From Anaeramoeba ignava BMAN (taxonomy: Eukaryota > Protista > Anaeramoebae): a DNA stretch of 64,000 nucleotides. Below, piece after piece: positions 1 to 64,000 of this stretch; position 1 is the first letter of the stretch; each line of letters opens with the position of its first letter. The position numbers were made by a program, and so were the translations under genes. The stretch lies in NCBI GenBank assembly GCA_028826165.1, contig JAPDFW010000072.1, forward strand, positions 336,430 through 400,429, written 5' to 3'. Below the pieces are notes generated by a model, which did not search any database, had not been told where the DNA came from, and saw nothing but the letters and a program-made list of their open reading frames with translations.

Positions 1-1056
1 CTTCACGAAGGAAACAAAAGAACATTTGATCTAATCAACCCAGAAAAAAAACGGAAAAAGAGAAAATACAAAAATTCTGGAGTATTACATTTACTTCATT
101 GCGAATTAATTCAAGAATATTCATTTTTAGATTATATCGCTGGAGGATGCGATATATCATTAATTGTAGCAATAGATTTCACAGCATCCAATGGAAATCC
201 TCAGATGCCTAACAGTTTACATTACATGGGAAACCCATACGAGCCTAACGAGTATGTAAAAGCAATCACAGCCGTAGGAGAAATTTTAGCATATTACGAT
301 TCAGACAAGATGTTTCCAGTATATGGATTTGGAGCGAAGATTCCACCACGCGGAGATGTGAGCCATTGCTTCCCATTGAATTTCAATTGGGAGAACGCAG
401 AGGTTCAAGGAGTTGGAGGAATTTTACAATCATATCAATTCGCACTTCAACAAGTCCGATTACACGGACCGACAATATTTGCAAACATCATTCGTGTTGC
501 AGCACAATTTGCAAGCCAACAAGTGACACAACAGAACCAACGATTCTTTATTCTTCTTATTATTACAGACGGTGTTATCAACGACATGGAGGCAACCATT
601 GATGAGATTGTTCGCGCTTCCGTTCTTCCACTTGCAATCGTTATTGTCGGCGTTGGAAATGCTGATTTTTCAAATATGGATGTTCTTGATGCTGATGATG
701 TTCCTTTAAAATCTTCTTGGGGAGAAACTATGCATCGTGATATCGTTAATTTTATCCCTTTTTCTGAGTATAAAAACAAACCAGTTTCCGAACTTGCTAA
801 AGCAACTTTGGAGGAAATTCCTCTCCAATTAACTTCCTTTTTCAAAATGAAAGGAATTGTTCCAAATCAAAGACCTCAAATGCAACAAGTCCAACAAATG
901 CAAACTAATCAACAAATGCCTAACCAACAAATGCCTAACCAACCAATGCAACCAAATCAACAAGTTCAACAAATTCCTCCTCCAAATCAACAAATGACAA
1001 ATCAACAACCTCAACATCAATCTTTCTATCAACCTCCTCCAAATCAAAATAACTAA
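1..1056 (+). CDS. Copine family protein (end of C2B + vWA domain, Q/P/N-rich tail); 5'-truncated by window edge
   Basis: Frame open from base 1: YKNSG...YSFLDYIAGG...VAIDFTASNGNP...SLHY, YDSDKMFPVYGFGA, LHGPTIFA, LLIITDGVIND, IVIVGVGNADF, RDIVNF are copine hallmarks. Confidence 0.95.
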   Translation, partial: LHEGNKRTFDLINPEKKRKKRKYKNSGVLHLLHCELIQEYSFLDYIAGGCDISLIVAIDFTASNGNPQMPNSLHYMGNPYEPNEYVKAITAVGEILAYYDSDKMFPVYGFGAKIPPRGDVSHCFPLNFNWENAEVQGVGGILQSYQFALQQVRLHGPTIFANIIRVAAQFASQQVTQQNQRFFILLIITDGVINDMEATIDEIVRASVLPLAIVIVGVGNADFSNMDVLDADDVPLKSSWGETMHRDIVNFIPFSEYKNKPVSELAKATLEEIPLQLTSFFKMKGIVPNQRPQMQQVQQMQTNQQMPNQQMPNQPMQPNQQVQQIPPPNQQMTNQQPQHQSFYQPPPNQNN

Positions 1057-1310
1057 TTCTTCCCTTTTTTTTCTTTTTGATTTTTCTTTTTCTTTTTCTT
1101 TTTCTTTTTCTCTTTTATTTTTTCTTTCTTTATTTTCATTTTGATTTTGATTTTCATTTTGATTTTCAATTTGCTTTGCTTTGCGAAAAAAAAATTAATT
1201 TTCTTAATTGATTTATTTTGTTTTTTTTGATTTGGATTCTTATTTTTTTTTTATTAAAGGGAAAAATAAAAAAAACAAAAAAAAAATTCCAATTTTTTAA
1301 ATTTTTTGAT

Positions 1311-3763
<2,453 letters not shown>

Positions 3764-4089
3764 TTTAATTTAATTTTAATTTTAATTTTAATTTTAATTT
3801 TAATTTTCGTTTTTTTTTTTAATAATAATAAAAGAATAAAAATTAAAAAAAGGGAGAAAAAAAAAATGATTAAAAAAAAAAGGAGAATTTTAATAATTTT
3901 TTTTTATTTTTTTTTTCATTTTTTTCATTTTTTTTTAAATTTGTAAATAATTTTTATTAAAATAAAAAAAATTTTTTTTTCCTCTTTTTATAAATTATTT
4001 AATTAAGTTTCTCAAGCATTTATTTAACAATTAAATGTTTTATCTTAATCACAACACTTTTATGCAGAATTTCATTTTACATTTATATA

Positions 4090-4780
4090 GAAATATAAAT
4101 CAAATCTAAATATAAATATAAATATAAATATAAATATAAATATAAATCTAAATATAAATATAAATATAAATATAAATATAAATATAAATATAAATATAAA
4201 TATAAATATAAATATAAATATAAATATAAATATAAATATAAATATAAATATAAATCAAAATATAAATATAAATATAAATATAAATATAAATATAAATCTA
4301 AATATAAATATAAATATAAATCTAAATCTAAATCTAAATCTAAATATAAATCTAAATATAAATATAAATCTAAATCTAAATATAAATATAAATATAAATA
4401 TAAATATAAATATAAATATAAATATAAATATAAATATAAATATAAATATAAATATAAATATTAATTTAATTATAAATATAAATTTAATTATAAATATAAA
4501 TATAAATGTAAATGTAAATATAAATATAAATATAAATATAAATATTTAAATATAAATATAAATATAAATATGAATATAAATATAAATATAAATATAAATA
4601 TAAATATAATTATAAATATAAATATAATTATAAATATAAATATAAATATAAATATAAATATAAATGTAAATGTAATTATAAATATAAATATAAATATAAA
4701 TATAAATATAAATATAAATATAAATATTAAAATTAAAATAATATTAAAATTATAATTAAAATTATAATTAAAATTATAAT
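4090..4780. repeat. (TAAATA)n hexamer satellite upstream of the Alba gene
   Basis: Visible array with TAAATC/TAAATG variants. Confidence 0.93.
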
Positions 4781-4784
4781 TAGG

Positions 4785-6097
4785 ATGGAAAAATTTTCAC
4801 TTCAAAGAAAAACCAATCGAACAAGACCACAACCAGGAGAAATTAGAATTTCACCAAGATCAAGAAAAAATTGGATTTTTAGATTAATTTTAAGAAATTT
4901 AGAAAATAGAGACAAAGTGGAAGTAAGAGCAAGAGGTTCAGCTATTCATCATGCTCTTATCATTACAGAAAGAGTTAAACAAGTTATAAAAGATCTACAT
5001 CAAATTGTTGAGATTGGAGTTACTGAATTAAAATCTACATGGATTCCAAGAGAAGAAGGTCTTGATATGTACTTGTCTTCGAATTATTCAAGATTTATAA
5101 ATTAAATTCATTTATAAAATTAAAATTAAAATTAAAATTAAAATTAAAATTCATTTATAAAATTAAAATTAAAAATAAAATTAAATTAAAATTAAAATTA
5201 AAATTAAAATTCATTTATAAAATTCATTTATAAAATTAAAATTAAAATTAAAATTAAAATTAAAATTAAAATTAAAATTAAAATTAATATTAAAATTAAA
5301 ATTCATTTATTAAATTAAAATTAAAATTAAAATTAAAATTCAAATTAAAATTAAAATTAAAATTAAATTAAAATTAAAATTAAAATTAAAATTAAATTAA
5401 AATTAATATTCATTTATAAAATTAAAATTCATTTATAAAATTCATTTATAATATTAATTTTAATATTAAAATCGGATAAAAAATTAAATTGAAAAATAGT
5501 GTGGAAACAACAAAAAGAATCGAATACATCGTGATCCAGCTTTCTAAAACAGCACCCAAAGACACTAACATAGTTGGATATCAAGCACCACCAGGAAAAA
5601 TCTACTCAAGCCAAGACATATCATTTCCACGAAAAGATACAATCCGATCAAATTTCTCCAACAAACCAAATGATCAACAAAGATCAAGATTTTCAAATCA
5701 AAGAAGAAATCCAAGATCCCAAATGCCATTTGGAAATCGGCGAAGACCATTCAACCCACAAAGAGGATTCAGACAACCAATGATGAGACGAACAGGACAA
5801 ATGCCATTCCAATCAAGAAATTCACGTTTCCAAAGACCTCGAAACCCTCGAAACTTTCGAAATCAATTTTCACAAAGAACTCAGCCCTCTAGATCAAGAT
5901 TCCCCCAATCAAATCGTCGCCCTTTTAATCCTCAAAGACAGTTCAATAGACCAAGAGATAATTCAGGTAGATCTTTTAATAGAAATCGCTTGCCTCAAAC
6001 TTTCCCAATGATGGTTGCTTACCCTCCTTTCTACCCACAATTTTCCCCAAGAAGAAACCAATATTTCTCAGGAAGAAGACCTCCTCAAAGAGATTAA
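4785..6097 (+). CDS. Alba-domain (Rpp25/Mdp2-like) nucleic-acid-binding protein with R/Q/F/P-rich tail; intron 5069-5499
   Basis: EIRI...VEVRARGSAIHHALIITERVK...LHQIVEI...WIPREEGLD|IVETTKRIEYIVIQLSK...GYQAP matches eukaryotic Alba; GT-AG phase-2 intron joins the two ORFs. Confidence 0.88.
5095..5490. repeat. (TTAAAA)n satellite in Alba intron
   Basis: Visible array with TTCATTTATAA variant units. Confidence 0.9.
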
Positions 6098-6467
6098 TCG
6101 CAAGCTTGCTTCTTTTTTAATTCTCATTGTCGTTATTTAGCGACTAAACAAAAACCACTTTTTTCTTTTTTTAAAAAATTTTCCAAAAGAAAAAAATCAT
6201 TTTTTTCAATAATAAAAAAACTTCTTCAAAAACTGGAATATTAACAAAATTAATTCTCAATTCAAAATTCCAGTCTCAAAATCAACTTCGCTTTTAATTT
6301 TTTTGATTAATAATTTTAAAAAAATTTTTTTCATTTTTTTTTTTCATTTTTTTTTTTCCTTTTTTTTTTAAAGTTTAACGAATTCAAAATAATTCAAATT
6401 CTTTTGAAATTATTTTTGAAATTAATTTTTCTACAAAATTTACAATTCTTTTCAAAATCAAAAATAA

Positions 6468-9400
6468 ATGAACAAACAAATAAAAAATAAACCAAATTAT
6501 GTTCAAATCAAAAATCAAGAAAAATACATGATCAAATCGATCATCAAAAACAAAACCAACCGCTATTTCGTCTTAAGACACGCAACCGAGGGAACATTAT
6601 CAGTTGTTGTGCCGAAAGGGAAGTGGCGAAACTCGATACTAAATGTGGGGAATTATGTGAGAATTTTCATATCGCCTGAGAATTGCGATTACAAACAAAA
6701 AGAGTATTTTTGTTTAACAAACACAGATATTATGATTGTCGAACCGGATGTGCTAGTGAATGTAACAACGGTTCATCAGAGCGAGTGGTGTTTGCGTAAA
6801 GTGGTTCTGTCTCAAAAATTCCCTAGAAGTTATAATGAGTTAACCGAAGCCACTTTATTAGTCGGAAATATTTTGCATCTCATTTTCCAAAAATTCCTTC
6901 AGTTCGCCTTGATCTCCTGCGACCATTCTCTTCTTGAGAAAATTGTCCGTGAAGTCATCTTGGAGAACTGGGAGTCAATGCTTCTTTCTCCAACAACACA
7001 AGTCAACCAATTAATTTCCGAAATTTTCAAAAGTATCCCCCATTTTTTGGATTGGCGAAAATCCTTTTTTATTGACAGTTCGGAGATCTTGTTTGAATCA
7101 GATCGCTTGGTTCGCTTCAAATGCCTGAATTTGCTCAGCTCAGAAGAGTCTGTTTGGTCTCCTTTGTTGGGATTGAAAGGTCGACTTGATGCTGTAATTG
7201 AGACGTTATTTTTCCCGAATCTGTCAAATCAAATACAAAATTCCGATCAGATCCAAAAAAACCCTTTTTTGAGTTCCGAAGAGAAGGAACAATCCCAACA
7301 GCAAATCGCTATTCTTCCTTTGGAACTCAAAAACTCCACAAAAATGAACGCTTCGTCTCACTTGGCTCAAGTCGTTCTTTATCTGCAGCTCTTAAAAAAC
7401 CGTTATCTTCAGGATATCCCTTGTGGTCTTCTTCATTACCTCCCTCTAAAACCCCAGCAATCTATGCTTGGAGTGGAACATAATCAACATGTTCTTGTCG
7501 ATCTCATGATCCAAAGAAATAAGATTGTTGATTCTTTCAAACAAAACCATTTGCCAGATTTCGATGATCCTTCAAGATTCAAATGCCAAAAATGTGGATT
7601 TCGTAAAATTTGTGGGATTTTTGAACAACTTGACCACGATCCATTTACACAACCTCAATTTGATTTAACATCTTCTCAAGAATTACTTTCTCAGAACCAC
7701 GTTAACTTTCTTAAGAAATGGAATCGGTTGATCAATCTTGAGGAAAATGAACTCATCTCAACTCAACAGAACATTTGGATCCAAAAGAGAAGTGAACGAG
7801 AAAGTTTGGGGTTAACAATAACAAGATTATCACTGATTCAAGACTCTGTTTCGACACGATTCACATGGATTTATAAGTTCTATAGAGCTCCCGATCCAAA
7901 AATGAATTCAAAAGGGAAAAAACAGGAATCTTTATTAAAAATGGATCATTTTTCTGAAGGAACTCGAGTAATAATATCCGAAGATTTTTTGGAAGATGAA
8001 GAGTTTTCCAAATTTTACTCAAATAAAATTGGTATTTGTGAAGGATATATTGTTGCTCTTTCTCGTTATACTATTGAAATTGAAGTTCATCAAAGAATTT
8101 TTTGGCTTGACAAGAAAAATCAACAAGAAAATCAGTTTTGGAGATTGGATTGTTCAGAACATACTCATTCTCTTTCTCTTGCTAGAGATAATTTGTTCAA
8201 ATTATTTTCAGAACCTTCTAATTTAGGTCTTCGTGAAATGGTTGTTGATCTTAATTCTCCTCAATTTATGAATGAAAACAAAACAAATATAAATAATCTA
8301 TTCAAAAATAATCAAAATCAATTAATTTTAAATCAACTTCAAGAAAGCTCACTGAAAAATCAATTCCAAATAAATTCTTTATTAAATTCAAATCCAAAAC
8401 CAAATTTAAATTTATCAAATTCACTAAATAATAATAACAATCAATTAGAAACAAAATATCAAGAAAAATCTCCACAAATTAAATTGATTCCATTGAATTT
8501 CCATAATTCAAATCAAAATTTAAATTCAAATTTAAATTCAAATTCAAATCAAAATTTAAATCAAAAATTAAATCAAAATCTAAATTTAAATCTAAATTCA
8601 AATTCAAATCAAAATTCAAATTCAAACCAAAATTCAAATCAAAATTCAAATTCAAATTCAAATTCAAATCAAAATTCAAATCAAAATTTAAATTCAAATT
8701 TAAATCAAAATTTAAATCAAAATTCAAATCAAAATTCAAAATTAAATTCAAACCAAAATCAAAATTCAAATCAAAATTTAAATTTAAATCGATTTAAAAG
8801 TTTCTCACCTTTAACAATAAAGATAAACCAAAATTTAAATCAAAACAAGAATATGTTACCTTTAACTCCTCTCAAACTCAATCCTTTATTTAATCAAAAT
8901 TCAAATTCAAATTCAAATTCAAATTCAAATTCAAATCAAAAGAAATTTAATCCTCAACCTTTAACAAAATTAAAGCTCAAACCTTTACTAAATTTAAATC
9001 AAAACCAAAATCAAACTTTAAATTTAAATTCAAATCCAAAACCAAATTCAAATTCAAATCAAAATTTAAATTTAAATTTAAATTTATCAAATTCAAAACA
9101 AAATTTAAATTTAAATTTATCAAATTCAAAACCAAATTTAAATTTAAATTTATCAAATTCAAAACAAAATTTAAATTTAAATTTATCAAATTCAAATCCA
9201 AATTCAAATCAAAATCAAAATTTAAATTTAAATTTATCAAATTCAAAACAAAATTCAAATTCAAAACCAAATTCAAATTCAAAACAAAATTTAAATTTAA
9301 ATTCAAATTCAAAACAAATAAATCCTTTAAATCAATTAGAAACAAAATATCAAGAAAAATCTCCACAAATTAAATTGATTAAATTGAATTTTCATAATTC

Positions 9401-11933
9401 AAATTCAAATTCAAATTCAAATTCAAATTCAAATTCAAATTCAAATTCAAATTCAAATTTAAATTCAAATTCAAATTCAAATAAAAATTCAAATTTATAT
9501 CAAAATTCAAATTCAAATTCAAATTCAAATTCAAATTCAAATTCAAATTCAAATTCAAATTCAAATTTATATCAAAATTCAAATTCAAATTCAAATTCAA
9601 ATAAAAATTTAAAGTTATATCAAAAAATCGATCTCGAATTGGAAAATTTAAAAAAAGAACAAACACTGCTTAATTTATCACAAAAAAGAATTGAAAAATT
9701 ATCAAAGTTTCTGAACGAAGATCAACTAGAAGCAATCAAAAAAGTTCTCTTATCACAAAACTACACATTAATATTAGGATTCCCAGGAACAGGAAAAACA
9801 ACACTAATATCTGAATTAATAAAAATTCTCATTTCAAACAATAAATCTGTTCTTCTTTCTGCATTTACTAATATTGCAGTTGATAATGTTCTTCTCAAAA
9901 TCAAAGATTTTTTCCAAAAACATTCAACAAAATTCATTCGAATTGGAAGTTCACAACGAACCCACAAAGAAATATACGAATTCACACTTGAAAACATGGT
10001 GAAATCAATGGATCCAGAAAATATTGAAGAATCATTTGTAATAAACTTCCGAGAAAACCTTGAAAAAATCCAACTTGTGGCAACAACAACATCTGGAATG
10101 AATCATAATTTTTTTCGAACAAGAAAATCACATTTTGATTTCTGCATCATTGATGAAGCAAGCCAAGTCTCTGTTCCCAACACAATAGGACCGCTACTTT
10201 ATGCAGAGAAATTTGTTCTTGTTGGGGATCAAAATCAACTCCCTCCGCTTGTGATTAATCCGATTGCAAGAGCAGAGGGATTATCAACGAGTCTTTTTGA
10301 AACTCTTTATGTTCATCATCCAGAATCAAGTGTTTCTCTCACAACCCAATATCGGATGAACCAAGAAATCATGTCTGTTGCAAATGAACTATTTTACAAC
10401 CACAAACTAAGGTGTCCGAATAGTTTAATTTCGTCTGCTAAATTATCCCTCAATTTCTCTTCTCAAATCCTGTCAACTTTTTTCAATCCAAAAATTCCGT
10501 TAGAAATTTTAAAAGCAATTGATCCTGATCTTCCCGTTTTATTTATTGACACACAAAAGGATTCTTCATTTCGAGAAACTCATGATTCAGGCTCCCTTTA
10601 TAACATAAAAGAAGCTGAATTAACTCTTGGTATTTTGAATGCATTTGCCATTTCGGGACTTTCTGGTTCTGATATTGGAGTTATTTCTCCTTATAATGCC
10701 CAAGTCAAAATTCTTAAGCATATGATTAAGTCTTCCAAATCTCAAAATCTTATCAAAAGTCAATCTTCAAATTCTTCTCCTTCTCTTATTAATTCTTCAA
10801 ATGATTTGGATGGTCTTGAAATTCATACTATTGATTCTTATCAAGGAAGAGATAAGGAATGTTTAATTATTACTTTTGTTAGATCAAATGATAGAAAGGA
10901 AATTGGTACTTTAATTCCTGATTGGAGGAGGATTAATGTTGCTTTGACTAGAGCTAAAAAAAAATTGATTATGATTGGTGATTTGAATACTTTGGATAAT
11001 TGTGATTTTATATCAAAATTGGCTAATCTTGTTAGAAAAAATAAATGGGTTTTTGAGATTACAAATTTAGAACCAAATTTACAAGAAAATTTAAATCAAA
11101 TTGAAAATTTAAATCAAAATCAAAATCAAATTCAAATTGAAAATTTAAATCAAATTGAAAATTTAAATCAAAATCAAATTCAAATTGAAAATTTAAATCA
11201 AAACCAAAATCAAATTCAAAATTTAAATCAAATTGAAAATTTAAATCAAAATCAAAATCAAATTCAAATTGAAAATTTAAATCAAAATTTAAATCAAAAT
11301 CAAAATCAAAATCAAAATCAAATTGAAAATTTAAATCAAATTGAAAATTTAAATCAAAATTTATATCAAAATCAAATTGAAAATTTAAATCAAATTGAAA
11401 ATTTAAATCAAAATCAAAATTTAAATCAAAATCAAAATCAAATTCAAATTGAAAATTTAAATCAAAATCAAAATTTAAATCAAAATGAAAATTTAAATCA
11501 AATTCAAAATCAAATTCAAAACCAAAATCAAAATCAAAATCAAATTCAAATTGAAAATTTAAATCAAAACCAAATTCAAATTGAAATTGAAAATTTAAAT
11601 CAAATTGAAAATTTAAATCAAAATCAAAATCAAAATCAAAATCAAAATCAAAATTTAAATCAAAATCAAAATTTAAATCAAAATCAAATTGAAAATTTAA
11701 ATCAAAATCAAATTCAAATTCAAATTGAAAATTTAAATCAAATTGAAAATTTAAATCAAATTGAAAATTTAAATCAAATTGAAAATTTAAATCAAATTGA
11801 AAATCAAAATAAAAATCAAAATGAAAAGGAAAAAAATTTATTAAAAAATTCTGAAACAAGAAAAAGAGAACAAAATTTTAATTCAATTTGTACTTTTTAT
11901 AATGAAAAAAGAAACAAACTTTCTCAAAATTAA
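6468..11933 (+). CDS. DNA2: DNA2 nuclease/helicase with large Asn-rich insertion and NQ/IENL tail
   Basis: EPDVLVNVT..CLRK, GNILHLIFQ, EESVWSPLLGLKGRLD, PLELK, CQKC-x5-C Fe-S ligands, then SF1 helicase motifs GFPGTGKTT, DEASQ, LVGDQNQLPP, QYRM, TIDSYQGRDK, RRINVALTRAK. Confidence 0.93.
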   Translation: MNKQIKNKPNYVQIKNQEKYMIKSIIKNKTNRYFVLRHATEGTLSVVVPKGKWRNSILNVGNYVRIFISPENCDYKQKEYFCLTNTDIMIVEPDVLVNVTTVHQSEWCLRKVVLSQKFPRSYNELTEATLLVGNILHLIFQKFLQFALISCDHSLLEKIVREVILENWESMLLSPTTQVNQLISEIFKSIPHFLDWRKSFFIDSSEILFESDRLVRFKCLNLLSSEESVWSPLLGLKGRLDAVIETLFFPNLSNQIQNSDQIQKNPFLSSEEKEQSQQQIAILPLELKNSTKMNASSHLAQVVLYLQLLKNRYLQDIPCGLLHYLPLKPQQSMLGVEHNQHVLVDLMIQRNKIVDSFKQNHLPDFDDPSRFKCQKCGFRKICGIFEQLDHDPFTQPQFDLTSSQELLSQNHVNFLKKWNRLINLEENELISTQQNIWIQKRSERESLGLTITRLSLIQDSVSTRFTWIYKFYRAPDPKMNSKGKKQESLLKMDHFSEGTRVIISEDFLEDEEFSKFYSNKIGICEGYIVALSRYTIEIEVHQRIFWLDKKNQQENQFWRLDCSEHTHSLSLARDNLFKLFSEPSNLGLREMVVDLNSPQFMNENKTNINNLFKNNQNQLILNQLQESSLKNQFQINSLLNSNPKPNLNLSNSLNNNNNQLETKYQEKSPQIKLIPLNFHNSNQNLNSNLNSNSNQNLNQKLNQNLNLNLNSNSNQNSNSNQNSNQNSNSNSNSNQNSNQNLNSNLNQNLNQNSNQNSKLNSNQNQNSNQNLNLNRFKSFSPLTIKINQNLNQNKNMLPLTPLKLNPLFNQNSNSNSNSNSNSNQKKFNPQPLTKLKLKPLLNLNQNQNQTLNLNSNPKPNSNSNQNLNLNLNLSNSKQNLNLNLSNSKPNLNLNLSNSKQNLNLNLSNSNPNSNQNQNLNLNLSNSKQNSNSKPNSNSKQNLNLNSNSKQINPLNQLETKYQEKSPQIKLIKLNFHNSNSNSNSNSNSNSNSNSNSNLNSNSNSNKNSNLYQNSNSNSNSNSNSNSNSNSNSNLYQNSNSNSNSNKNLKLYQKIDLELENLKKEQTLLNLSQKRIEKLSKFLNEDQLEAIKKVLLSQNYTLILGFPGTGKTTLISELIKILISNNKSVLLSAFTNIAVDNVLLKIKDFFQKHSTKFIRIGSSQRTHKEIYEFTLENMVKSMDPENIEESFVINFRENLEKIQLVATTTSGMNHNFFRTRKSHFDFCIIDEASQVSVPNTIGPLLYAEKFVLVGDQNQLPPLVINPIARAEGLSTSLFETLYVHHPESSVSLTTQYRMNQEIMSVANELFYNHKLRCPNSLISSAKLSLNFSSQILSTFFNPKIPLEILKAIDPDLPVLFIDTQKDSSFRETHDSGSLYNIKEAELTLGILNAFAISGLSGSDIGVISPYNAQVKILKHMIKSSKSQNLIKSQSSNSSPSLINSSNDLDGLEIHTIDSYQGRDKECLIITFVRSNDRKEIGTLIPDWRRINVALTRAKKKLIMIGDLNTLDNCDFISKLANLVRKNKWVFEITNLEPNLQENLNQIENLNQNQNQIQIENLNQIENLNQNQIQIENLNQNQNQIQNLNQIENLNQNQNQIQIENLNQNLNQNQNQNQNQIENLNQIENLNQNLYQNQIENLNQIENLNQNQNLNQNQNQIQIENLNQNQNLNQNENLNQIQNQIQNQNQNQNQIQIENLNQNQIQIEIENLNQIENLNQNQNQNQNQNQNLNQNQNLNQNQIENLNQNQIQIQIENLNQIENLNQIENLNQIENLNQIENQNKNQNEKEKNLLKNSETRKREQNFNSICTFYNEKRNKLSQN

Positions 11934-11990
11934 TTAATTTGTTAATTAGTTAATTAATAAAAAATTTTTCAATTTTTTAATTTTAAAATT

Positions 11991-14924
11991 TCATTTAATT
12001 ACAGAATGTTTAATTTGTAAAAGTTTTAAAGAAATTGATTCAATAAATTTTCTAGTTTCTTCTTCTGTTAATTCATTTTCATTTTCATTTTCATTTTCAT
12101 CTTGTTTAATTTTTCTAATAATTTTATTTAAATTTATTTCAATATTTTCAAATATTTCTTGAACTGAATTTTGATGTAAATTTTGATTTAAATTTTGTTC
12201 TAAATTTTCTTGTAAATTTTCTTGTAAATTTTCTTGTAAATTTTCTTGTAAATTTTCTTGTAAATTTTGATTTAAATTTTCTTGTAAATTTTCTTGTATA
12301 TTTTCTTGTATATTTTCTTGTATATTTTCTTGTATATTTTCTTGTATATTTTCTTGTAAAGAAATTTCAATAACTTTCTTTTCATTTGATAAATATTGTT
12401 GATAAACTGAATCACTTTCAAAAATAAGTGATTGAGTTTCTAATATTTTTTGATCAACTCCTGATTGTTTTGTCATTTTAATAATAAAATTAATAATTTG
12501 TTCATGTTCATTTTTTGCAAAAATTTGAACTAAATTTGAAGATTGTAAATATTTATAAAAAGTTAAATATGATAAAGAAAAATAGGAAATAATCATTTGA
12601 TCTTCTTTAGGTTGATTTTGGAAAAAATATCGAAAAATTGAACGAATTGAATTAATCATTTTTGAATTTTCTAAAATATCATTTCCATTTTGTTCGTAAT
12701 TTTGATGATTATTATTGTTGTTATTATTATTTAGATTTGCAATTAATCTATTGTAATAATTAATAAAAACTTCTCCAAAATTTTGAAAAAAATCTAAAAT
12801 TGCAATTTTGGATAATTTGTCTAAATTGTGATTAAGTAATAAATCTTCAAACGAAAAGATCACTTTTTCAATCAAAAAATCAGGAATAAAATTGATTGTT
12901 GAAGAAATGATTCCAATTAAATTTGTTCTTTGATTATTAAATTTATGAAACCAAATTGGTGGATTTATAAGAAATCCAACACTCAATCCCATTGCCATTT
13001 TTAAGTCTTTTGGGTCTAAATTTGTATTGTTATCAATAATAAGCTTAATCATTTCCAAAAGTTGTTCAAGATGTTTTTCATCTCCATTTTGTGTGAAATC
13101 ATTCCAAAAATAAATCAATGAAAATATTAATTTTCTTCCATAAATTGCATTAAATTCACTTTCAAGTTCTTTTAATGGAAGTAATTGAAAGAGAAAATGA
13201 AAGATTTTAGTTAGATATTCATTGGCAAAGAATTTGGGAGAAATTTGATTTGTAAATCCTGGAAATATCACTTGACAAAGCGAGATTATCTGATTATATA
13301 ATTGAATTTTTCCCGATGAATCTAAAGAAAGGAAAACTTGTCGAGTAATTTTTTTCACTCCCGATTTCGCAAATTTTGAGATGAGATTGGGATGCGCAGA
13401 ATTGGAATTTAACAACAATCCAATTTGTTTGTTAAAAAGAAGGAAAAAAGTCTCCAAAATTGTTAAACAATATGATTTGATTTGATTTGATTGAGAATTA
13501 AAAATAAGAGAACTCCAAATATCACTCACAATCTCAACAACAAAAAAATGTTGAGATAGCAATAATGATAATAAAATCCCTGTTGATTGCTTGTTTCTTT
13601 CAAACGAAATTATCTTGATAAGTTGAGATAAAGATTCCAACATTTTTTTATAGAAATTTCCTTCTTGATCAATCATTAAAACATGCAAACATTGAGGAAG
13701 AATTTTGGAAACGAAACCGTGAAAATATTTAAAAATTTCAAATTGGAATTCAGTATCAAATTCTTCTGCATTTGAGCAAATAATCAAATAAATTGTGAAT
13801 CTTGAACTTTTGGAATAACTAATTTCCTCCTTTTCAACACAAATTTCTTCTAATATCATTTTGCGAATATCGATTGGAACTACTTCAACATTAAGAAGAA
13901 CTTTGCTAATAAGAGCATCAAAAATGTTGTTGATTTTTAATTGCAAATCTTCAATTTCGTTTTTGATTTCTTGTTGATTTGGTGAGAAAACAACTGGAAA
14001 TATTTCAGGATCAATCAATTTTGCTACAAAAGAAATCACTCGAATATACGATTCATGTTTTAAAAACTTCGCATATTGATTGCAAACTTTCAATATTTTG
14101 GAAGTATTATAAATTATGCATTTGATATACATTGTTCTCTGGAATTGTGGATCAAGAATATTATTTATTAAGTAGAGAAACACTTCTTCTGTTAAAATTG
14201 AGAATGAGGAAATTATTTGGAAAAGTAAAATATTGTTTTGAATATTTTCATCATTTTGAATATTTTCTTGTAAATTTTGAATAAGACAATCAATAGTGTA
14301 TTTCACAACATGTAAATCATGGATTCCAATAAATTTCTTATGAATAAAATCAAGAAGATATTCTGTTCTAATTTTAATTATTGGCTCTTCTTTGTTGACG
14401 GATTTTGTTAATAAATTTAGCAATAGTTTTTGTGTATCTTCAAGCAGATGTTCGAAAAAATTGGTTTGATTTTCATTTCCAGTTTGATTTTGATTTTGAT
14501 TATATTCAGTAAATTTAACAAAATAAAATCCTATAATTTCAAAAGTACTTTCCAAAAAAGCATCAAATTCCATATTTTCTAAAACAATTCTATTATCTAT
14601 TATTGCTTGACAAAAAACAACCGCATTTAAAACATTTGGATCAGGAAATATTTGCTGAATTGCGTTTTTTAATTGATTCATAAATGAATTTGAAATGAAA
14701 TTTAATTGATCAATTTTTTGGTTTTCAATAAATAAAGGAATTAATTCTGAAAGTAAATTTGCAAGTGAACATATTAATTTTGGATCTGAATTTTGATTTG
14801 GTTGTGAAATTTTAATAAATTTTTCAACCAAAGTTGGGAAATTATTTTTTAATTTTTGAATATCAATTCCATTATTTTCAATTACTGAATTTGAATGATA
14901 TTGAGAATTATTTAAAGAAGACAT
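11991..14924 (-). CDS. Uncharacterised alpha-helical (ARM/HEAT-like) protein, 977 aa; possibly FIRRM/C1orf112 (FLIP)-like
   Basis: Long intronless ORF; segment LLLSQHFFVVEIVSDIWSSL recalls the H-x4-E-x3-D-x-W helix of C1orf112/FLIP as I remember it; family call weak. Confidence 0.7.
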   Translation of the reverse strand: MSSLNNSQYHSNSVIENNGIDIQKLKNNFPTLVEKFIKISQPNQNSDPKLICSLANLLSELIPLFIENQKIDQLNFISNSFMNQLKNAIQQIFPDPNVLNAVVFCQAIIDNRIVLENMEFDAFLESTFEIIGFYFVKFTEYNQNQNQTGNENQTNFFEHLLEDTQKLLLNLLTKSVNKEEPIIKIRTEYLLDFIHKKFIGIHDLHVVKYTIDCLIQNLQENIQNDENIQNNILLFQIISSFSILTEEVFLYLINNILDPQFQRTMYIKCIIYNTSKILKVCNQYAKFLKHESYIRVISFVAKLIDPEIFPVVFSPNQQEIKNEIEDLQLKINNIFDALISKVLLNVEVVPIDIRKMILEEICVEKEEISYSKSSRFTIYLIICSNAEEFDTEFQFEIFKYFHGFVSKILPQCLHVLMIDQEGNFYKKMLESLSQLIKIISFERNKQSTGILLSLLLSQHFFVVEIVSDIWSSLIFNSQSNQIKSYCLTILETFFLLFNKQIGLLLNSNSAHPNLISKFAKSGVKKITRQVFLSLDSSGKIQLYNQIISLCQVIFPGFTNQISPKFFANEYLTKIFHFLFQLLPLKELESEFNAIYGRKLIFSLIYFWNDFTQNGDEKHLEQLLEMIKLIIDNNTNLDPKDLKMAMGLSVGFLINPPIWFHKFNNQRTNLIGIISSTINFIPDFLIEKVIFSFEDLLLNHNLDKLSKIAILDFFQNFGEVFINYYNRLIANLNNNNNNNNHQNYEQNGNDILENSKMINSIRSIFRYFFQNQPKEDQMIISYFSLSYLTFYKYLQSSNLVQIFAKNEHEQIINFIIKMTKQSGVDQKILETQSLIFESDSVYQQYLSNEKKVIEISLQENIQENIQENIQENIQENIQENLQENLNQNLQENLQENLQENLQENLQENLEQNLNQNLHQNSVQEIFENIEINLNKIIRKIKQDENENENENELTEEETRKFIESISLKLLQIKHSVIK

Positions 14925-15084
14925 TAAAAAAAGAAAAGAAAAATGAAAAATGAAAAATGAAAAATGAAAAAAAAATTTTTGAATTCTTAAATAGTTTTTT
15001 TTTTTTATTTTTATTTTTCTAAATCGGATATTTTTTTTTTCATTTTTTTCATTTCATTTTTCTTTTCTTTTGTTTTTTTTTTAA

Positions 15085-15998
15085 ATGGGAAGAAAAGCTC
15101 AATTAGTAATTGGACCTGCTGGAAGTGGAAAAGTAAATTTTTAATAAATTCAATCTTAAAAAAAAAATAATTCAATTTAATTAAATTTCTTTCTTCAAAA
15201 AAAAAAAAGTCAACTTATACACAAACAATACAAAAACATTGTGAACTTTCAAGAAGAACAGTTCACTGCATTAATCTAGATCCAGCAGCAGAATATTTTG
15301 CATATAATCCAACAATCGATATTCGGGACTTAATTTCATTAGAAGATGTAACAGAAGAGCTAAATTATGGACCAAATGGAGGATTAGTATTCTGTATGGA
15401 ATATTTTATTAATAATATTGAATGGTTCAAAAAGCAAATTGGCGAATTTGAAGACGATTATTTAATCATTGATTGTCCTGGTCAAATTGAATTATATTCG
15501 CATTTTTCTTTGATGACAAAATTGATTCAAGAAATGCAAAATTGGAATTACACTGTTTGCGGTGTTTATATAATTGATTGCCACTTTATTTTGGAACCTT
15601 ATAAATTTATCAGTGGAATGTTGGCCTGTCTTTCTTCAATGATTCAACTCGAAATTCCCTTTGTAAATGTGATTTCGAAAATGGATTTATTGGGAAAACA
15701 AGAAAGAAAAACTGTCAAAAAATTTATTTCTTCAAATCCGCAAGAAATGCTGAGATTAGTAAATAGAAATAATAACCCTTTGTTTTATAAACTCAATAAG
15801 GCGTTTATTAAATTACTCCAGGACTTTAGTTTGGTCGGTTTTACTACTCTCGATATTACTGATGAAGACTCTATTGCAAGAGTTTTACTTCAAATTGATT
15901 TGACTATTCAATATGGTGAAGATGAGGAAGTTTATGATACAACTAATTTACCTGATGAAAATATGGATGATTTTATTAATCAGCATTTAGACAATTAA
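15085..15998 (+). CDS. GPN3: GPN-loop GTPase 3; intron 15133-15209
   Basis: MGRKAQLVIGPAGSGK|STY...NLDPAAE...DIRDLI...YGPNGGLVFCMEY...IDCPGQIELYSH...QYGEDEE. Confidence 0.93.
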
Positions 15999-16106
15999 AA
16001 TTTCTCAATTTCAAAATTTAAATAAAGAATTTTAAATTTAAATTATTTCTTATTTATTGATTTGATTTTGGATTGAAAGTAAAAGAAAATTGAATTTTTT
16101 GAATTT

Positions 16107-19100
16107 TTAAATGAAATAAGTTTCAAGTTCATCAACAACCCATGAAGAATTAGAGCCAGCTAAATAACTTTGAGATTCATTTGTATTATAAGTAATTCCA
16201 TTAGGTAGATTATAACTTTGACCAAAATTTGACCAACCAGGTTGTAAATCAGATTTTAAATGAATATCACCTATATATATTTTAATAAAGATAAATAATT
16301 AATTTTAATAATAATTAATAATAATTTAATTTAAAATTAATTTTATTTTAAATTGAAATAATAATATTATTTATTATATTAATATTTTAGATTATTTATT
16401 AATTTAATTTTAATTATAATAATAAATATTTATTAAATATAAATTATTTACTCCCTATTTTAATAAAGATAAATAATTAATTTTAATAATAATTAATAAT
16501 AATTTAATTTAAAATTAATTTTATTTTAAATTTAAATAATAATATTATTTATTATATTAAAATTTTAGATTATTTATTAATTTAATTTTAATTATAATAA
16601 TAATTATTTATTAAATATAAATTATTTACCATCTATTTTAATAAAGATAAATAATTAATTTTAATAATAATTAATAATAATTTAATTTAAAATTAATTTT
16701 ATTTTAAATTGAAATAATAATATTATTTATTATATTAATATTTTGGATTATTTATTAATTTAATTTTAATTATAATAATAAATATTTATTAAATATAAAT
16801 TATTTACCATCTATTTTAATAAAGATAAATAATTAATTTTAATAATAATTAATAATAATTTAATTTAAAATTAATTTTTATTTTAAATTGAAATAATAAT
16901 ATTATTTATTATATTAATATTTTGGATTATTTATTAATTTAATTTTAATTATAATAATAATTATTTATTAAATATAAATTATTTACCATCTATTTTAATA
17001 AAGATAAATAATTAATTTTAATAATAATTAATAATAATTTAATTTAAAATTAATTTTATTTTAAATTGAAATAATAATATTATTTATTATATTAATATTT
17101 TGGATTATTTATTAATTTAATTTTTAATTATAATAATAAATATTTATTAAATATAAATTATTTACTCCCCTATTTTAATAAAGATAAATAATTAATATTA
17201 ATAATAATTAATAATAATTTAATTTAAAATTAATTTTATTTTAAATTGAAATAATAATATTATTTATTATATTAATATTTTGGATTATTTATTAATTTAA
17301 TTTTAATTATAATAATAATTATTTATTAATTATAAATTATTTACAATCTATTTTAATAAAGATAAATAATTAATATTAATAATAATTAATAATAATTTAA
17401 TTTAAAATTAATTTTATTTTAAATTTAAATAATAATATTATTTATATATTAATTAATATTTTGGATTATTTATTAATTTAATTTTAATTGTAATAATAAA
17501 TATTTATTAAATATAAATTATTTACTATCTATTTTAATAAAGATAAATAATTAATTTTTAATAATAATTAATAATAATTTAATTTAAAATTAATTTTATT
17601 TTAAATTTAAATAATAATATTATTTATTATATTAAAATTTTGGATTATTTATTAATTTAATTTTAATTATAATAATAAATATTTATTAAATATAAATTAT
17701 TTACCATCTATTTTAATAAAGATAAATAATTAATTTTAATAATAATTAATAATAATTTAATTTAAAATTAATTTTATTTTAAATTGAAATAATAATATTA
17801 TTTATTATATTAATATTTTGGATTATTTATTAATTTAATTTTAATTATAATAATAAATATTTATTAAATATAAATTATTTATATTTACATCCAAAAATTG
17901 GACCATAATTTAAATCATAATAAATTGCATATTTTTCTTTTCCTTGTTTAATTGTAAACTTATCTGGTTTTCTATCCCCTTTATCATTTCTTAATGAAAA
18001 AATAAATGCATTTGAATCTGGAATATATCCTTCTCCATAATTTGGATAAACCAACTTTGAATCTGAATCTAAATCTGAATTTGAATCTGAATCTGAAAAT
18101 GAGTCATTCCATTTTGATTTATCATTTGTAAATCCAACTTGAGTAAATCCTCCAAAAATAAAATTTTGTTTTGTTTTGATAATAATTAATGTTTTTCCTT
18201 TATCATCAACTGCTTTATGCCATTTTTTACAATTAAATCCATCTCTTTTTGCTGAAAATCCTTTTTTCATTTTAGAAAAAAAATCATTATCATTTATCCA
18301 TTCTTGTAATTTCTTAACATATTTAATATCTTTAATAATTTCTGAATTTGCAAATGCTTTTCCCAATTCCTTCATTTTCTTTTCATATTCCAAATCTTTT
18401 TGATATTGATCTCGATATTTATCAAAAATAGGTTTCATATCTTGATTTTCTTTGTTTTTATCTTCAACTTCTTTCTTCCATTTCTCTTCAATTTCTCTTC
18501 TTAAATTTAGATTTTCTTGTTCTGTAAATTCCAAAAGAGGTTGTTGAATTTGGCTCAAAAAAGATTTGGGAAGAAAAATATCAAATTGTTTTAATTTATC
18601 AAAATCTTGTTTTGAAATTGAATCTTTATCAAATAATGAAAAAAAAGAATGAAATAATCTTTTCTTTTCATTCATTTTGTGTTCATATTTCCTTAATTTT
18701 AATGATTTAACTCTTTTTTCAATCCAATTATTTAAAAATTGAAAAAAATTAAATTGAAAAATTTCTTTTTTTTCTTGTTTAAATTGAATAAATTTGATAA
18801 TTTCTTCTTTAGTTAAATTGAATAAATTCTCATTATTCTGAATTTGGGAAAAATTTTGATTTATTAATTCAAAACATTTTATTTCAATTTCATTTGAATT
18901 TAAATTTCGATTTTGGAATAAAAATTGGAAAAAATTTGAATAATTAATTGAATTTAAAATTTTTTTTTGAATAATTTCTTTCAATAAATTTAATTTAAAA
19001 TAAATTGAAATTTCCAATAATTGAATAAGATTTTCTTGATTCTCAAAAGAAATATTTCCATAATAAATATAACTCAAAATTGATTCCATTTCTTTTTTAT

Positions 19101-19383
19101 TAAATTGATTTAAAGAAATTTTATCAATATCGTTTTGTCCTCTTAAAAACTTATTAAAAAAAGAAGATCTTGAAGATAAAATTGATTTATGAACTTTAAT
19201 TTCAAAAGTATTTGATTTATTCTCAACAAAAATTGAAAAATCTTTAAATGAATTTCCATTTAAAAGGTTTGAATAATTTTTAATTAAATTTTTTGTTACT
19301 TTTTTTTCTAAATTTTTCATTTCATTTTCATTTTCATTTTGATTTGCATTTTCAATTTGGTTATTATTATTATTATTATCCAT
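16107..19383 (-). CDS. BTB/POZ + TLDc domain protein; exon 19383-17889, intron/micro-exon array 17888-16271, last exon 16270-16107
   Basis: FKDFSIFV...VHKSILSSRS (BTB); KRDGF...DDKGKTLIIIKT...IFGGFT...AFIFSL...YGPIFG then DIHLKSDLQPGWSNFGQSYNLP...YLAGS..WVVDELETYFI* in the last exon, which parallels the C-terminus of the paralog at 22565-24064. Confidence 0.9.
16271..17888 (-). repeat. Nine tandem copies of a 175-181 nt unit, each bounded by GTAAAT...TAG on the minus strand, separated by 3-4 nt spacers
   Basis: Units: 17708-17888, 17529-17704, 17348-17525, 17170-17344, 16990-17165, 16811-16986, 16633-16807, 16455-16629, 16271-16451. Confidence 0.95.
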
Positions 19384-19789
19384 TTTGTTTTTTGCTTTTT
19401 GTTTTTTGTGTTTTGTTTTTTGTTTTATTAAAAAAAAAGGAAAAAAATGAAAAAAAAAAATTAAAAAAAAAAATGAATAAAAAAAAGTGGATTTTGAAAA
19501 TAAATAAAAATATAAAAAATAAGAATAAATTTAAATTAATAATTAATTCAATTTTCTTTTTAATTTATTATTTTAAATTAATTTATTAATAAATTATTAT
19601 TATTTTTTATTAATTTTTATTATTAAAAAAAAAGGAAAATTATTTTAATTTAATTTTTAATTTAATTTTTTTTTTTGGAATTTAAAAATTATTAATAAAT
19701 TTAAATTTTAAAACAAATTTCCAAATTAATATTAATTCAATTTAATTCAAAAAAAAAGATAAAATTTTAATTTCAAAAAAATCAATTTT

Positions 19790-20365
19790 CAAAATATTTT
19801 TAAATAATAAAATATTTAAATCTAAAACAATAAATTATTATTTTAATAATAAAATTAAATATTAATTTATATTTATAAATTAATTTATAAATTAAATATT
19901 AAATTAAATCTATTCTTATTTTTTATATTTATATGTTAAATATTTAAATAATAAAATATTTAAATCTAAAACAATAAATTATTATTTTAAACATGGAATT
20001 AAATATTAAATATTATTTTTAAATTAATTTATAAATTAAATATTAAATTAAACTTATTTTCATTTTTGATATTTATATGTTAAATATTTTTAAATAATAA
20101 AATATTTAAATCTAAAACAATAAATTATTATTTTAATAATAAAATTAAATATTAAATTATATTTTTAAATTAATTTATAAATTAAATATTAAATTAAATC
20201 TATTCTTCTTATTTATATTTATATGTTAAATATTTAAATAATAAAATATTTAAATCTAAAACATTAAATTATTATTTTAATAATAAAATTAAATATTAAA
20301 TTATATTTTTAAATTAATTTATAAATTAAATATTAAATTAAATCTATTTTCATTTTTTATATTTT
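19790..20365. repeat. Intergenic minisatellite, ~145-bp unit x ~4
   Basis: AAATAATAAAATATTTAAATCTAAAACA recurs at ~19802, ~19947, ~20092, ~20237. Confidence 0.88.
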
Positions 20366-20446
20366 TTTTTAATTTGAAAAATTTTTTCATTTTTTTTTTG
20401 TTGTTTTCTTGTTTTTTTCTGTTTTGTTTTCTTTTTTAAATAATAA

Positions 20447-22602
20447 ATGAATAATTTAATTTTTTTGCTTTTTATATTTTTTGCAATCCAAACAAGTAAA
20501 AATAAGAATTTAAAAGAAAAAAAAAAAAGAAAAAAAAAAGAAAATAAACAAATTTTTACTTTTTAATTTAATTTATAAGATGAACAAACATGTGAAACTG
20601 GAAGAATAACAAGATACACAGTTGGATCAAGTGGAGGACATCAAGCGGGAACTTGTGGTTTTGGACCTGTTTATAATGATGTTGCACTTTTTAAAGATAA
20701 TCTTATTGTTGCTGCTTCTCAAGATTTTTATAATGGTTTTCATACAAATCTTGATTTTTCTACAACTTGTATTACTCAAAATTTAGTTTCTTGTGGTTTG
20801 AGATGTGGTGAATGTGTTGAAATTACTGGAACAAAAGGTTCTTTGTATGTTTTCTTCCTTTTATAAATTAAAATTAAAATTAAAATCAGAATTAAAATTA
20901 AAATTAAAATTAAAATTAAAATTAAAATTAAAATTAAAATTAAAATTAAAATTAAAATTAAAAATTAAAATTAAAATTAAAATTAAAATTAAAATTAAAA
21001 TTAAAATTAAAATTAAAATTAAATTTAAATTTAAAATTAAAATCAGAATTAAATTTAAAATTAAAATTAAAATTAAAATTAAAATTAAAATTAAAATCAG
21101 AATTAAAATTAAAATTAAAATTCATTTATAAATTTAAAATTAAAATTAAAATCGGATATAAAATTAAAATTAAAATCGGATAAAAAATTAAAATTTCAAA
21201 TAAAAAAAGTCCATTTATAGTCGCAGATATTTGTGATTACAATGCAGTAGGAGAAGAATGCGGACAAAGTACAACACAATTTGACATTTCAGAATTTGGA
21301 CAAACAAGTGGAGAAGAATACTGGCGATGTTTAGCAGACTCATTAGGATATGAAGAAGCAACGTACAAAATAATACCATGTCCAACGGAAGGAAACATTG
21401 GATTTTACATGCCAGAATCAGGGTCTAATTCATACAGCGTTGCATTCACACCTTATAATTACAAAGTCGGAATTTCCAAAATGGAAAAAATAGGGGCAGG
21501 AAATGGAGTCAACACACCTAATGATTGGATGGAACTTCCGAGATCTTGGACTAATAAGTTTGAATGGAGAGGAGCAGGCAGCCAACAAATACCGGGCCAA
21601 TCAGGAGCTATTGAGAACGGAGGCACAGGTTTTCGGCTCAGAATCACTTCACTTTACGACGAGGTCATAGAGTCTGACATCATAACAATTCCAAGCCAAA
21701 ACCCGCAGGATTATCGTTACAGCTTCAATGCGCAATTTACCCAAACGCAGGCATATCCTTTGGGGTGTCCGTGGTCTGGACCTTCAAGAAAAATTTATGA
21801 TGAATCGGTCGAAGTCAGGAATACTCGACTGTATTTTGAGGGAAATGTATGGCTCACTGAATGGTGGTTTGTCACCCAATGGGGTCTTCCAAATATCAAC
21901 TTCGAATATTCTACGTCGTGCTCTAGCGGGAGTCATTGTATTTATACAGGTAGTGCTGACACCTCGGCTGGATTCATAATTGGATCATCTGCCGAATTTA
22001 ATTTTAATGCTTTTACAAGCCTTACTTTTAAAGCCAGAACCGTTTCGGGCACTTATTCTTCTTTGTCGCTTGTCTGGGATGATTGCTCAACTTATTATTA
22101 CGCTGGAGAAATTACTTCTTCTTGGCAAACCTTTACAATTCCAATGGATCAAATTGCTTGTGGTTCAAAAGCAAAAAATTTGAAATTTTTAGTTAATGGT
22201 TGTTCTGGTCTAGTTTTGGACCAGATCTCTCTTGTTTATGATGGATCTTCCCCCACTGGTTCTAACTTGGCTGATTGTGTTTATCCCCCTTCTTCGCCTC
22301 AAACTGATTCTTCTTCTTCAAGTAATACGGGTAAAATTGTTGGTGGTGTTTTTGCTGCTTTGATTGCTGTTTCTTTGATTGTTTTTGTTATTGTTTCTTA
22401 TAAGAAAAATAATTCAAGTGCGAAAATGATGTTTTTTTCTTGGAAACAATCCACTTCTTCTGCTTTTCACAAATGCAAATGTTGCAAAAAAAATAAATCA
22501 AAAAAAATTCAAAAATTCAAAAATTCAAAAATTCATTTTTTTTCTTTTCCAAAAATTTTTAAAAATGGAAAATTATTCAAATTTAGAAAAACTTTCAAAT
22601 GA
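20447..22602 (+). CDS. Expansin-like protein (signal peptide, DPBB + expansin C-terminal domain, probable extra carbohydrate-binding domain, TM helix); introns 20496-20579 and 20845-21209; true stop uncertain
   Basis: Spliced: MNNLIFLLFIFFAIQT..GRITRY..AGTCGFG..IVAASQDFY..CGECVEITG..FIVADIC..C..QFDIS..IPCP..W..LPRSWTNKFEW..FRLRITS; hydrophobic IVGGVFAALIAVSLIVFVIV. Confidence 0.82.
20860..21195. repeat. (TTAAAA)n satellite in expansin intron 2
   Basis: Visible array. Confidence 0.9.
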
Positions 22603-24064
22603 TTTAAAAAATTTATTTCAAAATCAAAATCAAAATGAAAATCAAAAACAAAAAAAAGAAGAAAGTTATTTTGATTTTGAAATAATTTGCGAACAAAATA
22701 AAATTTCATTTAAAACTCATAAATCAATTCTTTCTTCAAGAAGTGAATATTTTAAATCTCTTTTTGATTCTAAAATGAAAGAAAATAAAGAAAATAAATT
22801 AATTCTAAAAGATGTTCCAAGTTCAATTCTATTTTCAATTTTGAATTATTTTTATTCAGGAAAAATTGAAATTAATTTAGAAAATGCAATTCAAATTTTA
22901 ATTTTTTCATCAAAATATTTAATTAATGAATTAATTGAAATTTGTTTAAATTTTATCAAAAACAATTTACAATTTGAAACTATTATTGATGTTCTTAAAT
23001 TATCTGAAACAATGAACTTAAATCAATTATTAGATTCTTCTTATAAATTTATTTTAGAAAATTTTGAAAAATTTATTAAAACTTCATTTTTTCTTGAACT
23101 TGAAGAAAATCATTTAAATTTTATTTTATTAAATGATTTCATTCCAATAAATGAATTTGAAATGTTTCAATCAATAATAGAATGGGGAAAACATAAATCA
23201 AATATTAATCAAGAAAAAGTTGGAAAAAAAGAAAAAGAAAAATTACAAAATCAAATTTCAAATATTATTCATAAAATAAGATTTATTGATTTCACAAAAC
23301 AAGAAATTGAAGATACTTTCAAAGAAGATTTAATTCCAAATCAAATTTTTCAAAAATTAATTCAATTCCTGATACTTAAAGATCAAGAAAATGAAAAAGA
23401 ATTAAATGAATTCATTGAAAAAGAAAATCAAAATCAAAATCAAAATCAAAATTCATTCATTTTTAAATCAAGATTTAGATTTAATTCACAAATTATCAAA
23501 GAAAAAGAACATTTCAAGAAATTAAAAGAATGGATAAATGATGATGAATTCTTTTCCAAAATGAAAAAAGGATATTCAAGAAAAAGAGATGGATTTGATT
23601 CTAAAAAATGGCATTCAATTTGTGATAATAAAGGAAAAACATTAATTATTATCAAAACAACAAATAACTTCATTTTTGGAGGGTTTACTCAAGTTGGATT
23701 TACAAATGATAAATCAAAATGGAGAAAAGAAGATTCTAATAAAATTTATGGATATATTAAAGATCCAAATGCATTTATTTTTTCATTAAGAAATGATAAA
23801 AATGATAGAAACCCAGAGAAATTTCCAATTAAAAAAGATCAAGAAGAAAATGCACTTTTCTTTTATCCTTCAATGAGTGGGCCAACTTTTGGAAATGGAG
23901 CTGATTTTTGTTTAAATGCTAATTTACAAACTGGTTATTCTGATTTTGGTGAAAGTTACAATCTGCCTTATGAAATTAGACGGAATACATATGAATCAAA
24001 AAGTTATTTAGCTGGTTCTTATAATGAATGGATTGTTGATGAACTTGAAACTTTTTTCATTTAA
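22565..24064 (+). CDS. BTB/POZ-BACK-TLDc domain protein, intronless
   Basis: YFDFEII..HKSILSSRSEYFKSLF..MKE (BTB), BACK-like E-x3-F-x4-W, TLDc RDGF..CDNKGKTLIIIKT..IFGGFT..GPTFGNGADF..DELETF. Confidence 0.92.
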   Translation: MENYSNLEKLSNDLKNLFQNQNQNENQKQKKEESYFDFEIICEQNKISFKTHKSILSSRSEYFKSLFDSKMKENKENKLILKDVPSSILFSILNYFYSGKIEINLENAIQILIFSSKYLINELIEICLNFIKNNLQFETIIDVLKLSETMNLNQLLDSSYKFILENFEKFIKTSFFLELEENHLNFILLNDFIPINEFEMFQSIIEWGKHKSNINQEKVGKKEKEKLQNQISNIIHKIRFIDFTKQEIEDTFKEDLIPNQIFQKLIQFLILKDQENEKELNEFIEKENQNQNQNQNSFIFKSRFRFNSQIIKEKEHFKKLKEWINDDEFFSKMKKGYSRKRDGFDSKKWHSICDNKGKTLIIIKTTNNFIFGGFTQVGFTNDKSKWRKEDSNKIYGYIKDPNAFIFSLRNDKNDRNPEKFPIKKDQEENALFFYPSMSGPTFGNGADFCLNANLQTGYSDFGESYNLPYEIRRNTYESKSYLAGSYNEWIVDELETFFI

Positions 24065-24102
24065 AAATTCAAAAATTCAAAAATTCAAAATGAATTTAAT
24101 TT

Positions 24103-25227
24103 TTATTTCTCTTTTCTTTTTTGTGAATCTCTTTTCTTTTTTTGAAATTCTTTCCAAACTTCAGAAAAATGAATTCCAGTGAAAAAAGAATAAATCACAT
24201 AAACAAACCAAATGATACTTGATATCCAAAAAGAAATAAAAAATTTGAAAGAAATTGAACCACAAGACAAAATATTATAATCATAACCAAGAGAATTTTC
24301 AGAACCTAAATATTCAAAAATAAGATATTGGCCAGTTTTGCGAAGAGAAGGAACAACAAATTCAAGTGTTTCTTTTCCAAAACGAAATTCACAATATTTT
24401 TCTGAATTTCCTGAAAAAATAAATCGAGGAAGAATAGAACTTAAAACAACAAATGATGAAACTTTTGAAACAGTCTTTTTTTCTTCAAGAGTTGAGTTGT
24501 TTCCATCTAAACATGCTCCTATTGTCTTTGATAAAGGTAAATGAGAAAATAATATTCTTGCTTTTGCTTGAGATTCAAATGACTTGAGAAAATTCAAACT
24601 TTCCAAATTCCGATTTGTTTCTTCTTCATCAAGAAAAAGCGAATTTAAAAAAATCAATTCATGATCATCCTTCGTCATTCTTATATTAAAATCATTGAAG
24701 TTACTCTTGAAAATTTCTGTCAAATATTCTTGCATTTCTTTCTCATAATTTTCTTCTAAATGTTCTTCTAAATTTTCTTCCAAATTTTGTTTTAATTGAT
24801 CAGGAAATAATTCATTTTTTCCTGGAATAAAAATTGCTTTTTTTTTATTTAAATCTTCAAAAAATAAATCTTGGAATCTTTGAAAAGCATTAATTTCTGC
24901 ATCTTTTATATTGATTTTCTCTTCATTTTTAATCATATTTCCCATAAAAACCACATTGTTTGGTTTGATATATTTTTGGATGTTATTTGCAATTTGTTTG
25001 TAAAATAAATTTTCAAATTTGGTCTTTATTTTTTGAATTAAAGTTTCTCTATCTTTTTCAATTGGTTCAATTTCTAAATTACTTATTAAAACTAGTCTAT
25101 TTTGTTGATTATTTTTAAGTAAATTTCTTTGACAAAGAAAAGCATGATTATGAAGACCAAATAAAATTATTATCATTAAAAAAGTAATAATTGTTTTTAC
25201 AAATTGAATTGATTTAAAATTTTTCAT
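24103..25227 (-). CDS. Degenerate calcineurin-like metallophosphoesterase (Cdc1/Ted1/MPPE1-PGAP5 type) with N- and C-terminal TM segments
   Basis: Motif order LVLISNLEI / PNNVVFMGNM / IPGKNE / LNSL.LD / ILFSHLPL / PRFIFSGNSEKYC / EFVVPS parallels ADPQ / FLGDL / PGNHD / HxPL / FSGHxH / ExTVPS. Confidence 0.72.
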   Translation of the reverse strand: MKNFKSIQFVKTIITFLMIIILFGLHNHAFLCQRNLLKNNQQNRLVLISNLEIEPIEKDRETLIQKIKTKFENLFYKQIANNIQKYIKPNNVVFMGNMIKNEEKINIKDAEINAFQRFQDLFFEDLNKKKAIFIPGKNELFPDQLKQNLEENLEEHLEENYEKEMQEYLTEIFKSNFNDFNIRMTKDDHELIFLNSLFLDEEETNRNLESLNFLKSFESQAKARILFSHLPLSKTIGACLDGNNSTLEEKKTVSKVSSFVVLSSILPRFIFSGNSEKYCEFRFGKETLEFVVPSLRKTGQYLIFEYLGSENSLGYDYNILSCGSISFKFFISFWISSIIWFVYVIYSFFTGIHFSEVWKEFQKKKRDSQKRKEK

Positions 25228-25447
25228 TTTTTAAAAAGAAGAAAAATGAAAAAAGAAAAAAGAAAAAAAAATTTTTTTAACCGTTAAATTTAAATTTAAT
25301 TTTAATTTTAAACAAAAAAATTTTTTCCATTTTTTCTTTCTTTTTGTTTTTCTTTTGTTTTTCTTTTTGTTTAAATAATAATAATAATAAATTTCAATAG
25401 TTGTTCAGTTTAAATTTAGTTAAAAAAAAAATTTTTTTTAAAAAAAA

Positions 25448-27150
25448 ATGATCAATAATAAATTTCCTTTAGAATCTTATATTATTCTTCCAAATACAAA
25501 ATCCAATCATAATCTTTCTCATTCAAATACAATTTTAAAATCATCTTTTGATTTTCAAAGTTTTATTCAAAAAAATTCAAATTCAAATTCAAATTCAAAT
25601 TCAAAAAAAAATATTCAAAAAAAATTCCACAAAAATTTTCAAAATGATTTTCAAAAAAATAAATTTAAATCAAATAATTTCAATTTATTTCTCAATAATG
25701 AAAACTCTCAAAATCAAAAAAAACAAAAGATCACATCAAAACTTTCAATAATCTCAAAATTTTTAAAATCAAATATTGAACCAGTTAATCCGTTATCTCC
25801 AATTCAAAAAAATAAATCAAAAAAACACAATAATTTTCAATTTACAAAATTAACATCAATTCAAAATGTCAAAAATTCAAATTCAAATTCAAATTCAAAT
25901 TCTGAAATAATTTCTAATTATAATGATCGATATTTATCTGATAAACATCTTCAAAATTTGATTATCAAAGAGAATACAACTTTTATATCAAAATTTAACG
26001 ATCTTATTGAATCAAAAGAAAAATTAAATTTAAGAAAAAAAGTAGTAAAAGAAATATCAAATGTTTGTTTTGTATTACATTTAGAGAAGCAAACATTCTT
26101 TCTTGCAGTTGAAATTTGTGATAAATTCCTTTCCAAAATAGAAATTTCAATTAAAAATCCAAATAAAAATGAAAATCAAAATGAAATTGAAAATGAAAAT
26201 CAAAATCAAAATGAAAATCAAAATCAAATTCAAATTAAAAATCAAAATTATTTAAATGATCCAAAAATCATCTCTTTGGCTTCCTCTTTAATTGCTATGA
26301 AATTCCAAGAAGAAGAAATGGTTTCTATAAATGATTTTGTTCAATCACAAAAAAATCAAAAAAATCAAAAAAATCAAAAAAATCAAAAAATTACAAAAGA
26401 AAATTTAATTGAAATGGAAAATAAAATTCTAAATACAATTAATTTTCATATTCCTTCTTTTACTTGCAATAACTTTTTATTACTTTTCATTCAGCGTTAT
26501 TGTTGGCTTGGTTCTTCAAATCAAAAAGAGGTTCAAATTGTTAAAGAATTTTCAAACAGATTTTCTACTTTTAAATTTTGGACTTCAAAATCAAAAAATA
26601 ATTCCAAAAAATCTTTCCATCATCTCAATAATGATTTATACAAAGATAAAATTTTGGATGATTTTATGAATGAAATGATTTCAGATATTAATTTAAATCA
26701 TTATGAAAAATGTCAACTTGTTGAAAAACAATTTTCCATTTTGAAATTTCCAAATGATTTATATTCAAATATTTTAAGATTATTAACATTTGCAATTTTT
26801 GATCCAAAAAGTCTTGAATTCAAACCAAGTATTCTAACAGCATCTGCTTTTTCTTTATTTTTTTCTCATTCACAAGTTTTAGAATTAACTGGTAAATTAA
26901 TTTAAAATTTAAAATCCAAAAAATTAAATTTGATTTTATTTTTTTTTTTTTTAATTTATTTTATTTAGGTTATTCTCAAAAAGATTTAAAAAAATGTATT
27001 GAATGGATTTCTAGAATTTATCAAATTATTCAAAAAAAAAGTGATCGTTTATTTACTTTATCTTTAATTTGGCAAAATATTGATTTTTCAAATCATCAAC
27101 AACTTCATATTCATACTCCAATGATTGATGAATTTTATAATAATTTATAA
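25448..27150 (+). CDS. Cyclin (cyclin E-like C-terminal features); intron 26892-26968
   Basis: Cyclin box LRKKVVKEISNVC..LHLEKQTFFLAVEICDKFL..SLIAMKFQE..LIEMENKILNTINF; EFKPSILTASA; last exon TG|YSQKDLKKCIEWI...HQQLHIH. Confidence 0.85.
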
Positions 27151-27380
27151 TAAAATTTTAAAAATTTTCAATATTTTTAAATTTCATTTTTTTAATGACT
27201 TTCGTTCCCCAATTAAATTCAAAAACTCAATTTAATTTGGTTTTTAAAAAGTCAAAGATTCTTTTTTTTTAAATTAAAAAAAAATTCAAAATTTATTTTT
27301 CATTTTTTTTTTCCTTTTTTTTTTATAATTTAATTTATATTAAAATTAAAAAATATTCCAAAATTCTTTTCTAATTTTAA

Positions 27381-30300
27381 ATGCCTCGTTTTTATGGATG
27401 TTATTTATTAACATCTTTAAATGAAAAATATAAAGATCATGCTTATATTGGATTTACAAGAAATCCGTTAAGAAGAATTAGACAACATAATGGAGAAATT
27501 AAAGGAGGTGCAAAAAAAACTTCTTTAAAAAGGCCTTGGGAATTAGTTTGTGTTATTTTTGGTTTTCCTTCTAGTTGTTTAGCACTTAGATTTGAATGTA
27601 AAAATTAAAATGAATTAGAAAATGAATTATAAAATCAATTATAAAATCAATTATAAAATCAATTATAAAATCAATTAGAAAATGAATTAGAAAATGAATT
27701 AGAAAATCAATTAGAAAATGAATTAGAAAATGAATTAGAAAATCAATTAGAAAATAAAAATGAAAATGAATTAGAAAATCAATTAGAAAATTAAAATCAA
27801 AATCAATTAGAAAATCAATATTAAAATAAAAATTAAAATCAAAATCAAAATCAAAATCAAAATCAAAATCAAAATCAAAATCAATTAAAAAATTAAAATC
27901 AAAATCAAAATCAAAATCAAAATCAAAATCAAAATCAAAATAAAAATAAAAATAAAAATAAAAATCAAATTCAAAATTAAAATCAAAATCAAAATCAAAA
28001 TCAAAATCAAAAATCAATTAGAAAATCAAAATCAAAATCAAAATCAAAATCAAAATCAAAATCAATTAAAATTAAAATCAAAACCAAAACCAAAATCAAA
28101 ATAAAAATCAAAATCAAAATCAAAATCAAAATCAAAATAAAAATAAAATTAAAATCAAAATTAAAACCAAAATAAAAATAAAAATAAAATTAAAATCAAA
28201 ACCAAAATCAAAATCAAAATTAAAATAAAAATTAAAATTAAAATCAAAATTAAAATTAAAATCAAAATCAAAATCAAAATTAAAATAAAAATCAAAATCA
28301 AAATTAAAATCAAAATGAAAATCAAAATCAAAACCAAAATAAAAATAAAAATAAAATTAAAATTAAAAAATCAAAATCAAAATCAAAATTAAAATTAAAA
28401 AATCAATATAAAAATCAAAATTAAAATCAAAACCAAAACCAAAATCAAAATTAAAATAAAAATTAAAATTAAAATCAAAATCAAAATAAAAATAAAAATA
28501 AAAATCAAAATCAAAACCAAAATCAAAATCAAAATCAAAATAAAAATCAAAATCAAAATCAAAATCAAAATAAAAATCAAAATCAAAATAAAAATCAAAA
28601 TCAAAATCAAAATCAAAATCAAAATCAAAATCAAAATTAAAATTAAAATTAAAATTAAAATTAAAATCAATATTAAAATAAAAATAAAAATTAAAATTAA
28701 AATCAAAATCAAAATCAAAATCAAAATTAAAATCAAAATAAAAATTAAAATTAAAATCAAAATCAAAATCAAAATCAAAATTAAAATCAAAATAAAAATC
28801 AAAATAAAAATTAAAATGAATTAGAAAATCAAAATTAAAATCAAAATCAAAAATCAAAATCTAAATCAAAATTAAAATCAAAATCAAAATCAAAATCAAA
28901 ATCAAAATAAAAATTAAAATCAAAATCAAAATCAAAATTAAAATCAAAATCAAAATAAAAATTAAAATTAAAATCAAAATCAAATTCAAAATAAAAATTA
29001 AAATCAAAATCAAAATTAAAATTAAAATCAAAATCAAAATCAAAATAAAAATTAAAATAAAAATCAATATCAAAATCAAAATCAAAATCAAAATTAAAAT
29101 CAAAATTAAAATTAAAATCAAAATTAAAATCAAAATCAAAATTAAAATCAAAATCAAAATCAAAATCAAAATTAAAATTAAAATTAAAATTAAAAATCAA
29201 AATTAAAATCAAAATTAAAATCAAAATCAAAATTAAAATCAAAATCAAAATCAAAATCAATATTAAAATTAAAATCAAAATCAATATTAAAATTAAAATC
29301 AAAATCAAAATTAAAATCAAAATCAAAACCAAAACCAAAACCAAAATCAAAATCAAAATCAAAATTAAAATCAAAATCAATTAAAAAATCAAAATCAAAA
29401 TCAAAATCAAAATCAAAATTAAAATCAAAATTAAAATAAAAATCAAAATCAAAATAAAAATTAAAAAATCAATATAAAAATCAAAATTAAAATTAAAAAA
29501 TCAATATAAAAAATCGAAAAAAGGGACTTGGCAAAACCCATACAAATCTTCAAAATTAAAAGAATTCCAAGAAAAAGGAATTTCAGGATTTGGAAATATT
29601 CACAAAGTAAAAGCAAAAGCAAGAATACTTTTTGAAATTTTAAATTCATCTCCATGGAAAAGATTACCATTACACATTCGCTTTTTCTCAGATCAACGAA
29701 TGGAACTAAGACAAAATTGTCCACAACAACCAGAACACATGAGCCTTGTATTAACAAACACTTACGAATTTGCAAAGGAAATGAAATTCACAGACGCACT
29801 TGATGCGATTGGTGAAAAAAAATCTCAATCAAATTCAAATACAAATTCATCAACAACAGAGAAGAATTTGGGAAAAAACATTAAGAATAAAGAAAATATA
29901 AAAAGCGAAAGTGAATCAAGTGAGGAATCAAGTCAAGAATCAAGTGAAAACGATAATGAATGTGAATTAGGGAAAAATCAACCGTTTGTTTTATCTCAAT
30001 TAAGTACTCAATGTTTTGAATGTAGTGAACCAATAAATCCTCAAAATCCTTATGTAGAATGCCCATTTTGCGCCTCAAAAGTCCATCTTCTTTGTATGGC
30101 AAGGATTTTCTTATCAAAATCACCTCAGAAATTATTACCAACTAAAGGAAATTGTCCTTGTTGTGGAAACCGTTTAATTTGGGGTGATATTGTTCGTGTT
30201 TCTCAAAAAGGAAAGCCTGGTTTTGAACCCTTTGTCCCAAAAACTAATTCCCATTCTTCTCGTTCTTTAACTTTTTCTGATTCTCTTCCTAATCTTAATC

Positions 30301-30605
30301 CTCCTCAAATAAACCATCTTGATCAAAATGTAAATTCTAATGATCTTCCTCAAAAGAAAAATAAAACAAGAATTAAACGTCAAAAAAATCAGAAATTGGA
30401 TTCAAAAAAAGAAAGAAAAAAAACTCATGTTAAAAAATCCAAAAATAAAGAAGAAGAAAATAAAAATAAAAATAAAAATAAAGAAGAAGAAAATAAGAAT
30501 GAAAATAAAAATAAAGAAGAAGAAAATAAGAATGAAAATGAGGAAAATTTTCAAAATTTATCTTTGTTAGAAAGACTTAATAAATATCAAAAATTTGAAG
30601 ATTAA
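27381..30605 (+). CDS. SLX1: Structure-specific endonuclease subunit SLX1 (GIY-YIG + RING); intron 27598-29523
   Basis: FYGCYLLTS..YIGFTRNPLRRIRQHNGEIKGGAKKT..RPW..GFPS..ALRFE|WTWQNP; C-terminal CFEC..CPFC..HLLCMA..LLP..GNCPCC..WGDIV. Confidence 0.95.
27600..29515. repeat. (AAAATC/AAAATT/AAAATA)n hexamer satellite in SLX1 intron
   Basis: Visible array of ~1.9 kb. Confidence 0.95.
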
Positions 30606-30673
30606 AAATAAAAAAATTTTTTTTTTTTTTTGATTTATTTTTTTTCATTTTTTTTTTAAAAAATTACATAATA

Positions 30674-33600
30674 ATGGATTTATGGAAAATAATTGAAAAA
30701 AAAGATATTGAATCATTGAAAAAAATTAGTTCTATTGAGTTAAAACAAATGGAAAATGAAAGCAATACTTTATTAAATTTTGCATTTGAAAAAAAATTAC
30801 CTTTTGAAATGATTCAAATTTTATTATCAAAAGGAGTTGATCCAAATCTTCAAGATAATTTACAAAGAACATCTCTTCACTCAGCAATTCTAAATCATTC
30901 TGGAATGGAAATAATTGATCTTCTTGTTCAAAATGGAGTTGAAATTAATTCGGTTGATAATAAATCAAGAACTGCAATAATTTATTCAATCATTTACTCA
31001 AAAGAACCAGAAAACAAGGAAATACTTGAATATTTAATTGGAAAAGGAGCAGATATTCACACAAAAACAAAATCCAAAAAATCCCTTTTGCATTTTGCCT
31101 GCAAACACAGTTCGTTGGAAGTTATCAAATATTTAATTGATAAAGGAGTTGATGCTCATTCAAAAGCAGATTACAATAAAACCATTTTGCATTATGCTTG
31201 CAAAAGTAATTCATTTGATGTTATTAAATATCTTGTTGAGAAAGGTGTTGATATCCAATCCAAAACAACAGATGAACGAAATGCTTTGTATTTTGCTTGC
31301 AAAAAAAACACACTTGAAGTGATTAAATATTTGATTGATAAGGGAATTGATATCAATGAAGTATCTACTCAATACAAAAATATTCTCTATTCTGCATGCA
31401 GGAGAAATAACTTGGAAGTTATCAAGTTTCTTATCGAAAAGGGTGTTGATATCCATTCACAATCAAATATGAACAAATCCATTTTGCATATCGCTTGTAA
31501 AAGAAACAAATTGGAAGTTATCAAATATCTCGTTGAGGTTGGAGTTAATATTCACGGAAAAACAAAAGAAAACGAATCAACTCTGCATTTTGCTTGCCAA
31601 AAAAACACTTTGGATGTTATAAAGTATCTTATTGATAACGGAATAGATATTCATGAAAAAACCAAAGATGATGAAAACATTTTGCATTATGCTTGCCAAA
31701 AAAACACTCTGGATGTTATAAAGTATCTTGTTGATAACGGAATAGATATTCACGAAAAAACAAGAGATGATGAAGATGTTTTGTATTTTGCTTCCAGAAA
31801 AAATAACTTGGATGTTATCAAATATCTCATTGAGAAAGGAGCCATTCTTCATCAAAAAACAAGAAAAAATGAAAATGTTCTTCATTCTGCTTGCAAGAAA
31901 AATTCCTTGGAAGTTATCAAGTTTCTTATTGAGAAGGGAGCTGATATTCATTCCAAAACAAAGTATGAGGAAATACCTTTATATTTCGCTTGTGCAGAAA
32001 ACAATCTTGAAGTTATCAAATATCTAATAGAGATTGGAAGTGATATCAACGAAAAAACTGATGATCATGAATCATTATTGCATTCTGCTTGCAAAGATAA
32101 TAATTTTGATGTTATTAAATATCTTATTGAGAAAGGTCTCGATGTGAATTTGAAATCAAAATACAAAGAAACACCTTTCCATTATGCTTCCAAAGATAGA
32201 CCGTTAGCTGTTATCAAGTATATTGTTGAAAAAGGAGGCAATATGAATATCAAATCCAGATTCCACGAAACCCCTTTTCATTTGGCTTGTCGAGATAACT
32301 CATTTGATGTTATCAAATATCTTGTTGAGAATGGAGCAGATATTCATTCATCATCAGATACCAACGAAAGCGCTTTGCATCTTGCTTGTAGAAAAAATTC
32401 ATTGGAAATGGTCAAGTATTTGGTTGAGAAAGGTGTTGATATCCACCAGAAAACCGATGATAATGAAGATGCTTTATTTTATGCTGCTGAAGAAAACTCA
32501 CTGGATATGATCAAATATCTTGTTGAGAAAGGATTAGATATTAATGCTAAAAATACTGATGATGAATCAGTTTTGCATAGGGCTTGTAGTGATAATTCTT
32601 TAGAAGTTGTCAGATATTTTGTTGAAAAAGGGGCTGATATTTATTCCAAAAACAAAGATGATGAAACACCTTTACATGAAGCATGCAGAAAAAACACATT
32701 CGATGTTATCAAGTATCTTGTTGAGCAAGGAATAGATGTCAACTCAAAAAATAACGAGGATGAATCAGTTTTGCATTTTGCTTGTGAATACAGTTCTTTA
32801 CCCGCTATCAAATATCTTATTGAGAAAGGAGCGGATATTCATTTCAAAAGCCAAAAAAATCAAACATGCTTACATTATGCTTGCCAACGTAGCACATTTA
32901 ATGTGGTCGCATATCTTGTGGAGAAAGGACTTGATATCAATGCAAAAACAGATGAAGATGAAACACCTTTATATTTGGCTTGTAAAAGAAACACATTTCA
33001 AGTTGTCAAATATCTTGTTGAAAAAGGAGCTCATGTTCATTCTAAAAACAAAGAAGATGAAACACCTTTGCATTCTGCTTGTTCGTCCAATTCAATGGAA
33101 GTTATCAAATACCTTGTTGAAAAAGGAGCTGATATTCATGCCAAAAATGATGATGATGAAACACCTTTGCATTTCGCTTGTGAAAATAACTCATTTGAAT
33201 CAGTCAAATACTTGATTGAAAAAGGAGCCATTATTGATGTCAAAACAAAAAAGAATGAAACACCTTTACATTTAGCGTGCGAATATAATTCCTTACAAAT
33301 AATTCAATATCTTGTTGAAAATGGAGCATATATCGACATAGAAAACGAAGATAAACAAACACCCTTCCATTATGCATGCGAAGAGAACTCACTTGAATCA
33401 ATTAAATATCTTGTGGAAAACGAAGTCGACATCAAAGCAATAACAAAGGAAAAGGAAACAGCTCTGCATTTTGCTTGCAAATCAAACTCTTTTGATATTA
33501 TCAAGTATCTTGTTGAGATAGGATTGAATGTCAATGCAAAAAACAAAGACAAGGAAACTCCTTTGTATTTCGCTTGCAAAAAAAATTCACTGGATTCAAT

Positions 33601-35740
33601 CAAGTATCTTGTCGAAAAAGGAGCTCATATCAATGCAAAAACCAAAAGTAAAGAGTCTCCTTTGCATATTGCTTGTGAAAACAGCACGATTGATTCAATA
33701 AAATATCTAGTTGAAAATGGAGCTGAAATTAATGCAAAAACAGATACTAATGAAACACCTTTGCATTATGCCTCCAGAGATAATGTATTAGAAGTTGTCA
33801 AATATCTTATTGAGAAGGGAGCTGATATCAATGCAAAATCTGAAACTGAAGAATCTGCGTTGCATTTAGCATGCAATAAAAATTCGTTCGATATCGCACA
33901 ATATTTTATCAGTCAAGGAACAGATATCAATTCAAAAACAAGTGATAACGAAACACCTTTACATTATGCTTGCAAAAATGATTCTCTTGAATTTGTGAAG
34001 TTTTTTGTTGATAAAGGAGCTGATATCAATGCAAAAACAAGTGATAACGAAACACCTTTACATTATGCTTGCAAAGATCAAAACTTTCAAATTATCAAAT
34101 ATCTTATTGAAAAAGGAGCAGAAATCAACGAGAAAAGTTCATACCACGGCCAAACAGTACTTCATGTTTCTGCTAAATTTAATTCACTTCAGTCAATCAA
34201 ATATTTAATTGAAAACGGTGCTGATATCAATGCAGAAACCGATAGAAACGAAACAGCTTTGCATTTTGCAACAAAATTCAACTCGTTAAATGTAGTCAAG
34301 TATCTTGTTAAAAAGGGACTTGATGTCAATCACAAATCAGAACATGATCAGGTTCCTCTTCATTTTGCTTCTGAATTCAACTCTTTGCAAGTGGTTAAGT
34401 ATCTTGTTGAAAAGGGAGCTGATATCAACGCAGAAACTGATGAAAAGGAAACTCCTCTTCATTTTGCTTGTGAATTCAACTCATTAAATGTGGTTATGTA
34501 TCTTGTTGAAAAAGGAGCAGATATCAACGCAAAAACAATCAATGGAGGAACACCCTTATCTTTTTGTTGTGAATTTGACTCGCTCAGAAAACTCAAATTT
34601 ATCATGGATCAAGGAGCTGATTTCACAGTTAAAAAAGATGATGACCAAACTCTTTTGCATATTGCTTGTGAATCAAGTTCATTGAAAGTCGTCAGATATC
34701 TTGTTGAGAAAGGAATTGATGTTAATGCAAAAACAACCGAAAAGGAAACAGCTCTTTCCATTTCAATTCATAAGAAAAACTTGAATGTCGCAAAGTTTTT
34801 GATGTTGAACGATGCAAACTTTTTTGATTTGAAACAAAAATATATCAAGGAAGATTATGTCAAAGCATTCTTCAAAATTTATTCCATTAACACAGATTTG
34901 AATAAGTTTGTAAACTCAAGAGAATTTTCAGATTTGAAAATCAACAAGGATCGTTCTTCAAAATTCCAAATTCATCTTCATAAACCAATTTTATTAGCAA
35001 GATTCAATAACGACCAATCAATCATTCAAAAATTCCTTGATATTTGTCAAGAAAAACCATTTGAAATTGCTCAATTTGCAGTCAATTTTATTTATACAGG
35101 ATTTCCCAATTTTAATAAATCAAATGAATTTGAAGAAATCATTTCACTTCATAAAAAACAAAAAGAACAAAAAAAGAAAACAAAGAAAAAATCTGATTCT
35201 GATTCTGATTCTGATTCTGATTCTGATTCTGATTCTAATTCTAATTTTGATTTTGATTTTTTTTCTGATAAAAAATTTACAGAATATTCTAAAAACAAAA
35301 TTCTTTTCGATGAAATTGATAAAGAAGAGGAAATGAATAAATTATTTGAAGAAATTGGATTAGATTCAAATTGGATTGAATCAAAAAAAGGAAGAAAAGG
35401 AATATTGAAAGATTTCCATGAATTATATCAACAAGAATCATCAAAAGATTTCACAATAATTTGTTCAAACGAAAAGGAAATCAAAGTTCACCAATTTATT
35501 TTAATGTTGAGAAGTGATTTGTTTAGAGGAATGTTTCTAAATGTTCAAGACTCTTCTAATAAAGTTCATGATTATTCAGGAAAATCATTTGAAACAATTC
35601 AACAATTAATTTATTTCTTTTATCATGATGAATTTGATAAATCATTAATGAATCAAAAAATTATTGATGAACTTTCAGATGCAAAAGATTATTTCCAATT
35701 AAATCAAAATTCAATTATTGATTTAATTTTATTCGATTAA
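30674..35740 (+). CDS. Ankyrin-repeat protein (roughly 40 repeats) with C-terminal tandem BTB/POZ module
   Basis: 33-aa TPLHxAC...VKYLVEKGADINAK repeats; FSDLKI..LHKPILLAR and KDFTII..KVHQFILMLRSDLFRGMF. Confidence 0.93.
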   Translation: MDLWKIIEKKDIESLKKISSIELKQMENESNTLLNFAFEKKLPFEMIQILLSKGVDPNLQDNLQRTSLHSAILNHSGMEIIDLLVQNGVEINSVDNKSRTAIIYSIIYSKEPENKEILEYLIGKGADIHTKTKSKKSLLHFACKHSSLEVIKYLIDKGVDAHSKADYNKTILHYACKSNSFDVIKYLVEKGVDIQSKTTDERNALYFACKKNTLEVIKYLIDKGIDINEVSTQYKNILYSACRRNNLEVIKFLIEKGVDIHSQSNMNKSILHIACKRNKLEVIKYLVEVGVNIHGKTKENESTLHFACQKNTLDVIKYLIDNGIDIHEKTKDDENILHYACQKNTLDVIKYLVDNGIDIHEKTRDDEDVLYFASRKNNLDVIKYLIEKGAILHQKTRKNENVLHSACKKNSLEVIKFLIEKGADIHSKTKYEEIPLYFACAENNLEVIKYLIEIGSDINEKTDDHESLLHSACKDNNFDVIKYLIEKGLDVNLKSKYKETPFHYASKDRPLAVIKYIVEKGGNMNIKSRFHETPFHLACRDNSFDVIKYLVENGADIHSSSDTNESALHLACRKNSLEMVKYLVEKGVDIHQKTDDNEDALFYAAEENSLDMIKYLVEKGLDINAKNTDDESVLHRACSDNSLEVVRYFVEKGADIYSKNKDDETPLHEACRKNTFDVIKYLVEQGIDVNSKNNEDESVLHFACEYSSLPAIKYLIEKGADIHFKSQKNQTCLHYACQRSTFNVVAYLVEKGLDINAKTDEDETPLYLACKRNTFQVVKYLVEKGAHVHSKNKEDETPLHSACSSNSMEVIKYLVEKGADIHAKNDDDETPLHFACENNSFESVKYLIEKGAIIDVKTKKNETPLHLACEYNSLQIIQYLVENGAYIDIENEDKQTPFHYACEENSLESIKYLVENEVDIKAITKEKETALHFACKSNSFDIIKYLVEIGLNVNAKNKDKETPLYFACKKNSLDSIKYLVEKGAHINAKTKSKESPLHIACENSTIDSIKYLVENGAEINAKTDTNETPLHYASRDNVLEVVKYLIEKGADINAKSETEESALHLACNKNSFDIAQYFISQGTDINSKTSDNETPLHYACKNDSLEFVKFFVDKGADINAKTSDNETPLHYACKDQNFQIIKYLIEKGAEINEKSSYHGQTVLHVSAKFNSLQSIKYLIENGADINAETDRNETALHFATKFNSLNVVKYLVKKGLDVNHKSEHDQVPLHFASEFNSLQVVKYLVEKGADINAETDEKETPLHFACEFNSLNVVMYLVEKGADINAKTINGGTPLSFCCEFDSLRKLKFIMDQGADFTVKKDDDQTLLHIACESSSLKVVRYLVEKGIDVNAKTTEKETALSISIHKKNLNVAKFLMLNDANFFDLKQKYIKEDYVKAFFKIYSINTDLNKFVNSREFSDLKINKDRSSKFQIHLHKPILLARFNNDQSIIQKFLDICQEKPFEIAQFAVNFIYTGFPNFNKSNEFEEIISLHKKQKEQKKKTKKKSDSDSDSDSDSDSDSNSNFDFDFFSDKKFTEYSKNKILFDEIDKEEEMNKLFEEIGLDSNWIESKKGRKGILKDFHELYQQESSKDFTIICSNEKEIKVHQFILMLRSDLFRGMFLNVQDSSNKVHDYSGKSFETIQQLIYFFYHDEFDKSLMNQKIIDELSDAKDYFQLNQNSIIDLILFD

Positions 35741-35854
35741 CCAAAAAAAAATTCAATTCAAATTTTTTAATTTTCTCTTTTTTCTTTCTTTTTTTTTATT
35801 CAGGAACAACAAAATTTCAAAAACAAAACTTAAATTCATAAATTATTTTTTTTT

Positions 35855-38800
35855 TTAATTTGTAAAATGTCCAATTTTTAAAATTCCATTTTCTAATCCA
35901 AGAAGAAAAAAACCTTTTTCAATAATTGAAATGGAATAAATTTTTTCTTTTAAATTAATTTTTTTTGAATTTAAATTATTTAATTTTCTAATTTCAAGAA
36001 TTTCAAGAATTCCTTTTTCTCCTCCTAAAAATAGAAAATTTAAATCTTCTGTAATTGCGATTGAATAAATATTTTGTGAGCATTTAATTTCTTTTATCAA
36101 ATATCCATTAATTGAAAATAATCTCAAAATATTTGAATTTTGTGAAAATGTAATAATATTTGCCTCTTTTGTTATTTGAATAATTGAAATTGGTTGATTA
36201 TCTGATAAAATTATTGATTGAATTGGCTTTTTTTTGATTAATGAATGGAATATTAATTTCCCATCAACAGATCCACTTAAAACAACATCATATTCAATTG
36301 ATATTGCAACACTTTTCACTTCATTTTCATGTTCAAAAAAACTATGGTTTGAATTATCTTTCACTTTTCCTTCTTTCAAATCAAGTTCCCAAACAATGAC
36401 TCTTGTATCTTTTGATCCTGTAACAAGATATTTCCAATCGATTGCTAAACAATTCACAACATCTTGATGCTTTGAAATACTCTGAATCATTTTGAAATTT
36501 TCTATTTTAAAAATCTTGAAACTATCATCACAAAATCCACAACAAATTAAATAATTGGAATCCTTACTAATTGCAAATGCTTGTTGAAAATTATTGAAAT
36601 CTTTTGAAAATGGAACTCCAATTTTTTCATATTTTTCTTGTTTAATTTTTTGGTCCATTGTAAAATTAATTTGAATAGTATTTGGATTTGCATTCGTATT
36701 TGCATTTACATTTTGGAAAGATATTTTATGGTTTCCAATAATTCTTTCTTTATCAATTGTGATAAACTGATACAATGATAATGCATTTGAATTTTTTTGG
36801 AGATGTGTAAATATAATTGGGGTTGAATATATTAAGAAGTCATCAGTTGTTAAATTTTTTGATAAGAAATTATTTATCGTAGATTCCCGCAAATTCCTCG
36901 ATCTTTTTGGATGTTTTTGTTTAAATAACTGAACTGGAACTTGTCCTTTTGCTTTGATCTCCATCTCGATTTCTTTTTTATGTTCCCCTCCTAATTCCGA
37001 GATATCAACATTTTCTTCATATGAATTTGGATGAAATAAATTTTCGGATTTTTTGGCTTGTTCTCCCTTTTGTTTATATCCAAATATCAAATCGATCCAT
37101 TCATCAAGATGTTCTGAAACATAGTCTGATTCAAGTGCTTCTTTATGTTTTCGAATAAATTCTTCGGGTGTTTTAGCCCATGCTGGAAGTAGAACATCTT
37201 TTTTTTGCTCAATATTTCGATTTACATTTTTGAAATTTTTTGTTTCCCTTAGGAAATCTGGTAAATGGAAGAATTCTGGAATAAGTTCTCCAAAATCTGT
37301 ACTTGATTCTTTGATTTTTTGCCATTTTTCTTGAATTGAATTGAAAATGGGGAAATTTCTTGTTTTGGGACAAATTGAAGTAAATGGTTCTAATCTAATC
37401 AAATACGAAGAAACAACTTCTGGATTTGAATAAAGATTCTGATAATGGAATTGAAATATTTTTGGTTTTGCTTTTCCTTTATGTTTTTCTTTATGTGTTG
37501 TGGTTTCATTCTTGAAAGTTCCAATAGGTTTAGATAAATCTCTAAACTTTCCTCCTTTCTCAGGATCCACTTCATAATCCGAAATGATCCATGGAAAAAT
37601 GGGATATTGTGAAATATCATTATATGTTCTTCCTGATAATGTATTTAAATACATAAGATATTCAAAATTTGATATTGTTCTTTCTTGCCATTTTTTGGTC
37701 ATCTGTGTCTTTGCAATCCATTTGGTTGGATCATTTCCTGAATAATTATATTTTGATTTATCGATATTTGCTAATTTATGATTTAGAATTTTTTCATAAA
37801 TTTCATTCCTAATTTCCATGGTTTTAAAATTGAAAAATACACATTTTCTATTGTGTCTAAAAAATATTTCTAATGCTGAATGTCTAAAATTATATCTTCT
37901 TTTATGAATTGATTGAACATGTTCAATTTTCCATAAATGATTCTTTTCATTTTCATTTTCATTTTCATTTTCATTTTCTAAATTAAAACTGATTGATTTT
38001 TCTTTAATTCTAAATTTTCCTTTTCTTGTTTTGGTTTTTGTTTTGGAAATCATTTCGCACTTTGTTGAAAATGAATAATTATTCTTCCTAATTTCCAATT
38101 TTTTATTTTCAATTTCTGATGATTTTTGTGAAACTTCATTTATTTTTGCTATAATTTTTTGTTTTAACTTGATCAAATTCACTCTTTTTTCTTCATTTTC
38201 ATTTTCATTTTCATTTTCATTTTCTTGTAAATAAATTTTTAATTTCTTTTGTCTTCTCATTTCATCTTCAATTCCTGAAAGCTTTAAATAGTAATTTTGT
38301 TGTTGTTTTTCAAGATTTCCATCTGAAATGGTTATTAAATTTGAATTCCATGGATATTTTCCTGAAATTGAATTTTGTATCATTTCTTTAAATTTTGGTA
38401 AATAAATTGAAGAATTTTTTTGATTAATTTTTGATTTGAATATTTTTTGTGTTTCTTTTTGAATAAGATTTTGAACTTCGTTTTCAATCTTAATTGAATT
38501 TAACTCATTTTCTTTTTCTTTCTTCTCAAATAATTTTTCCAAATAAAAGTAGTTATTTGATTGAATGTTAATAAAATTGCTTCCGTTTTCTTGTATATCT
38601 ATTAAAATCTTTTGTTCTATTAAAGAGTAAATATTTTTGATTACATTTTGGAATTCTTCACTCATAACTTCTTTTTCGAAATCTTCAGTTAATTGACTTG
38701 AAAATATTCTTGAATTTTGATATTCTTGAGTAAATAGGGTTTGGTTTTTGTTTTGTTTTGAAAATAAACTTCGCAATAATTGATAATTTGTTTTCATTAT

Positions 38801-41800
38801 AAGCTCCAAATATATCAATATTTTTTTTCTTTTTTCGTTTTGATTTTGATTTTGATTTTGATTTTGGTTTTGGTTTTGATATTGAACATAAGAAAAGAAA
38901 AATATAAAACATATTGTAATTAATTCTTGTGGACTTGGAATTGAAGATTTTTTGGAATTTAATGGCTTCTCTATAATGTCTCTTAATTTTGAAAGAAGAG
39001 AATCTGTTAATTCAGAATTGGCAACTGGAAGTGTTGTAAAAATCAAAAAAATGATAATTTTATAAACTATTCTTTTTTGTTCTTTGTTTTTGATTTGAAT
39101 TCCTTTTTCTTGAAAGAATTCAAATTTTTGCAATAGAATAATTAAATTTTTCAAAATGTCTTCTTTTCCAGCTAAATTAGATTCAATTTCTAATCTATTT
39201 ATTAAGTTTCTTTCATTACTTAAACTTGGTTGCAAATTTTTTATTTTTAGAATTGTAGTAAAATATCTTGAAACTTGTGTTTGGAAAATTCGATTTGGTG
39301 TTTGATTTTCCATTTTTTTAAATTGGAATTCATTTTTTGAGAAATTAAAAATAATCCCATTTAGTACCTGAATTAAATAAAGCAGATTCTTGAAAAAAAT
39401 TTCTTTAGAAACCTTTGAATTTGATAATGATGTTGACATTATAAAATTTTTGTTTTTACTCTTCATTTCATATTGTGAATTTCTTGAAAGATCAAAAATA
39501 ATATCATTTATTATTCTCTGAATAATTTTGGGAATAGTCTCTTTAGATTTTGGGTAATGAATAAGATAAACTGATGAGAGAAATTCTTCAAATTTTAACG
39601 AGAAGTTATAAGATGGATTATGGAAACAATAAATGAATAACGTCTTAAAAAAATTGTAAATGCATTCAATTTGAATTTGGTTTTCATTTTGATTTTGATT
39701 TTGATTTTGATTTTGATTTTCATTGAACTGAATATTTAGTAAAGAAATCATCCATTTTTGCCACCCAAATTGCGAAAGAATTTTGTTTTTATTGAAATCA
39801 AATTCTACTGTTAAAACAAATAAATCTTGGAATTTTTGGGTATCAATTAAATTTGGTGAACGAACTAAAATTTCACAAATTATTTGCAAAATGAATGGAT
39901 TTTGAATAACCAAATGTTGGTAATTATCTTTTTTATCTTTACTAATAATCATTTCGAAAAGAATATCTATAATTTCTTTGGAAATTTGATTTATATTACT
40001 AATCAATATATTACCAATTAAATGGTAAAAATTCTGTAACTTATTAATATTAAATATTTTCTTTTGTAAATCATGAATAATTTCGAGACACAAATGAATT
40101 ATTTCTGTGTTTTTGTTTTGGTTCATTAATTGAATAAATAGTTTGAAGAATTTGAATGGAAATAGTTGTGCTAAGTCTTGTTTTGGATTTTTGATTATAA
40201 ATTCTTTAATAATCATAAGTGTTTTTCCAATAAAATATTGCGTTTTAAAAATAAAGCATACTGAAATAAAGTATTGAATATATTTTGACTTTAAATAATT
40301 TTGAATATGAATACTTTCAAAAATTGTTTGAATCATAGAAAAGAAAATTTGAGATAATTGATCAATTATAGTTTTAGTTTTCTTAAAATACTCAGAAGAT
40401 AATTTTGATTCTTCCAAATTGAATAATTTTTCATCGTAATAATTTAATATCATCAATAAATCAAAAAATTTAATTTTTGAGCTTGAATTTTGTTTTGTAG
40501 ATTCATTTCTGTTTTTTTCGTTACTTTCTTTAATTTGATTTTGAATTAATTTACTAATAATTCCAATAAATTTATTTTGAATCTGAAAATTGAAATTTTT
40601 CCAAATATCATAATCAAAAATTAAATTATTTGCCAGATGATGTTGAAATTGTTCATTATTAATTTGGTTTAATTTTTGGATAAATTTATAAAATTGAAAT
40701 GACAAATATTTTGAATTAATTGATTTGAGTATATTCCCGAATATTGAAAACCCTCTATTTTGAGCTATTTTTTCTTGGACATGTGAATCATTAAAAATAA
40801 GATTTTGAATTAGTGTTAATATATTTTCAAAAAGAATTTTATTTTGATTTTCATTTTGATTTTCATTATTTTCATTATTTTGATTATTTTCATTATTTTG
40901 ATTATTTTCATTATTTTGATTTTGATTTTCATTTTCATTTTCATTTTGATTTTGATTTTGATTTTGATTTTGATTTTCATTATTTTCATTATTTTGATTA
41001 TTTTCATTATTTTGATTTTGATTATGATTATGATTTTCATTTTCATTTTGATTTTCATTTTGATTTTCATTATTTTGATTTTCATTTTCATTTTGATTTT
41101 CATTTTGATTTTCTTCAAATAGTTCATCAATTTCAAGAATTAGATGAAAAAATGTTTTAATTCCTCCTAAATAATGAATAATATCTTGGAAATTAGTTGT
41201 TGTAAATGAAAATATTCCTTTTGTTTTTGAATTTTCTTTAATAATATTTGAAGAAGTTTGATTTAAACATATATTTTCTTTCATTTCTTTTGGATTATGA
41301 TAAATCATTATTTTTTGAGATAATTCCCCATGAGAAATTTCTTTTAATTCTTTTTCAATTTTTGAATTCAAAATTTGAAAATTTTCATTTTCATCAAAAA
41401 ATGATTTATAATTTGGCCCAAGTGAATAAATTTTTTGGATTTGATTTTTATTCAGAATTTCTTGAAAAAAGTAAATTGTTCCCATTTGTCCAATAAATGG
41501 TTTCTCTATTATATTTTGATTTTGATTTTGATTTTGATTTGATAATGATAAATAATTTGAACCAATTTCATTTTGGATAAAATTTTGTTCTTCATTTATA
41601 ATTTCTTTTAATTTTAATTTTTTTGTTTTTTGTATTTCATTAAGACATATTGATATTTCTATTTGTGAATTTGAACTGTTATATTCTTGTGTGAAAACAA
41701 AAAAGTACCATTTTTTAGTTTGAATTTCAAATGGAAAATTTATTTCAATTATTGAATTTTCTTGATTTGAATCAATTTGATAAATAAATGATTTTTGTTG

Positions 41801-44800
41801 TTTGTTTTCTTTTTTAAATTCCAAAAATAATCGAAATCCTTTTGAATTTTTTTTTAAAAAACTAAATATTTTTGTTCTATAATTTTGATTTTGATTTTGA
41901 TTTTGATTTTCATTTTCATTTTCAATTTGATTTTCATTTTCATTTTCAATTTGATTTTCATTTTCATTTTCAATTTGATTTTCATTTTCATTTTCATTTT
42001 CAATTTGATTTTCATTTTCATTTTCAATTTGATTTTGATTTTGATTTTCATTTTCATTTTCATTTTGATTTTGATTTTGATTTTGAATTTGATTTTCATT
42101 TTCATTTTCATTTTCATTTTCTAATTGATTTTGATTTTGATTTTCATTTTCATTTTCATTTTCATTTTCATTTTGATTTTCATTTTGATTTTGATTTTGA
42201 TTTTGATTTGGATTTTGATTTTGATTTTGATTTTGATTTTCATTTTCATTTTGATTTTCATTTTCATTTTGATTTTGATTTTGATTTTGATTTTCAATTT
42301 GATTTTCATTTTGATTTTCATTTTCATTTTCATTTTGATTTTCATTTTGATTTTCTAATTGATTTTGATTTTGATTTTCATTTTCATTTTCTAATTGATT
42401 TTGATTTTGATTTTCATTTTCATTTTGATTTTTATTTTCTAATTGATTTTCAATTTGATTTTCAATTTGATTTTCAATTTGATTTTCATTTTCATTTTCT
42501 AATTGATTTTGATTTTGATTTTGATTTTGATTTTCAATTTGATTTTCATTTTCAATTTTATTTTCATTTTGATTTTCATTTTGATTTTCATTTTGATTTT
42601 CATTTTCATTTTCAATTTGATTTTCAATTTGATTTTCAATTTGATTTTCATTTTCATTTTCATTTTCATTTTGATTTTCATTTTGATTTTCATTTTCATT
42701 TTGATTTTCATTTTGATTTTCATTTTCAATTTTATTTTCATTTTCATTTTCATTTTGATTTTCATTTTCATTTTGATTTTTATTTTTATTTTGATTTTCA
42801 TTTTGATTTTCATTTTCAATTTTATTTTCAATTTGATTTTCAATTTGATTTTCAATTTGATTTTCATTTTCATTTTCTAATTGATTTTGATTTTGATTTT
42901 CATTTTCATTTTGATTTTGATTTTGATTTTCATTTTCAAATTGATTTTCAAGATCTTCAATTCTTATCCAAGTAAGAAAACTGAAATTTTTGGAAACTAA
43001 TTCATTTTTAAAAATTGGAAGTTGAATATTTGAATTTATATCATAAAAATCAAAGAAATTTATAGGATTTTCATGATTTTGATGATTTATCATTTTTTGT
43101 AATTCAACTATCATTAATTTTGCAAAAGAATATCTTTTGTTTCTTTTTTTTAAATTGTCTTTCAAAATTGAGAAATATTGTTTCATTTCAGAAACAAGAA
43201 TTTTATATGGTCCAAGTTTTCCAATGAATTGAATAGTTTGATTGAATAATTCTAAATTTTGAATTTTGGGGATTAATTTAAGTAAAAAAGCAACAACTCC
43301 TTTTTCACAACAACAATAAATATTATGAATTGAATCTTCACAAATGTGATTAAATTTTTCTAATACCTCAATAAAAGAAAATTCATTAATTTCAATTTCA
43401 ATTTCATTTTGATTTTGATTTTCTCTTAAATTTTTGGAATAAAGCTGTAAAATTAAATTTATCATATCTGGATTTGTGATAACCAATTCATTTTCTTTTG
43501 AAAACTTCCTGTGATTGATCATCAAATCAAAAAAAATGTAAAATAATTTTTTTGTTGGTTTTCGTTTCTCTTTTTCATAAAGTATATTAATAAATTCTGA
43601 TTCTGAAATGATTTTATGGAATTTAGAAGTGATTGTTTGATTATTTCTCATAAATTCTTTCCAAATTGTTAAAATCAAATAAATAGATTGTTGGCTTTTT
43701 TCTTTTAATAAATTTTTGATTTTGGTTAATAAATCAGAATATAAAATTATTTCTTGAATAACTTCTTGATTTTTTGAAATTGATTCTGAACATTTTAAAA
43801 TGAGTTTTTCAACATTCTTAAATTCACAGTTATCTACTTCTGTACATAAAAAAAGTAATACTTCAAATAAATCAGAAATGAATTGCTTTCCATTTTGCAC
43901 ATTTTCACTTTTTGTTTTTTCAATTATTTGTGGGATATGAATTAAAGGAATTTTTTGAGTAGTTTCATTGTGAAATAATTTAATGAAAGAATTATAAATG
44001 TGTTGATTTCGTAAAATAATTTCAATATCTGAATTTTGAAGTGCTGAATCCAAAATTTCTAAGCATAAATTAGTTGTTTTATTTTCTTTTTCTTTTTCTT
44101 TAATTGATTGAAATAAAATTTCTTGGAAATTAGTAAATATTTTAGCTCCAATAATTTGATTTGATAGAATTTGATGTTTAGTTTTGATAATTTCAATTAT
44201 CATTTGGAAAAATTGATGTAATAAGAATAAATTTAATTTTATGCTTTCATTTTGGAAAATTTGATTAAATAGGAATTGGTAATCGAAATATTCTGGATAT
44301 TTTATAATAGATTTAGATATAAAATCAATTAATAATGTCTGCAAATTTATAACCATTTCATTTAGATTAATATTTTTATTTGTTTCAAACTAATTGAAAA
44401 ATAAATATAAAAGATGAAATGAATAATTTAATTTTTGTTTTAGTTTTTGTTGAGAAAAAAAAAGAATGATTTACATGTAAATTAATGTGATTTTCTTTGA
44501 TAAAATAATCAGAAAAAAAAACTTTCCAACCATCATTACTTTGAAAAAAATTAAATAATTCTTTATCATTATTACCTTCAATCATCATTTTCTTGAATTC
44601 AAATAAAATATAAATTTGGAGTTCTGGATAAATATTTTTGATATATTCTTGGAATTGAGTTTTTTGTTTTGGGAATTTGTGAATTGAAGATGAATTTTCT
44701 ATATTTTGATCTGAATCTTTTTCTTCTAAATTTTTGAACAAATTGAGATGAACTAAAATTAATCTTTCTTCGAAATTATTAACTTTTATTTTTGTTTCAT

Positions 44801-46684
44801 TTGCAAATTTATCTAATTCTTTTCTGATATTTTCATTTGATTCTTCATTTGGTTCATTTGATTGTTGAATATTTTGAAAATCTCTGAGATTATCAAAAAG
44901 TCTATCTAAATATGGATTAAATAATTTGATTTCGGAAACTTTTTTTGGGTTAATATCTTCCATTTTAATTTCTTTCATTTCTTTCATTTCTTTCATTTCT
45001 TCGATTTCTTTGAACAATTCTTTGACTTTTTTTGGTAATTTTGGTTTGATAGAATAAGAAACCCAAAGAATAAAATCAGTAAGATCACAAATATTCTTAT
45101 TGTTTGCAATTTGTTGAATTATATTTTCTTTTTCAATAATTTTACAAAGGAATTGAAAAGCATTTAAACGAAAATCACATTCAAGATAAATTAAATTTGC
45201 TTTTAAAGTTTTGAGATTTTTTAAAATGAAAGGATTTTCTTCTTTCTTGATTTTTGGATCAAATATAAAGAAATTTGTTTGGAAAAAATCTTCAGTTTCA
45301 TTTTCAATTTCCTTTTCAATTTCCTTTTCATTTTCAATTTCCTTAATTTCCAGACCAATATTTGGAAGAGATGATGATAAATTTGGATATTTAAAGAATT
45401 GTAGAAGAGACAAGATTAATTCAGTTTTTTGTTTTTCTGTTAATAAATTTAATTCATAGAAATTTTCAATGTTTTGTAAAATTTTGAGACAAATTTCAAA
45501 TTGTTGTGTTGTGAAAACGAATGATTTTCTGAGGGTTAAATTAATTTCCAAATATTCTGTTTTTGATTATTTTGTTTGTTGAAAAGGAGAAAATTAATGA
45601 ATAAATTGTGATTAAATATAAATGAATAATTTACCGATTAGCAATGAAATTATTTTGAATTTTTGGAGTGATTTTAAAATTTCTTGATTTGGGGTAAAAT
45701 TTCTTTTTTTAAAAAAATGGATTAAAATTTGCATTGTTTCTAAAATAACAAATTGAGCTTCAATTAAATAATAAAATGAAAGTGAAGGATTTGATTTCTT
45801 TTTGTTTTTGTAAGGAAAAAAAAAATTTAAATTAAATTAATAAAGAAACAAAGAAATATTTAAATTTTGAAAATATAAAAAAAATCACTTTTAAATTTTC
45901 TGTTGAATTTAGAAGATTTTTTGTAATTCCCAATAATATTTGAAGAGCTTCAAAAATTCCATATTGATTTAAAACTTGTCGATTATATTTTGATTGGGAA
46001 AGAATTGAGATTATTGGTAAAGAAATGAAATATTTATATGCTTGAATTTTTTCATTTTCAAATGAATTTTCAAATGAATTTTCATTTTTAATCATTTCTA
46101 ATTTTAAATTAAATTTAAATTTAATTTTTTAAATTTTGATAATAATAATAATAATAATAATAACCTTGAATAATGGATGTTGGATAAATTAATGAATTAA
46201 TAATGAAAAGTGTAAATTTTATTGGATGAGCTTCTTTTCTTAAAATTGCTTCATCAATTTCTTTATCTGTAAAATAATTTTCTGATTGTATTTCATTTAA
46301 ATTTAAATTTGAATTTATTTGATTTTGAGATGGATTCCAACTTCTAAATGAATTTTGAAATAATAAACCAAACTTAATAATTTTTTTCATCTAAAAAGAA
46401 AAAAGGAAAAATTTTGATCTTTAAGTTTTGATTTTTCTTTGTTTTTTAAATAATAATTTACTCCAATTGGATTTGTTGATTTAATTCCTTTCCAAATTTT
46501 AAATATTTTATTTCCATTTTCAAAATGTAAAAAGAAATTTTCTTCATTTCTTTTTTCAATATCTTCTTGTTTTTTCTTTTTTTTTTTATTCAATAAAAAT
46601 TAAAAATTTAAATTTAAATTTATTTTTTTTGAATAATAATTTTATTACTTTTTGATTTTCTTCTGAATTTAAATTTGAATTCAT
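35855..46684 (-). CDS. BEACH-domain protein (neurobeachin/LRBA-like: ConA-like, helical region, PH, BEACH, WD40); several small 5' exons between 44390 and 46684
   Basis: RRYNFRHSALEIF, KWQERTISNFEYLMYLNTLSGRTYNDISQYPIFPWII, FRDLSKPIG, ELIPEFF, ALESDYVSEHLDEWIDLIFGYKQ, GQVPVQLF, WD40 TGSKDT; upstream short ORFs join in frame via GT-AG introns (5' end less certain). Confidence 0.88.
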
Positions 46685-46913
46685 TTTAAAAAATGAAAAA
46701 AAAAATGAAAAAAAAATGAAAAAAATGTTTTTGTTTTTTTTTTCAAAATAAATTTCAATTTGTTTTATTTATCAAAACAAAAAAAAAAAACAAAAACAAA
46801 AATAAAATTGTTTGTGAAGAAGAAAAAAAAATGGAAAAAAATGGAAAAAAAAAAAGTGGAAAAAGCAAAAAAAAAATTTGTTCTTCTTTTTTTTTTAAAA
46901 ATATAAAATCTTC

Positions 46914-51231
<4,318 letters not shown>

Positions 51232-51344
51232 GAAATGTGAAAGAAATAAGAAAAAAGGAAAAAAAATGAAAAAAATAAAAATAAAAATGATTTAAAAAAA
51301 AATTTCAATTTTTTTCTCCTTTTTTTTTTGAAAGGAAATTAATC

Positions 51345-52670
51345 AAATTTATTAAATAAATCTTTATTAAATTTATTAATTAAATCTTTATTAAGTTTAT
51401 TTATTAAATCTTTATTAAATTTATTAATAAAATCTTTATTAAATTTATTAATAAAATATTTATTAAATTTATTAATTAAATATTTATTAAATTTATTTAT
51501 TAAATATTTATTAAATTTATTAATTAAATATTTATTAAGTTTATTTATTAAATATTTATTAAATTTATTAATTAAATATTTATTAAATTTATTAATTAAA
51601 TCTTTATTAAATTTATTAATTAAATATTTATTAAATTTATTAATTAAATCTTTATTAAATTTATTAATTAAATATTTATTAAATTTATTAATAAAATCTT
51701 TATTAAATTTATTAATAAAAATATTTATTAAATTTATTTATTAAATCTTTATTAAATTTATTTATTAAATCTTTATTAAATTTATTTATTAAATATTTAT
51801 TAAATTTATTTATTAAATATTTATTAAATTTATTTATTAAATCTTTATTAAATTTATTAATAAAATCTTTATTAAATTTATTTATTAAATCTTTATTAAA
51901 TTTATTTATTAAATCTTTATTAAATTTATTAATAAAATCTTTATTAAATTTATTAATTAAATCTTTATTAAATTTATTAATTAAATATTTATTAAATTTA
52001 TTAATTAAATCTTTATTAAATTTATTAATAAAATCTTTATTAAATTTATTAATTAAATCTTTATTAAATTTATTTATTAAATCTTTATTAAATTTATTTA
52101 TTAAATATTTGTTAAATTTATTAATTAAATCTTTATTAAATTTATTTATTAAATCTTTATTAAATTTATTAATTAAATCTTTATTAAATTTATTAATTAA
52201 ATCTTTATTAAATTTATTAATTAAATCTTTATTAAATTTATTTATTAAATCTTTATTAAATTTATTAATAAAATCTTTTATTAAATTTATTAATAAAATC
52301 TTTTATTAAATTTATTTATTAAATCTTTTATTAAATTTATTTATTAAATATTTATTAAATTTATTAATTAAATCTTTATTAAATTTATTAATTAAATCTT
52401 TATTAAATTTATTAATTAAATCTTTATTAAATTTATTAAATAAAATCTTTATTAATTTTATTAATTAAATATTTATTAAATTTATTAATTAAATCTTTAT
52501 TAAATTTATTAATTAAATATTTATTAAATTTATTAATTAAATCTTTATTAAATTTATTTATTAAATATTTATTAAATTTATTAATTAAATATTTATTAAA
52601 TTTATTTATTAAATCTTTATTAAATTTATTAATTAAATCTTTATTAAATTTATTTATTAAATCTTTATTA
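51345..52670. repeat. ~24-bp intergenic satellite (TTTATTAAATTTATTAATTAAATC)n
   Basis: Visible array between the TDP1 stop codon and the Rab start. Confidence 0.93.
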
Positions 52671-54591
52671 AAAAAATGGATTTCTCCAAGGTAAATCTTC
52701 ATCTTCATATTTTGAAGGTGGATATGTAAAAGGTAAAAAATTTGTTAATTCTTCTTTTTCTTCTTTTTTATTCTTCATTTCAAATAAGATTACACTTGTT
52801 TCATAATTATAAATCACTAATTTTGAATTTCGATCATGATAAATTTTTCCCCAAGCAGACTAAATATAAATTTTATTAACAAAAAAAAAAAGTGGAATAA
52901 AATTTGATTTAATTTTTGTTTTGTTTTTTGTTTTGTTAATAAAATTAATTCAATACAGAAGAAAAATTATGAGATCCAATACAATAATAACGAAAATAAG
53001 GATGTTCTGCAATAAGTATTTTTGAATGAAGAATTATATTTTGTCTTGAAAAAATTGAAGAGACACATTCATACATAAATGGTTTAAGAATTGAATAAGC
53101 AGAAGATTCTTGTTGAAAAAAAAGTTGACCAATTCCATTCAAATGTTCAAAATTTTGTATTAATTTTTTCATTATTGATTGAGAAGGATAAACAATTTTC
53201 AATAAATTAATATTAGAATTAGAATTAGAATTAGAAATTTTTTTTTCATCTTCTTTTTTCTGATTTTGATTTTCATAAATTTGTTTTCCACAAGCATGAG
53301 TAATAAAATCATGAATACGATCTTGGTTGTCATATTTACCAATTGAAGATGCTTGAAACATTAAAGAATCAAAAGGGAATTTTTCAAAAGGAATTTTGAT
53401 ATTTTGATTTTCAATTTTCATTTCATTTGAATTTTCATTTGAATTTTCATTTGGATTTTCATTTGAATTTTTTTCATTTTGGATAAATTGTATTGATAAA
53501 AATTTTTGAACAATATCATTGAGTTGAAATAAACCAACTTTCCATGTATTAAAATTTCTATGATTTCCAGGAATTGAAAATATTAACTGAGCATTGGCTA
53601 AACTGAAATCAAATGGAGAAACAAAAATAGGAATTAACCAATAAAGTTTACAAGTTATTAAAAATAAATTTAATTGAGTTTCAAAATTTGTAATTGTATT
53701 TTTGATTGAATCTTCTTTTTCCTTTTGAAATAAAGGGAAATCTTGAAACCAAATTACTTGACCAATTAAATTCCAATCCTCAAATGTTAAATTTGCAGAT
53801 GAAACAACAACTCTTAATTTTGTTTCATAAACTAAAAGCAAAATTTTTGAATGAAAATAACCAAATTTCATTTTTGGAGGATAAAATAATCGAATATTTT
53901 TGTATTTTTCATTTTCTATTTCTTTTTCTCCTGGTTTTTGTATTTTTTGATTCCAATCTGCTATTAAATAAATTGGAATATTTTTTGGAAATGATGAAAA
54001 TATGAAATCGATATCATAAACAAAACTTGTTAGAAGAACTTTTTTAACATTTTTTCCAATAATTTCTTTGAGTGAAATGAAATATTTTTTTTGATTTTGA
54101 TTTTGATTTTGAATTTTATTTTGAATTTTATTTTGAAAGAAAATCTTTCCATCTGTTTCAATTTCAATTTCATTTTGATTTTGATTTTGATTTTGATTTT
54201 GATTTTGATTTTGATTTTGATTTTTATTTTGAATTTTATTTTTATTTTGATTTTTAATTTGATTTTGGTTTTGATTTTGATTTTGATTTTGATTTTTATT
54301 TTGATTTTGATTTTGGTTTTTATTTTGATTTTGATTTTGATTTTCAATTTGAATTTGATTTTGGTTTTGGTTTTGATTTTGATTTTCATTTTGATTTTGA
54401 TTTTGGTTTTGGTTTTGATTTTGATTTTGATTTTGATTTTCAATTTGAATTTCATTTTGATTTTGATTTTGAATTTGATTTTGATTTTGATTTTGATTTT
54501 GATTTTGATTTTTATTTTCATTTTGATTTGAATTTAAAGAATTGTAAATTGCATTTTGTAACATTATTTCTTCAGAATTATTAGAATTCAT
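52668..54591 (-). CDS. TDP1: Tyrosyl-DNA phosphodiesterase 1; intron 52860-52956
   Basis: Two HKN motifs (FHSKILL..LRVVVSSANL; LHSKIL..IGSHNFS|SAWG), W.QDFP, LIFSIPG, SSIG, NYE, LPF..P..Y...D.PW. Confidence 0.92.
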
Positions 54592-54907
54592 TTTTTTTTT
54601 ATAAATTTAAAAAAAAGAAAAAATGAAAAATGATTTTTGTTTTATTTTGTTTTTTTTTTTTATTTTTGTTTGGAAAAGAATTTTTTTTTTGTTAAAAGAG
54701 ATTCTGTTAGATTTTCAAAGTAAAAAAAAAAAAAAAGAGGAAGAAATATAAACACAAGGTCCACACAGAAAAAAAAAATAACAGACCAAGAAGTAAAAAA
54801 AAGAAAAAAAATGATCAAGTAAAAAAGAAAATTTTGATCAAAAGGTGAAAAAAAAAAAAGAAAAGAAAAGAAAAAAAAGAAATCAACAGACTCTACAAAC
54901 AATCTCT

Positions 54908-57422
54908 TTAGTATTTAGTTGAAATTTGAGACGTTTGTTCATCAATATAAATTGAATCTTCTGTTAGAGGGATACCCAAAGCTTGAACAACAGGATCATC
55001 TTGATTTTGTGAATGATTATTATAAATTTCATCATCACTAATTTTGCCATAACTTCTTTCAGTTTTTTCTGAAGTTTTTGGATGAGAAAGTGAAGAAACA
55101 GAACGCAATTCATTTCTTGGACAATCCAATCCATTTGTTGGAAAACTATAACCGTCACCTTTGACACTAAAACCAGTTGGAATAAACCAAACTATTATTT
55201 TTTGACCAAGAACTTGTTTAACATTTGCAAATGTTCCTAAATCATAAATATTTGGATAATCCTCTCCTTGTTCTTTTGCATAACTCATCTCAAGATATTC
55301 TAATGTTGTCATATTTCTTAATAATAAAAATGTGTGATGCATTAATAAGTTTCCAATGTTTAGAAAAAATAATCCGTAAATTATTAATGTTGGTATTAAA
55401 AATTCTTTTCCAATTTTTGAACGTGATGGTTTTGTTAGAATGGGTATAATCATAAATGCACCAGTTAAACATGTTAAGAATCCATACATTAGCATTAAGT
55501 AAAAGAATTTATAATTGCAAAATCCTTTTTATTAATTAAATTATAAATAAAATTATAAATAAATTATAAATAAAAATATAAAATTATAAATAAAATTATA
55601 AATAAAATTATAAATAAAATTATAAATAAAAATATAAAATTATAAATAAAATTATAAATAAAATTATAAATAAAATTATAAATAAAAATATAAATTAAAT
55701 TATAAATAAAATTATAAATTAAATTATAAATAAAATTATAAATAAAAATATAAATTAAATTATAAATTAAATTATAAATTAAATTATAAATTAAATTATA
55801 AATAAAATTATAAATTAAATTATAAATATAATTATAAATAAAATTATAAATAAAATTATAAATAAAATATAAATTAAATTATAAATTAAATTATAAATTA
55901 AATTATAAATAAAATTATAAAATTAAATTATAAATAAAATTATAAATTAAATAATAAATAAAATTATAAATTAAATTATAAATAAAATTATAAATTAAAA
56001 ATATAAATTAAATTATAAATTAAATTATAAATTAAAATTATAAATTAAATTATAAATAAAAATAATAAAATAAAATTATAAATAAAATTATAAATAAAAT
56101 TATAAATAAAATTATAAATTAAATTATAAATAAAATTATAAATAAAATTATAAATAAAATTATAAATAAAAATTATAAATAAATTATAAATAAAATTATA
56201 AATTAAATTATAAATTAAATTATAAATAAAAATTATATATTAAATTATAAAATAAAAATATAAATTAAATTATAAAATAAAATTATAAATAAAATAATAA
56301 AATAATAAATAAAATTATAAATAAAATTATAAATTAAATTATAAATTAAATTATAAATTAAATTATAAATTAAATTATAAATAAAATTATAAATAAAATT
56401 ATAAATTAAATTATAAATTAAATTATAAATTAAATTATAAATTAAATTATAAATAAATTTATAAATAAAATTATAAATTAAATTATAAATTAAATTATAA
56501 ATTAAATTATAAATAAAATTATAAATATAATTATAAATAAAATTATAAATAAAATTATAAATAAAATTATAAATAAAAATATAAATAAAAATATAAATAA
56601 AATTATAAATTAAATCATAAATAAAATTATAAATTAAATTATAAATTAAATTATAAATAAAATTATAAATTAAATATTTGTTGAATTTACCAACTGCATT
56701 AGCAACCCATGGACATATATGATCTAACTTTCGAATCAAAGCACACAATCTTTTAGTATACTTTGCACGAGGAGGACGGGGACGAAGACGAGCAAGTTCA
56801 TGTTCTTCATCTGTCATAACTTTTTTTGGAATTTTTGGACATGATTGTTCTAAATCAAGATTTGGCCAATTAATCGGTACAATTCCTAAATAAAATTTAA
56901 TTTTTTATAACATGATTAATTTTCTCCATCTTTATCAAAACAAAAATCAATGAGTCTTTTATGAATAAACTTATTCATAAAAAAAGATATTTTATGATCA
57001 AAAATAAAACAATTTCGAAAGAAAAAAAAACGAATTTTTTGAAACAATAAAAAGAAAAAAACAGAAAAAGCGTTTGAAAAAAAGAAAGAAAAACATATAA
57101 AGAAGAAAGATAACTTACCAGGATCTGTAAAGATAGTTCTTATATATGAAGATAAGAAGAGCAAAGAAAACAAGTCGTAAACAACAAGATAAAAAATTTT
57201 AACAGATGCATTTGAAAGACCAATAGCCATTCTGTTGAAAGTAAACGTAGCAAACGAGAATAGACATAATGCAACAAGCAATGGGAAATAGAAGTCCCAT
57301 CCGCAGACAAAGTGTTCACACAGTACAGAAAATCTTGATGGTAAATATTTTGAACAAAAACATATTTTTTTTTCTTCAATTGATTGTTCTAATTCATATA
57401 TTTCTTCAAGTGAATCGTTCAT
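54908..57422 (-). CDS. DHHC-family protein S-acyltransferase (DHIC variant); exons 57422-57119, 56885-56691, 55524-54908
   Basis: TM helices, TDPG|IVP, RPPRAK..DHICPWVANAVG|FCNYKFF, NMTTLE, YDLG..ANVKQVLG..WFIP..GDG..FP. Confidence 0.9.
55530..56675. repeat. 12-bp satellite (ATAAATAAAATT)n in DHHC intron 2 (55525-56690)
   Basis: Visible array. Confidence 0.93.
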
Positions 57423-57849
57423 TCTCTTTATTTTATTTTTATTTATTATTTTTATTTTTTAAAAAATTTTGTTTTGTTTTTTTTTTTCTCTTTCTTTTTG
57501 ATTATCTTTTTATTTTTATATTTATCAATTATTTTTATTTGATTAAATTTGTTTTTTTTTTTTGTGTTTTTTTTTCTTTTTTTTTTGTAAGTTTGTGTTT
57601 TTTCAATTGAAAGTTTAAAAGTTCAAAAGTTTTAAGGTTTGTTTTTTGTTTTTGTGTTATTTTGCTTTTTTTTTTTATATAAAACAATAAAAAAAATTTT
57701 TAATTAAAAAAAAAAAAGAAAAAAATGAAAATTAATTTTTTCTCCTTTTTCTTCTTCTTTTTTTTTTTCTTTTTTCTCTTTTTTTAAAACAATTAAAAAC
57801 AAACAAAAAAAAAATTTATTTTCTTCCTAATTCCACTTTTTAAATCTAT

Positions 57850-58925
57850 TTTAATTTCAAATGAAATTTTAAACAATTTCAAATTAATTTCAAATCAATT
57901 CAATTTCAATTTAATTTCAATTTAATTTCAATTCAATTTCAAATCAATTTCAATTTCAAATTAATTTCAAATTAATTTCAATTCAATTTCAAATCAATTT
58001 CAATTCAATTCAATTCAATATTCAATTCAATATTCAATTCAATTCAATTTCAATTTAATTTCAATTTAATTTCAATTCAATTTCAATACAATTTTAATTC
58101 AATTCAATTCAATTTCAATTCAATATTCAATTCAATTTCAAATCAATTTCAATTTCAATTCAATTTCAATTTCAATTTCAAATTAATTTCAATTTCAATT
58201 TCAATTTCAATTCAATTTCAAATCAATTTCAATTTCAATTTCAAATCAATTTCAATTTCAATTTCAAATCAATTTCAAATCAATTTCAATTTCAATTTCA
58301 ATTCAATTTTAAACAATTTCAAATCAATTTCAAATCAATTTCAAATCAATTTCAAATCAATTTCAATTCAATTTCAAATCAATTTCAATTTAATTTCAAA
58401 TCAATTTCAAATCAATTTTATATCAATTTAAAATCAATTTCAAATCAATTTCAATTCAATTTCAAATCAATTTCAAATCAATTTCAAATCAATTTCAAAT
58501 CAATTTCAATTCAATTTCAAATCAATTTTATATCAATTTAAAATCAATTTCAAATCAATTTCAAATCAATTTCAATTTAATTTCAAATCAATTTCAATTT
58601 AATTTCAAATCAATTTCAAATCAATTTCAATTCAATTTCAAATCAATTTCAAATCAATTTCAATTTAATTTCAATTCAATTCAATTTTAATTTCAATTTC
58701 AATTTCAATTTAATTTCAAATCAATTTCAAATCAATTTCAATTTAATTTTATATCAATTTCAAATCAATTTCAATTTAATTTCAAATCAATTTCAATTTT
58801 ATATCAATTTCAATTCAATTTTATATCAATTTCAATTTAATTTCAAATCAATTTCAATTTCATTTTCAATTTCAATTTCAAATCAATTTCAAATCAATTT
58901 CAATTCAATTTCAATTTCAATTTCA
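57850..58925. repeat. Intergenic 11/12-bp satellite (TTTCAAATCAA / TTTCAATTCAA)n
   Basis: Visible array. Confidence 0.92.
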
Positions 58926-58939
58926 ATAAAATTTTTGTT

Positions 58940-59980
58940 TTATTCTCCTTGAAAAAAACCAAGAATAAATGGATATCCAAAATAAATTCCTAAACAAAAT
59001 CCTGAAATTAAAAATAAATAAAATAAAATTTTCCAAATAGATCTTCCTTTTTTTGATGATTGAATTTTCAAATCATTTTTTAAATTTGAATTTGAATTTG
59101 AATTTGAATTTGAATTTGAATTTATTTTTTCATTAATAAATTCAATTAAAGATTTTTCAAAAGGACTAACTTTTGCAATATTATTTGAGATTCTTCTTTC
59201 AGTTTGAGTAATTTCAAGTTCCCAATCACTTAAATTTTTTTGAATATCATCAAGTATATTAATTATTGAAGTTAAATTTTGTTTCCAACTGTTTGAAATT
59301 GAGGAAAAATATTTTTTATTTCTGATCAAATTTTTATCTTCTTTGTTATTTTTTTGTAATTTATTTTGTCGATAATTATACATAAGATTTAATTCACTTT
59401 CAATTATATCTGATTTATAATGTAATTCTTTAAGATTTGTCAAATTACTTTTTGTTGATCTCCAAAGATTAAATTGTAATATAATAATAGCAATTAAAAA
59501 GAATATAATAGTAAAAATAAGAAATAATTTTTCACTCTTATTAAAAAATTTATTTGCTTTAGATTGATTTTCTTGATTTAGAATCATATCATTATTATCA
59601 TTATTTTCTTCATTGTTTTCATTATTATTATTTTCTTCATTATTATTTTCTTTATCTTCATTATTGTTTTCATTATTTTCTTCATTGTTTTCATTATTGT
59701 TTTCATTGTTTTCTTTATTTTCTTCATTATTTTCTTCATTATTATTTTCATTATTATTTTCATTATTATTTTCATTATTATTTTCATTGTTTTCTTTATT
59801 ATTTTCTTTATTTTCTTTATTTTCATTATTGTTTTCATTATTGTTTTCATTGTTTTCATTATTATTTTCATTATTTTCTTTATTTTCATTATTTTCTTTA
59901 TTATTGTTTTCTTTATCTTCATTATTTTCTTTATCTTCTTGTTTCAAATAATTTAGTAAATTTAAAATTTCAATTTTCAT
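58940..59980 (-). CDS. Hypothetical membrane protein: E/N-rich N-terminus, TM, coiled coil, second TM
   Basis: 346-aa ORF with hydrophobic LFLIFTIIFFLIAIIIL and ILFYLFLISGFCLGIYFGYPFIL. Confidence 0.7.
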   Translation of the reverse strand: MKIEILNLLNYLKQEDKENNEDKENNNKENNENKENNENNNENNENNNENNNENKENKENNKENNENNNENNNENNNENNNEENNEENKENNENNNENNEENNENNNEDKENNNEENNNNENNEENNDNNDMILNQENQSKANKFFNKSEKLFLIFTIIFFLIAIIILQFNLWRSTKSNLTNLKELHYKSDIIESELNLMYNYRQNKLQKNNKEDKNLIRNKKYFSSISNSWKQNLTSIINILDDIQKNLSDWELEITQTERRISNNIAKVSPFEKSLIEFINEKINSNSNSNSNSNSNLKNDLKIQSSKKGRSIWKILFYLFLISGFCLGIYFGYPFILGFFQGE

Positions 59981-60036
59981 TTTAAAAAAAAAGAAAAAAA
60001 ATGAAAATTTTATTTTTTAAAAATATTTATTTTTAA

Positions 60037-63000
60037 TTAATTTTCTTTAAATTGTTTTTCAAGTTCGAAAACATATCTTTGATTGATTTGATAATAATCA
60101 AATAATTCAATCAATTCCCTTTTAATTTTTTCATTTCCAAAATTTTCAAAATTTTCAAGATTATCTAAATAAAAAAAATTAGTCATAATTTCAACAGTTT
60201 GACTTGATTTACCACTATAATCACTAACTTTATTTGAATCATCTTGAACTGACAAAAACATTCCTCGAAACAATTCACTTCTTGCAGCTAAAATGACTCT
60301 ATGAACACCCAATGATTTTCCATTTGAAATGATAAAAAAATCAAATTCTTGATTTTGGAAAATTTTTTTCAAATCTTTTAAAAGACCTTCTCGTTCTCTT
60401 TTTTGATCAATCCATTCTTCTTTTAAACCAAGTTTAACTAAAACTGAAATCACATGTTTATATCCATTTGGACCAAAAGGAATAATTCCTGAATAAAGAA
60501 AATAAAGAAATGATTCCAATTCTTCTTTCGCAAGTAATTTTGATATTTCGGATATTTTGGATAAAAATGGTTCTTCTAATCTCATTTTCAAAATGAATGA
60601 ATGATAACAAACCCTTTCTTGTTGTTTTGTTTCCAATTCAGAATCACAAAGTTCTTTTCTATTGTAAAAATTCAGAAAATCTTCACAAATTGGAGAAATG
60701 AATTTATCAGTTATTTTTTCATCTTGATCTTGATTTTCATCATGAACTTCCAAAAAAAAATATTTTAAAGATTCTAAATATAAATAGAAAAAGAAAAATT
60801 TCAATTAATTAATTAATTATTTTTTTCTCTTTGAAATTATTTAATTACCCCAAATTATTCTGCGAGTTTGTTCAATATCAAATAAATTTACTGTATAATA
60901 TCTCAAAACTCTAGAAGAATCAATTTCCAAAAATTTTGAAACTATAAAATTTGTTGCATCTTCAATTGTTTTTCCTAATTTTAAACATCAAAAAGAAAAG
61001 TGGAAAAGAAATTTAATTCTTTATTCTTTATTCTTTTTTCTTTCTTCTTTCTAACCTTGATATTCAGGAAAATAATCTGAAAGTGGAAATTTATTGATTT
61101 TTGATTCAAATTCATCAGTTTTTGTAAATAAAATTACAAAAGGAACATGTTTAAATTTATTTTGAAAAAAATTTCGAAATAAATCAATTGATTCAACTAA
61201 ACAATTTTGAGCGCTATCTTCAAATAGTGTATGATGATAATCGCCCAAAGGAACTAAAAAGAAAATTCCTGTATGTTTCTATTATTTTGAATGAAATGAA
61301 TATTTAAATTTGAATATTTGTTTGGAAGTAAAAAAAAAAAGTGGAATAAACAAACAGTAATTGGAAGATTTCTAAAAATAAAAATTAAAATTAAAATTAA
61401 AATTAAAATTAAAATCAAAATTAAAATTAAAATTAAATTTAAATTTAAATTTAAATATTTTACTCCCATTTTCTTCTTTCACTTCTTGCTCCTCCAACAT
61501 CAATAAATCGTATTCTAACACGACATGATAAATCTCTTACTATACTGAAAATACCTGTTGTTCCAAGTCTTATATGAAGATAATCTTGAAAATTTGGAAT
61601 ATAATCATCTTGAAAAATTTCATCAATTTTACCAAAATAACTTGAATTGATTTCAAAATATTTTTGCAATTTAAATTAAATTTATTTTTTTTTTGGAAAA
61701 TATTTATTTATACTAAGGACTAAAATCTGCATAAGGACTTGGATAAGTTTCAAGAACTTGTTTAATTGGTGGTGAATTCCATAATGTTTTCATTTCATCT
61801 TTTGTTAAACAAGAATTGAAAGGAAAATAATTTTCTGAAAGAAATTCAGCAATCTTTACAAATTTATATTTAAATATTTATTATAATATTTAGATATTAT
61901 TTAGATATTTAGATATTATTTAGATATTATTTAGATATTTAAATATTTAGATATTATTTAGATATTATTTAGATATTATTTAGATATTATTTAGATATTA
62001 TTTAGATATTATTTAGATATTATTTAGATATTATTTAGATATTATTTAGATATTATTTAGATATTATTTAGATATTTGGATATTATTTAATTATTTAGAT
62101 ATTTAGATATTATTTAGATATTATTTAGATATTATTTAGATATTATTTAAATATTTAGATATTTGGATATTTAGATATTTGGATATTTAGATATTTAGAT
62201 ATTTAAATATTTAGATATTATTTAGATATTTAGATATTTAGATATTTAGATATTTAGATATTTAGATATTTAGATATTTAGATATTTAGATATTTAGATA
62301 TTATTTAGATATTATTTAGATATTTAGATATTTGGATATTTAGATATTTGGATATTTAGATATTATTTAGATATTTAGATATTATTTAGATATTTGGATA
62401 TTTAGATATTATTTAGATATTTAGATATTTAGATATTTAGATATTTAGATATTTAAATATTTATTATAATATTTAGATAATATTTAGATATTTAGATATT
62501 ATTTAGATATTATTTAGATATTTAGATATTTAGATATTTAGATATTTAGATATTTAGATATTTAGATATTTAGATATTATTTAGATATTATTTAGATATT
62601 TAGATATTTGGATATTTAGATATTTGGATATTTAGATATTATTTAGATATTTAGATATTATTTAGATATTTGGATATTTAGATATTATTTAGATATTTAG
62701 ATATTTAATTATTTAGATATTATTTAAATATTTAGATATTTAGATATTTAGATATTTAGATATTTATATATTATTTAGATATTATTTAGATATTATTTAG
62801 ATATTTAGATATTATTTTGATATTTAAATATTATTTAGATATTATTTTGATATTTAAATATTATTTAGATATTTAGATATTTAGATATTTAGATATTATT
62901 TAGATATTTAGATATTTAGATATTTAGATATTATTTAGATATTTAGATATTATTTAAATATTATTTAGATATTATTTAGATATTATTTAGATATTATTTA

Positions 63001-63676
63001 GATATTATTTAGATATTATTTAGATATTATTTAGATATTTAGATATTTAGATATTTAGATATTTAAATATTTGGATATTATTTAGATATTTAGATATTAT
63101 TTAGATATTATTTATATATTTGGATATTATTTAGATATTATTTAATTATTTAGATAATATTTAATTATTTAGATATTATTTAGATATTATTTAATTATTT
63201 AGATATTATTTAATTATTTAGATAATATTTAATTATTTAGATATTATTTAATTATTTAGATAATATTTAAATATTTTGATATTATTTAGATATTTGGAAT
63301 TGATTTTGTATTTGAAATTCAAATTGGAAAAAAAAAATACACGTAAAGTTTCAGGTGAAAAATGTAAATTAGCCTCTAAAGCAGATGAAACAAGATTTGA
63401 AAGTACATTTTCTAAATTATTTTGAATTGTAGAAGCAAAATCTTTAATAAAATATTCATCAACTTCAGGTACATTTTCAAAATGTGTAAGATGCCTTAAT
63501 AAGGTTGATTTCCCAGAAAATCCAATACCAAAAATAAAAACTTGTAAATTTTCTTTTTGTTTTTCTTTGGATTTTTGTAATTTTTGATTTATTTGATTTT
63601 GATTTTGATTTTTATTTTTATTTTTATTTTTTTGTTTTTGATCTTTTTGTTTTTTCTGTTTATGTTTATTCCCCAT
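60037..63676 (-). CDS. Divergent heterotrimeric G-protein alpha subunit fused to a C-terminal BTB/POZ module; 7 exons including a 16-nt exon (61356-61371)
   Basis: MGN N-terminus, GIGFSGKST, YIPNFQDYLHIRLGTTGI, FIDVGGARSERRKW, LFED..NCLVESIDLF, ILFTKTD, then spliced in frame (IIW|ESLKYFF) to DFFII..VHRVILAARSELFRGMF. Confidence 0.85.
61865..63295. repeat. 8/11-bp satellite (TATTTAGA / TATTATTTAGA)n in G-alpha intron 1 (61854-63340)
   Basis: Visible array. Confidence 0.93.
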
Positions 63677-63944
63677 AAATAATTAAAAATCAAAAATACA
63701 ACAAAGTAAAATAAAAATTTTTTTAATTTAGAAGTAAGTAAGTAAAAGAAAATGTAAGTAAAAAAATGGAAAATTTAAATTCAAAAAAAAAAATTAAAAA
63801 ATTTTTAATTTAAAAAAGGGATAAAAATAAAAATTTAAATTTTAATTTAATTTGATCAAAAAGAAAGAAAGAGAAGAAAAAGATTTTTTTTTCATTTTTT
63901 TCATTTTTTTCTTTTTTTTCTTTTTCTAAAATATTAAAAAAAAA

Positions 63945-64000
63945 ATGAATATTTGGAAAATTATTGAAGAAAATAAAATTGATTCGTTAAATAAAATTAA
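63945..64000 (+). CDS. 5' end of a probable ankyrin-repeat paralog of the gene at 30674 (truncated by window edge)
   Basis: MNIWKIIEENKIDSLNKI vs MDLWKIIEKKDIESLKKI. Confidence 0.65.
   Translation, partial: MNIWKIIEENKIDSLNKI

Follow-up and report, generated by a model that had tools for sequence, protein, structure and literature searches.

Micro-exons of 3 nt and below are known from animals and plants, where they are single and rare. Zhuo et al. (PNAS, 2007) are also said to have described introns that derive from tandem arrays with repeated splice sites. In the human polyubiquitin gene UBC, tandem dual-specific splice sites are paired stochastically (PMC10809524), and the Rogers model of intron gain by tandem genomic duplication has been put forward for the RdRp gene of potato (PMC4974935) and for Drosophila cases (PMC2891723). 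Long introns can be removed by recursive splicing at ratchet points, as in Drosophila Ubx and others (PMC8605326, PMC6224609), and introners or introner-like elements have been found in Micromonas and others (reviewed in PMC3488318).

Here, we analysed a window of 64,000 nt from the genome of the anaerobic amoeba Anaeramoeba ignava BMAN, in which the two exons of a BTB-TLDc gene are separated by a tandem array of whole introns and very short spacers. The features of this gene, and of an intronless paralogue that is its neighbour, are the following:

17889-19383, minus strand: exon 1, from the ATG at 19383 to its last base, a T at 17889 (phase 1), according to the ORF list
16271-17888, minus strand: whole array of the A. 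ignava BTB-TLDc gene, nine GT...AG units and eight spacers
17708-17888, minus strand: unit 1, 181 nt, GTAAAT...AAAATAG
17705-17707, minus strand: spacer 1, ATG
17529-17704, minus strand: unit 2, 176 nt
17526-17528, minus strand: spacer 2, ATA
17348-17525, minus strand: unit 3, 178 nt
17345-17347, minus strand: spacer 3, ATT
17170-17344, minus strand: unit 4, 175 nt
17166-17169, minus strand: spacer 4, GGGA, 4 nt
16990-17165, minus strand: unit 5, 176 nt
16987-16989, minus strand: spacer 5, ATG
16811-16986, minus strand: unit 6, 176 nt
16808-16810, minus strand: spacer 6, ATG
16633-16807, minus strand: unit 7, 175 nt
16630-16632, minus strand: spacer 7, ATG
16455-16629, minus strand: unit 8, 175 nt
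16452-16454, minus strand: spacer 8, GGA
16271-16451, minus strand: unit 9, 181 nt, with the 3' end ...AAAATATATATAG
16107-16270, minus strand: exon 2, where GT ends the split codon and is followed by 53 codons (DIHLKSD...VDELETYFI) and by TAA at 16107-16109
22565-24064, plus strand: intronless BTB-BACK-TLDc paralogue of 499 aa with an FG-NGA-DF loop in its exon, according to the ORF list and Pfam

From the first to the ninth, the units measure 181, 176, 178, 175, 176, 176, 175, 175 and 181 nt, and TRF described the array as a repeat of period 178 with 9.0 copies and 96% matches. The preliminary description of this stretch had already given this layout, and we confirmed the nine units between 16271 and 17888, the coordinates and spelling of all eight spacers, and the unit borders, with GTAAAT at the start of 9/9 units, AAAATAG at the end of units 1-8 and ATATATAG at the end of unit 9. 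Each of the nine units thus starts with GT and ends with AG, and its length (175-181 nt), A+T content (~97%) and interior without G are those of a typical intron. Since published introns of A. ignava BMAN are short (mode 76 nt, mean 300 nt, 8.1% GC, longest annotated 4168 nt; PMC11550330, supplementary note 1), single units are ordinary in length, whereas whole arrays are extreme outliers. Unit 1 carries an additional ATAAAT behind its donor hexamer, as do the first units of most paralogues, while the 3' end of unit 9 is longer than those of units 1-8, as is usual for last units, which read AAAATATTTATAG in most paralogues. Unit 3 is the most diverged copy, with 8-10 differences from each other unit. 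The spacer pattern hinted at a higher-order repeat of four units in the window array, but the differences between units gave no lag-4 signal.

Exon 1 encodes a BTB domain and the first part of TLDc, ending ...YGPIFG, and its translation agrees at every position with residues 1-498 of the annotated protein P0001. Pfam matched the host gene to BTB (1.1e-14) and to TLD (1.4e-10), and TLD E-values of 1.4e-10 and 4.7e-16 speak for membership in TLDc (PF07534). With the TLDc model, Foldseek retrieved the TLDc domains of NCOA7, OXR2 and Skywalker at a probability of 1.0 and with TM-scores of up to 0.80 by target. In this confidently predicted model (pLDDT 88), the array site falls in a tight turn that joins two strands and has between 1 and 9 residues, depending on the member of the BTB-TLDc family. 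The proteins of this family are probably cullin-3 adaptors in A. ignava.

The flanks of the array are in phase 1 (GGA T / GT GAT) and, as had been proposed, removal of the whole array gives FG-C-DI, while retention of ATG and GGA gives FG-YGS-DI. The additional argument that FG-YGS-DI is favoured by its likeness to the FG-NGA-DF loop of the neighbouring paralogue turned out to be weak, considering that loop lengths span the whole range just given and that whole removal yields normal-looking loops (FGGGDI, FGSDI). The claim that no stop can arise holds for any subset of spacers without GGGA, but it fails when all the spacers are read, because the fourth spacer is 4 nt long, so that the frame is shifted and a stop is met. 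This GGGA has one G more than spacer 8 (GGA), in a run of Gs. The additional base may have arisen as a homopolymer error during long-read assembly; alternatively, the spacer may be skipped or the gene may be freshly disabled.

The idea that intron gain had been caught in the act at this one gene had to be abandoned: AG-NNN-GT tandem arrays are present, at the same phase-1 codon, in at least 43 BTB/TLDc paralogues of A. ignava (43 array 3' ends in the genome at one mismatch at most), with 2-29 copies in each, and the orders of their spacers are unrelated, positional orthology of spacers between arrays being at chance level. We found at least 594 unit matches on at least 17 contigs, and the exact junction pattern was counted 239 times genome-wide vs 0 times in the reversed control, well beyond chance. 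After every exact array 3' end (34/34) comes the start of the TLDc exon, NTGAT, and the unit is found in no other context. Likewise, in 27 gene models, the arrays all lie at one phase-1 site and all their flanks belong to the same gene family; one paralogue has a single-unit intron. The A. ignava BTB/TLDc proteins number at least 236, the database proteins of this family being genome-derived models only, and our inspection of arrays covered those outside C1, C66, C82, C91, C139 and C143. No account of such arrays was found in the Anaeramoeba literature.

The paralogues that bear arrays appear to be young and under diversifying selection, with a pS of 0.079, a pN of 0.12-0.16 and a pN/pS of 1.5-2. 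Units are 97.6% identical within arrays and 97.2% between arrays, while exons are 85% identical. Concerted evolution of the introns, as suggested by this difference between 97% and 85%, was considered and then dropped, since a young family (pS 0.079) with fast-evolving exons (pN/pS 1.5-2) requires no homogenisation.

The unit consensus, ~97% alike between genes, contains G solely within GT and AG, and the introns in the A. ignava arrays otherwise avoid G on the sense strand. These splice Gs are kept in 216/218 units for GT and in 211/218 units for AG (97-99%), whereas the non-splice G/C sites of the units are decayed in 16-52% of cases and multi-allelic; only 0.9% of A/T sites are variable. 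Across arrays, 271 of the 282 expected junctions are canonical. The distance between acceptor and donor was then analysed by counting the pattern W6-TAG-N(k)-GTAAAA genome-wide, with reversed patterns as a control: there were 57 matches for k=2 (control 1003), 463 for k=3 (350), 26 for k=4 (369) and 54 for k=6 (958), showing that gaps of 3 nt are 10-20 times commoner than gaps of 2, 4 or 6 nt. Among the first 100 k=3 matches listed, two gaps were stop triplets, vs ~9.6 expected from base composition.

The spacers in the arrays are exactly 3 nt long in 306/322 cases (95%); the 16 others have other lengths, none of them 0 nt. The commonest are NTG, the triplet with which the exon downstream begins (NTGAT). 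The middle base is T in 83% of spacers, and a T at this position rules out stops. Stops formed across adjacent spacers were observed twice in phase 1, vs 5.4-7.4 expected (P = 0.04), and 6 and 71 times in phases 0 and 2, respectively. All 13 fully parsed arrays that have 3-nt spacers alone are open (13/13), without any stop. In length and in freedom from stops, the spacers thus behave across arrays as one-codon micro-exons would, GGGA being the exception in the window. With every spacer included, 11 of the 27 arrays that were examined are unreadable, including the window array, and the TLDc exons look intact in 7 of these; unreadable arrays occur in 3/5 genes with exon lesions vs 7/22 intact genes, numbers that are too small to count. 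D, Y, N, V, F and I predominate among the residues that the triplets would specify. We also considered that the spacers could be remnants of an older and longer loop-coding sequence, a candidate that was rejected on their translation, since residues such as D, Y, F, V and I are unlike the glycine-rich loops of intronless paralogues. Altogether, these statistics, which are drawn from the DNA, favour the use of the internal splice sites, which look selected, and the exposure of the triplets to translation.

Concerning the origin of the arrays, we propose that they are a family-wide tandem cassette of an intron plus one codon, in which a phase-1 BTB-TLDc intron was duplicated together with 3 nt and has now reached 2-29 units in at least 43 paralogues; we give this reading a probability of roughly 0.9. 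Intron gain by tandem duplication had been suggested earlier and agrees with the DNA, as the repeat is head-to-tail and made of the intron and 3 nt matching the start of exon 2 (NTG), but it was not one private event. Splice sites created from a duplicated exonic AGGT do not describe what we see, since every copy has its own complete donor and acceptor, and inspection by eye of arrays and gene models did not show the exon's own start captured as the last spacer. A mobile introner-like element, or a reverse-spliced intron, that inserts beside its copies with a 3-bp target duplication is an improbable source. It would account for unit identities that are about the same within arrays (97.6%) and between them (97.2%), for the lack of lag structure in the window array and for spacer orders that arrays do not share; the gap of exactly 3 nt genome-wide, with 6 nt not enriched, is a hint of a process that generates this length, and the commonest spacers repeat the 3 nt with which the next exon begins. 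A target duplication would have the same effect, and the spacer could correspond to 3 bp of exon start that were doubled. Yet, a single site in a single gene family is the only place where the unit occurs (34/34 exact ends), it shows neither convincing terminal inverted repeats nor evident coding capacity (by eye, the outer unit ends have a complement of 7 nt only), and identical adjacent spacers and periodic runs of 2-3 units (37 observed vs 21 expected) suggest local duplication, while mobility is not needed for the uniform identity, which the youth and star-like shape of the family (pS 0.08) account for. An artefact of long-read assembly, with copies multiplied or made up, is hardly credible: the assembly is indeed based on long reads (PMC11550330), no more than about half of the words sampled from the stretch occur in the DNA runs, and copy number and homopolymer calls such as GGGA come from the assembly alone, but the same layout recurs at 43 loci on many contigs, in register, with intact exons and with spacers and copy numbers particular to each locus, and ordered locus-specific triplets are not what assembly errors are expected to produce.

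How the arrays are spliced is a separate question. With somewhat better than even odds, we propose that each unit is removed singly as a short intron, and that the triplets are kept as one-codon exons that would lengthen a hypervariable TLDc hairpin. The spliceosome would recognise and excise each 175-nt unit separately, which is probable because introns of A. ignava are short (mode 76 nt), and the 3-nt spacers would stay in the mRNA, so that the hypervariable hairpin after GPxFG in TLDc would gain one residue per spacer, in most cases D, Y, N, V, F or I. Variety would then lie mainly at the DNA level, in a number and spelling of triplets particular to each gene copy, and stochastic pairing of identical splice sites may add to it. 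A point against this reading is that, given spliceosome footprints, a gap of 3 nt is too small for simultaneous binding at an acceptor and at the next donor. As there is no room for both sites to be bound at once, splicing at such gaps would have to be stepwise.

A possible, though less probable, alternative is that the array is removed whole, from the first GT to the last AG, leaving internal sites and spacers as inert relics of duplication in which the spacer Gs decay with an AT bias. Of the 15 models that were mapped in the public annotation, 14 have the array spliced out whole, including that of the window gene (P0001 = 498+1+53 aa), and the genome study behind it described stranded RNA-seq of strain BMAN and mapped it with an intron limit of 10 kb (PMC11550330). 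Whole removal also keeps phase 1 in every case, with plausible loops such as FGGGDI and FGSDI, and the frame-breaking spacers of 11/27 arrays also speak for it. The N-T-N shape of the spacers may be explained without selection, by an AT-biased loss of the two Gs of a founder GTG: the G at spacer position 3 is kept in 40-44% of copies, near the 48% of the non-splice site C97, and the stability of the middle T is close to that of other A/T sites. What whole removal leaves unexplained is the retention of 97-99% of the internal GT and AG Gs, vs a decay of 16-52% elsewhere, as well as the depletion of phase-1 stops and the 10-20-fold excess of 3-nt gaps over gaps of 2, 4 or 6 nt; moreover, with an intron mode of 76 nt, an acceptor 175 nt downstream should win over one that is 1.6-5.2 kb away. 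A regulated or stochastic combinatorial cassette, in which different transcripts would carry different subsets of triplets and each gene would make many loop variants, is unlikely. The internal donors and acceptors are nearly identical and might be paired stochastically, as in human UBC (PMC10809524), any subset of 3-nt spacers keeps the frame with stops excluded by the middle T (83%), and skipping would rescue arrays with a 4-nt spacer such as the window array; however, the diversity that can be seen lies between gene copies, with spacer orders that are unrelated between arrays. A strict recursive-splicing ladder with zero-length exons, also raised in the preliminary description, does not fit, as 3 nt separate each AG from each GT, and only the ~7% of spacers that begin with GT could be true ratchet points. 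If the triplets are retained one by one, as we prefer to think, the arrays may act as a codon accordion, an extension that we offer on still more tentative terms: a hypervariable binding loop would be written codon by codon in up to 28 three-base exons, with the identical introns serving as recombination handles by which arrays could grow, shrink and be reshuffled for fast loop evolution, and with stochastic pairing adding variants per gene.

If the triplets are spliced in, they would form the longest known run of one-codon exons, a spliceosome would be able to process 3-nt exons serially as a routine, and a gene family under diversifying selection would have a new means of altering both the length and the residues of a loop. 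Otherwise, the arrays represent a clear and datable case of tandem duplication of a whole intron, and they would leave the puzzle of dozens of perfect internal splice sites that are conserved yet ignored. Either way, each array counts in the published models as one intron, with lengths of up to ~4 kb that rank among the longest annotated ones, and the corresponding proteins may be mis-stated.

Tandem copies of a whole intron split by single codons are a gene layout that we have not found in print. As in the Rogers model, coding sequence acquires GT...AG introns by tandem duplication, in copies that form direct repeats; there, an exonic AGGT segment is doubled and gives one new intron, whereas in A. 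ignava a whole pre-existing intron and 3 nt are repeated in as many as 29 copies, and the outcome has been passed on to at least 43 paralogues. The arrays of Zhuo et al. and UBC share with the A. ignava arrays that each tandem repeat has donor and acceptor signals, so that many pairings are possible, but their repeats are coding and removed whole, and acceptor and donor share one AGGT, while the A. ignava units are non-coding introns with 'exons' of 3 nt and with separate acceptors and donors (AG-NNN-GT). Ratchet points, too, place an acceptor beside a donor within a long intron that has to be removed in steps, but the zero-length exon at AG|GT leaves nothing, whereas the 3-nt gap in A. ignava would leave one codon per step. 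Introners resemble the units in being numerous and nearly identical in one genome, but they are dispersed in unrelated genes, unlike the A. ignava unit, which is in tandem at one homologous site of one family. Finally, the micro-exons of animals and plants offer the same arrangement of a one-codon exon between two ordinary introns, with the same need for sequential splicing, but in A. ignava up to 28 such putative exons would follow one another between identical introns, in a genome with a large excess of acceptor-donor gaps of exactly 3 nt.

Re-reading of the sequence at 16271-17888 (minus strand) matched the array anatomy and spacer coordinates of the preliminary description exactly: nine units lie head to tail in a BTB-TLDc gene of Anaeramoeba ignava, with lengths of 181, 176, 178, 175, 176, 176, 175, 175 and 181 nt, each starting with GTAAAT and ending with TAG, and the spacers between them are, in order, ATG, ATA, ATT, GGGA, ATG, ATG, ATG and GGA. 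Tandem Repeats Finder reported a period of 178, 9.0 copies and 96% matches; all 27 sense-strand Gs of the array fall within GT, AG or spacers, and no periodic structure was found in the differences between its units. The insertion point, between ...TTT GGA T and GT GAT ATT..., is in phase 1.

17889-19383, minus strand: exon 1 of the array gene
16271-17888, minus strand: array of nine intron-like units
16107-16270, minus strand: exon 2 of the array gene
22565-24064, plus strand: intronless paralogue

The earlier arithmetic was borne out, in that removal of the whole array gives FG-C-DI and inclusion of ATG plus GGA gives FG-YGS-DI. The accompanying claim that the frame is always kept without a stop stood for the 3-nt spacers and failed for GGGA: when all eight spacers are read, its four bases shift the frame and a stop follows.

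The preliminary description had also proposed looking for AG-N-GT tandem repeats in other paralogues, and a genome search found arrays at the same TLDc site elsewhere. A query made of two units gave at least 594 matches, spread over at least 17 contigs of this 42.8-Mb genome. The matches had 95-99% identity and all stood in tandem arrays. The exact junction pattern occurred 239 times genome-wide versus 0 for the reversed control. Thirty further loci were fetched. Each array whose ends could be seen there interrupts a TLDc paralogue at the homologous site, with ...GGTCCAnnTTTTGGA(GGA)N directly before the first GTAAAT and, at the 3' boundary, ...TATTTATAG directly before NTGATATT. In 27 gene models with 3 to 29 units, whole-array removal always restored phase 1 together with a last exon of 53 residues that is conserved and ends in VDELETYFI. 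One more fetched locus carries a two-unit array (overall range, 2-29 units), and at C66:152019-152217 lies a paralogue with just one. Genome-wide, 43 array 3' ends were found at ≤1 mismatch, and NTGAT came next in 34/34 exact copies of the last-unit end; therefore, the unit is confined to a single site of one gene family.

Of the 322 junctions pooled, 306 have a spacer of exactly 3 nt.

Base frequencies at the three spacer positions (306 spacers of 3 nt)
Position 1: A 56%, T 25%, G 11%, C 8.5%
Position 2: A 3%, T 83%, G 14%, C 0%
Position 3: A 25%, T 29%, G 40%, C 7%

Most common are NTG and triplets one step away from it; this class agrees with the three opening bases of exon 2 (NTGAT), and the repeated block is therefore intron plus 3 nt. 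When the triplets are read in the exon phase, their stable T falls at the third codon position, and stop codons are thereby excluded. Across adjacent 3-nt spacers, we observed two phase-1 stops (7.4 by independence; 5.4 by within-array shuffles, P = 0.04), with 6 in phase 0 and 71 in phase 2, and all 13 fully parsed arrays with 3-nt spacers only read through. Spacer order was unrelated between the arrays compared, and identical neighbouring spacers occurred 37 times versus 21 by chance.

Per-site variation was assessed in an alignment of 218 internal units, whose consensus lacks G outside the terminal GT and AG. The mean minor-allele fraction was 0.9% at A/T sites, and the four C sites were 16-52% decayed and multi-allelic, as expected of strong AT-biased mutation. 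The splice-site G survives in 216/218 units at GT and in 211/218 at AG, and 271 of the 282 expected junctions were canonical. To judge from these alignments, one of two things follows: either internal splice sites would be shielded from decay, or spacers would change far faster than all else. These alternatives hold whether the C-site variation is recent decay or old polymorphism, and both point to recognition of the internal junctions by the cell.

Genome-wide matches to W6-TAG-N(k)-GTAAAA (intron-like acceptor, gap of k nt, donor) and to the reversed-pattern control
k = 2: 57; control 1003
k = 3: 463; control 350
k = 4: 26; control 369
k = 6: 54; control 958

Gaps of exactly 3 nt are thus enriched 10-20 times. 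The rarer donor GTAAGT gave 4, 15 and 11 matches at k = 2, 3 and 4, with 5/11 of the last from one tandem repeat. The 3-nt-gap matches listed lie mostly in sequence contexts other than the TLDc unit, and two of the first 100 triplets listed are stops versus ~9.6 from base composition. These counts support [intron]-3 nt-[intron] as a regular, tolerated gene structure in A. ignava and, because 6-nt gaps are not enriched, hint at an intron-creating mechanism that tends to leave exactly 3 nt. A multi-copy locus with identical flanks on six contigs (C25, C27, C28, C40, C42 and C51) has candidate one-codon exons GAA and TAT, ~110-120 nt apart, and could represent a further family with 3-nt exons in series. 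At C83:167346-169837 (minus strand), a 495-nt-period tandem repeat contains TAG ATGT GTAAGT (acceptor, 4 nt, donor) five times and is an intron-like repeat whose gap breaks the frame.

How the arrays are spliced can be weighed against the public annotation. The exon-1 protein query retrieved the identical annotated protein of this gene, P0001, whose 552 aa equal 498 + 1 + 53, so that the public gene model removes the whole array, as does the annotation of 14/15 mappable paralogues. Such removal also restores phase; the retained internal splice sites speak against it, and we consider it possible but rather doubtful. Introns of A. ignava have a mode of 76 nt and a mean of 300 nt, the longest annotated being 4168 nt (PMC11550330, supplementary note 1), and since they are short, an acceptor 175 nt downstream of each donor would be preferred over one 1.6-5.2 kb off. 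Units would be excised singly, triplets staying as one-codon exons. Excision would have to proceed in steps, since acceptor and donor are too close, at 3 nt, for simultaneous binding. We give this serial inclusion of triplets as one-codon exons a probability of about 0.55. Out-of-register pairing between identical sites, by which triplets would be skipped, may occur as well; such stochastic pairing is described for tandem splice sites in human UBC (PMC10809524). The truly combinatorial triplet use to which this could lead, close to the cassette first predicted, seems improbable. Spacer variability was not counted as evidence for diversifying selection, because a neutral account of N-T-N exists in which a founder GTG loses its two Gs and the T stays; its fit is good at position 3 and poorer at position 1.

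For serial inclusion in the window gene, GGGA matters. Compared with spacer 8 (GGA), it has one more G in a G-run and, if it is read as GGA, all eight triplets read through. It may be a base-calling error, because the assembly is long-read-based and polishing with short reads is unreliable within 97%-identical repeats; frame-breaking spacers at other loci are mostly homopolymer-length changes too (GGGA, TTTG, CTTT, TTTA).

The exon-1 protein matched at least 236 family members, with A. ignava as the source of all 120 listed. The predicted structure of the TLDc part is a confident fold (pLDDT 88) that matches the solved TLDc domains of NCOA7, OXR2 and Skywalker. In this model, the junction residue sits in a tight, hypervariable turn that joins two short strands and has 1 to 9 residues across an alignment of 70 family members, array genes having the shortest version if whole-array removal is assumed. 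A second variable, low-complexity insert (DSDSNSDLDSDS...; window 18040-18100, minus strand; model residues ~105-124) is the sole low-confidence part (pLDDT 52-55). Array-bearing paralogues gave a pS of 0.079 and a pN of 0.12-0.16, with pN/pS of 1.5-2.0 over the last 140 TLDc codons (27 paralogue loci, from L011-L040 plus the window). On these sequence comparisons, the family is young and under diversifying selection, which appears to act on the whole C-terminal half of the TLDc domain, beyond the loop alone. Concerted evolution of the units was considered and dropped because these values indicate a young, fast-evolving family: the identities between array genes (units 97%, exons 85%) are what a recent, star-like radiation would leave behind when exons evolve quickly.

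The window holds further features, among them many short-period satellites, each 0.7-3.4 kb long and built of units of 6-24 nt.

19792-20364: 144-nt-period tandem repeat, 3.9 copies, 91% matches, directly upstream of the array gene's start codon, in the spacer towards the GC-rich ORF
21409-22602, plus strand: 397-aa ORF in a GC-rich island (34-45% GC vs 19% for the window) between two TLDc paralogues; no Pfam match, hydrophobic stretch near the C-terminus
31493-34119, plus strand: 99-nt period, 26.5 copies
1913-3463, 4087-4779, 27787-29498, 41882-42950, 47054-50461, 51345-52672, 55529-56675, 57895-58927, 61866-63295: short-period satellites

The 397-aa ORF may be a gene of foreign origin, by lateral acquisition or otherwise. 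The 99-nt consensus translates to a 33-residue ankyrin repeat, and 31493-34119 is therefore a predicted long, uninterrupted ankyrin-repeat coding array.

We found no mention of the intron arrays in the Anaeramoeba literature. The nearest known kinds are intron gain by tandem duplication, introns arising from tandem arrays with repeated splice sites, the UBC array of dual-specific sites, recursive-splicing ratchet points and single micro-exons, none of which unites exons of 3 nt with units that are whole introns, repeated up to 29 times, in dozens of paralogues.
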